In this document: positions 1-64,000 of the stretch, piece after piece
How the letters are laid out: the number at the start of each line of letters is the position of its first letter
Numbering within the stretch: the first letter of the stretch is position 1
Assembly (NCBI RefSeq): GCF_964194025.1
Contig: NC_134472.1
Location: 67,518,001-67,582,000 of the forward strand
Direction of reading: 5' to 3'
DNA length: 64,000 bases
Source of the DNA: Convolutriloba macropyga
Lineage: Eukaryota
Position numbers and translations under genes: made by a program
The notes under the pieces: generated by a model
What the model was told of the DNA's origin: nothing
Databases searched by the model: none
Seen by the model: only the letters and a program-made list of their open reading frames with translations

Positions 1-754
1 TTCTAAGAAACATTGTTGGTTGTCTGAGCTGCTAGTATGAAATTTTAGCTATTTTCATTTATTGTCTCAATCATACGAAGTATAACATTCTTGACTAATT
101 GTTGCTACAGTTAATATACATTTTTCGAGGTGAGCATTTACTAAAGTCTCAAGTTGTCATTAAGTTGAACATCTATAATTACAAAATTGAAACAAGGTAA
201 AATGAACTTTATTTTTTTGATGCCCTGATGTTATTGTTTGCGTCATCCTTATTTTCTTGACTGGTCAATGTGGATCGAATGTGTACAAGAAGTCAGCGAA
301 AATGTGTATCTTTAATCACATTGGCTTTAATCACGAGAATGTTACGCATTTAAAATTTTCGGGGTATGTTTGGCTTTTGTCTTTTATACGTTTGCTTTTT
401 CTTACAATCGTAAACTGAATTTTGACTAAGCTATTGACAAAAATGTACATTGTATTTAGTAAAACGCAATGAAAAAGCACACAAGCCTGTACAAAAATAA
501 GCGTATATTTTCTTGCTGTCGTTGAGGCGTATCACATTCTTTATCCGTTGATTATAAAATGGCCATTTATTCCTCTTGAATTCTTAGTAATTTTTGTTCA
601 AAAATTTTCCCGAATTTACGTGCGAGATCTAAATTTCGTAAAATTTTTGCTAGAAATTTAGTACGTTTGAGATTTAATAATTTTGATTGGAAAAGGACAG
701 CTTTTCAAATTGGATCTTTTATACTTCATTACATACATAAGTGAGTGAGCTAAA

Positions 755-781
755 ATGGAATCGGACACTCGTCCTCTACAG
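755..781 (+). CDS. ABCG putative exon 1 (MESDTRPLQ)
   Basis: aaaATG, then CAG|gtaatg donor; phase 0 matches the next exon. Confidence 0.5.
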
Positions 782-3700
782 GTAATGCTAATTTGCCAGG
801 TTAATACTTTGCTTTCATACTTCGGGTAGATTTCTTTAGATAACTTAAAATTGACTTAAGATTATTAATTGATTTTTACAAAGTTCTCTAGTTATAGTTC
901 TCTAGTTACGCTCAGTGTGTGAAAGTAATGGGGGTTTGAATCTACTATTTTCTGTACCGCTTCGCAAAAATAGGCGTTTTTACGCGAAAAAGAAATGTGA
1001 CTACGTAGAAATGGTTGAGATTTGTTTTTTTTGCGTTAATTGCTCGAGCTTTTGCGTGCGGAGTATCATAAGTTGAAGATGATCAGTAGCACGACCCGAC
1101 AATTCCAAGCTGAAAATTAGCTAACCAATTTCAGGTTATAGGGACATCAAAATTTTGATGAAACATCGTTCACAAAAAATTATATTTTTCAAGCACTGTA
1201 TCTCGCGATTTAATTTACAACCTGACAATTCAATGTCTTTAAGTTAACCAATTGTATTTCACTCAAGGCACTGAGCATATTGTTCAATTGCATCTCGAGA
1301 ACAAAAATTGCGTTAGGACTCATACACTATGGTGCTAAAATCTACTACAAATAACTTTCTCATTCACAAAATTTTCAATTTTTTTGTTAACAAGGAGGCT
1401 CGTTAATGTGCGTTTGCACATAAAGTTCCAATCCCGCTCATCCACATCGTTGGCATAAATGTCTACCAAATGAGGAACAGATAGAAAACTCCCCAAAGTT
1501 CAAGTATTTTTTTAAAAAAAATGTATGAACAAAAAGATCGCCTCCAACGCAAATAACTCAGTGGAGTAAAAATGGCGGACTAGATTGATGAGATCAGCCA
1601 TTATTAAGAAAGCAAGTCAAGACGAAGAACAAAATCAAACAACAATAACAACAAACACTAATTACATCCAAAACTTTATGTCCATTTTTGTAAAAGAAAA
1701 AAACTTATTAACAAGGTCAAAATAGCGCGGACAAAACTGAAACTAAACAAAATAACTTGTATTTCACTCGAAAATATATGGGATTACTCCCTAAAAAGGT
1801 TCGGTAACATTTAGACTAAAAAGAACAAAAAAGCTGCAAAGTTAAAAAAAATTGGCTTCTGTTTTTAAAAATAATTTCAAATTAGTGAAAACCATTAGAT
1901 AGCAATTGAAAACATACAACATGTTTATGATCACATACGACTCTATTGGAGGGCATTAGGGCCTGTCATTATTCAATTTCTCATGAGGTTACGAAAAGAA
2001 CAGCAAAGAGACAACAAAAAAAATTCAATTAAAACTTGCGAGAAAAGGCTGTGGAAGCCGTAAAGCCACATTCTGCCCCTCAAAATGTGTTCAATCGAGC
2101 CTTCCTAGAATGCCAAAAATGTGGTATAGGACCTCTCATTAATGAGAATAAGTAACAAATAGACAACAAAATTTTGTAATATTTTTGTATTTTTCGAAAA
2201 CAATTAATTTCAAAGTCATCAAAGCCATGAGCTACAGAATGAAATAATTAAATAGGTTTGTCTATTCTTCCAAAGGAAGCGCTTCAGACCTGTAGTTTTT
2301 CAGAATATGACTTACGGTTACAAAAAGAACATGAAATATAGACAAAAATAAAAAATTAGATCACTTTTTTTGCGAAAAACCCGTGTCGAAGCGGGTAAGT
2401 TCATAACGAACTTTTAAAAAAATATTATATTCCGCACACTTACACCTTCCCTCGACGACACTAATGTTATTTGTGACCTGTAGTTAACGAGACTACGAAC
2501 AAATAGACAAAAAAGAACAAAAATGCGAAGTTAAAAAGTGTTTTTTTGTTTTTGAAAACAATTGTATTCAAAGTCATTAAAGCCATCAGCCATCTACTCA
2601 AATGAGATCCTAGGCTCATTTATTACTTCATAAGAAGCCAATGAGACCTGTCATATTGCAGGAACTTTCATACGACTAAAAAGTATTAACGACTGTTAGA
2701 CAAATCAAATCTATGAAATTCAATTCAATTCTTCGAGAAAGGGTTGTTGAAGCCGTTAAACCTTAATCTACGTCTTTCATGACATTTATATTTTTAACTG
2801 TACTTTATTTTGAAGGCCAATTATGGCACAAAGACGAGAAATTTGGGCCAATGCCTAAACATGAAAAAAGAGAAATTGTCAAATCTAGTTGTATCAAAGC
2901 CAGAAAACCATAACGTAAAGCGTAAAACCGGAAAAAGATTGGAAGTTATTTGAGTTGAAACGAGCGGGAGAGGAAGCATTCTTTCTTTGCTGACGCTAAG
3001 CTACAAGTTGACCAAATTGAGAGAAAAATAGTGGCAAAGTTCAATTAGCCATTGTTTAATTAAAAATCAAACATTTTTAAAAGTTAAAACGACCATAATC
3101 TTTCGAGTAAAGACCCTAGATGCATAAGTTTTTAACTGCTTAGGAAGACATTTGGACTTTTTAACAGTGTGCTTGGATTTGAATTTTTCTGTTCTTTAAT
3201 TAAAATAAAAAAATCGATTTTAATAAAAGACCCTATTGATTAGAATCCGAATTATTTTTGGATTTTAAGTCCAAGGTTGGACCAAAACCAGCGCTACTCG
3301 TGCTATGGGTACATTAAGAACACTCAATTGTTTTGAATGCGACAGATCTAGATAATATATTAAATAAAAGATCAAAAATAACTGCTTCGTTTTTGATAAT
3401 CATAGATTAAAGTTAGCAGAAAACGGCAAAAGTTTCATTCCAGGCTGCTCTCAATGGAAGAAGGACTAGCTCCTTTTGTTATTTATAAAGAATGTTTTAG
3501 TTATTTGAGATGTATTTTAAAAAAGCTTATTTCGACTAATTTTTGATAAAAGGCTGAATTTTGAAATTTTTAGTCAAAATTTTAGACAAAATTAAATCAA
3601 AATTGTCAACATTATTTTTTTGTCTGTAATATTCAAATCAACAGTGCTATTGTTAAAAGTTACATAATTTAGTCGAATTGACGAAAAAATTCCGAAAAAA

Positions 3701-6700
3701 TGTCAACAAAAATATTGCAAATCGATCTTAACATTCGCAAAAATTTAAACCACGATAACTCGCTCTAGAAAATGAAATTCAAAAAAATCAATTACAGAGC
3801 ATAACATTTCAATTCCAAGTTTACTAATGGCAGCTCCAATTGGCGTTCTATGTAGTTTCGTTTTGTTGTCGAAAGCTAATGGTCGTTTTGACTTGTGAAC
3901 GTACTTGTTTTCAAAATAAAACAATTATTGAGTTTTGCCAATTTTTTCTGTTGTTCTATCAACTTGTAGGTTTAGGTCAGGAATGATGGGTCGCATCGTC
4001 TATCTAATGTATCAAAATATAATTTGTATTGTGGTTTTAAGTTTTAAGTAATGGTTTTTCGGCTTTAATACTAGTTTTCACAATAAAGTTTCGATTTTCG
4101 GAAATTTTCCCATCTTTGAGGTTCCTTTTTTGTGCCATTATTTACATCTCAGATATCACATTATTGGCGTTTAAAAAGGCACAATTGAACATATAAATGG
4201 CTAGATTATGGTTTGAACGGCTTCGACACCGTCTTCTAGCAGAATTATTGGATTTTTTTTGTCGCATGAACTTTTCCTAGATAATTGAAGGAATTGGTGG
4301 TTTCCTCTGGACAAACAAAGAAATGTTTTTACTGACTAAGTTGATTGCTAATATTTTCATGACTTTGAAGTTAAATGAGTTTAAAAAAATTTAGGCGTGT
4401 TTTTTTTAATTTTGCACTTTTTTGTTCTTCTTTGTGTTTGTTACCTAGTCTCATTAATTAAATGTCGGATGTTACATTATTGGTGTTGAAGAAATGAAAA
4501 ATTGAACATATCTAATGTTCTGAAAGCTTTTCCTATTGTTTTTCTCTGCATTTATCAATCTTTTTGTAGACGTAACACAAATTCCTATTAATGACAGATG
4601 TTAATTACTTTTTTGAGAGATAAAAAGGCTTAATTAATGATTTACGTTGCTAGCTTATGTTATGTCCTTGAAATTAATTGTCTCCGAATGTATTTTTTAA
4701 CTTTGCCCCTTTTTGTTCTTTTTTGTCTACTTTCCTCTGCCTAGTTTCATTATTCAGACGTCACATATCACAATTTGTGTTCAGAGAAGGAATAATTGAT
4801 TATATTGTCATTTTTTAAGGATTTATGGTTTTAATGGCTTCGACACCGTTTCTCACAAATTTATTTGAATTTTTGTTTTCGTCTGTATTTTGTTGTTTGT
4901 TTTTGTAGACGTCCATATTCTGCATAATGACAGATCTCAATGTCTTCAAATGGCGGTATGAATGACCATAAAACCTATTTAAAGGTTCTAGCGGGGTCGG
5001 ATTATCATGTACAAACGCACATTACGAGCCTCCTTATCTTAAAATTGTGAAAATTGTCTTTGGCTTCTTTATTAGGGTACCCCGCTTGTTGCTCGATAGT
5101 AATTCGTCCGACTTTAGTCGGTGCGTGTTTGAAGTTGTTTCTTTTTGGTCAGGCGAAAGATGTTTTTGAACTAGAAGTATAATTGCGCGTCTTTTCATTC
5201 TTCGAAACATTGATTCTGAATTTTTACGCGTGCTCCGTTAAAAGTAGTTCAATTTGATCCAATAGCTTATCAACTGATTTTTTTTGCGTGAGGTTAATTT
5301 CTTCTTTCAGTGGAGTAAGTTTTTTCTTTCCGTTGAACTTTTTATGCTGACGAAAGACTTGCTCTTGAAAAAATTAGATTGTTTTTTTTTGAAATCGTAA
5401 TCACAACTATCTTGTATTCTATAGAAAGTGGTACGGAAGAGAAGAGCGATCAGAACTATTCTGGTTCAGTCCTGTTTTGGTTTTTCGTGCAATCAAATTT
5501 AAAACTCAGACTTCCTTTGTACAAAGGAAGTCTGAGTTTTAAAGAGCAAGTCTTTCGTCAGCATAAAAATAGTAATTCGTCGGACGATAGTAATTCGTCC
5601 GACTTTAGTCGGTGCGTGTTGAAGTTGTTTCTTTTTGGTCAGGCGAAAGATGTTTTTGAACTAGAAGTATAATTGCGCGTCTTTTCATTCTTCGAAACAT
5701 TGATTCTGAATTTTTACGCGTGCTCCGTTAAAAGTAGTTCAATTTGATCCAATAGCTTATCAACTGATTTTTTTTGCGTGAGGTTAATTTCTTCTTTCAG
5801 TGGAGTAAGTTTTTTTCTTTCCGTTGAACTTTTTATGCTGACGAAAGACTTGCTCTTGAAAAAATTAGATTGTTTTTTTTGAAATCGTAATCACAACTAT
5901 CTTGTATTCTATAGAAAGTGGTACGGAAGAGAAGAGCGATCAGAACTATTCTGGTTCAGTCCTGTTTTGGTTTTTCGTGCAATCAAATTTAAAACTCAGA
6001 CTTCCTTTGTTGGTTTTGATTTAGCTGCAAAGCTGTAAGCTGAGCGTAGCTATTTTGTGGTGATATTGGTTTTTCTTTTTGTTTCATCGTCTGACGCTTT
6101 TTCGTTTCACATTTTTTTCACGCCGCAAACTACGAACGAAATTTTGTTGATCTTTTCATGCCGCTATTTACTGCTTTTTTGCTACTTGTATGTGCGTGAC
6201 CTCGTTTAAGCTAATTTGCAGTGAATTTTAAGCTGAATTGTGATAAATCGTGATGAATTATATATAGTAACCCCATATAATAATCAATGTCAATAATAAA
6301 GCTTGGCGACCTAAATAAACTAACGAAGTTGATTATTTTGAAAAGAACTTTTTATTTTGTAGAGATTTAGTCTTTAAAAAGGTTGGCAACTGCAGCAAAT
6401 CAATTCTGTATCTGTTGCCTTTCTGTATCTATATGACGTAAGTCTGTTTTGCTGCTATCTTGGCTATCTACCGGCTATGTTTCTGTAGTTGTTCTTAATT
6501 TGTATTCAATTTTTTTTTCTTGTTTCTGCTTTTAAGTGCAAGAGGTCAAATTTACGTTAATTTTTTTTTCGTGTTTGTTCAGATTTTAATAGCGGGTGAA
6601 CTACCACAGGTTGATAGCTCTGGTTTTTTTGAGAAAAATCTTCAAAAACAAATGGCAGCCTTTTTTATCCCTATCACATAAGGATTCCGTTTAAACCTTT

Positions 6701-9700
6701 CAATAAAAACCAGCAGAACTTCTTTTGTTAATCACGGTTAAGTGCTTTAAGACGCTGATCTTAGCAGCAACACTAAAACGTTTGTGATCTAAATAATAGC
6801 TGCAAAGTAACGTTTGTTTATTTTCAGAACGATGACTATCGAGCTAGTCGACTGTCTTTTGCTGAAAGTGTTCATGGCGACACTGGCAGCCCAGTCTCAC
6901 AGGTAATTGCTCTCTTCTGCTTAATGTCGGAACAAGCTTCGTTTAGATCCAATTCAACTCCATTCCATTTTCGGCTTTCCTTTTTTATTCACGCAGGGGG
7001 TAGAAATTTAACGATGTTCTGTGTAGGGTAGGGATGAGATGTTGTTCCACCGCACCCTCTTTCATTGTCAACGTGAACAAACCTCACTGCCCCAGTTTTG
7101 TAAAGTTAGAGCCTAAAGCCTTTACCGTAATTTAATGTTGGTTATCCTTGGGGAGAGGGGTGAAATCAAATGATTTAAATGGGTGCTGAAATGTGATAAG
7201 ACACTTTTTTACGTGCTTATACATTAATGGGAGGAAAAAATAACCTGCCTTCCAAAAGCTTGAAACTAGAAATATTGCATTTAATTATAACTAAACTTAA
7301 TTAAAACTTTAGATGATATTTTCGTAACGTTGAAAAAATAACCCTCCAGAAAAAAATGGATAGCGGAAAACCGGTAATGAGTTGTTTTCGGCTGAGCTAA
7401 GCTTCAGTTTTTTTAACCATGAAGGTTGTTCACTTCATTGGTTTGAACTGAAATTTCCTGTTTTGCTTCCTCTCAAACGACCATGTAAAAAGCAACAGAT
7501 GATAGCAGTGTTATTTTACGTATAGCTAAAGCATGGATTTTTTTTAGCAGTTCCTAGTATGTATGTTGTCGTTTATGAAATGTACGCGTACCATCATATA
7601 TTTGCTGTGTATTGTTTCTATGTTTAACGCTGGCGTTTCCTGTGTTATGTACAAGCATAATAGCTAATGCAATATATATTTTTTAGCTTTTAAGCTTCAT
7701 TTGCTATACTCGTTTTTAATCATTCGCATTTTTCTTCTACGCTTTGTCACAAAATTGCCAACTAAAACGTATACATATTATTAAACTTTTTGTCGGTTTG
7801 CATCGACAATTAACATTTTTCCTCAAAAATAGTCTTATTTAGAACCAGGCCGTCTGTAAATAAAAACATTTTCCTTGTTTTTTGATGAAATAGTCCCGAA
7901 TAGCGAAGCAGTTTGCTGAAGCGGATGCTAGCTTGCTTATATCAGCTTACATTTCTGTTATATTTACGAACTGACAATCTGTGAACAACTGTATCTAAAT
8001 GTTTAAGAACGGCTATTCGTTGGAATCGACCTCGATCAGCTCCCGATTATCTAAGGACACAGTGGTGGTAGTTGACGATGTTCAACTTGTAGTTCCTCCA
8101 ACATCGAGAAGCGGTGGTGGTGAAGATGGTCCTGCTTTTGCATCTGGTGGCGATGGAGCCGTGCCTGAAGTTGGTTTCAGTTCATCGGCCGTTTTGAACT
8201 TCTCAAACGGGAGTGCAACTAGACTCACCACAAATGGACCAGGTCAGCCTGATGATGTTACTTGACTATTTTTTAATGTTAAGTTTCAGTTATAAACAAG
8301 AGTTATAATATATTTTTTCACATTTGAGATGTGCAGTTAAAGGCTGTGAGCTATTACAATGAATTTTACTGTATTACTGCTTAAGTTTATTAAAACCGCT
8401 ATGTTTTTATTAGTGTGTTCTGATTGAATTGAAACAGATGCGAAACGATGGCACAGTATTTCTTTGTGTTTATATGAAATAATAAATTTGCTCTCATAAA
8501 CCTTGAGAAATTGTATTACTTTTTTGATAAATTGTGGTACCGTTAACACAAAGATTATATCAAGTTTCAGCAATTTGAAACGCACTTTCTTCATTTAGCT
8601 GATAACACAACTTTGTTATATAAGAAAGAGCAGTTATCATTATGTAATCTATTATGTGATTAGATTGGAGTTGAGTGATTGAGTTATCAGTTATTTTCCA
8701 CTCAACAGGTGGGACGGTGTTGGCAACCACTAGCATGAACAAGTACAAAGTGGAACCGGGAGTGAATTCGGAGGGATACTCGATGGCATGGCAGAACATA
8801 TCTTACACGGTGCCAGTTAGTCGGTTGCCATGGAAACGGGACAGGAAAGTGTTGTTGCAGTCCATCACAGGTCAGTTAACGTCTTGTAGCAATTTTGGAG
8901 GAAAAATTAGGAAAAATCGACAGGCTTTGGAGGAAAAACTAGTAAAAATGGAACGGTATCGAGAGAAAGCTAAAGCGGTATGAACAACAATAGTGTCCAT
9001 TATAATCTTGACTGAATTAAATTTTATCTCAGAAATTTAATTTTCCCAGAATTTAATAACACTTAAGGTCCCGAATACATATTCAGCTGCTGAATTTTAG
9101 AAGTCAACGAAAAAATTTGCTCGGTGACTTCTTGGCTCTTGATCAAATTATCGTAACATAAAACTAACAAAATAACCCAAAGACTTCGGAAACCAATCGG
9201 AGACGACAAAAACGATGATAAAACTCCTGTGCTTGTATGACTCAAAACTTAACATTTAGGAAGAAAACAAAAAAGAATAATTGCTCAAACGAATTACTAA
9301 TTGCATTGAAACTTTATTCACTAAATCAAATTTTAGGACACTAAACAAGTTAGTTTAGCTGCAGCAACATTGCTATACGAACTGATTTGCATCGCGAAAT
9401 ACAGCCAAAAATAAACAAAAGTGAAATGTTTTTCAGAAATATTTGCTGTAAAATCATTGATACAGAATGATTGCGAACAAAGGAGATTAGAAAAAGTCTA
9501 CCGCCTACAAAAATTTAAAACGGTGATAAAAACTATGCGAAAAATTCCAAAAAAACCCACTTGAGACCCTACTTCGAAGCGCGCTTATTTTGATATTTAA
9601 TAGGCTATAAATGTTAATTTAAATGTAAATATAATAATGTAAGCATAATAAAATACTTTGACAGGAAGTTTTCCCGGATAAATAGATTAACTGAAAAATA

Positions 9701-12700
9701 CAAATCAAGGTTGATAGAAATAATAAATGACATAGCGTGAGTTTTTTAAATTACAGTGATGAAAAACTAATCAAATTAAGATCAATGTTATCTTTTCTTT
9801 AGTCTGATCCACTTTCAGAGACAACGACTGGTTTTCAAGAGTTTATTTTGCTGTATGTTATTCTATAAGCAATTTATGTAGTGAAACATATATTCTAGAC
9901 TTTTGGTTGCTCATATTTGGTTGCGACTTCTTGTCAGATGTTTTTGGGAAAGAGTAACTCTCAGGTTTTTGGCGGTAGTTTTAATCATCATCAAATGTCA
10001 TGCTTTTCTTGAGTTCCAAGGTCATTGGGAACATGCTCCAAGAAGGAGGGCAGGGGTTCATCTTGATTGTCGTTTGATCCGATATCCTTGAACCTATATA
10101 ATTGGAATGAAAATACTGTAAGGGCAATAACATCAAAGGGGGTGGATGTAGCTCATGTTGCCTAAGACCGGTGCGAAAAATTTGAATTTAAAAAACTACG
10201 GGGAAAAAACCCGTGCGAGGCCGGCGACCGGACGCACGAACGAGCCGTAAGCCGTTTTTACTTTGGCAACTCGTACTTCACCGTCTCGCCCAGGGGATGT
10301 TTCCACAACTCTTCCGAGGGGCCAGATTCCTCTCGGCGTCAAGTCCTTGAGTACCCACACAACATCTCCAACTTTCACAGGAGGCTGGTTGTTGTCTGTC
10401 CATTTACGTCTCTTGAGTAACGTCGGCAGGTACTCCTTAATCAAACGCCGCCACACGTGGTTCATCAACTGCTGCACGTGCTTCCAGTTCTTGAAACTAG
10501 CTGGCTGTTGGTCTCCAAAGTTTCCGGGTGGCAGGGAACTGTAAGGGCGTTGGATGAGGAAATGGTTAGGAGTGAGTGGTTCTTCGTTTTCAGGCTGATC
10601 AGCAACGTTTGTCAAGGGTCTGGAATTCAGGATTGCTTCGACTTCAACCATAATTGTCTCAAAGATGTCGAAGGAGAGACGCTTAGATCCTAGAATGATT
10701 AAGAGTGTCCTCTTGGCGCTCTGAATCAATCGCTCCCAATCAAAAGAAGACCCACAGGGACTTGTGAAAGAGAAGATCCAGGACTTGTTCACAGGTCGAC
10801 AGTTCAGGTTCAGTGCCTCTTCCTTCACCTTTCGACCTCTGCCAGTGCTGCAAGCGGGCGACCTCGTCGAGTTCAGAGTGGGCACAGTAGTGAAGACTGG
10901 AGAAAAGAGGGCAGTTGAGGTCAAGCCCACCCAGGAGCGCCAAAAATTGTTATCTTTTCTTTAGTCTGATCCGCTTTCAGAGACAACGACTGGTTTTCAA
11001 GAGTTTATTTTGCTGTATGTTATTCTATAAGCTTGTATGCTTGTTAAATAATAGCTTACAAAGGTGTGGTTTATACCCGCATTTACTATCAAAGTTAAGT
11101 GTGGCACGATGAAACTCATGCATGATAATGAGTAAAAAGGTTTGGCATTGAAAGTCATGAAAATTCAAAGTTAAAGATATGACTTTTACAGCGATTATGA
11201 ATATGAACTCAACAAATTTGAACTAAATAACAAGGGGAAGGATTGGGGGGCTAAACGGTTACGGACCGTTTACAATCAATGCAAGTGAGTCGATTCAAGA
11301 AGAAACTATAAAATATTTTACCATTTGTGAGTTTTACGTTTATACACCGCGTGGTACAATTTCAGTCATAGACTGATAACAGAATGGACAATACATTAAA
11401 GTGATGCATGAACTTAGGAAAATTGTAGACACAGAAAAATCGAAATTCATTTTCTAAATTGTCTCAAACTGCAGAAACCAAAAAACTCTTCCCGGAGCTG
11501 CAATGAACATTAGTGATATTCACCCGTTTGTGCATATTTTTACACCTTTTTAATACTTCTCAGAATTTATCAGAAATTTCCCGAGGTTCAATTTGTTGTC
11601 AGAAAATTTTGTTCGATAGCTTCAAACTTACTTGCAATAGTGATAATTAAATTTTAAGTGGTACTAATTTCAATTCTTTTTAATCTCAATTGATTGAAGT
11701 TGATTGATCCTTGTTTTGCCTCTCTACAGTTTACTCTGGGCTATATATGTGGAACTTTTGCGTAGTTTTGCGTTTTAAATGGAGTCGGAGCATTGTGCAA
11801 ACGCACATTATCGAGTTAAAACTTTTCATGTGGATCATTATAGCAGTTTTGATCAATTTTCACTTAAGATTTCACACCGAAATTGTTCGTCTTTTGTGGA
11901 TCGAATGAATGAATTGATGCTTTTTGATACCAGGTAGTTCTTCAGCTGCCAGTTTTGGCAGATTAAATTGCAGAAATATTAGTGTTTGGAAAATTTGCCT
12001 TTTTATTTTTTTTTCAATTCAAGTGCGGAGCTCTTTTGCTTCACTGATACATTTCAAGTATAGTGACGTCTGCCAATGAAGGGATCTAGTGTTTGCTTAC
12101 TTGGTTGCTTACAAGGGATTTGACTGATTTCTCCATTTGTAATATTTTTGGGATTTAGTAAAACTTATGGAAGGTACTGTTATGCAACGCAGCGTTGACA
12201 TTTTGCTCATATTGTTGTCCATGGTGTCTTGTATTAGAGCATTTAGGAATTTTTATTAGGAAAAAAAAGATTGTTCCCACATCAGCGTTAGTTGTTTTCT
12301 TAAAGGGCGAGCTGGTGTCACTTTTTCATCAGCGCCTCTTCGAATACCTCACGGATTTCAAAGAGGTTTTCTGCCAATAGAAGGGCGAAATTTTCTATTG
12401 ATCTCCCTCTGTATAAAAAATGTTTCAAAATATTTACTCAGCTAATGAAAAAGTGACACCAGCTAAGAAAAAATAGTTTACTCAGCTAAGAAAAAATAGT
12501 TTTTTCCTACCAAAAATCCCAGAAATTTCAGTTGCTATAAAGGCAAAAGTTCTGTTTTGGGTCCTCAAACGTTTGAGACTTCAATGTATTTTGTTGACCA
12601 AATATTTCTCATAAAGATTGCTTTTGGGTTTTTTCAAGTTTTTTCGAAAATAATGTTAGTCTATGTATGCCTTCGAGATCCATTGTGAATCTTGAGGTCG

Positions 12701-15700
12701 CATGAGAGATTCCGCATTGAAATTTTGCCTTTATAGCTTTTTTGTATTTTCTGCTATCAGTTGTGTCGATGCGGTTTCAAATCGAAGCAGGGTTCAGTTT
12801 TTCCAAAATTGGTTTTGTATTGCGTACAAGGAACTGCCTTTTTAATCAAAAAGAATCAACCTACTAGGGTTCCGGTTCTTATAATTCGATCGGCGACAAA
12901 TTCCGCAAGTTTGTTTTCGCAGGTCTCCCTCTAGCCTAAATAATGTCTCGCTCTCACGTGAAAATCGACGACCTCGCTTAATGATTGCTGAGTTTTTGAA
13001 TTGCTGCCTCCTTTTTTGTTCGACCTCTAAGAAAAGACTGCCTAGCCTAGTTGAAGAATTGAAGTAAAGAAATGCCTAATTGATGTGTTGCTGAAAACGA
13101 GAAAATTTTGCTGTGTAGGTCACGTAGACAAGGGAGGAATAATGGCTCTTATGGGTCCCTCTGGAAGTGGGAAGACAACCCTTCTGGACATCCTGGCCGA
13201 CCGTGTGTCCAGTGGAGAGATCATGGGAGAAATTCTCATCAACGGAATCCCGCGAGACCCCATTGTGAGAGATTGTTTCTGTAAAGAGTTTAATTACGTT
13301 TTGGACGTTTCTGGTATGGTTTTTCCTGGTATATTAAAGAAATTAGATGGAATTTTTTGGATTGGTAGCACGTACATAGTGCAAACAAAAAGTTCACGAA
13401 CATTTTGGAGTTTCAAGCCAGTTGATTAACGACGCCGAGGTTTACGAAAGATAATGTTTTTGTCGATTTTTTCATTGAATTGAATGTCTGATGCTTTTTG
13501 TCAAGGATGCTCTGATATTTGATTTCACAAGATAACTGGCAAGAAAGAAAAACATGCAACATCAAAACATGACAAAATAGCTTAGCTTCTCAAAAACTAC
13601 CAAGAAATCGAGCGAAGCAACATTTTGAGTTTCACATTTTTAATACAGTGCTCAAATTTATAAGACCTGATCAAATCCCCCCCCCCCGACAAGATTGATA
13701 AGACCCTTGACCACCACGTCTTATTGAAACATATTCCAAAGCAAAATTCAGTTTATGTGTAATTGTATAGACTGATTTTTTTAAAAAAAAGTTCTACAAT
13801 GGTCAAGAGAAGTACATATCGTTTTGGTATTTAGGGTTGTTTTCAAGGTTATATCTGGTGTATTGTTGACAGGACTTTCGTACGTACTCGTGTTATGTGG
13901 ATGTGAACGATGCATTCTACGAGATATTCACAGTGAAGGAGACTATGCACTTCACAGCCAACCTCTGCTTCCCATCCTCTCTCACATACGCAGAAAAGAG
14001 CAAAAAGGTTAATGTGGCATCAATGTGTTCGCGTGCTGCTACTAAAGAAAGAAAAGAAAGAATTAATTTCGTTGTTGAATAGATGTAAATAAACAAGCAA
14101 CGTCAACAAATAACGAGATCAGAGCTATCTTCTTTTTCAATTTGCCCAATAAATTATTGACAACGATGACTTGATATACGTTCGTTAAATACATGCATAA
14201 TATAGCAAACAAATTATTCAAATAGGATAGCAATTCAACAAACTAGAGTAGCACATGTTCAACATTGTTGTTGTTGCTACTAGTTTTCTCTATGTTACTG
14301 TAAGCCCGCCAATTGCGGATTCGGTAAACTTTGATTCAGTATTTTGCTACAGTAAGTAAGTTTTCCCGAGTGCTTGTTTCGAGGCAAAACGTTCTGATTT
14401 CCGTTAAATTAATTTTTCGGTGCTACATGAGCAAACTAGATAGCAGAGTGGTATTATCAACCTAAATTTATGAGATTTTATTGCATGCATTATTTTTCAT
14501 TTTCTATATTTATCAAGCGATCAGTAAATATGGTCGACTAGGAAAACTCACGATTATTGACTCGAGAAAAGAGCTGTGTTAAGAAAAAAGTGAAATTAAA
14601 TGCGGATAGTTTTACAGTCTTTAATTGTTCCGACCCCCACTTTAGTGGGGAGGGAGGAACTATATACTCAACTGGGTTTTTTTATTCAGTAAATTTTGGC
14701 CGACCGATATATTAATCGTAGAGAATTGTGAGTGGTATTATTAAAAATCCCGTCCAGCGTAGAATACGGAATTGAAAAGATTTTTTCGACTTTCGTGTTT
14801 TACAGGGAGTTATCGAGGTTTAAAGTTCTGTGAACATTTGACTGTTTTTGTTCACATTTTCAGTAATTTTTGCTAAAAATTGGCACAATTTCGCTAATAT
14901 AATTCAAAATAAGTTAAAATTTTTAACGGCAGAGTGTTGTTGTTACCGTTAGAAATAGAACAGCGTTGCTGAATTGTTTGATTAAAGTTTTTTTGGCTAA
15001 AATTTTTGATAAAATTTTCAAAATTTAAACTTTTTTCGCCAAAAATGGCACAAAATATGCTTTTTGTTAATTTTGTTAAATTTTGCCGGACTTAGTGACC
15101 TAGAAACCATAACACAGACTCCCTAAAGAGCGCTAGTTGCAATTAGGCGCCGTATGAAAGTCTTCTGGGATTAAATTTTGGCCGTTTTTTGGAGATATAA
15201 CTCTATAATTATACAAAATGCATTTTTTCAATATTTGAAGAATTCCACTGAACAATTGGTCTATTTCGCAAATACTTGGAACACTTGGTCGGTTTGCTAG
15301 GCGCGCGACAAAATCAGGGAGATGTTCGATAATATCATGGACTCTTAGAATCAGAGACTTTTCGGTTTTTATTTTGATGCTGCGTTTTTTCAAAATTTTT
15401 TTTTAATGTTAATTACTGACAATAATTTATATACAGGGGTCCGTTAATGAGAGCTACAATTTACGTAAATTTGAGGCTGAATGTAGATACAGTTGGTTTT
15501 CAGAGAAGCAAAGGGTTTTTATGGCTTTGAGGAAGAGTTTTAGTAAAATTTAACTGAATTCTTGTCTTTTGCCTTCAATTGATACTCTTTTGGCAGTCTG
15601 ATTTTAAAGTTTAACCACTCAAAGATCTAAATTTCTTACTCAAGAGGTGCAACTGAACCTTTTCATTTCTTTCGATTGTTACCTAATGTCTCTTATGTTA

Positions 15701-18700
15701 TTGAACGTAATTGCTTTAAGGAAATTTCTGTGATTTTTTGAACTTGTCAAATTTTTATATTATTTTAGTCAACCTTTTGCTTATTCTCAGTAAGTACAGG
15801 TCAACCTTTCCTCCATATAGAATAAAAAATTTTCTGGCCGATTGTTTTAACAGAAGGTTTTCTTGCTTTTGGTACTACGAGTTTTCACACAAAATTTTCT
15901 GATTTTTGTGCATAATTGCTCATTTTAGCTCTTGTTTTTGTTTCTTTTGAAATTGTCATAATATTTAACAGTCTAACGAAAAAAAGCTTTACAACATTTG
16001 AAACTGAACATAAATTTTGTTTTCATAACATATGGTTTGACGGGCTGCGACACCGTTCTGTTGCAGAAATTTGTAGTTTTTTTTTGCCGTTTTATTTGTT
16101 AATTTTTGCCAAATATTGTGTAATAAAAGGTCTCAGTGGCCAACTATAGATAAACAAGTGAACATAAATAGCTAATGGTTGTTTTGACTTTCAAACTAAA
16201 TTTCTAAAAAAAGAGTAATGGTATTCTTCAACTTATAACTTTTTGTTCTGGTTTGCGTTTTTTTTTCGTATTTTACGATGATGTATCATTTTCGTAAATT
16301 AGCCTCATTACTTAGAGCACTTTTTATTGTTTTGTTGAATCAAATAATAATTTTTCTGTTATTTAAACTTTTTAAATGATGTCTTGAGAGCTTAGACATT
16401 TTGTTTCAGAAGAATTTTGTGAAGTTTAGACAATTTTCAGTTTTTTGGTTCTTTTTGTTGTCATTTTGTGATAGTCGTTTTACAAAAAGATGTTATGATG
16501 ATCAAAGGAGACGAAAATGAAGATGCTATATTCTCGCGGTGAATATTTTATAAATTTAATGGCTTCAAAACTGTGGTTTCGTAAAGTTGTTTTTGAAAGT
16601 TATTAGTTCAGCTCGTATTTAATGTTATTTTATAGTCTTATAATTTAGTCTCATTAATAACAGTCGCAATTAGTTTTCCGAGTAGTTGGAAGAGAAACTG
16701 TCTACTCTTTTAGTCGAAAGCTTTTGTTGGCTATGAATTTTTAAAATATTTGTTTTTAATAAAAAAAAGATAGATTTTTGAGATCTGCCAATTTTTGTTT
16801 CTGTTAAATTGTAGGTAAGCATCTCTATTTACAATTCACATCATTCATCTTTTGTAATACAAATTGCTCCTCATAACGGTTTTATTTTCTTCAAATGCTC
16901 TTTTTTTCTTGGAACAACCAGTTTTCATAAAACCAATTTTCGTGATTTTTGCAAATGTGCCCCTTTTTTGTAGGTTTTTGTTTTCTTTTCAGTATCACAA
17001 TAATGGGCGTCATTTGATTTACAAATTTTGTTACCTTCTAAAAATGCAAACGAAGGTTTTTATTGTTTTTAGTGATCTCTATCGAGGTATAAAATACTCT
17101 CTCAACTCAAAGATTTCATTTATTGCGTAATGTTTCTAATCAGTTCGAATTTAAATCTTTTTAAAAAAAGCATTGTTTTAATAAATTTTGCCGCTTTTGC
17201 TCATTTCTAGTCGACTTGTTGCCAAGTTGCCTTGAAGAAAAGTCCCATATTTTGTTCCCAAAATTGCCGGTTAATCTTCCGAGTTTTAATTTTATCTGAT
17301 GCCATTTTGATTTGGTTATTAGTGGTTTTCAAAAAATGGACAAGGAATTTTGGTCGTAATATTAATATTTGTAACTATTTGATTTTTATTGACGTCTTTT
17401 CTGGTAGCCATATTATGGTAGCCACAGGTCTCATAGGCCCTCTAGAGTAGATTATTTTTTTAGTAGTTTGTTGAACGATATGTTGATATGTTAATTTTTT
17501 TATCTCTTCCTCATTTGTTAGACAATTAAGTGAAAAATGTGATGAGCGGGGTCGGAACTTAATATGCGAACGCACATTACCGAGCCGCCTTGTCGTAGTA
17601 AAGTTTCAAAATTAAAAGTTCAAAATTTAGTTTTTTGTGTTTGTTAATATAAGCGTGTGAAGTATAACTTTAACGCAGCGAAGTACGGCTGTTTAGGGTA
17701 AATTGCTAGAGAAATTTTTCTACTTAGTAAAGTTGCAACAAGACGAATCAATATATAGTATTTTATTATACCTTTCAATCCAAGCTGGCATTTTTTTCTT
17801 GTTTAACTTGAAATAAGATTTGGATTGTTCGTCTTGAGCAAATGGTCAGGAATTCCAGAGAAATTAGCACATTAAGCCTTAATAATGTAGTCTCAAAATC
17901 AATTGCTTTGAATACTTCTGCTGCTCTTATAATTTTTGACAAAGAAGGTTTGAGTTGGCTACTGTAATGCTTTTATAATTGGTATCTTTCAAGCTATGAG
18001 TAGTTATTTACTTCAGTCGAAACTAGAGTTCTATCCAAACTATCATATAATTAGTTTTCTGTCCAGTCAGCGAGCATGCATGAAAAGATTTGAACATCCG
18101 AAAAAATGTTTCATGCATTTTTTCAAACGCATGCTTTTTTGCTTGAACTTGCGCTTACAGACAGCTTTTTGCACAAAGTTTAATGATCGTATATCGGACC
18201 ACTGCAATTTTCTTTGACATAGCAGGCTATTACTGGAGACTTGATGAGACCATGACTATAGGCCATAGAATTAGACAATCCAAGATGACGGTTGCGTAAG
18301 AGCAGTCAAAAAGTCGATTGATTTCAATTTTGTTTTCGACATTAATTACAGCAATTACAGCTTGGTTAATTACAGTAATGCGCATAAGCTACTTGAAAAC
18401 AATTTACTATTATATATTATTGGATAGTGTTAATTGTTTTTCAAAGTGACAGTTACCGTCGTTTTATCGGACAGTTTTGCTATATTGAGTGGAAAATTTG
18501 CAAATGTCTGTAAATTAATCTTATGAAAAAGGCCAAAATTTAATATTAATTTGTAATTATGTACAGGTTCGAAGTGTGCTGACAAAGGTGGGACTTGAAT
18601 CGTGTAAGCACACTCGCATTGGTGGTGAACTGTTTCGTGGACTGTCAACGGGGCAGAAAAGGAGACTCAGTATTGCCCTGGAGCTGTTGAAGGAACCTTG

Positions 18701-21700
18701 GATTCTGTTTCTGGATGAGCCACTGTCTGGTCTGGATGGCGCAGCTGCTGCAAATATTATGAAGATTCTGACTAATTTGGCTGATTCGGGTTTGTTTCTC
18801 TTCTCAAAATTTTCCAAGTTTTTCAGATTGTTCATTGGAAACGATGGCCTGTGTATACCGATGATTCGTTATAGAAAAGTTTTTAGAATTGGCTAAAACT
18901 GTAGTGATTGACTTAACAGAAAAGATAAGAACTAGTGGGATTTGGTTTTAAATAGCCACATAGCGATAGCTGGGGCGATTATTGGCCTTCTCTTGGTTTT
19001 TTACAATTCAAAGAATTTGAATTGTATTGGGGGCGCTGTCTTTTTTTAACGATCTCTTCACAGATTTTCATGATTTTTGAAGTCAAATTGGAGCAGTGAT
19101 TTGGGTCACGCCGAAACAGGAAGTGAAGCGAAAAAGCGAGTGGTTTTGCAGCGTGAATTTTTTTGCTCTATTTTTAAAGTAGAGTGAGAAAACATTGTTT
19201 CAACAAAAATTCGCTTTCTCGCTAGTGGTTTTTTTGTTCACATGCGGCAATTTCACTTTGATTTTTACTGTTTTTTTTCGATTTTTTGGATCGGATTTTT
19301 TTCTAAATGGTTTTCCTCATTCCATTCATAATTCATTCTAGGTCTCCTTTTTTGTTTGAACTAAATGTCCATTTCTCGCTAGTGTTGTTTTTTGTTCACA
19401 TGCGGCCTTTTGACATTGATTTTTTTATCTGATTTTTATGGAAATGTTTTTCCCAATTCATTACTAGTCCGTTCTAGGTCTGGTTTTTTGTTTTGTCAAT
19501 GAAAATTCTTCGAATTGTACCTCAGGACTTGCCCTGCTATCCTATATATTAAACGCGTGAGCTCTAAAATGGGACAAAATTTTTGCATGTTTAAGTTGCC
19601 TCTCGAAGCGCATGATTAAGAACCGCATTGAGCAGCATGGTTAAGCGAACATATCGAGAGGTCAATGACCTAAAAGGCTCGAGGAAGATGGGTGAGAACC
19701 GAACCTGGGATAAAAGACTGTTAGTCAGGTGCAGTTACCACGAGGCTAAGAGGGCTTGAAAGTATGCTCGCCCAGAGGAAGGATTTACAGTCCTGGGTAC
19801 TACGTGTTTTTTTATGCTCGCGAAGTAAATTTGATTAAGAACCGCATTGAGCAGCATAGTTAAGCGAACATATCGAGAGAGGTCAATGACCTAAAAGGCT
19901 CAAAGAAGATGGGTGAGAACCGAACCTGGGATAAAAGGCTAAGAGGGCTTGAAAGTATGCTCGCCCAGAGGGAGGATTTACAGTCCTGGCTGCTACGTGT
20001 TTTTTAATGCTCGCGAATAAGTTTGATTAAGAACCGCATTGAGCAGCATGGTTAAGCAAACATATTGAAAGAGGTCAATGACCTAAAAGGCTCAAAGAAG
20101 ATGGGTGAGAATAAAAGACTATTAGTCAGGTGCAGTTACCACGAGGCTAAGAGGGCTTGAAAGTATGATCGCCCAAAGGTAGGATTTACAGTCCTGGGTA
20201 CTACGTGTTTTTTAATGCTCGCGAAGTAAGTTTGAAGTTCTTATTGTATACGTGTTTTTTTGCAAATATTTACTTCCACAGATTCTGCGCTATTCTAGAA
20301 CACTCTTAGCTTTCAACTAAGTTTTTCACGCTTAACTTTTTGACTTTTGTATGATCCCAATTCTTCTCAATTGGACAAAATTTTTGCATGTTTAAGTTGC
20401 CTCTCGAAGCGCATGATTAAGAACCGCATTGAGCAGCATGGTTAAGCGAACATATCGAGAGAGGTCAATGACCTAAAAGGCTCAAAGAAGATGGGTGAGA
20501 ACCGAACCTGGGATAAAAGGCTAAGAGGGCTTGAAAGTATGCTCGCCCAGAGGGAGGATTTACAGTCCTGGGTACTACGTGTTTTTTAATGCTCGCGAAG
20601 TAAGTTTGATTAAGAACCGCATTGAGCAGCATGGTTAAGCGAACATATCGAGAGAGGTCAATGACCTAAAAGGCTCAAAGAAGATGGGTGAGAACTGAAC
20701 CTGGGATAAAAGACTGTTAGTCAGGTGCAGTTACCACGAGGCTAAGAGGGCTTGAAAGTATGCTCGCCCAAAGGGAGGATTTACAGTCCTCGGTACTACG
20801 TGTTTTTTAATGCTCGCGAAGTAAGTTTGAAGTTCTTATTGTAAACGTGTTTTTTTTTGCAAAATTTTACTTTCACAGATTCTGCGCTATTCTAGAACAC
20901 TCTTAGCTTTCAACTAAGTTTTTCACGCTTAACTTTTTGACTTTTGTGTGATCTCAATTGTTCTCAATGTGAAATATGTTTTTTTGCACGTTGTTTAATG
21001 TGTTTTTTTAAATTTGGTTCTGACAGCTCAGAAGTGAAGTTCATTACATCCTGTTTGTTACACATAAATCTGGATGTCAGTATTTGTGTCTTTTCCAGGG
21101 AAAACCGTGGTCTTCTCAGTTCACCAGCCCCCTTCTCGAGTGTGGAACACTTTCTCTTCCCTGACTCTGTTGAGTGGGGGTCTGTTACTATATGCTGGCC
21201 CAGTGGGGGAGGCAATCCCCATGCTCACCACTGCTTCTGGACAGGGAATCCCTGAAAACTGCAATCCGGCTGATTACATGTTGGATCTGGTCAACAACGA
21301 CTTCAAGGGTGAGCACGCAGTAAATTTTCTTGATTTAGAGCTTGTTAAATGAGATGAAGATATAATATTGCGTTGTATACCTCCTCACCGACACAAAACC
21401 TGTACGGTGAAAGTTTATTATAGCTGCGAAGCTGTAAGCTGAGCGTAGCTATATTGCGGTGCTCTTGGTTTTTTTTGTTTCGTCTTCTGACGCTCTTTTT
21501 TTACGACTCGAAGAGGAGTATTGGTTTTCTTAAGGTTTTTTACGACTCGAAGAGGAGTATTGGTTTTCTTAAGGTTTTTTTTTTTACCGGAAGTACTATT
21601 CGTTCAGACGATGTTTTGACCTAAAAGCGAAAGCGAGTAAAATTGCAGTGTGAACTAATTTTTTCTGAGCGAGAGAAGTTTTTTGATCATGCGCTGCGTT

Positions 21701-24700
21701 TAGTGAATGACTTTTTGACATTGAAAAGCAGTTTTTGACTAAATGGCACATATAGATAACCGTTTTTAGACGTTTTTTCGTCTAAGCGGCCTAGTTTTTT
21801 TGCGTGTAATTTGGTTTTTTGTAGAAATAATTTTTAATCGATGCTATGTTGAGATGTAAACCCCGGAAATTGATAGCACAGTATTTTGCGTAGCCTGAAA
21901 TTGCGTTTCAAATGCAAAATTGGCACATATTTCTTGATTTTTTAGTTAATTTTTGGCTTTTTTTCTATTAATTTCTTCATTTTTGGATCTTTTAGCTGTT
22001 TTTTGTCAAAAATCAGTTAATATGGCAATTTCCCTTTGATAATTCATATACTCAATGCCTCTTTCTACCTCGATGTAATTTTGTTTCATAAAATTGTACA
22101 TTTGCGAATCCGATTTTCGTAGTTTTTTGCAATTTTTTTCAGTTTTTTGTTTGTATTTTGCTTTTAATTACTAGAAATAGTATTTTGGGGAACATGAGGG
22201 ACTTTAATTTCGTTTCAATAAAAATTCAATCAGTTTTTGGTGTTAAGTGAAAAAACAGATAAATTTTTTTCATAAATGCAGTCTTAAATATTTTGCAAAA
22301 TGTTTCATTGTTTCGTATGTCTGAATTTTGCTTTTTCTTGTTTTATTCTGTTCAGTAAGTTGGATTTTTGTCTCGAATGACTCGTTGTCTTTTCTATGTC
22401 TGGAATGCTGATCAATGAAATGTACTCGTTTTTCTTGATTTTTTTAAATTTGATTTTTAACTTTCAAAAATCAAGAATTGGTCTTTTTGTTACGGTGTTC
22501 CTAACATTGTGTACATATTCTTCACATTCTCGTTTGTATCATTCTAGTTTTGTCCTGGCACCTACTTTTGTATTCGTTATATTGATTTTTTCAGTTGTTA
22601 AAAATTGAATGAATTCAGCTTTTTCTTAGATCTTGGTTTCTTCGGTTTTCAATTGATTTAATTCAAAATAAGGCAGTACTGGGAGTTTGCTAGAAAGTCT
22701 TTTCCAACATTTCGACTTATTACTATTTATTGCAAATTTATTCCGGGCTTGGTATTATTTTTAGACGATTGTTTGCCTTTGAATATTATTCTGTTGCTTT
22801 TGTTTTTCTATGATTAATTTAATTTTTGAATTAGTATGAAATCATGTTGTCTAGCATATATACAACAAGGAAGAATCATGTATTTTTTGTCTTAATCGCC
22901 GTGATTAGAAGTCTAATTGTAGTGGTTCTCCGATTCTTAAGTTTGAGCACTCTTTTTTGAATAATTTTGACTTTCCTGTCTTTTTTGGAAAGTTTTTATC
23001 TGCCGTTTGCTTTCGCGATCTTTTTGAGATTAGAATCATTAATTATCTGAGGGCAATTGATGGCCCTGTCAGCTTTGTCAGGCTATCAGTTTTTTGACCA
23101 TCCTAAAAATTTCAGACTTTTTTAACGTTACCAAACGTTTTCAATAATAAAATTTTGCTGCCTTTTCTTTCTCTTGGTGACAGTGGTTTAAATTTCAGCG
23201 ATTTTTAGATCAGACCCGCGGAGGTAATGAGTTAATGGTTTAATACAAAAGGTAATGGTTTCAGCTTTTGGTGAAGTTTTGGTGCTTCGAGTCGCTTCCG
23301 GAATTCTCCCGGCTATGCGAAAGTTTTTAGGTTATTTGCGTGATTAGATTTTGATCACAAGTGACTTAGCTCACTCAATAAAATGACTTTTGCACTTTAA
23401 AACTTAAGTTTAATTTGAATTTGTTTAAGGTCAAAGGAACTCGTATGTGCAGTAAAGGTCCCTAATAAGAGGCTTCTGCGGAATGAATTTTAGCAAGCTT
23501 TATTAATTTATCGCTAAATTTTTTTACCTAGTTTTTTGAGCGGCGTCGATGTTTTTTTTTCAATTTAGATCTGTATCTGTTTCTATCTCTATTATATGGC
23601 ATGCAGGTCTATTCTTTCGCAGCTATTCCGGCAATCTGCCGGCTATGTTATGATTTTTGCAAACTAAATTTGACTATTTGTTTAAGATTTTGTCGAAAAA
23701 ATGTTTATTTAGCTTTCAAAATGCTTCTCAAATTCTTACAAACTCGAATTTACGGTGTGGTCTTTCAGGTCACGTAAAAATTGACAAATTGAACGACGTG
23801 TATCTTAGCTCACAGCTACATCGAGACATCTTCGACACCATTAAGTTCGAGCGGGAGCGAGCTCTGATCTTTCTTGCTGACAACCCGGAGTACTTAAAAG
23901 ACAACAGAAGACGAAGGTTCCGTGCTGGCTTCCATACCCAGATACGATACCTGACCAGTCGTGCTCTGTGGAACAACATCCTTCATCCTGGATTGTACTG
24001 GTCCAGAATTGTCATCTACATTCTGTTAGACTTGGTCATTGCTTCGATGTTCACTCGATCGATTGATATTAAGGACGAATACAAAGCTGGAATGATCTTC
24101 TTCGTACAGTCTTATCTTGTTATCATGACTGTTGCTGCTCTGCCCTATCTGATCTTGGCTCGACCTGTGTTTTGTAAAGAACGCGCGAATGGCTTGGTAT
24201 CTGTGACGCCGTACGTGCTTTCGACATTGATAGCGATGATTCCGGGTGTTATGTTGGCTACTTTGATCTCGGCTTTGCTCATATTCGTAATTACGGGACT
24301 AGAAAGTTTTGGTTGGTTCTTCTACATATTATTCTGCACATTACTCTGTGCTGAGTCAATTATGAACTTGGTAGCTTCATTGACGAATCAATTCATTGTG
24401 GGTTTGGCGATCGGAGCTGGTATTTACGGAATTTTTATGATAAACGCTGGGTTCCTACTCCCAAGTCATGCGATTCCTGAGGAATGGTTCACGGGTTGGC
24501 GAGTGTTTCATCATGTTGCGTTTCATAAATATTCGCTTAGATCTCTTATGCACAATGAGTTTAGTCATCCCAAATACTTCATCAATGATACGTTGCACTG
24601 CGGCGGTCAGGCACTTCCTGGAGATTTGGTTCCGGACGTTAACGGATCCGGATCTGTTGGCGATGCCCATCGGTTCACGACACAACATCCAAGTTTCGGT

Positions 24701-24892
24701 CATGCCTCTTTACCGCGACATGATCAAAACGAATCTGCTGTGAGTGTTCCGAGGTGTTCGCCGATTCTGGAGCGTTACAAATGGCAAGACGAAAGCCCAC
24801 TTTCGGATACTTTCTTCATCTTACTATACACAGCTCTTATCCAAATGGTTCTGTTGATGGTCACGTATTTCAAGCATACGGGAAGACGATAG
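755..24892 (+). CDS. ABCG (White-type, NBD-TMD) half ABC transporter, 9 coding exons: 755-781, 6828-6902, 8008-8242, 8709-8870, 13119-13264, 13873-14007, 18567-18789, 21099-21308, 23769-24892 (2337 nt, about 778 aa)
   Basis: All exons are bounded by AG/GT and the phases chain (0,0,1,1,0,0,1,1) into one open frame. Walker [10 protein letters not shown], signature LSTGQ, Walker B ILFLDE, D-loop SGLD, H-loop SVHQP, ABCG motif NPADY and a C-terminal multi-TM domain with ERANG. Exons 1-3 rest only on splice-site and phase consistency. Confidence 0.9.
1390..5037. mobile_element. Two old family A HINE-like remnants in inverted orientation, 3' ends pointing outward
   Basis: 1390-1440 is the reverse complement of the family A 3' end seen at 4990-5037. 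Internal GGCTTCGACA-type subrepeats are on the - strand in the left half and the + strand in the right half. Confidence 0.55.
5095..6010. repeat. ~490-bp tandem duplication
   Basis: 5095-5520 is repeated almost exactly at 5586-6010. Confidence 0.95.
6021..6480 (+). mobile_element. HINE-like element, family B (short copy)
   Basis: 5' tagctgcaaagctgtaagctgagcgtagctat; 3' gctgctat plus a degenerate stem-loop ending ccggctatg. Confidence 0.6.
6828..6902 (+). CDS. ABCG putative exon 2 ([25 protein letters not shown])
   Basis: ttttcag acceptor, CAG|gtaatt donor, 75 nt open, GC-richer than the flanks. Confidence 0.6.
8008..8242 (+). CDS. ABCG putative exon 3 (low-complexity N-terminal region)
   Basis: tttaag acceptor, CAG|gtcagc donor; phase 1 joins exon 4 as a G|GT Gly codon. 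Confidence 0.65.
8709..8870 (+). CDS. ABCG exon 4 (start of NBD: [10 protein letters not shown]...KVLLQSITG)
   Basis: Typical ABCG NBD lead-in; acag acceptor and gtcagt donor. Confidence 0.85.
9786..11032 (-). mobile_element. Internally deleted BEL/Pao element in ABCG intron 4
   Basis: 3' LTR 9786-10132 (TGTTAT...ATAACA); 85 bp of the 5' LTR at 10948-11032 (one mismatch); PBS TGGCGC at about 10942; leader fused directly to the integrase C-terminus WERLI...LNSRPL...PLTPNHFL...WPLGRV...RPV. Confidence 0.88.
13119..13264 (+). CDS. ABCG exon 5 (Walker A)
   Basis: [19 protein letters not shown]; gtag acceptor and gtgaga donor. Confidence 0.93.
13873..14007 (+). CDS. ABCG exon 6 (Q-loop region)
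   Basis: [24 protein letters not shown] aligns with the ABCG YVxQDD...TVxET pattern. Confidence 0.9.
14627..17593 (+). mobile_element. Helentron/HINE-like non-autonomous element, family A
   Basis: Sub-terminal inverted repeat GTTCCGACCCC (14627) / GGGGTCGGAAC (17548), a 5' CCCCAC-GTGGGG hairpin, a 3' hairpin, T-rich flanks and degenerate internal subrepeats. The ends recur at 50057, 60057, 36017, 4990 and 1390. Confidence 0.65.
18567..18789 (+). CDS. ABCG exon 7 (signature, Walker B, D-loop)
   Basis: [18 protein letters not shown]...[12 protein letters not shown]. Confidence 0.93.
18952..19539 (+). mobile_element. HINE-like element, family B2, truncated by a Helitron-like insertion
   Basis: Homologous to the first ~600 bp of 38923 and 41346. 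Confidence 0.7.
19540..20968 (+). repeat. Helitron-like insertion carrying a nested tandem array of ~190-220-bp units
   Basis: Begins A|TCCTATATATTAAACGCG exactly where the host repeat reads GCTA|TG. Five units start at 19614, 19833, 20025, 20415 and 20608, in two higher-order blocks. No CTRR 3' end was found. Confidence 0.75.
21099..21308 (+). CDS. ABCG exon 8 (H-loop, NPAD motif)
   Basis: [10 protein letters not shown]...[11 protein letters not shown]; ttccag acceptor and gtgagc donor. Confidence 0.93.
21420..23648 (+). mobile_element. HINE-like element, family B, filling most of ABCG intron 8
   Basis: subTIR ATAGCTGCG ... CGCAGCTAT followed by the stem-loop CCGGCA-atc-TGCCGG. Confidence 0.7.
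23769..24892 (+). CDS. ABCG exon 9 (ABC2-type transmembrane domain)
   Basis: ctttcag acceptor; multiple hydrophobic helices, FCKERANG motif, TAG stop. Confidence 0.93.
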
Positions 24893-25275
24893 ACCCAATG
24901 ATCAAATGTGTTTTGCGGACATATTTTTTAATAGTAAAGAATATTTGCATATCGATATGTAGTATATCTATAGCATAGTTACATAACCTTGAAACAAATG
25001 TTTTCGTAGTTCTCCTTTAATTTGATGAAGTTAATTGACAATATGTCTTCAATGTTTAAAATTTAAACTTAAAGCCATTTTTTATGCACGTCCATTTAAT
25101 TCAGCTTGATTTCATTGCAAGCTAACTATCTAACCCCTTTTTTCGATAAATCAGAAGTCAGAAAGTTTTACGATTTGGAGCTGAGTTATATGAAGTTTTT
25201 CAGAACTTTGATTTGGTGCTGAAACGCGCTTTTTGTTTGAATTTTTGTCAACTCTTTGAATCGAAGTCTTGAAAA

Positions 25276-25692
25276 ATGGCCAGAACTAAGCAGACAGCTA
25301 GAAAGACCACAGGTGGTAAAGCTCCCAGAAAGACTCTGGCTACAAAAGCAGCGAGAAAGATGGCCCCTTTGGGTATGCACGGAGGAATTAAGAAACCCCA
25401 CAGATACAGGCCAGGAACCGTAGCTTTGAGAGAGATCAGAAAGTACCAAAAAAGCACGGAGCTGTTGATCCGAAAGCTCCCATTTCAAAGATTGGTCAGA
25501 GAGATTGCTCAGAATTACAAGCCGGATTTGAAGTTTCAAAGCCAGGCAATTTTTGCATTGCAAGAAGCGGCAGAGAGTTATATGGTGAGCTTGTTCGAAG
25601 ATACGAATTTGTGTGCCATTCACGCCAAGAGAGTTACCATTATGGTGAGAGATTTGCAACTTGCTAGAAGAATCCGAGGTCATCAACATTGA
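25276..25692 (+). CDS. H3: Divergent histone H3 variant, intronless, 138 aa
   Basis: ARTKQTARK...[16 protein letters not shown]...[18 protein letters not shown] is unmistakably H3. About 20 substitutions and a 2-aa insertion versus canonical H3; ORF intact. Confidence 0.95.
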
Positions 25693-27981
25693 GGTTCACA
25701 ACAATCCAAGTTGAGCTCAGAGACTGTCAGATTAGTGCAGGTCTTAGTTAAGAAGGACTAAGCTATGAAGGACTAGCTTTTAGATCCAGAGAGATGTACT
25801 TTACAAATCTGAGATTTATATTTATAAATGGGCTATGAGTTATAAATGAGGCTTGGAAATACTGCTTTGGTTAAAGAGATCATATAGGAGAGTTTTGTTG
25901 ATAATTAAAAAATTTAAATTGTGGTTTTATTAATTGCCCTCGAACGAAGATAAGCAATTATTGTAAACGTGAGTCTTTTAAAGTGCACAATTTTTGCTTG
26001 AACGTTTTTGCGCTTTTCTCCTAAAACATTTTTTAAACTTCTTGAGTGTCTTTTTCACGCTGAGTTCCTAATTTTTTAGTGAACGAAGTTGCTCTCTTTC
26101 TGAAATTAAGTTTGTTGGTAAGATAAAAGCCATTGTGAGCTTTAAAGAGAAGACACCATTGTAACTCAATGATTAAGATGTTGGACTGGTATCCTGTTCT
26201 GGAGGTCCTCTTTTTTGATGAAACAAGAGATCGTTAACATTGGCTTAGCGTCTGTGATAGCTAAATTCTCTATGGCTAGCTTGTTTCTAATGTTACTCGA
26301 AGAAACAAATGTGGATTAGAGCTCAAAAATGCTCACATGTCTAGGCTTATTAGCCTCGAAAATATTAACCCACTAAACTGAATACTTAAATTTAATTTAA
26401 ATGAAAGTTAGAAATGTATAAAAAATGAAAGGACTGTTGTAGCTTCGCTAATTTTTTCAGTTTTTGTATGAATAAAAACATTCATCAATCAGTGGATCCA
26501 TGAAAACTTTTTACCCCATAGCTAAGAAAGATGCTTGACGAATAGATTGTTGGAAAGTACTCAATGTTTTACCGAACAGTATTGGAGAAAAATGAATAAT
26601 ATGACGAACAAAAATTGCTAAGTTTTTTTTTGAAGTTTGCCATAAAGTGTTATTCCATCTCAGCTTTCCTTAATGTACAGTGAGATATGATATGTCTTAT
26701 CAATAAAACAAAAATTAGGCAAAACTGTAGAAGCCACAAAATGCGGCGACACTGACCTAATTTAATTATCTTTCCAATACTCAAATTTTAACCTTCACTG
26801 ATTGTTTTCATTCAATTTTGACCGACTGATATTTTGGCGCAAACATGCAAAATTGTACCATTGATGACCTCATCGAAAACTAAGTCGGTCTTTTAAAGAG
26901 ACTTTTCAAATTTTTCTTGATTCTCTAGGAGAAATTGAGGCTTATTGATTTGTTTTATATTATTGATCTTTTGAGATGAAATCATTCTAAAAGAACATGA
27001 TTTCTGAACATCCGTTTTCTGAAAAAAATATTCTAGAGTATTTTTGAAAAAGAAAAAAATGGTTGACCAATTGCCTTTGACTTTAACACTCTTTTCTACA
27101 ATTTTTTTGTTTCGCTCGTAATTATTGCTATTTTTGGCCTTCTTTTCCCTAGATTTGCAACTTGAAAGTCTTATGGATTTGCAATTTAGAATTCGTATAT
27201 TAATTTTGAGTGTTTAAACTGATAGCTAATGTATTTTAGGACTTTTACATTTGGTTTCATAAAATGTTCGCGAAATTTTAGTTTGGTCCGTAGTTGTGGC
27301 CCTTTTGTTGTTCTAGCTGGCCCGTTATTCATTTCTCTTGTTGGGGCTTAATAGTGACAGGTTTATAACTGCTTAATAGTGACTTTCTAATGAGTCATAT
27401 GTATATCCGTTTAAGTGTTTCAGTTGAAAAGTTTTTAAAAAACTATACCTAAAAATTTTTGACTTTGATACTAGTTTTTGTCATTAATTTTTAATGAAGT
27501 TAGAGTTTGCAGTAATTGCTGTTTTTGTTGTTTTTCGCATAGTAACATTAATTAATTTAGAGGTCTCAAATCGTAGCAGGACACAAGAAATTTTTATGAG
27601 GTTCTTACTTTTATTTTTCATTTTTATACTAATTGAAAGTCAGTGGTCTGTTGATTTTGCCCGTGTCTGTGTTCTTTTTTTCTGTTCACTTAGCCACACT
27701 ATTGACGGATATCGTCTGTTGAGATTGTCTAATTACAATTAAGCGACTCTTTTTATAGCTTCAGCTGACTACAAGAGAAAAAAATTGTGATAAAAGTGTG
27801 AAAAAAATTGCGAAACGTTTTACATAAGTCACAATTTTCCCGTTTGACTTCTGACTTACTTCACTCACTGTTGCAACTGAATTGATTTTAAATTCTGTCA
27901 AGCATTGAATTACGCAATGTGGTGAATAATGTCAAAGTCAAAAGAGCAAAATCAAAGAGTCGGGATAAACCGATAGAGCCC

Positions 27982-28230
27982 TGTCATTAAGTCGTTGAGA
28001 ATTAGGTTATTGTTGCGGTGCAACATTAATTGAATCACTTGCTTAGAAATGCTTTATTATAACGCTTTATGCTTAAGAATCTCAAGCTCGAAAAGAACAA
28101 GTGAATGTGATAATATCGTTTGAAATTATGAATATTTGGTTTCAGCACGTGGTTAATTATCATTGTTTTCCTCATCTTGCTCGGATTGCATTGAAGGTCA
28201 TTGTATCAAAGGCTATTGTAAATCGTAACA
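27982..28230 (-). repeat. BEL 3' LTR (about 249 bp; distal boundary approximate)
   Basis: On the minus strand the PPT CAAGGAGGCCGGTA is followed by TGTTACG at 28230, there is an internal AATAAA, and a plausible ...ATGACA end at 27982. A 37-bp piece recurs at 34274-34310. Confidence 0.7.
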
Positions 28231-28397
28231 TACCGGCCTCCTTGAACTGGTTCAACTTTATTAATATATTATTGAAACTGGCTTTCTGGTTAAGTGGTCA
28301 ATTGCGTTAAATAGTTTTTTCAGCAACCCATCACAAGTTTATTGATACTTTCTTAAATTCAATCAGTTCTTGTTTGTCAGTTTTGTACAGTTGTAAT

Positions 28398-29699
28398 TTA
28401 CATTTCCTTGATGTCATTCCTCGTCTGCATCCTCTGTTGTTCATTCTCATCTGTGTCATCTTCCTTGTCAGATCTTAATGGCGGCATGTCATTATCGTTT
28501 TTCATTAACAAGACAAGCTTGTTGACTGGCCGTATAAATAGTCCAGATGATGTCTTCAATTCAACAACTCGAACTATTTTATCATTTCCATCAAAGACCT
28601 TTGTTATTCGTCCCATTGGCCACAGAGTGGGTGGCGTGTTCTCTTCCTTGATTATTACTACATCATTGATGTCAATATTTGTTTGTCCCGTTTGCCATTT
28701 TTTCCGTTATTGTAAATTTGACAAATATTCTGCTGACCACTTCTTCCAAAAGTCCCTGATAAGATGTTCCATCCTCTTCTTCTGTCGTGTCAGGGAAATT
28801 GTTTCTTTTCCTGTTGTTTTTGGTTCAGGCAATTCTGTGATTGGTCGTCCTATTAAAAAGTGTCCTGGTGTAAGTGCTAAGGCATCATTGGGATCATTTG
28901 AAACGGAGGTAATAGGCCGTGAATTTAAGATTGCTTCAATTTGTGCCAACAGTGTTGTGAAGTCTTCAAAAAACAGTTTTGTTTTTCCAATGCTGCGGTA
29001 CATGTGGCGTTTCAAGGATTTGACAGCGGCCTCCCATAGTCCTCCAAAATTTGGTGTTCTCGGCGGAATAACAAGCCAAGTAATATTGTTCTTGCCGAAT
29101 GTTGATATCAAAGCTTCGAACTCGTGAGTAGCTAAGGCTTGTCGAAACTCTCACTCTCCCTTGGTCCCAATGAAAGTTGTTGAGTTGTCGCTGTATATTT
29201 CGTCAGGAATACCTCGACGAGATACAAATCGTTTAATGGCTGCAAGACAGTCGTCCTTGGTCAGAGACATAACTGGCTCTATGTGAACTGCCTTCGTACT
29301 GAAGCAAATGAAAATTGCAATGTATGTTTTCAAAAGCGTTCGAGTTCCAGTTTTTGTGTAGAACGGTCCACAATAGTCGAGTCCGCAGTGACTGAACGCA
29401 AATGACGGCACTACTCGTTCTCGAGGTAGATCTCCCATCTGAGGCTGTAACAATTTGGCATCAAATCGGATACATGGCTTGCATCTGTATAAGACACCCT
29501 TCACTACAGAAAGCCCTCCAGGTATCCAAATAGTTCGTCGAAGCGTGTATAACGTCAATTGTGGTCCGCCGTGAAGATTTTTTTCGTGTGCTTCTCGAAA
29601 AAGCATTTCAGTGATCGGTGATTTTCTTGGAATAAGAACTGGAAATTTTCGGTCTATTGTGTAAGGTGAATTGGCTAGGCGTCCCCCAACTCGAATCAC
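28398..29699 (-). pseudogene. BEL/Pao integrase in three broken pieces
   Basis: HHCC, DDE core and C-terminal GRITKVF...VRVVELKT...RPVNKL. Confidence 0.9.
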
Positions 29700-29899
29700 T
29701 TTATTTTCTTCATCAAAAAATGTTGAAAGGCTGTTGAGACTGCTGCTTCTAGGAAATTTTTGTCTTCTATGTCTCCCCTTAGTGGCTGCTCCATAGGCGT
29801 TAACAAAACATTTTTTTCTCTGGTTTCGTCTTTGTTGAATTGATGTACTGTTTCGCTAGAATTGCCTGTATTCCCGGTAGACAGCATGTACAGTTGATC

Positions 29900-30450
29900 C
29901 CCAGGGCCCCCGGCCCAATCTATACCATGGCTGACATCATCCTTTGAGACCCCGACACCATCTACGCTGACAAGACATCCTGGGCCCCCGGCCCTACCTA
30001 TACCCAAGGAATTCGTAGATACTGAGCTCGCATTTTCACATGCGCCCCCGGCGCTGACATTACTAACTGGGTCTCGGCCCTACCTGTACCTAAGGAATTG
30101 GCAGAGGAAACTGAGCGCGCATTTTCACGTACGCCCTCGGTGCTGACAAGACTACCTGGGCCCCCGGCCCTACCTGTACCTAAGGAATTGGCAGTAGAAA
30201 CTGAGCTCGCATTTTCACCTGCGCCCCCGGCGCTGACATGACTACCTGGGCCCCGGCCCTACCTGTACCTAAGGAATTGGCAGCGGAAACTGAGCTCGCA
30301 TTTTCACCTGCGCCCCCGGCGCTGACATGACTACCTGGACCCCCGGCCGTACCTATACCTAAGGAATTGGCAGTAGAAACTGAGCTCGCATTTTCACCTG
30401 CGCCCCCGGTGCTGACAAGACTACCTGGGCCCCCGGCCCTACATATACCA
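29900..30450. repeat. GC-rich ~90-bp tandem repeat (about 5 units plus a degenerate one) inside BEL pol
   Basis: Unit cccccggccctacctgtacctaaggaattggcagtagaaactgagctcgcattttcacctgcgcccccggcgctgacatgactacctggg. Confidence 0.95.
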
Positions 30451-30458
30451 CCAAACCC

Positions 30459-32792
30459 CTATGGTCCAGTGAATTTGTTACCTTGCTGAATGTCTTGTTG
30501 TGTCGCATCTCTGCTGCTGTTGCTTGCATCGTCAGTGGGCTGATTCCTGATGATCTTGTATTCATGAAGAAAGTTTCGCTGTATGAAGCTGTACAGTTGA
30601 AGTCTTCCTTCGTATAAATCTTTCCCTTGTAAGGAGACTGAATTATAAGTCCGGATCATGGGTTGAGACGTAGACTCATTCCTATCAGTCGTTTCCTTTG
30701 GCGTTGAAGAGCATGCTTTTAAGCGTTCCGACATTTTTGTTGTCCGGTGTTTCACTTTTGAAGATTGAATTCTTCTCTTAATACTGCTGATGAACCTTTG
30801 GACATACGTAAACATCCTTTTAACTTTGTGTATTGAGGAATGCCGATTTATCATCAATAAAGTTGCGTTATCTAATTTTGATGAAATCATTGTCACGTTT
30901 TCAGATTGTACTTTTACTTCTTTTTCGGTCTCTTCTCCTGCAAGTGACAAAATGTCAAGTGAAGGCCAGGCGTTTTCAGGTTGCCGCAACCACTCTGGTC
31001 CATTCCAACAAAGCTTATGGTCCAATAAATCAGCTGCTGCTAATCCTCTTGAAGCACAATCCGCTGGATTATCTTCTGTTGGAACATGTTTCCAACTACC
31101 AGCTGGAATAATTTCTTGTATTTTCGCTACTCGGTTGGCGACAAATGTTTTCCATTTCCTCTGATAATCTCGCAGCCAGGCAATTGTAACCGTAGAATCT
31201 GACCACGCAAAAACCTTCGGAGTTGGAAACCGTTCATTGCTAATAGCATTTGTCACTGCCTCAACAAGCTTAGCTCCTAGCAGGGCAGCACAAAGTTCCA
31301 ACCTTGGCACACAAACTGATTTAATTGGTGCAACTCTCGTCTTTGCTGTAAGCATTTTTGTTTCAATGAAATTGTCTGTCTCCTGTCTGATGAAAACGAC
31401 AGCAGCATAAGCTGTAGTAGAAGCGTCGCAAAAGACGTGCAACTGCAAATCTGATTTTGTGGCTGGCTTGAGAACCGTTGAAGACTTAATTTTTTCAAGA
31501 TCCTTCAGTTGTGCTCGAAGTCGCAGGTACTGCTGTACAATTGGGTCTGATAAAGGTTGATCCCAGCTAAGTTTGTCCATCCACAACAGTTGAACAAAGG
31601 ATTTATGTTGAATAGTCGTTGGTGATAGCCATCCGAGTGGGTCAAATAAACGTGAAACTTCTGAGAGGATTTGCCGTTTAGTAAACGGAGCTCCCTTGTC
31701 AAGTTTTACTGTGAAACCAAATTGATCAGGATTTGGATTCCACCTTATCCCAAGCGTCTTAATGGCATAGTCTTCGCTTTCAATTATCTTCTCGTCTTCC
31801 GTTTCTCTGAAAGTGGCAGCTAGTCTTGATACAAGTTTTGAGTCGCTAGATACCCATTTCCTTATATCAAAACCTGCTGAAGCAAGAAGCGTAATAATGG
31901 CGTCCTGGAGCTTCTCTGCAGCTTTCGAATCTTCGCATCCTGTAAGTAGATCATCCACATACATATCAGTTGTTAGTGACAAACGAAGTTTATTGTTTGT
32001 TGTTTCTTCGGCAAGAACTTGCAGTGGTCGAATTGAATGAAAAGACGAAGAAGCAATGCCGTTTGTTACCCGAGTCATACGAAAGGTTTCAATCGCCTCT
32101 GAATTTGGATCTTTCCACAATAATCGGTGATAATCTTTGTCTTCTTTGTCCAATTCCACTTGCCTGTACATTTTTGCAATATCAGCAGAATGTGCTACTT
32201 GGTGTAGTCGAAATCGAACAAGAATGCTGAAAAGGTCTTTCAGAATTTTTGGTCCAACCATGAATCTGTCGTTAAGAGATATTCCTGTTGTTGTTTTTGC
32301 GGATCCGTCGAAAACGACCCTCAGCTTGGTGGTAGTGCTTGACTCCTTGAACACACAATGATGACAAAGATAGTAGCAGTTTTCAACAGGCTTGACAAGT
32401 TCTGATGTTGGAACTTTCTCCATGTGTTTGAGATGAAAGAACTCTCCAATGAATTCTGCGTATCTCTTATAAAGGTCGGGTTGTCTCTCCAGTCTGAATA
32501 GAAGACTGTGGAGTCGTTTTCGGGCTTGTTGAAGTGAATCTCCCAATGCTTTTGTCTCGTTCTTGAAGGGAAGTTTCACTGTGAAGCGACCTTCAGGGCT
32601 TCTTCTAGTTGTTTCCTTGAAGTGATCATCGCAGCGTTTTTCTTCGGCTGTCCAAAGCTGCGCTGCTGGAACTTCTTCTATTTCCCAAAAACGCTGCAAA
32701 TTTTCTGGCTCTGAAGAAACAAAGAAAGTCTGTAGATCGTTTGTATAGGTTTTGTCTGTCTGTTCCCTTCCAATAACGACCCAACCGAACAT
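30459..32792 (-). pseudogene. pol: BEL/Pao pol, RT-RNase H segment
   Basis: 777-aa ORF with Pao-type RT and RNase H motifs, flanked by stops. Confidence 0.92.
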
Positions 32793-32810
32793 TGATAGCC
32801 TATATGTTAT

Positions 32811-34297
32811 TCAACAGTTAGGCTCCTTTAGTCGATTTTTGCCAATCATTATATCTTCATAATGGGATGCTCCGATCAAGAGGTCAATTGATGACGGCTT
32901 GTTGAAGTCTGGGTCAGCAAGCTCCAACTCCTTTACTGTTTCCCATTGGCTGGTGTCAATGAACCGTGATGGCAGATTATCAGTCATTTTTGTCAAAATT
33001 GACGCACTAATTTTGACAGTGGACAATCTGTTCCTTGATGAGATAAGAAGATCCACGCGACCTTTGTTGTCTTGAACCGTCCCACCTAGTCCAAAAACTT
33101 TTGTGTTGCTGCTTTTCTTCTTCAATTGTAACCTTTGTACTGCTGATTCAGTTATGAGGTTGTTTTGTGAAGCTGAGTCTAGAAGTGCCCTAAGTAAAAT
33201 TGTCTCGTCGTGAACATTAACGGAAACAATTGCGGTTTGAAGAAAGACTTCTTCTGAAGTGCGTTGAGTCATAGCTCCTGTGAATTTGTTTTCATCCTTA
33301 GATTTTGCAATTGCTGTTGTTGTTATAGCGTTGTTCTTCTGTTTGTCATTTGCTTGAGTGCTGGTTGTTCCGCTAGTTGTTTGCTGATCGGTGTTTCTGT
33401 TGTGAATGTTTTCATGATGAAGAAGAGTATGATGCTTTCTACTAATTACTTGCATTTCGATCCATCACAATTTTCTGATCTGTGTCCCGGTCGCAGACAA
33501 TTGAAACAGAGTTTTCAAACCTTTATCAGCTCTGCACGTTCCCTTACTGAAAGGTTCTTGAACTTTCCGCATTTAAAAATTTTGTGCGTTTCTTCACAAC
33601 ATTCGCATTGTTGCTCGGAAGTCGCCAAATGTGTGTGCAAATGTCGTTGGTTCCCTTTCATTTGAGTTTTTGTCGCTCCTACTCCATTTGGCGCTGTTGC
33701 CTCGAGTGCTTGTGCGCGTTCCTCTAAGAAAAGTCTGAGCTCTGCATACCTTTGAGGTTCCTTGCCTTTTGAAGACAGCTCCCATTGTTTTCTTGTCTCT
33801 GTAGGCAGCTTCTCACTGATCAAGTAAACAAAAAAGACGTCTTGACTGTTGACTGATTCTCCCAAATTCTGCAAGGCAAGTCGATGTTCGTCCATTGCTT
33901 CATTTAAATTTCTTAAGTCTCTGGCATTATCGGTTGTCAGTGATCGATACGAAACAATTGAATGCAGGTGTGTGCGAATGATGATCCTCTTGTTCTCTTA
34001 TCTGTTTATCAGAGTATTCATAGCAATGTCGAAGTTGTGATCGGTAACTGGTATCGAGGCAAGCAGTTTGGCGGCATCACCTTTTACAGATGCTTTCAGA
34101 TACTGCAACTTCTGACTTCCTTGAAGAGAACTGTTGTCGATGACTGCTCCTTTAAACAAATCAAAGAACGAAGTCCATTCCATATAATTACCCGAAAAAA
34201 CTGGCAGATTGAGTTTTGGTAACTTGATGTTGGCTGAGTTCCTCATAGCATCGGAGATGCTATGTTGGCTTAGTTCCTCATCTTGCTCGGATTGCAT
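32811..34297 (-). pseudogene. BEL/Pao gag-protease fragments
   Basis: Gag core motif, zinc knuckles CECCEETH..C and CFNCLRPGH, HHTLLH, protease LRALLDSASQ. Confidence 0.88.
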
Positions 34298-36016
34298 TGA
34301 AGGTCATTGTGTTTGCTAGCTGACATTAGTATTAATCTTATTAGGTTTCAGTTTAGAACCTGAATTAAGTGTAGTTTTAGAATCTAACCAAAACTGCACG
34401 CTAAATTAGAATACTTTGAGTAAGTACTTTGAGAAGCACTGAAAAAAAAAACAGAAAAATTCGGTCAATTTGTCTTTTTTTTTTGTTTCAATCCCGATGT
34501 CATCAAGCACATCCACTGCGGCTATTTTCCGGCATTCTGTCGGCTATGTTTACTACTTTTTTGTGTATTTATATTAGTATCAGCAATGATAGGTCTGATT
34601 ATAAGTATGTTGGTGAGCCTTTGATATCTATGACACCACAAATTTTCAAAGCCCTAATTGAAATTCTTTTTATTGTCATTTTGTGTTTTTCATTTTGTGT
34701 TCATTGAAGGACTCCAGAAGCTTGGTAATCATTAAACAGACCAGTATTAAGTTTATAGATACTGAAAATTTATAATAATTATTTTGATCATTTTATTTGG
34801 ATTCTCTCCACTCGTACGTTTCCCCTCATACCATGATAAAAATGGTGATTTTGTTGGTCGGAAAACACACTGCGCAAAGCACAGCGATTGCAGATTTTTC
34901 TTGTTGTTGCCGTGAGGAGAACGTTTCAAACTATTACGAAAAACTACTTGAAACTATCTCTACTACGGAAAAATTAGAGAATGCCGCACGTGAACAAAAC
35001 ATTCTTCTTGCCTTGCAAAAAATTTACTCCTTGTTCTCGAGCTACTTCAGAGTAACGCGCGCATGGACAAAAAAACAGTGTCTCTTTCTTCTTTTGACTT
35101 TTGTTCAGCAGATTTGCCAAAACCCAAAAAATAATCGGGTCGAAAAATAGAGCCTAAATACTAGCCATTTGTTAAGCTGATGGCAGCTATTAAAAACTGT
35201 TATTTTGTAGGTCGGAAGACTGCGACTCACAGCCGATGCCAATCCCCCTTGTTTTCAAACTGTGCATAATTCCATTTTATTAGCTATTTGTTTTAATGAC
35301 AGATCGTTCACGAAAATAGTAAAATAATAGTGGGTAATTGATAGAGGTTTTGTTTTGTAAGCTATCACACATTTTGAAATTAGATTAATTGGTAAAGACT
35401 GAGCAGTAAATCTCCGTGTTATCTCTAAGCGAGCGTTGCTATTCTAATAAAAGCAGGGTTGCTGATTTTAATGTTTTCTCATAAACTCAATCAGTTATTG
35501 AAGATATCAAAGAGCCCAGGATTGTTCAGGTTACCAGCTTTTTGTCTGATCCCTTGAGTTTTGTTAAATTATCTCGAGGTTTGTGAAAATTTTATGTGAA
35601 ATTGATTTACTGGGGTAATTATTGAAACCGTGTGTTTATCCACATTTTTTTTGCTTCGCCGATTTTGTTATATTCTTCTGCTTGCTTGATTGATCTGGGT
35701 TTTCGTCACAGAAGGGATAAGCTGGTAAAGCTGAAGTGTCAGGTCGCTGTGTACATCAGAGCCGTAACGGGTGCTTGTTGAACGGGTCACCGAAGAATTT
35801 TGAATTAGAGCTTCTTTAACTATGATTTTTTCGGTTTGTCTCAATTCTGTGTTTATACCTATTATCAACTGAGCTTTCTCTTACCTTCGTGATCTGATTG
35901 GAGGTGTGACTTTCGATTGTTGTTCTGGTCTAGCTTTTTTGTGACTGTAGTTCAGAAATGTTCTTCAGGCTGGCTAAATTTTTTTGTTTCTGAATACCAA
36001 TACCAACTTTCTCATT

Positions 36017-36250
36017 GTTCCGACTCACCTTATTGGGGGAGCATTTAAATGCTCAACTGTTTGTTGGTTCAGTCAATTTTGGCCAATCGATATATTCATC
36101 GTAGAGAGTGGTATCAATCGAAAAGCCCATCCAGAGTAGAATATGTAATAAAAAGATTGTTATTACGATGTGCAAAATTTTGTGAACATTTGACTGATTT
36201 CCGTTTTGGTTCACATTTTGGAGAAATCTTTTTTTTTCAAACTATTTCTG
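36017..36250 (+). mobile_element. Family A 5' fragment
   Basis: gttccgactcacc...ttcagtcaattttggccaatcgatatattcatcgtagaga matches 14627 and 50057. Confidence 0.6.
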
Positions 36251-38649
36251 ACTGTTATAGACTAACTACATTTTCGCTCATTCGGAACAATTCTAGTCTA
36301 TAGTTGTTACACTCATGAACAGTTTGTTGTTCATGAGTGTAATCTTACATATATACGCAGTCAAGTTTGAAAACTAAATGAAAATAGAAACGGCTTAATT
36401 CCCTGCAGCGTTTATTTAAATTCCTCTGCGATTTGATCTGTTTAAACTACCCTGCTATTTGATGCCAATTACACGAAAAATTTATGCGATTGCAGATTAA
36501 TTCAGATTGGTTTTAACGCCATTCAAATTATACTCGGATTTGTAGAACATTAATCGCAACTACGATTTTCATCAAAATTGCTCTTTTTAAAAAAAATTTC
36601 ATATTTGCTCCTTTTTTTGAAAAAAATACATTAAATCTTGTTGTAGCCTATCATTTTAATTTAATTGAGGTCATGGGGTTTCAGTGCGGCAATTATTCTG
36701 CAAGCTGAAGACTATGCTTTTTTGCGCCCTCATTTTTGTTGTTTGTTATCTCATTGAGTTCAATTAAAGCTGGTTCGTGTGGCTTCTGGGTGCACATATC
36801 TCTCTGGAGTTACAAGTTTGCCGAGTAAACATGAAGAGCGAAAAACAAAGAAAACGGTTTTTATTCATTTTCCTGAGAGAGAATGAGAAAAGTAAGTGTG
36901 CAAAAATTTGGTTAATCGGGCGTTCTATATCCGTGCGGCATTTCAAAGCTGTCTTTTCGTTTTAACTTACTTCTGTTGGATATTAATATCAGCCCTTAAA
37001 ATGGGGTTTTGTTCTTTAGTTTTTTTTATAATACGCCGAAACTGAACTACGTAGTAAACTTCTTTCCAATCTTCTACCTTGTTGCAGTCAAGTTATGTCA
37101 GTGCTACGTAAATATAGCATAGGAAGTGCTATATTTAACTTGTTTTGTCTAATTCATGGTTCTTCTCATGTTTAAGTCAGTTTGGCCATTTATTAAATGT
37201 TTTTTTAATTAAAAAATGATGATATTTTGCATGTTTTTAAATCAACATAGGGTGGTTTTTGGAGATGTCTAGTCAATTGCTCTACAATATTTCTTTTTTT
37301 ATTTTCAGGTCTTTGAATTTTAGGTTTCGCATGATCTAAATTGTGCTCTCATTCAGAATTTTAAGCAGCTAAACTCAAGAACTGGCGGCAAAAATTTCTA
37401 TGAAATAATGTGTTAAAGCTAGTTTCACTTTTCACATTAAATCTTAATAGTGATCTGTAAATCTTATAAAGTCATTTGAAGCCCACAGTGAACTTACCCC
37501 CAGAGGCAACCCCAAGCAAATCAGACGTGGAGTGACCGCCAGCCATTCGTCAGGCGTTAGTCAGTTTTGTTTGCTGATACAGAAATTTGATATTGGGGCG
37601 TTGGAATTTGAACAATTTTTTATCCTGTTGGCCTTCTGTCCTGTTTGTTTGTTTTGTTGTCCTAATGGGCGACCGAATATTGTTTTTATGGATGGTTTGA
37701 TCCAGGATTGATTAGTTCTTATAATATATTTGATGTTTTTTAGTTTTATCTTCCTGAGAATTTAAAGGTTATAGTTGCTTTGGTTTTGAATTAGAGGCAT
37801 ACTGGTCATTTTTGTTTTTGTTCCAATATATACCCCTGTTTCCCTAATTTGATCTTCTCAATATTGCGCTGAAAGCATTTGCAAGCGGAAAATGATAAAT
37901 GGTTCCTTTAAGCGCAAATTAGCGAATGCAAAATAATATCAGTAGACAACAAAAGTTAATAGTTGAGACGCTTATCGATTTTCGCCAATGCTTTTTTATT
38001 GGAGACTATACCAACCGTTTATCTAAGTCATTTTTTGTTGCATTATGTTTGATTTTTTGTTGCATTTTTTGTTGCATTAAGTTATGTTTGATTTAAGGAG
38101 TTTCATTTGAGGGAGTGCGTACAGTTTATAAGTGCAGTTTCTCAAAAATTGAAAGGGTTGAAAGTGATTTTTTGTGGTGATAAAAACTAGCTGAGCATCG
38201 TAGATGATTTTAAAGGGACTTCGGTGACAAGTCTTCTGTCGTTGAAAAGGATTCCTCAACGATGCTAGTTCAAAGTGATGAAAATATCTTTCAAATGATT
38301 CTTCTACTGATATAGAAGTCAAGGCGTTTCTGGTTCTGTATGAGCCCCCAGTTTTGCGCCTGTGCTTTTAAATTTGTCGATGAGAATGGTTAGTTATAAA
38401 TGATGTTTCTGCATAGCTTTTTAAAGCGTTTTTCGCTATTCCTTCAGGTATGATTAGTTAAGATTTTATTGCACGACTCCTGTTTTTTTTTTTAGCTAAC
38501 GCAAGTTTGTTCATGACTTGAACTTTGTCCTTTCTTTTTGAAGATTGTTTTCTGTTTTAGAACGCCGACGTCCATTTTCGAATATTGGGTTATAAAAGTA
38601 GCTGAGAAGTTTTGATCCCATAACAGTCCCTCCTCGGTGCAAACTACAG

Positions 38650-38850
38650 ACAGCCCCCCACCTACCTACACCAACCTATCTACCCCCCCCCCACACACAC
38701 ACACAAGCACAAAACACCACCTCCATCTGCCACCCCTACCTACCCCCGAAAACCTATCCGCCAAGCTACCCCTCGACACCCAACTACCCAATGCCCCCCC
38801 CCCCCCCCCCCCCCATCGAAAGCCCTCCCCCTCGACTGCTCTCACACCAC
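38650..38850. repeat. C/A-rich low-complexity tract with a long poly-C run
   Basis: Seen directly in the sequence. Confidence 0.8.
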
Positions 38851-38922
38851 AAAATAAAAAATTATGTCTGCATATTTTGAACACTTTCTATATTTTTATT
38901 GGGCAATTAACTGTTGTTTTTA

Positions 38923-39982
38923 ATAGCCGCACAGCGATAGCTGGGGCTATTATTGGCCTTCTATTGGATTTTTACTATTCAAAGAATTTGAATAGTATTG
39001 GGGCGCTGTCTTTTTTAAGATCTGTTCACACATTTTCATGATTTTTGAAGTCAAATTGGAGTAGTGATTTTGGTCACGCCGAAACAGGAAATGGAGCGAA
39101 AAAGCGAGTGGTTTTGCGGCGTGAATTTTTCTCGCTCTAATTTTAAAGTACAGTGAGAAAACGGTGTTTGAACAAAACTTCGGTTTCTCGGTAGTGGTTT
39201 TTTGTTCTCATGCGGCAATTTCACTCTTATTTTTTACTGTTTTTTCGATTTTTTGGATCGGGTTTTTTTTTAAATGGTTTTCCCAATCCATTCACAGCTC
39301 ATTCTAGGCCTAGTTTTTTTTGAATTAACTTTTTATTTCTCGCTAGTGGTTTTTTTTGTTCACATGTGGAGTTTTGACATTGATTTTCTGTTTTTTTCTT
39401 ATTTTTTATCTGATTTTTTAAAAAATGGTTTTCTCAATTCACTCATAGTCCATTCTAGGTCTAGTTTTCTGTTTAGTCAATGAAAATTCTTTGAATTGTA
39501 CGTCATTCGACTTGTCCTGCTATGTTTTTTATTTCGTCGCGATTTTCGTTACGACCATATGACGTCACAACCATTTCAAATCTGCTTTTTGTTCATTCGT
39601 TCATGCAATTTCAACTGAAGTACGTGTGTGACGTGATTTTTCGCTCTTGACGGAGCGAGTTTTTTGTTCATTCGCGTGATTAAAATTTTGGTCACACTTG
39701 AATTTCCTCACTATCAAAAATGACTTTCTCACTTTGAAATTGACTTTTATTTACTTTAATTGAAAAGAGATAAGGTCAAATGGGTGTGTGTCACTCTAAA
39801 TGAAGGTTATTTGAGAGCAGCTAATAGAGTCAGCAAAAACTTATACAGATTTTTCATCAAAATATAACATAGCCTTCAATGAAAAGACGAATTTTTGCGG
39901 TCTGTCTTTTTTTACTGTTTTTTTGAGACTGCAGATCTACGAAGCTTTTGCGGCTATTTTCTGGGCAATCTGCCAGCTATGT
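38923..39982 (+). mobile_element. HINE-like element, family B2
   Basis: 5' hairpin atagccgcacagc-gata-gctggggctat; 3' gcggctat plus ggca-atc-tgcc stem-loop; homologous to 41346-42300. Confidence 0.72.
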
Positions 39983-41111
39983 TCTTAATTTCCTTTTCTC
40001 TTCAATAGTTTTGACTTAGGTAAGCTTAATTAAGAGTTTATACCGCACGTTCTCCGAGTCGTCTCCGGTATTCTACCGACTGCTTTGACTTCCTTTTGAT
40101 AGACTTTTTTGTCACACTTGACTTCTGAGTTTTAGGTTAACGATATTGAGAGAACAGTTCAATTGCTCACGATAAATTGCGGCGCTTGACTGAGGAAATT
40201 TTACGTTAAAAATGCAACATAGGGTTGTAAGAGTGATCTATATCAACCTTTTTGAGAGATGGCAAATACTCTAATGCCTTCATTTACCGCTTTATGACCA
40301 ACCCCCCCCCCCTCGAAACCAGCGAAGTTAGAATACCCCTACCACCTTAATGATCTAGAATCTCCAGCTAAACCGAGTCTACAATCGAAAAGAGTTGTCG
40401 AAGTTTGAGTTCAATTCGCCGATTTAGTCGGTTATGTTATTCCTCGTGTATTTATTTGGATTTGACTGGCTTGATGTCAATATAACTCGAAGGACAGGCG
40501 AGCTCTCAATTTGAGATGAGAGGTATTTTCCTATCACTTGATGTTTTAATCAGTCAATATGGCTACGCAGTTTAAACTGAAACCATCTTGCTATCAGGTT
40601 CTGAGACTAATTCAACTAGATAAACACATTAGTCATATTTATTTTGTGATTGGCTTTGACACTGATAGGCATTGAAATATTTCCAGTGCTCATTGCCTTC
40701 AACGTTGATTACGTAATCTAGCCAGCGAAGAATGATTGTTGACAAATGAAGTGATGAAATTGATAATGAAGGTCGAATTGGTTTCAGATTCTGTTTGAAG
40801 GTTGTTTCCTGCTGGTGTGTTCTAGCCGAATTGCGTCTGTGAACTTGTACCAAAGTGAACTGTTGTTGAACCCTTGAACAAAGCTGTTGTTTACCTGAAG
40901 TGACTTATCAATCAACAGAATTTATCATCAACTATTTTATCACAACCTCAGGAGTTTATTGGCTGTCCGTTGATTTCTCTAAACGTTTAATCGTGCAAAA
41001 TTGCGATTTTTTTTGCTTATAATCGCTTAATAAATAGTATTGTTCTACGGAAATCTCTGTAATTTTAATCTGTTGTTACTGACTTGCGTATTGAGTAATA
41101 TAAGTGAAAAC

Positions 41112-41293
41112 ATGCCAGAAGAAGTTAATGGACACGCACACAATGGTACGTCGGTTGAGGAGACGGGACCAGAATCCTTCGGGTACTTTTCAGCAGGGCC
41201 CTCCAAGTTGCCTCATGATGTGATGTTGAAAGCACAGAAGGAGTTTTTGAACTATGGCAACAGTCGAGTCAGTGTAATGGAACTAAGTCACAG
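41112..41293 (+). CDS. PSAT1: PSAT1 exon 1
   Basis: aaacATG; encodes [38 protein letters not shown], then a donor. Confidence 0.92.
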
Positions 41294-44200
41294 GTTGGCA
41301 CTTCTCTTTTTAATTGCTCTGGAAAGAGGTTTGAAACAATTATTAACAGCCGCACAGCGATAGCTGGGGCTATTATTGGCCTTCTCTTGGTTTTTTACAA
41401 TTCAAAGAATTTGAATTGTATTGGGGCGCTGTCTTTATTACAATTCAAAGAATTTGATTACAATTCAAAGAATTTGAATTGTATTGGGGCTCTGTCTGTT
41501 TTTAAGATCTGTTCATACATTTTCATGATTTTTGAAGTAGTGATTTTGGTCACGCCGAAACAGGAAGTGGAGCGAAAAAGCGAGTGACTTTTCGGCGTGA
41601 AATTTTTTCGCTCTAAATTTAAAGTAGAGTGAGAAAACGGTGTTTGAACAAAAACTCGCAACATGGTTTTTTGTTAACATGCGGCAATTTCACTTTGATT
41701 TTTTTTACTGTTTTTTTTTCGATTTTTTGGATCAGATTTTTTTTTCTAAAGGGTTTTCCCAAACCATTCATAGTCCCTTCTAGGTCTAGTTTTTCTGTTT
41801 AGTTAATGAAAATTCTTTGAATTGAACGTCAGGACTTGTCCTGCTATGTTTTTTTATTTCGTCGTCGCGATTTTTGTTACGACCATATGACGTCACAATC
41901 ACTTTAGATCTGCTTTTTGTTCGTTCGTTCATGCAATTTCAATTGAAGTGCGTGCGTGACGTCATTTTTCGCTCTTAGTGGAGCGAGTTTTTTTGTTCAT
42001 TTGCGTGATTAAATTTTTGGTCACACTTACCTCACTCACAAAGATGACTTCCCTTTTTTGAAATTGACGTTTATTTACTTTAATTCAAAGAGATAAGGTC
42101 AAATGGGTGTGTGTCGCTCTAAATGAAGGTTATTAAAGAGCAGTTAATAGAGGCAGAAAAAACTTATAAAGATTTTTAATCGAAATATAACATAGCCTTC
42201 AATGAAAAGACGAATTTTTTTGGTCTGTCTTACTGTTTTTTTTGAGACTGCAGATCTACGAAGCTATTGCAGCTATTTTCTGGCAATCTGCCAGGTATGT
42301 TTGTAAAGGGATGTTTTTTATGCAAAATTTTTGCTGGACCGTTTGCCTGGAATATTTGTTCGATTTCACTTCTCGGCCGACTTTTTCACGTTTGACTTTT
42401 TTTTTCAATTGAGCGTGATTTAAATTGAGCTCATTCAGAAATTAAGCCTTTTCCTATAATAAACCCGATTGTGATATATCACCGTTTATAGCCCGTTTAA
42501 TTTAGTGGTTACTGTGCAGGGATGGTATTGGGAGGGCGCGGGTTCGAACCCCTCCCTAGTTAGAAGTTTTTGCATCATAAAATTTCTCTAGCCTATGCGC
42601 CCTTCTAAATTGTTTGCTTCGCCATTCATTTGAGAGAACTTCGTACGACGTTTTTCGGCTTATGTTTAACTAACCCAAAATCATGAAGCTGAACTCTTAG
42701 TATAATTATTGTTCGGCCGGTCCTTCATTGTTTATTGTTGTGGTCCGAAAAGATAGCCTAGGAATAAATTATGGGAAGCGGATCAGTCACTGGTAACGTT
42801 GGGCAGTCAGAAACGTTTCCTGTATTTCCCCTGCTAGTAGTAGTTTTTCTTTCTGTTCACTTACATTCCTTTACTATTCCATTTTTTTGTCAAATATCAA
42901 GAATTTTAGGTATGAGAAAATTTTGGCAACTTAAGAATAATTTTTAAAAAATGTGTTGCTGAAGCTAGAATTTGCGTAGTCCGAAAACAAGAAAATACGC
43001 AGTGAATATTATTTTTAACCGTTATTTTAGCGCTGCTTGCTTATGCGTTTGACCTATACTGTCCTTATTTTTTAAACCCGTAGACCTATAGCAGATATAT
43101 GGTGCCACCGTTTTTCATAGCTGCGATAGCTGTCCGGATCGATTACTGGCATTTTGTGTACTTGTTTGTCGTTCTGCGTCTGTAACTTTTTCTTTACGCT
43201 AGTTCTTTCATTCAATATGCCTCCCTATTTTGAGTGCGTGACGTCATAATCACTCTCATTGGAGTTTATTTGTATTTGCATGAGTAGTTTTTTCGACACA
43301 TTCAATTTACCTCAAACTCAATTATTTCCGCTTACTTCTTTCGGAGGATCAAAGGTCAACTGATATATTCGATGAATGTCATTTTGGCAGTATCATTTTG
43401 ACATAGAGCGCTTCTTCCGTATCCAATACAACCCTTCCCTTAGAAGTGTAGGAGTAGGGGAATCCTAACTTATTATCTAAATACGCCTTTCCCTTTAAAA
43501 CATTAGGTATATATTTTTTACTGTAATGGAAGCATATCGAGAAATCAACTGTAATATAGACAATCAACAAAGCTTATGAAGCTAAAACGTGGTTACATAC
43601 AAATCATGACTTCTACATTTCCGATTTCATTTTGAACGCTTTAACTTTTCCTTATATGATTATACTTGATATAATGACCTCTAAATACTGCTGTGTCCTA
43701 CATATCTCCCCCTCCTGAGTGTCGGAGACCCAAAATAACGCAAAAATAGAATACCCACCAAAATTCGCAAAATACCCAGAATATCGTAGAATAACCACCA
43801 AAACTCGCAAAATATCCCGAATATCGTAGAATATCCAGCAAAATAATACCCAGATCGTCCCATAGGTTGCCCACATCGTCCGATAACTCGTCCACATCGC
43901 CCAGTAGGTTGTCCACGTCGCCCAATAGTAAAATAATCTAAAAGAAAACCTAAAATAACCAAAATTGTCAAAAATAATGAAAAATAAGCAAAAATGGCAA
44001 GCAAATAATGAAATAAAACAAATGAAGTGTTTTAATGTCAATAACTGGTTACGAAAAAGCAAAATATGCAGAATCGGGCCAATTTTCGTCATGTAAGATG
44101 ACAAAATAATATCGAAAATGGTTAAAATCGGCCAAATTTTGGAGAAATTTTGTTCTTTTCAGTATGAAACTTGCCTGAACGAATATTTAACTTTTGTAAA

Positions 44201-47200
44201 TAACAGCAGCTATGATTTTTGACAATTCAAAGGGGAGTCAAGGGGACAAAAGTGTAATAACTAACCTAAAAAAATATAAATGGGGAGAATAATGTTGCAA
44301 ACTGAATCTGCAAATTTAAAATAAAAGCTGCAATTATGTTAACAAAAAGGCAAAGTTGTTCAATCAGTGCTCAGTTTATCAGAATCTATGCGCACTTGCT
44401 TGACATTAAGAGGGCTTTTGCAAGTTGAGCAGAGCCATGAGCCTTTTGGATGCGCTCTTAAGCCAACACAATCTAAATGAAACCATTTAATGAGGCAATT
44501 TTTGTTACAACATTTGAGCATTGCTCGATTGTATGGCTCATTGCAAAGACAATAGCGCTCTTGTGAAATTGATTGTGTCTCAACATTGTTGTTAGTTTGG
44601 CTCTCTTTTGTAGAAATTTTTGGTTCATCGCTCTTGTTAACGGCTAAAGGTAATTTGCATGGTTTTAACCTTTGTATACTAACTGTTTGGATCAAACCAT
44701 TCACTTTTATTTGGGCTGTGTTCAACTCATGATTGAAAGAGACTATTTCATGTGGACCTGAATATGGAGCTTCTAATGGTTGTTTCACACGATCAATGCG
44801 TAGCCAAACATGAGAGCATTTAGAAAGTTCTTTTGGAATAAAGACATTGTCTTTGGAACTTGATTTTGTTTTTCTCTCCGAAGTGAAAACTAAAAGGTCT
44901 AAATGACTTTGTAGCTGGCGAATATACTCAAATGACAGTTTTTCTAATTTACCGCTGACTATTGAGTTTGGGATTAGAACATCAAGACCAGTGGTGGCTG
45001 ATAGTGCAGAAATTCCATTTTCGTCAGGTTTAATTCGAATTCCAAACAGAACAATAGGCAAGGCTCTGAGCCAATCGCTTTTAGCCGACTTTAAAGCCTC
45101 TTTAAGTGTTCTATGAAATCTTTCTATCTGACCGTTTGATTGAGGATGATAAGCAGTTGTTCTTAGCCGACAAAAACCAATAGTTTTTGCTAAGCATTCG
45201 AAGAGTTCACTTTCGAATTGAGAACCTCTGTCTGTTGTTAAGTACAAAGGCACGCCAAATCTAGAGAACCACGAATTTAGGAAGGCATCACTTATAACAT
45301 CAGCTGTAGTTGATGATACAGGTTGTGCTTCCACCCATTTTGTCATTCTGTCTGTAAATGTTACAAGATACCTATGAGGAGAATCTGGAACTGCAGAAAG
45401 TGGTCCCACTATATCTAAATGTATATGGCTGAACCTGGTAATACCGTCATTAAACTGGCATGTCCTAGGTTTTATGTGTCTTGAGATCTTGTTTTGTTGG
45501 CATTGTAAACATTCTTTGCACCAAATTTTGATATTTTGACCAGCTTTGGGCCATGTAAATCTGGCTAGTATCATCCTTTTTGTAACTTTCCAATCAGGAT
45601 GACATAAGTCATGGAACTGGCTGAAAATAGGAAAGCGACAATCCGGAGGTAAAATAGGTCGTGGAACGACAGATTTATCACAGAGAAGTTTTTCTTTGCC
45701 AATATCAACTTCTTGTACTCCGTTCAAGTATTCATTAATCATCTGAGTACGAAAATCTTCTGATTGTCTTTTCGCTAATTCTGGCAAATCAAAAACGTCG
45801 ATGTAGACGCTGGATACGATTTGGGATTGTTCTTTGGTCTCAACTGATGGAGGACGAGATAAACAGTCGGCAACAATATTTTCCGAACCGGACAAATGGT
45901 GAATTTCGTCTATATATTCAGCTATAAAAGAAATCTGTCTGGCTTGTCGAGGACTGTGGTTATTGGACGAACTAGTTCGACGAAAAGTGCAAGCTATAGG
46001 TTTGTGGTCTGTGAAGACAACGGTTTTTCTGCCTTCTATGAGATAACGAAATTTAACAGTGGCAGCATAAATTGCAAGCAATTCTTTGTCGAATGTGCTA
46101 TAATTGCGTTCTGCTTGACTTAGGCGTCTGGAGAAAAACGCTAGTGGTCGATTTTTGTCTGAACTAGATACCTCATGAAGAGCTGCACCAATGGCTGTTT
46201 CCGACGCATCAGTTGTTAATGACAAGGTAGTATCTGGTGATAAATGGTGAAGAAGTACTGATTTGCTCAAGGCCTGTTTAAGTTTACTGAAAGATTCTGA
46301 ATGCTGGTGAAACCAATCATAAGTGGGTTCAATGGTATGCAAAACCAAATTGTTTTTGTTTCTTCTTTTTCTCTTTATTGGTTGACTTTCATTAAGAAGT
46401 TGCTGTAAAGGCTCAATAATTTGTGCATATTGTGGAATGTGCTTCCTGTAAAAAGAAAACATTCCCATTATTCTTCGGAGCTCTTTGTAGTTTTTTGGTT
46501 CTTCTAAACCAATCAGACTTTCAATCTTTGAAGCAAGTGGTTGAATTCCTTCAGATGAAATTTCAAATCCTAAGAAATCGACAGTTGCTTGAAGCCATTT
46601 GAACTTGGTTAGGTTTACACGCAAGCCATACTCAGTTAATCTTGTCAATAGGAGATCAAGTGTTTCAAGATGCGACTCAATATCAGAGGATGCTACCAAT
46701 ACGTCGTCTGAGTACACAAACACATCTTTTATATTCTGAACAACTTCGTGAATGAATCTTTGAAATGTTTTCCCGGCATTTTTGAGACCAACTGGCATTC
46801 TGATAAATTCGAACAAACCAAAAGGTGTAGTTACAGCTGTCTTTTTTATGTCATCCGAGTGAATTGTATCTGATGGTATGCTTTGACCAAGTCAAGTTTG
46901 CTGAAAGTTGTTCTGCCATTAAGTTCAACCATTGAAAGTTGAGGCATTGGATAACTGTCTCTGACAGTTATGTGATTTAAAGATCTATAGTCACCGCAGG
47001 GTCTCCAATCGCCAATTTCTTTCTTCGGAACCATATGCAAAGGTGAGGAGTAAGGACTCTTGGATGGTCGTATTATACCAAGCCGTTGCATTTCATCAAA
47101 AGCATTTTTGGCAATTTTTAGTTTTTCTGGTGTCAACTGTCTTGGTTTAGAGAAAACTGGTTTACCGGATGTTTCAATTCTGTGGACTGTTTTATGTTTT

Positions 47201-50200
47201 GCTTCGTCACCAAAATTAACGTCTCCAAAAACATCAGAACATTTTTCCATAATCGCTCTTAGTCTATCATTTTTAATTGAAGAAAAGTCATTTTTAACAA
47301 CCTGGACTGATAAGTGGCTGTTGTCAACTGGTGTTAAAGATTGTCTCGTAGAAAGACCTGTTAAGTTGTCAATTAAGGTGAGGTTGTCACAATTAACTGT
47401 TATTTTGAATTCATTCAGAAAGTCTAAGCCGAGAATATTGTCCTTGACATCTGCTACAAAGAATGTGAAAGGAAATGTTCGTCGCAAAGAGGGAATTGAA
47501 ATTGATAATGACATTCTGCCAAAAATTTTAATTGCATCTCCATTGACTGTTCTAAGTTTTGTTACAGTAGGAGTAACGAAGTTTGTATTAATAAAACTTG
47601 GCATAATTATTGAAGTCATTGAACCAGTGTCTGCTATGAAATCAATTGAACTGTCTCCTAATTTTGCGGCTATGCGAATGCAAAGATTTCCCCCAGAGGT
47701 TGCCGCACACAAACTAGGGGTTACTAGTTTGACTGATTTGAAAGAGAATTTGTTCGAGACGTTGGCTCGATGTTTTTGGGCTTTTGTCCTGGCCACTGAC
47801 ACCAAGGTTTACATGATTTTGCTTTTTCAGCAAAATAGAGATGATAACGACAAATTTTTGGCCTTTGACCTGCTGTGAAAGGTCTATGTGTATTCTCGAT
47901 TGACCTGTTAGACTTTGAGTTGTTAATAGGTTGGTTGCTTTTTGTTGAATGCTGATTGTACTACGATCTTGTTGGAATCTGTTGTGCTGAGGCTGCGAAT
48001 ACGTTTGGAGTAGGTGTGGCAACTATGGTGTTTGAGTAGCTGTAAATGGTATCAGCTAATTTGGCAAATTGTTCAACGGGAAGTTCTAGGTGTGCTGAGA
48101 GTGCCGTTTTAACAGAAATTGGCATTGCTTGCATTAACCTGTGTTTTATGACATCGTCATCTAAGGTCAAGTTGCATTCGGCAAGCTTTCTTTGAATTCT
48201 CATTAAGCACAATGAAGGTTTTTGGCCGTCCAATGAAATCATTCCCAGGGCTTCTTCAATCATTTCTTGTTTTGACTTCTGGAATATGCCGCAGATATGT
48301 TCTTTGATGTCACGATAATTGTCTATGCCCATTGGAAGATTGATTGCAACGTCTTCGGGAATTGCAGCAAGTATGTGATGAAATTTTGTTTCATCATTTG
48401 TTATTCCGGCAAGGACAAATTGAGATTCCATTTGACGGAACCATACTCCAGGATTTGACCTGTAGAAAACAGGAGGTTTCACAGAAACTCTTCCAACATA
48501 GCCTCCTGAAGCTATATGTTGTTGAGCGAGCAATATATTTGGATCAATTGCTCCAGCTAGAGTCTGGGATCCCGATGGAAATTGTCCCCCCATACCTGTA
48601 CCTACCGAACCTCCAGCGTCACCCGAACCTGTACCTATACCTGTACCCGCCATACCAATACCTGTTATTACCATACCCGAACCTGTACCTACCAAACCCT
48701 GACCATTACCTACCAAACCTTGACCTTTACCTACCGAACCCGAACCTACCGTACCGAAACCCCCCAAACCTGTACCTACCGGGCTACCCCTCGAACCATC
48801 CATCGCCGTAAAACCGGTAATGGGAAAAAAATAACGGGGCCCCGGAAAGGAAACAAATTTAAGAAGTCGAGCAAAGGTAAAGTTCGACTCGAATTTTTTT
48901 TTAATAAAACGATTAAGTTTGATTTTGATTATCGTGAGGGAAAAATAGGTTGTTAGCTTCCGTATTAGGCGTATGTTAATAGTTAAGGGTCACCATTGTA
49001 GGAGTAGGGGAATCCTAACTTATTATCTAAATACGCCTTTCCCTTTAAAACATTAGGTATATATTTTTTACTGTAATGGAAGCATATCGAGAAATCAACT
49101 GTAATATAGACAATCAACAAAGCTTATGAAGCTAAAACGTGGTTACATACAAATCATGACTTCTACATTTCCGATTTCATTTTGAACGCTTTAACTTTTC
49201 CTTATATGATTATACTTGATATAATGACCTCTAAATACTGCTGTGTCCTACAGAAGTTCCCCAAAACGTTTAGTTATGAGAAAAACAAGAAAATCTCTCC
49301 CTGATAGAAACTTTTTGGTTTGCGTCATCAAACAGATTAACAAACTTCATTTTAACACTAAGTTTAACGTCTTCGATGACTCTTTGCGCTTTCGGAATGA
49401 TATCAAGCCACTTTTTTCAATGTTTTTGTTGAATAAATTTGATAACCATCATTTTAATTGTTTGTTTTGATTGCTATATAGTGCTTAAGTGGGCAATTAA
49501 GTCTTTTACTACCACTTCATTGGAGAGAAGTTTAAGAAGAAACAATTCATGAGACAAATACATCAATTATATATTTTTCGGTTTATTTAGTTTCTGCTGC
49601 TTGTTTATTTTGCTTTTATTGAAAAAAATTGTGGCTGTTGCCATTCATTCGTGAATTCTCCAAACGGCGAGCTTAATTTATTTAATTTTTGCAGAGTTGA
49701 GACCTGTTCATCTTAAGCATTCAGTCCAACGCAATTGTTTGATCGAGAGTTTAAAAATAAGATTTGCGATAAATCAATTTTTTAAAGAATCTCCCAACCT
49801 TCGTAAATTCTTTGAATAAAAGATTTTATTGCTAAAAGACGTGTCGTCAAAAGAGGATTGTGAGTTTTGGATCCTAATGGATTTTTAATGTTTAAATGTT
49901 AAATTTTTAGTGTTTAAATGTGTAAACTTTCTTCTTGAACACTTGGTAAAGCTTTTGAAAGTACCTCTAAAGTCATAGCGTGTCTTTGGTCGGCAGAGGT
50001 TATTTGTGCCATGAATAATTGCGCTTGAAAAGTTCAAAACTGTCATTTTATTTTTTGTTCCGACCCCACTTGTGGGGGGGGGGGGAGGAACTATATACTC
50101 AAATGGGTTTTTTTGTTCAGTCAATTTTGGCCGATCGATATATTCATCGCAGAGAAATGTGAGTGGTATCATTAAAAAGCTGGTCCAGCGTAGAATTCAA

Positions 50201-53200
50201 CATTAAAAAGATTTTTTGATTTTCGTTTTTTTCGAGGAGTTATCGAGGATTGAAATTTTGTGTGAACAACGGGATATTTGTTCACTTTTAGTGTGATTTT
50301 TCTTCAAATTAAGATATTTTCTTTAAAAATAGTATTTCAAACTTAAATTTCCTGACAAAAAAACCAATTTCGTGTTCTTAATAGACTAAAGGCGATAAAA
50401 AAGACTAGTTCTGGTCTCATAGGGAGCTTCAATATAAAAAAAAATCGAAATTTTTTGAGAGCTGTTTTTTTTTACAGTTTTTAAAACTTTTCTACTTTTT
50501 TTGCTTTTTTAAGTCACCTAGAGACAAGTCACTTTTCATACCGAGGTTCCATTAGTGGAAAACCTCCTTTACAGTCAAATGAAGCCCAATGAACAAAAAA
50601 ATCAATTTCAAGGAATTGCTCATGTCTTTTTTAAATTCGACTCTGAGTTTTCGTAATTTTAATTGAAATTTTGAATTTTTTTGAGGTTTTACTAATTTTT
50701 TGGAATCTTATGGCCTGGCCTCATTGACTAGCAGTGCAATATGTTCCGTAATGAGATTTAAGTGAAAATATTCAGTCCTTTGAGCGGACAGCTAATGGCT
50801 GTTAAGACTTCAAAAATAATTTTTCGAAAATTTTTTTTAACATTAACCAATCGTAAACTTATTATCGTGAACTGTAAGTCAGTCTCTGTGATGACAGCAC
50901 CCTTTTCCCTACTATGGTTTCAAATGGCTTCGACCTTTTATTCTCGCACTTCTCTACCGAATTTTTGGCTTTTGCCTGATTTTGTTGTTTTTTAGTCATA
51001 AGACTTATAAGACTTGTTGAGATTTCTTATTGATCACCTTTGCATGACAAACATCCCATTACTCCTATTGAAGCATATTTGAGCGTATTTTTTGACTTCC
51101 GTTGAAACTTAATGAATTTAATGGCTGTTAAGTATTTAAAAAATAATTTTTCGAAATTTTTTTTGAACATTAACCAATCTTAAAATTTTGCTGAACTGTT
51201 AGTCACTCTCAATATTGACAGAACCCACTTGCTTTCTAAAGAAACGAAAATAAATTTCGTTGCTGTTTTTATCTTCTAACTATTGATTATATGACTTCAA
51301 TAACAGAAGAATTCAAAATTAAAAATTTTTGGGTATTTTCCTATTATTGGCTACTTTTGAACTCTTATCACATTATCCAAATATTATACACACTATACAG
51401 ATATTATTTTAATCCCATTGGCTTGGAAAGGACATTCAGTGGATCACTGATAAAGTTTTCAGAGGAAAGCTAATGGTTTAAATGGCTTCGAAATTTTCTT
51501 CTCGCCTTTTTCTACTGAATTTTGGTTTTCGCATGTTTTTGTTGTTGTTTTCATTGTCTTAAGACTTATTGTGATCTCTTATTGATTATCTGTGCATGAC
51601 AAGCATTTTTTTTTATTTTTTATTTTATAAAAATTATTTTATTTTATTTTATTTAATTATTTTATTTAGTTAGGCGAGCTTATTTTATTTAATTTTTGCA
51701 GAGTTGAGACTTGTTCATCTTAAGCATTCAGTCCAACGCAATTGTTTGATCGAGAGTTTAAAAATAAGATTTGCGATAAATCAATTTTTTAAAGAATCTC
51801 CCAAACTTCGTAAATTCTTTGAATAAAAGATTTTATTGCTAAAAGACGTGTCGTCAAAAGAGGATTGTGAGTTTTGGATCCTAATGGATTTTTAATGTTT
51901 AAATGTTAAATTTTTAGTGTTTAAATGTGTATAGTTTCTTCTTGAACACTTGGTAAAGCTTTTGAAAGTACCTCTAAAGTCATAGCGTGTCTTTGGTCGG
52001 CAGAAGTTATTTGTGCCATGAATAATTGCGCTTGAAAAGTTCAAAACTGTCATTTTGTTTTTTGTTCCGACCCCACTTGTGGGGGGGGGGGAGGAACTAT
52101 ATACTCAAATGGGTTTTGTTTTGTTCAGTCAATTTTGGCCGATCGATATATTCATCGCAGAGAAATGTGAGTGGTATCATTAAAAAGCTGGTCCAGCGTA
52201 GAATTCAAAATTAAAAAGATTTTTTGATTTTCGTTTTTTTCGAAGAGTTATCGAGGATTGAAATTTTGTGTGAACAACGGGATATTTGTTCACTTTTAGT
52301 GTGATTTTTCTTCAAATTAAGATATTTTCTATAAAAATAGTATTTCAAACTTAAATTTCCTGACAAAAAATGAACCAATTTCGTGTTCTTAATAGACTAA
52401 AGGCGATAAAAAAGACTAGTTCTGGTCTCATAGGGAGCTTCAATATAAAAAAAAAATCGAAATTTTTTGAGAGCTGTTTTTTTTATAAAACTTTTCTACT
52501 TTTTTTTCCTTTTTTAAGTCACCTAGAGACAAGTCACTTTTCATACCGAGGTTCCATTAGTGAAAAACCTCCTTTACAGTCAAATGAAGCCCAATGAACA
52601 AAAAATCAATTTCAAGGAATTGCTCATGTCTTTTTTAAATTCGACTCTGAGTTTTCGTAATTTTAATCGAAGTTTTGAATTTTTTTGAGGTTTTACTAAT
52701 TTTTTGGAATCTTATGGCCTGGCCTCATTGACTAGCAGTGCAATTTGTTCCGTAATGAGATTTAAGTGAACATATTTAGTGCTTTGAGTGGACAGCTAAT
52801 GGCTGTTAAGACTTTAAAAATAATTTTTCGAAAATTTTTTTGAACATTAACCAGTTATAAACTTATTATCGTGAACTGTAAGTCAGTCTCTGTGATGACA
52901 GCACCCTTTTCCCTACTACCGCAACCAAATTTGGTCTAGCTGGCGGTTTTTTCTTCTAGCTTTTAGTAATATGACTTCAATGACACAAGATTTCAAAAAG
53001 TTTTAAAATTTTTTTGGATATTTCCGTTTTATTGGTTACTTTTGGAATCTTATCACATTATCCTATTGACAGCTCCTATTGGCTTCAAGAAGACGTTCAG
53101 TGGATCACAGATAAAAGTTTTTGGAGAAAAGCTTATGGTTTCAAATGGCTTCGACCTTTTATTCTCGCTCTTCTCTGCCGAATTTTTGGCTTTTGCCTGA

Positions 53201-56200
53201 TTTTGTTGTTTTTTTCATAGTCATAAGACTTATAAGACTTGTTGAGATTTCTTATTGATCACCTCTGCATGACAAACATCCCATTACTCCTATTAAAGCA
53301 TATTTGAGCGTATTTTTTGACTTCCGTTGAAACTTAACGAATTTAATTGCTGTTAAGTATTTAAAAAATAATTTTTCGAAAATTTTTTTTGAACATTTAC
53401 CAATATTAAAATTTTGCTGAACTGTTAGTCACTCTCAATATTGACAGAACCCACTTGCTTTCTAAAGAAACTAAAATAAATTTCGTTGCTGTTTTTATCT
53501 TCTAACTATTGATTATATGACTTCAATAACAGAAGAATTCAAAATTAAAAAATTTTGGATATTTTCCTATTATTGGCTACTTTTGAACTCTTATCACATT
53601 ATCCAAATATTATACACACTATACAGATATTATTTTAATCCCATTGGCTTGGAAAGGACATTCAGTGGATCAATGGTAAAGTTTTCAGAGGAAAGCTGAT
53701 GGTTTAAATGGCTTCGAAATTTTCTTCTCGCATTTTTCTACTGAATTTTGGTTTTCGCATGTTTTTGTTGTTGTGTTCACTGTCTTAAGACTTATTGTGA
53801 TCTCTTATTGATTATCTGTGCATGACAAGCATATTTTTTATTTAATTTTTATTTTATAAAAATTATTTTATTTTATTTTATTTTATTTTATTTAGTTAGG
53901 CGAGCTTATTTTATTTAATTTTTGCAGAGTTGAGACCTGTTCATCTTAAGCATTCAGTCCAACGCAATTGTTTGATCGAGAGTTTAAAAATAAGATTTGC
54001 GATAAATCAATTTTTTAAAGAATCTCCCAACCTTCGTAAATTCTTTGAATAAAAGATTTTATTGCTAAAAGACGTGTCGTCAAAAGAGGATTGTGAGTTT
54101 TGGATCCTAATGAATTTTTAATGTTTAAATGTTAAATTTTTAGTGTTTAAATGTGTAAACTTTCTTCTTGAACACTTGGTAAAGCTTTTGAAAGTACCTC
54201 TAAAGTCATAGCGTGTCTTTGGTCGGCAGAGGTTATTTGCGCCATGAATAATTGCGCTTGAAAAGTTCAAAACTGTCATTTTGTTTTTTGTTCCGACCCC
54301 ACTTGTGGGGGGGGGAGGAACTATATACTCAAATGGGTTTTTTTGTTCAGTCAATTTTGGCCGATCGATATATTCATCGCAGAGAAATGTGAGTGGTATC
54401 ATTAAAAAGCTGGTCCAGCGTAGAATTCAAAATTAAAAAGATTTTTTGATTTTCGTTTTTTTCGAAGAGTTATCGAGGATTGAAATTTTGTGTGAACAAC
54501 GGGATATTTGTTACTTTTAGTGTGATTTTTCTTCAAATTAAGATATTTTCTATAAAAATAGTATTTCAAACTTAAATTTCCTGACAAAAAATGAACCAAT
54601 TTCGTGTTCTTAATAGACTAAAGGCGATAAAAAAGACTAGTTCTGGTCTCATAGGGAGCTTCAATATAAAAAAAAATCGAAATTTTTTGAGAGCTGTTTT
54701 TTTTTATAAAACTTTTCTACTTTTTTTCCTTTTTTTAAGTTACCTAGAGACAAGTCACTTTTCATACCGAGGTTCCATTAGTGAAAAACCTCCTTTACAG
54801 TCAAATGAAGCCCAATGAACAAAAAAATCAATTTCAAGGAATTGCTCATGTCTTTTTTGAATTCGACTCTGAGTTTTCGTAATTTTAATCGAAATTTTGA
54901 ATTTTTTTGAGGTTTTACTAATTTTTTGGAATCTTATGGCCTGGCCTCATTGACTAGCAGTGCAGTTTGTTCCGTAATGAGATTTAAGTGAACATATTTA
55001 GTGCTTTGAGCGGACAGCTAATGGCTGTTAAGAGTTTAAAAATAATTTTTCGAAAATTTTTTTGAACATTAACCAATCATAAACTTATTATCGTGAACTG
55101 TAAGTCAGTCTCTGTGATGACAGCACCCTTTTCCCTACTACCGTAACCAAATTTGGTCTAGCTGGCGGTTTTTTCTTCTAGCTTTTAGTAATATGACTTC
55201 AATGACACAAGATTTCAAAAAGTTTTAAAATTTTTTTTAGATATTTCCGTTTTATTGTTTACTTTTGGAATCTTATCACATTATCCTATTGACAGCTTCT
55301 ATTGGCTTCAAGAAGACGTTCAGTGGATCACAGATAAAAATTTTTGGAGAAAAGCTTATGGTTTCAAATGGCTTCGACCTTTTATTCTCGCACTTCTCTA
55401 CCGAATTTTTGGCTTTTGCCTGATTTTGTTGTTTTTTTCATAGTCATAAGACTTATAAGACTTGTTGAGATTTCTTATTGATCACCTCTGCATGACAAAC
55501 AGCCCATTACTCCTATTGAAGCATATTTGAGCGTATTTTTTGACTTCCGTTGAAACTTAACGAATTTAATGGCTGTTAAGTATTTAAAAATTAATTTTTC
55601 GAAAATTGTTTTTGAACATTAACCAATCTTAAAATTTTGCTGAACTGTTAGTCACTCTCAATATTGACAGAACCCACTTGCTTTCTAAAGAAATTAAAAT
55701 TAATTTCGTTGCTGTTTTTATCTTCTAACTATTGATTATATGACTTCAATAACAGAAGAATTCATTATTAAAAAATTTTGGATATTTTCCTATTATTGGC
55801 TACTTTGAACTCTTATCACATTATCCAAATATTATACACACTATACAGATATTATTTTAATCCCATTGGCTTGGAAAGGACATTCAGTGGATCACTGGTA
55901 AAGTTTTCAGAGGAAAGCTAATGGTTTAAATGGCTTCGAAATTTTCTTTTCGCACTTTTCTACTGAATTTTGGTTTTCGCATGTTTTTGTTGTTGTGTTC
56001 ATTGTCTTAAGACTTATTGTGATCTCTTATTGATTATCTGTGCATGACAAGCATATTTTTTATTTAATTTTTATTTTATAAAAATTATTTTTTTTTATTA
56101 TTTTATTTAGTTAGGCGAGCTTATTTAATTTAATTTTTGCAGAGTTGAGACGTGTTCATCTTAAGCATTCAGTCCAACGCAATTGTTTGATCGAGAGTTT

Positions 56201-59200
56201 AAAAATAAGATTTGCGATAAATCAATTTTTTAAAGAATCTCCCAATCTTCGTAAATTCTTTGAATAAAAGATTTTATTGCTAAAAGACGTGTCGTCAAAA
56301 GAGGATTGTGAGTTTTGGATCCTAATGAATTTTTAATGTTTAAATGTTAAATTTTTAGTGTTTAAATGTGTAAACTTTCTTCTTGAACACTTGTTAAAGC
56401 TTTTGAAAGTACCTCTAAAGTCATAGCGTGTCTTTGGTCGGCAGAGGTTATTTGTGCCATGAATAATTGCGCTTGAAAAGTTCAAAACTGTCATTTTGTT
56501 TTTTGTTCCGACCCCACTTGTGGGGGGGGGGAGGAACTATATACTCAAATGGGTTTTTTTTCAGTCAATTTTGGCCGATCGATATATTCATCGCAGAGAA
56601 ATGTGAGTGGTATCATTAAAAAGCTGGTCCAGCGTAGAATTCAAAATTAAAAAGATTTTTTGATTTTCGTTTTTTCGAGGAGTTATCGAGGATTGAAATT
56701 TTGTGTGAACAACGGGATATTTGTTCACTTTTAGTGTGATTTTTCTTCAAATTAAGATATTTTCTATAAAAATAGTATTTCAAACTTAAATTTCCTGACA
56801 AAAAATGAAACAATTTCGTGTTCTTAATAGACTAAAGGCGATAAAAAGACTAGTTCTGGTCTCATAGGGAGCTTCAATATAAAAAAAAATCGAAATTTTT
56901 TGAGAGCTGTTTTTTTTATAAAACTTTTCTACTTTTTTTCCTTTTTTAAGTCACCTAGAGACAAGTCACTTTTCATACCGAGGTTCCATTAGTGAAAAAC
57001 CTCCTTTACAGTCAAATGAAGCCCAATGAACAAAAAAATCAATTTCAAGGAATTGCTCATGTCTTTTTTTAAATTCGACTCTGAGTTTTCGTAATTTTAA
57101 TCGAAATTTTGAATTTTTTTGAGGTTTTACTAATTTTTTGGAATCTTATGGCCTGGCCTCATTGACTAGCAGTGCAATTTGTTCCGTAATGAGATTTAAG
57201 TGAACATATTTAGTGCTTTGAGTGGACAGCTAATGGCTGTTAAGACTTTAAAAAAAATTTTTCGAAAATTTTTTTTAACATTAACCAATTATAAACTTAT
57301 TATCGTGAACTGTAAGTCAGTCTCTGTGATGACAGCACGCTTTTCCCTACTACCGCAACCAAATTTGGTCTAGCTGGCGGTTTTTTCTTCTAGCTTTTAG
57401 TAATATGACTTCAATGACACAAGATTTCAAAAAGTTTTAAAATTTTTTGGATATTTCCGTTTTATTGGTTACTTTTGGAATCTTATCACATTATCCTATT
57501 GACAGCTCCTATTGGCTTCAAGAAGACGTTCAGTGGATCACAGATAAAAGTTTTTGGAGAAAAGCTTATGGTTTCAAATGGCTTCGACCTTTTATTCTCG
57601 CTCTTCTCTGCCGAATTTTTGGCTTTTGCCTGATTTTGTTGTTTTTTTCATAGTCATAAGACTTATAAGACTTGTTGAGATTTCTTATTGATCACCTCTG
57701 CATGACAAACATCCCATTACTCCTATTAAAGCATATTTGAGCGTATTTTTTGACTTCCGTTGAAACTTAACGAATTTAATTGCTGTTAAGTATTTAAAAA
57801 ATAATTTTTCGAAAATTTTTTTTGAACATTTACCAATATTAAAATTTTGCTGAACTGTTAGTCACTCTCAATATTGACAGAACCCACTTGCTTTCTAAAG
57901 AAACGAAAATAAATTTCGTTGCTGTTTTTATCTTCTAACTATTGATTATATGACTTCAATAACAGAAGAATTCAAAATTAAAAATTTTTGGGTATTTTCC
58001 TATTATTGGCTACTTTTGAACTCTTATCACATTATCCAAATATTATACACACTATACAGATATTATTTTAATCCCATTGGCTTGGAAAGGACATTCAGTG
58101 GATCACTGGTAAAGTTTTCAGAGGAAAGCTAATGGTTTAAATGGCTTCGAAATTTTCTTTTCACACTTTTCTACTGAATTTTGGTTTTCGCATGATTTTG
58201 TTGTTGTTTTTATTGTCTTAAGACTTATTGTGATCTCTTATTGATTATCTGTGCATGACAAGCATATTTTTTCTGCCATGGTATTATTTCTGAGCGTAGT
58301 CATTGTCCTCCGTTAAAAGCTTTTGAGTTTAATGGCTGTTAAGACTTTAAAAAAAGATTTTATTTTATTTTCGGGCATTTTTTATATTTGGATCCCGTTG
58401 AAATCTTATCACATTATCCTAATACTAATAATTCCCATTGGTTTAGGGAAGACGTTCAACGGATCGTGCATAAAGTTTTCAGAGAAAAACTTATGATTTA
58501 AATTGCTTCGACACTTTCTTCTGGCACTAATAATTCCCATTGGTTTAGGGAAGACGTTCAACGGATCGTGCATAAAGTTTTCAGAGAAAAACTTATGATT
58601 TAAATTGCTTCGACACTTTCTTCTGGCACTTTTCTAATCGACTTTTGGTTGTTGCCTGTCTTTGTTGTTGTTTTCATCTTAATAACTTGTTTTAAGGTAT
58701 TATTGACCAAATATGAATGTCCAATGAACTTGTTGTCCCACGGAGGCATAATTTAGCGTATTTAGTGGATTCCGTTGAAAGCTAATGAAACTAATGGCGT
58801 TGATACTACGAGTTTTCTCAAAAGTTTCGTGGTACTAATGTATTTGTTCATATTTGACTTTTTGAAACTATATTGATAAAAAAGAGGAATTCGGTGGAGT
58901 TAAAAAATTAATTCAACATAGAAAATTTTTTTTGTGAAAAGTTCATTTTTTATTGTCTTCGACACTTTTATCGCTCAATTTTTTTCTTGAAATAGCTGTT
59001 TTTGCCTGTTTTTGTTCTTTAGGTAGCCGTAACTTGCTGACAATTCTCTTCGGCTTGTAACTGAGGTTTGAATTAATGCTATTACCTGAATCAGTTAGTC
59101 AGTTTATAGCCTTTAGTCTTAAAGTTTATGATATACATTCAAACATTTTTCAAACCTTTCAGATTTTGTTGTTCTTTTCGTCGAATTATAACTTATTTTC

Positions 59201-61635
59201 ATCAATGAGAGGTCACATCCAATTTCTTGTATTCCAAAAAATAGCATATCTACTGATATTTTTTGTCACCCATGCTTTGTTTGTTGGTCAATAAACGTTT
59301 TTTGAGTGGTCATTTTGCGCTTCTTTTTCTCTTCTTTCAGAACAATCTCGTAACAGATCCCAATGGTTTACAAATGTGGCCCAAATAAACTTATCTCATC
59401 TCTCAATATAATTCTCCTGCAGCTAAATTAGTAGATATAAGAATTGAATTAAAAATACATAATTTTCAGATAATAGCTAATGATTTCAATAGTAGCAATA
59501 GTTTGTGTTTTCGCAAATCGTTTCTACTTTTTAAGGTTTTTCTTTAGTTCGTTTCTAAGGCTTAAACTACACAAAGACATCTCTTTTGTGTTTTGTAGTA
59601 ACTTTTTTGGTAATTTATCATGGATTTTTTAGTTGAAAGCTTCTGAACTTTCTTTTAAATACTTGAAATTTCTTGGTTTAAAAAATGTTGATTAATTTTT
59701 GAATTTCGCCTCATTGATCGTAACATAGTCCCATTAAGAAAACGTTCCGTCCGCTGTATAGTTAGGACAAATTAAATTTGAGTAGTTAAAGTTTTATCTG
59801 ACTGCATTTTGCATTTTGACGTTGTTACTATGTGCTTTTAAATTTAGATATTCAGTTTTTGCCATGAAGTTTTTGTTTTTGGTATTTTTTCGTAGTCTCT
59901 TTAGGGTCAGATCTCAGTGGCGCTGTAAAAAGGCATGGCATTATGTAATTCAATTAGTAGATAGGTAACGATATGTAACGATTGTTTGAAACTCAAGCAT
60001 CTATTTTTGTTATTTCTTCATTTGGTTGACAATTAAGTCAAAAATGTAGATGAGCTCGGGTCGGAACATCATGTGCGAACGCACATTAACAAGCCGCCTT
60101 GTTGAAGTTTTAGATTAATCCTTTTGATGTCAGTTCTCAGTAGAGTTTTCAAGAGGAAAGCCAATGCTTTGATAGTTGCTGTATCGTAGATTGATTGTTT
60201 AGTTCGATGGAAAAATAATGTCTGTCTGTGTGATCTAAATTGTATTATACTCCAATTGAAAATTTTATACTCCAATTGAAAATCAAGGAAGATCACGTTG
60301 TATCTGTTGGTTTTAATTAGGGCTCTATTAGTGAACAGATATCATTATATTGTTTTGTCTATGAGAAGCAAAGATTACACGTGAAATTAAAAGCACTAAA
60401 TTTAGATAAGCATATATTTTATATTTGTCTAAGTGGATAATTTTGCAGCTGTAGCTGTGCACAGCCGTCTGTCGACATGATGTTTTTGATTTCAAACCAG
60501 TGGATATAAATTTTACGGGAAACTTTAAACTCTTAAAACGGCAAAATGCCTTTAACGGCGCCTCCTGTTAAGAAGTAAAACTCAATCTCACCATTTTTGT
60601 TCAGTTTATCAATTTCATCGGTTTGGTTCACTTCACTTCCTAAAGTATTTTGTTTGCAGGTCACCAGAGTATCTTGCAATTAATGACGAAGCTATCGCTT
60701 GTGCGAGACGTCTCTTTAATGTTCCGAACAACTACAAAGTTTTCTTCATGTCCGGTGGAGGCACTGGTCAATTCTCAGCTGTTCCTCTCAATTTACTGGG
60801 CGAAGGCAAAACGGCTGATTATGTTGTAACTGGCACCTGGTCCGATAAGGCCATGAAAGAGGCCAAAAAGTATGGAACTGTGAACAATGTCCACCCTTTG
60901 TCAAAGTTCACTTCAGTTCCAGACGAAAGTCTTTGGTCCAGGACTAAGGACGCCAGTTATCTTTACTACTGTGATAATGAAACGGTCCATGGTGTAGAAT
61001 TCCCCTTCATTCCGAGTAACGAGGGTGATTTCGCCAATGTTCCAGTTGTTGCTGATATGAGCTCCAACTTCGGAACTCGACTTTTTGATATAAACAGATT
61101 TGGCGCTGTGTACGCGGCGGTCCAGAAAAATCTAGGACCCGCCGGATGCACGGTGGTAATTGCACGTGAGGATCTCTTAGGAAAAGCGCACAAGTTTTGT
61201 CCCCAAATTTTGGATTATGACCAGATTGCGAAAGGTAATTCGGTGATGAACACCCCAGTTACCTTCAGCGTTTATATGACTAAGTTGGTCATGGAGTGGG
61301 TGGAACATAACGGAGGTTTGGAGCAGATGGAGAAAGATTCCCATATCAAGTCCACGATGCTGTATAATATCATTGACAACTCGGACGGTTTCTACACCTC
61401 GGTGGTCGACAAGTCTTACAGGTCCAGGTGCAATGTTGTGTTCAGACTCAAAGGCGGTGATACAGACTTGGAATCGGCGTTTGTGTCTGCGGCTAAGAAG
61501 AGTAATCTGTTGTCACTGAAAGGTCACCGAAGTGTGGGAGGAATTAGGGCATCAATTTATAATGCGATATCGACTCCAATGGTGGAGAAATTGGCAGAGT
61601 TTATGAAGGACTTCCAAGCTAATCACAGCACTTGA
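41112..61635 (+). CDS. PSAT1: Phosphoserine aminotransferase, 2 exons (41112-41293, 60660-61635), about 385 aa
   Basis: [16 protein letters not shown]|S split in phase 2 (AG|gttggc ... ttgcag|G), [28 protein letters not shown] lysine in [25 protein letters not shown]. Confidence 0.96.
41346..42300 (+). mobile_element. HINE-like element, family B2, just inside the PSAT1 intron
   Basis: Homologous over its length to 38923-39982, with the same termini. Confidence 0.72.
42491..42560 (+). other. tRNA-derived (SINE-head-like) fragment
   Basis: A-box-like TTTAGTGG and B box GGTTCGAACCC at tRNA spacing, but no complete cloverleaf. Confidence 0.4.
43447..43702 (-). repeat. Gypsy 3' LTR
   Basis: Identical by eye to 48997-49252; preceded on the minus strand by the PPT AGGAGGGGGAGATA (43703-43716). 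Confidence 0.97.
44360..47735 (-). pseudogene. pol: Gypsy pol (protease, RT, RNase H, integrase, C-terminal PHD finger) with a 1-bp frameshift near 46865
   Basis: Protease IADTGS; [28 protein letters not shown]; RNase H TTDAS, ELLAI, FTDHKP; integrase HHCC, HLDIVG/TDRGSQF/GQIERFH, APYSGPH; then a C4HC3 finger. Confidence 0.93.
44420..44554 (-). other. ING-type PHD finger at the integrase C-terminus
   Basis: [45 protein letters not shown] has C4HC3 spacing with the ING hallmarks YCLC, M-x-x-C, WFH-x-x-CVGL and PKGxW. Confidence 0.9.
47724..48803 (-). pseudogene. gag: Gypsy gag with a Gly-rich N-terminus and a premature TAG at 47961-47963
   Basis: [28 protein letters not shown] capsid-like motif. 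The same frame continues past the TAG into [19 protein letters not shown] (Cys/His motif) and ends TCA AAC TAG at 47724, overlapping pol in the -1 frame. Confidence 0.85.
48987..48995 (-). promoter_or_regulatory. Gypsy primer-binding site TGGTGACCC (likely tRNA-Trp)
   Basis: Lies one nt inside the 5' LTR and is complementary to the GGGTCACCA 3' end typical of tRNA-Trp. Confidence 0.7.
48997..49252 (-). repeat. Gypsy 5' LTR
   Basis: Identical by eye to 43447-43702; followed on the minus strand by the PBS. Confidence 0.97.
49666..58272. repeat. Tandem array of four ~2.2-kb units (starts 49666, 51673, 53899, 56114)
   Basis: Near-identical long units; the same short spurious ORFs recur with this period; unit 1 has a ~220-bp deletion near 50912. 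Confidence 0.97.
50057..60102 (+). mobile_element. Family A HINE-like element whose 5' part is tandemly amplified
   Basis: 5' end gttccgaccccacttgtgggg repeated in each 2.2-kb unit; a single 3' end gggtcggaac-ATGTGCGaaCGCACAT-taACAAGccgcCTTGT at 60057-60102. Confidence 0.65.
58424..58630. repeat. ~102-bp exact tandem duplication
   Basis: actaataattcccattggtttagggaagacg...cttctggc occurs twice head-to-tail. Confidence 0.9.
60660..61635 (+). CDS. PSAT1: PSAT1 exon 2
   Basis: Acceptor tttgcag; open frame to TGA containing all remaining SerC motifs. Confidence 0.96.
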
Positions 61636-62789
61636 AAGGACTTCTATGCTTCTTGAAACAACAGACTCTCAATGCTTAATCTTGCCAACAATAGGCTTTT
61701 GAAACTAAATTGAGCTACATTAATAATCAATTATTACAATCATCACTGGTTCCAATTGTCAATAGCTTCCTGGGTTCCATTTATCTGGCTTTTTTGATAG
61801 GCTGTCTCCTTTGCCAGTATCTCGGAATTCGAATTGTTGGCAATATATTTATTGATATGAAATTAATGGTGCACAGTTGTTGAGGTCTATCGTATTGAGT
61901 TGTGATAATGGGTGATATTGTAAAGTTTCTAATTTGCATAAAGATATTGAATTTGAATTGGATATAAGCGTCTTACCGTCTTTGCATGCTGTGAAAATAA
62001 CAGATCTTGCAATCTTTGCATCTCCTTGCAACAAGCAAAGGGGAGGGGGTGAGTATTGAACAATCAGAATCAGAATAGCAGAGTATTATTAGGTTTGACA
62101 CAAAATATACTATACTCAATTAAATTCTCGAATTAAATCACACAATTAAATTCTCAAATTCAACCCGAATTAAATCACGCTGGTATTTATCAAAAATGAA
62201 ATACAAAAGAAAATAAATTGCAACAGGATGGACGGTGGGGACACATCACATAGGTGAGAAATGGTTCAGTATTCTCTACTTGGAGCCAAAGGTGATTAAT
62301 AAATAGTAATTAATAAAACACATAAATTTTCTGAAAATAGTAGAAAACTAGAACTTTTGATATCGGTAACATAATATACCCTATGCCGAAATGGCCAATG
62401 AACCAATATAACAAATGTATTCCCTTCGATCCTTGCCTTCAGTAATCCTATTAAAAATTTGCAATCGGTATTACGAGCATGTTTATCATACGTAATCAAT
62501 AATTCATACAATAATTTAATTCATACGATTCATGGGACCAAACATGGGATGCATACGATAATTTAATCCCATGTTTGGTCGTGATAACTTCATATTAAGT
62601 CACACGGGCCGCTGAGGCATGTTCATGGTCTGGGAGACATGGGCAAATGCACTTCCAAAATATTATGCTGAGTAATCGTTCGGGTAATGTCAACGTAGGA
62701 CAAAATATTGGGTATATTTTGGAAGTTTTTGCACATTGGGTATATTGGTATTGGGTTTTGGGCTGTCACTGAAATTATACATCTTGTAT

Positions 62790-63183
62790 GGTTACATGAC
62801 AATTTACCCAATGCCATTATACCCAATGCCAAAATACCCAATGCCAAAATACCCAATGCCAAAATACCCAATGCCATTATACCCAATTCACATTGACATT
62901 TTCGTTCAATAATCCGAGTACTAATTAGCAGAAAATAGCTCTTACTCGTATGATTTAACAAGCGGATAATTTAATCTCATGTTTGGTTGTGATAGTTTCA
63001 TATCAAGTCCCATGGGCCGCTGAGGCATGGCCATGACCATTAAGCATGTTAACACATATGAGTAATAGCGACTGCTAATTTGTTGTTGGATTGTTGAACG
63101 AAACCATCAAAGTACATTGGGTATAATGGCATCGGGTATATTGGCATTGGGTATAATGGCATTGGGTAAATTGTCCTGACACC
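62790..63183. mobile_element. MuDR-like MITE with long TIRs built from 15-bp repeats
   Basis: Left end GGTTACATGACAATTTACCCAATGCC... is the inverse of right end ...GGCATTGGGTAAATTGTCCTGACACC; 9-bp TSD atcttgtat/atcttggat (one mismatch). Confidence 0.8.
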
Positions 63184-64000
63184 ATCTTGGATACCGTTAC
63201 ATTTGGGGATTGATGTAATTCTTACGTGTTGCTCTGTTAGCTCTCATTTGGCTAATCATTCAAATGAGTGGATCCATGACGTCTCAACGTTTTCTTTTGA
63301 AGTTTTTTTTCTAAGAAAAATTGAAAACGCAAGAAGTCGGGAACAGATTGAATCCACGCAAATTAGCAGTTAATACAATTTCGTTTCAGTTGATTAATTT
63401 ATTCGGCCGGTCGTTTGCATTCAGTAGCTTCATACGAAAAGGAATGTCACCGCTTTTTATATCAGAATGTCTTCTAAGTGAAGTAAATTAGTTAATTGCT
63501 TTTCTCAATAATGGTTTTTCTTTGCCAATGGCCTATTGTGAGTCCATTAATTGCTCCATTGTCAACAGACGGGTGAAAGATATACCATGTTAGTTGGTTA
63601 GTTTCCGTAGCTTGAAAAGAATTGAGGATATATCTGTGTCTATTGTAATTGTGTTCAAACGTATTTATTAAAAGCAAGCTCTTGTTTCTTCTTGTAGCAG
63701 GTTTAGTATCAGTTGCAGGTCTTTAAGTTTGTTATATACTAGTAAAAAATTAACTTAAACTGTAAATGAGCGAGGAACGCACAGTTGTTCACTAGCTAGT
63801 AAAAAAGTTTAGATTACGTGATAAGGCCACTGTGTGATGACGTAAAGATATTCATTGTAAAAATGTGCATTTTCATCAGCCAGAATTTTGAAGTGATTTT
63901 AGCAGTCATCTAGTCTTGTTTGAAGCACGCAATTTGCAATTTTAAAAATGACAGTTTTATTATCTTGCACTAATTATAGGACAACCTAGCTTTATACAAT

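Follow-up and report, generated by a model that had tools for sequence, protein, structure and literature searches.

A probable lineage-specific histone H3 variant family in convolutid acoels, with methionine beside K27 and a rebuilt K27–K36 segment

Few animal proteins evolve as slowly as histone H3, and the ARKS motifs that surround its K9 and K27 have a central part in both heterochromatin and Polycomb regulation. What kind of histone, then, is encoded by a solitary gene of the acoel Convolutriloba macropyga in which both of these motifs are changed? We analyzed this gene within a 64-kb stretch of the genome, referred to here as the window, whose main features are listed in Table 1. On balance, we consider it likely that it is a functional single-copy gene for a lineage-specific H3 variant, and that it belongs to a small, dispersed family that originated before the genera Convolutriloba and Symsagittifera split, has at least two loci in each of their genomes and is kept under strong purifying selection.

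Table 1 Features of the window around the H3 variant gene (window coordinates).
Feature	Position	Strand	Remarks
ABCG-type transporter, last exon (upstream neighbor)	23657..24892	+	ABC2_membrane E 3.5e-28; a 778-aa gene model ends there
Upstream motif AGTTTTTCAG	25194..25203	+	73–82 nt before the ATG; resembles a 3' splice acceptor
H3 variant CDS, complete, intronless	25276..25692	+	ATG start, uninterrupted, 138 aa plus stop
ATTAAA, candidate poly(A) signal	25904..25909	+	first on the sense strand after the stop; 212 nt downstream
Aminotran_5 (class-V aminotransferase) ORF, synteny anchor	60748..61635	+	Pfam E 2e-27

The encoded protein matches the Pfam Histone profile (PF00125) with an E-value of 6.3e-43 over profile positions 2–122 of 122 and aligns colinearly with solved H3 chains (E 7e-70). 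Its full-length histone-fold domain and H3-type N-terminal tail place it in the histone H3 class. As references for a residue-by-residue alignment, H3.2 (P0018:105-240) and H3.3 (P0011:93-228) sequences were cut from proteins found by word search. The window protein is 81.2% identical to H3.2 and 81.9% identical to H3.3, which amounts to one residue more for H3.3, and it differs from H3.2 by 24 substitutions and an insertion. Changes in the tail comprise S10T, Q19T, S28M, V35I and the replacement of A31-T32 by L-G-M-H, which adds two residues; those in the core include R53K, D77N/F78Y/T80P (DFKT to NYKP, with K79 kept), R83K, P121V and K122R. Positions 87–90 read QAIF, and the C-terminus ends in GHQH, where the reference has GERA. 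An earlier, sequence-only reading of this DNA had listed many of these substitutions, and every one of them was found in the alignment, together with S96A, A98S, L100M, G102S and I124L, which were absent from that list. Its further statements that K4, K9, K14, K27 and K36 are retained and that the gene has no intron were also borne out, the latter by a single open reading frame running from start to stop codon. K18, K23 and R2/R8/R17/R26 are kept in the same way. C110, H113, L126 and I130, residues of the H3-H3' interface, are unchanged, and nearly all DNA-contacting arginines are presumably conserved as well.

Within the H3 class, comparison with the established types revealed a mixture of shared and missing features. 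H3.3 is otherwise almost invariant among animals. Like canonical animal H3.3 genes, the window gene is solitary, lies outside histone clusters, has no 3' stem-loop, encodes I89 and keeps the major tail lysines. Of the H3.3 signature, S31 with A87/I89/G90, however, I89 alone is present: position 31 lies within the L-G-M-H segment, position 87 is Q and position 90 is F. The protein further departs from H3.3 by S10T, Q19T, S28M, the two-residue insertion, T80P and K122R. With replication-coupled H3.1/H3.2 it shares the fold, the length class and 81% identity, whereas the stem-loop, the multi-copy core-histone cluster and the SAVM patch are all absent, and the substitutions and the insertion set it apart. 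An identity as CENP-A/cenH3 was ruled out, given the H3-like tail, a loop 1 without insertion and the 81% identity to H3.

The same type of protein occurs at several further loci. The exact window protein (P0121) is on record in assembly GCA_964194025.3, on chromosome OZ077303.1, and on two haplotigs, and its cluster at 90% identity has six members. A paralog, P0122 (RefSeq LOC142354511), resides on another chromosome of the same assembly, and Symsagittifera roscoffensis carries two copies, P0034 and P0123 (LOC134840294 and LOC134844782). Two additional sequences, P0124 and P0125, are one or two residues off P0123; P0124 is an allele of P0123, since it stands in the same place beside Drosha, and P0125 is probably another. 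The family also includes P0041, a relative on a 2-kb metagenome contig, and P0074 (L011:10001-10417) from another assembly, which has an extended C-terminus and lacks R8, G13, R69 and R116 as well as the two-residue insertion. Lying in a transposon-rich region, this copy is probably decaying or evolving fast. T19, M28, H32, I35, P80, K83, I89 and L124 are common to P0121, P0122, P0034, P0123/124/125, P0041 and P0074, while T10, the two-residue insertion, K53, Q87 and R122 are found in all members except P0074. Position 90 is F across the family, or L in P0123 and its alleles (QAIL). RefSeq already holds gene models of this family, named only ‘uncharacterized protein’, and we found no description of it in the literature.

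To look for the same combination of tail changes elsewhere, 5.8 billion proteins were searched by words, once with the whole length and once with the tail only; among the 120 best proteins listed each time, none outside the family had it. Individual changes, for example ARKT or ARKM, are present in scattered protist or environmental H3s. The lineage-restricted H3 variant that had been proposed from the letters alone is thus supported: among the best-listed proteins, the combination is confined to a family of convolutid acoels that is under purifying selection. The label ‘orphan’, given to the gene at the same time, holds for its solitary location, but not for its relationships, as at least two loci exist in each of two acoel genera, including paralogs and orthologs. 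Placing the gene in an H3 phylogeny with relatives had been suggested as a check. A small protein tree united the two S. roscoffensis copies, joined the window gene to P0041 and P0074, and placed the intron-bearing P0122 closest to canonical H3. Such a topology would fit two duplications, one of them old and the other, in Symsagittifera, more recent. As a side observation, two Logan contigs (L015:1245-1655 and L016:359-769) carry H3 genes with T10 or N28 and with AAIL or TAIL at positions 87–90; their neighbors are short intronless genes (ankyrin, NADAR, 2OG-Fe(II) oxygenase), which gives these contigs the look of a giant virus or a compact protist.

The genomic neighborhood links the window gene to one particular Symsagittifera locus. 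The Aminotran_5 ORF of the window shares 76% identity over 293 aa with the S. roscoffensis gene that immediately follows LOC134840294 on the same strand. Because the same aminotransferase gene lies downstream of both H3 genes, the window gene and LOC134840294 are positional orthologs. The distance from the H3 gene to the aminotransferase has grown from about 2–4 kb to 35 kb in C. macropyga through retrotransposon insertions, with Pao/BEL and Gypsy elements now standing between the two. Over the same species divergence, 8 of the 138 residues of the H3 variant have changed.

On the upstream side, the stop codon of the ABCG transporter precedes the H3 ATG by 384 bp on the same strand, and the + strand between this stop and the H3 gene contains neither AATAAA nor ATTAAA. 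Exons of the transporter at 13085–13429, 18576–18896 and 23657–24892 (+) encode its ABC_tran and ABC2_membrane domains. Within 10 kb of the H3 variant, gene calls comprise only this transporter and the Pao/BEL element. This LTR retrotransposon, at about 28400–34300 (−), includes reverse transcriptase, integrase, aspartic protease, DUF1759 and DUF5641 domains, and its ORF structure is unlike between the haplotigs L001 and L002; a separate DUF5641 remnant (10196–10930, −) lies inside the ABCG gene. High-copy repeats at 22600–23763, 25898–26091 and 27644–28400, with summed contig depths from hundreds up to about a million, border a unique 2.1-kb segment that holds the last ABCG exon and the H3 gene. 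A rearrangement between 23649 and about 25950, suggested by apparent joints, was rejected: the sides of these joints are 20–23 letters long, their end points are many and the DNA is AT-rich, as for chance matches at repeat flanks.

An intronless gene surrounded by transposons, with an intron-bearing paralog elsewhere in the genome, could also be a processed retrocopy of that paralog (P0122) that drifts neutrally and is still open by chance. The substitution pattern argues strongly against this. Among the window gene, P0122, P0034, P0123 and P0041, pS ranges from 0.72 to 0.94 and pN from 0.036 to 0.115 (Fisher p < 1e-35 for every pair), and the resulting pN/pS values of 0.04–0.13 include 0.05–0.09 for the window gene against its relatives and, among these, about 0.05 against both its paralog and its ortholog. 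Synonymous sites are saturated, and the family is under strong purifying selection. Furthermore, a single synonymous SNP (25626) separates the 417-bp CDS of the two C. macropyga haplotypes, which encode the same protein, while their 1.6-kb 3' flanks diverge by about 3%. With the reading frame intact on both haplotypes, an intact positional ortholog in another genus and no adjacent poly(A) tract, we regard a neutrally drifting retrocopy as extremely improbable. A dN/dS-type analysis had been named in the sequence-only reading as a way to recognize a neutral retro-pseudogene, and the values obtained here, together with the intact frames, point the opposite way. An ancient retroposition as the origin of the window gene, with selection acting since, is possible.

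A second question is whether the gene simply encodes the standard, replication-coupled bulk H3 of this taxon, as might be supposed from the occurrence of the same, highly conserved sequence type in two genera. Read depth over the H3 gene equals that of its unique flanks in three genomic runs (43–69x; 3x in a fourth, shallow run; 22600–28400 mapped), so the gene is single-copy; the even depth of all four mapped runs across intergenic DNA marks them as genomic rather than RNA. No other histone ORF was detected among the 20 ORFs of at least 95 aa that were scanned by domain in the window, which include all those clear of the two retroelements and of the H3 gene, in agreement with the earlier statement that neighboring histone genes are missing. 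For the histone 3' stem-loop, searches against Rfam returned no family at gathering score in the whole window and none at E 10 or better in 25600–26600, and the stem-loop was likewise not found by Rfam at five family loci. A consensus pattern scan and a separate hairpin scan of the 3' flanks yielded no stem-loop either, so that its absence, as first noted from the letters, was confirmed by three kinds of scan. Considering also that the type is represented by two known dispersed loci per genome, it is very improbable that the window gene is the bulk H3. The lack of a stem-loop and the solitary single-copy location would instead fit a replication-independent gene.

How, then, could such a gene be expressed? 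Since it lies outside histone clusters and has no 3' stem-loop, its transcript would be an ordinary mRNA, probably polyadenylated and possibly trans-spliced. The ATTAAA downstream of the stop is a weak candidate for a poly(A) signal, because this motif is not enriched in this AT-rich DNA. At the 5' side, the window gene, its paralog P0122 and P0041 share the identical 10-mer AGTTTTTCAG, placed 50–90 nt before the ATG; on the contigs of the latter two, it lies at L004 ~9913-9924 and L012 ~922-934, and 11–12 nt are identical in pairs. The other three copies of the family show T-rich look-alikes, and apart from this motif nothing alignable was found in the family flanks. The 10-mer occurs 3 times in the 64-kb window, counting both strands. 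Judged by its resemblance and position, it may represent a spliced-leader acceptor, the acceptor of an intron in the 5' UTR, or a start-site element. In S. roscoffensis, 30% of the genes receive a spliced leader by trans-splicing (PMC9911081), and a spliced or trans-spliced 5' end of the H3 variant mRNA appears a reasonable guess. In a run from 2016 of the same organism (X5), 88% of the CDS words are present; its contigs total 159 Mb compared to a genome of 1.18 Gb, which suggests a transcriptome, although the automatic classification is DNA.

The solitary, dispersed loci, none of them with a stem-loop, raise a further alternative, namely that this family is the convolutid H3.3 itself, which diverged, duplicated and took over the role while the canonical form with S31 and AAIG was lost. 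I89 is the H3.3 state, the window protein shares one more residue with H3.3 than with H3.2, and the coding sequence of the paralog P0122 is interrupted by an intron in the same region as in H3.3 genes. The intron itself, however, does not coincide. In P0122, a single GT-AG intron follows CDS nt 139, in phase 1 within the codon equivalent to Gly44, whereas the coding exons of a fish H3.3 locus (L017; 128+154+129 nt), the one vertebrate gene used for this comparison, are separated by introns after nt 128 (phase 2, Arg42) and nt 282. As the P0122 intron is offset by 5 nt from the first of these H3.3 introns and the second is missing from P0122, intron position does not tie the family to H3.3, and descent with a shared intron was not supported against this fish gene. 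The H3.3-like gene setting is thus present, outside replication-type clusters and with no 3' stem-loop, but the conserved coding introns of H3.3 were found neither in the intronless window gene nor, at their positions, in P0122. In addition, both of the defining residues S31 and G90 are gone.

Hofstenia represents a distant acoel lineage and offers an informative comparison here. In Hofstenia miamia, four H3.3-type genes have been described, and in two of these, H3.3 and H3.3-2, the AAIG motif has become AAIL (Hulett et al. 2023, PMC10163032). These AAIL genes are enriched in an apparently unspecialized subset of neoblasts, and RNAi of one of them blocks regeneration (PMC10163032). An expanded H3.3-type family with altered 87–90 motifs in another acoel is in line with a diverged H3.3 in convolutids, but Hofstenia retains a canonical AAIG H3.3 copy alongside its AAIL paralogs (PMC10163032). 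Taking the residues, the intron and this coexistence together, we think it unlikely that the present family is a diverged H3.3. The resemblance to the AAIL paralogs themselves is twofold. In both cases, G90 gave way to a bulky hydrophobic residue (AAIL in Hofstenia, QAIF in the window protein and QAIL in P0123), and the paralogs have nearly identical proteins encoded by very different nucleotide sequences (PMC10163032). They differ at position 87, which is A there and Q here, as judged by the published description of the motif. Two proteins considered as possible Hofstenia sequences, P0168 (T10, N28, AAIL) and P0155, were rejected, since they lie on compact contigs that are crowded with intronless genes and resemble viral or protist DNA more than that of an acoel.

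Taxon-restricted H3 paralogs are known from elsewhere, for example mammalian H3.4/H3t, H3.5 and H3mm, primate H3.Y/H3.X and plant H3.15. Such variants carry few changes at modification or chaperone sites and are often limited to particular tissues or states. Compared by general description, the acoel family is of the same kind, with a different set of changes and an independent origin.

If the lineage-specific H3 variant is the correct reading, what could its altered residues do? Pairing with H4 and entry into nucleosomes appear most likely, because the histone fold is intact and none of the classical tail lysines is lost. In other systems, ARKT motifs serve as substrates and readouts, and T10 would retain a phosphorylatable residue next to K9, so that the K9-adjacent switch is probably kept. 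The earlier statement that both ARKS sites are altered therefore stands for the residues, S10T and S28M, but only one of the two switches is abolished. The loss of the phospho-acceptor at S28, in turn, follows directly from S28M, and M28 would abolish phosphorylation beside K27. The phospho-sites S31 and T32 are replaced by hydrophobic and histidine residues plus two extra ones, which would remove them as acceptors, and K36 thereby stands two residues further from K27 but retains the local context GG-I-KKPH. As a result, K27 and its surroundings may be read or written differently. In the core, P80 in place of T80 would eliminate phosphorylation at this position, and R122, present in all members but P0074, could not be acetylated, while presumably preserving the charge at the dyad.

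A second group of changes concerns the route of deposition. G90 of H3.3 is the residue read by HIRA/UBN1 and DAXX. In all family members but P0074, Q-A-I-F/L replaces the chaperone-specificity patch at positions 87–90, and the bulky F90 is closer to M90 of replication-coupled H3 than to G90 of H3.3. Deposition of the variant may follow a different route from that of bulk S-phase assembly, and its nucleosomes might mark some part of the chromatin or some cell type, being refractory to phosphorylation at S28, S31 and T80 and to acetylation at K122.

By analogy with Hofstenia, one could go further and view the family as the convolutid counterpart of the AAIL paralogs, that is, as a histone of stem-cell or germline chromatin that might even have replaced canonical H3.3. 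We consider this extension doubtful. If it is true, M28, the missing S31/T32 and R122 would yield nucleosomes that respond neither to the K27-S28 phospho-switch nor to acetylation of K122.

Altogether, K27 is kept in this family, while M28 has been fixed since before two acoel genera split, the spacer between K27 and K36 has been rebuilt and the chaperone patch has been changed. The family therefore represents a natural experiment on the purpose of those residues. Acoels are regeneration models, and if the H3 variants are expressed in neoblasts or in the germline, they would provide a testable handle on stem-cell chromatin.
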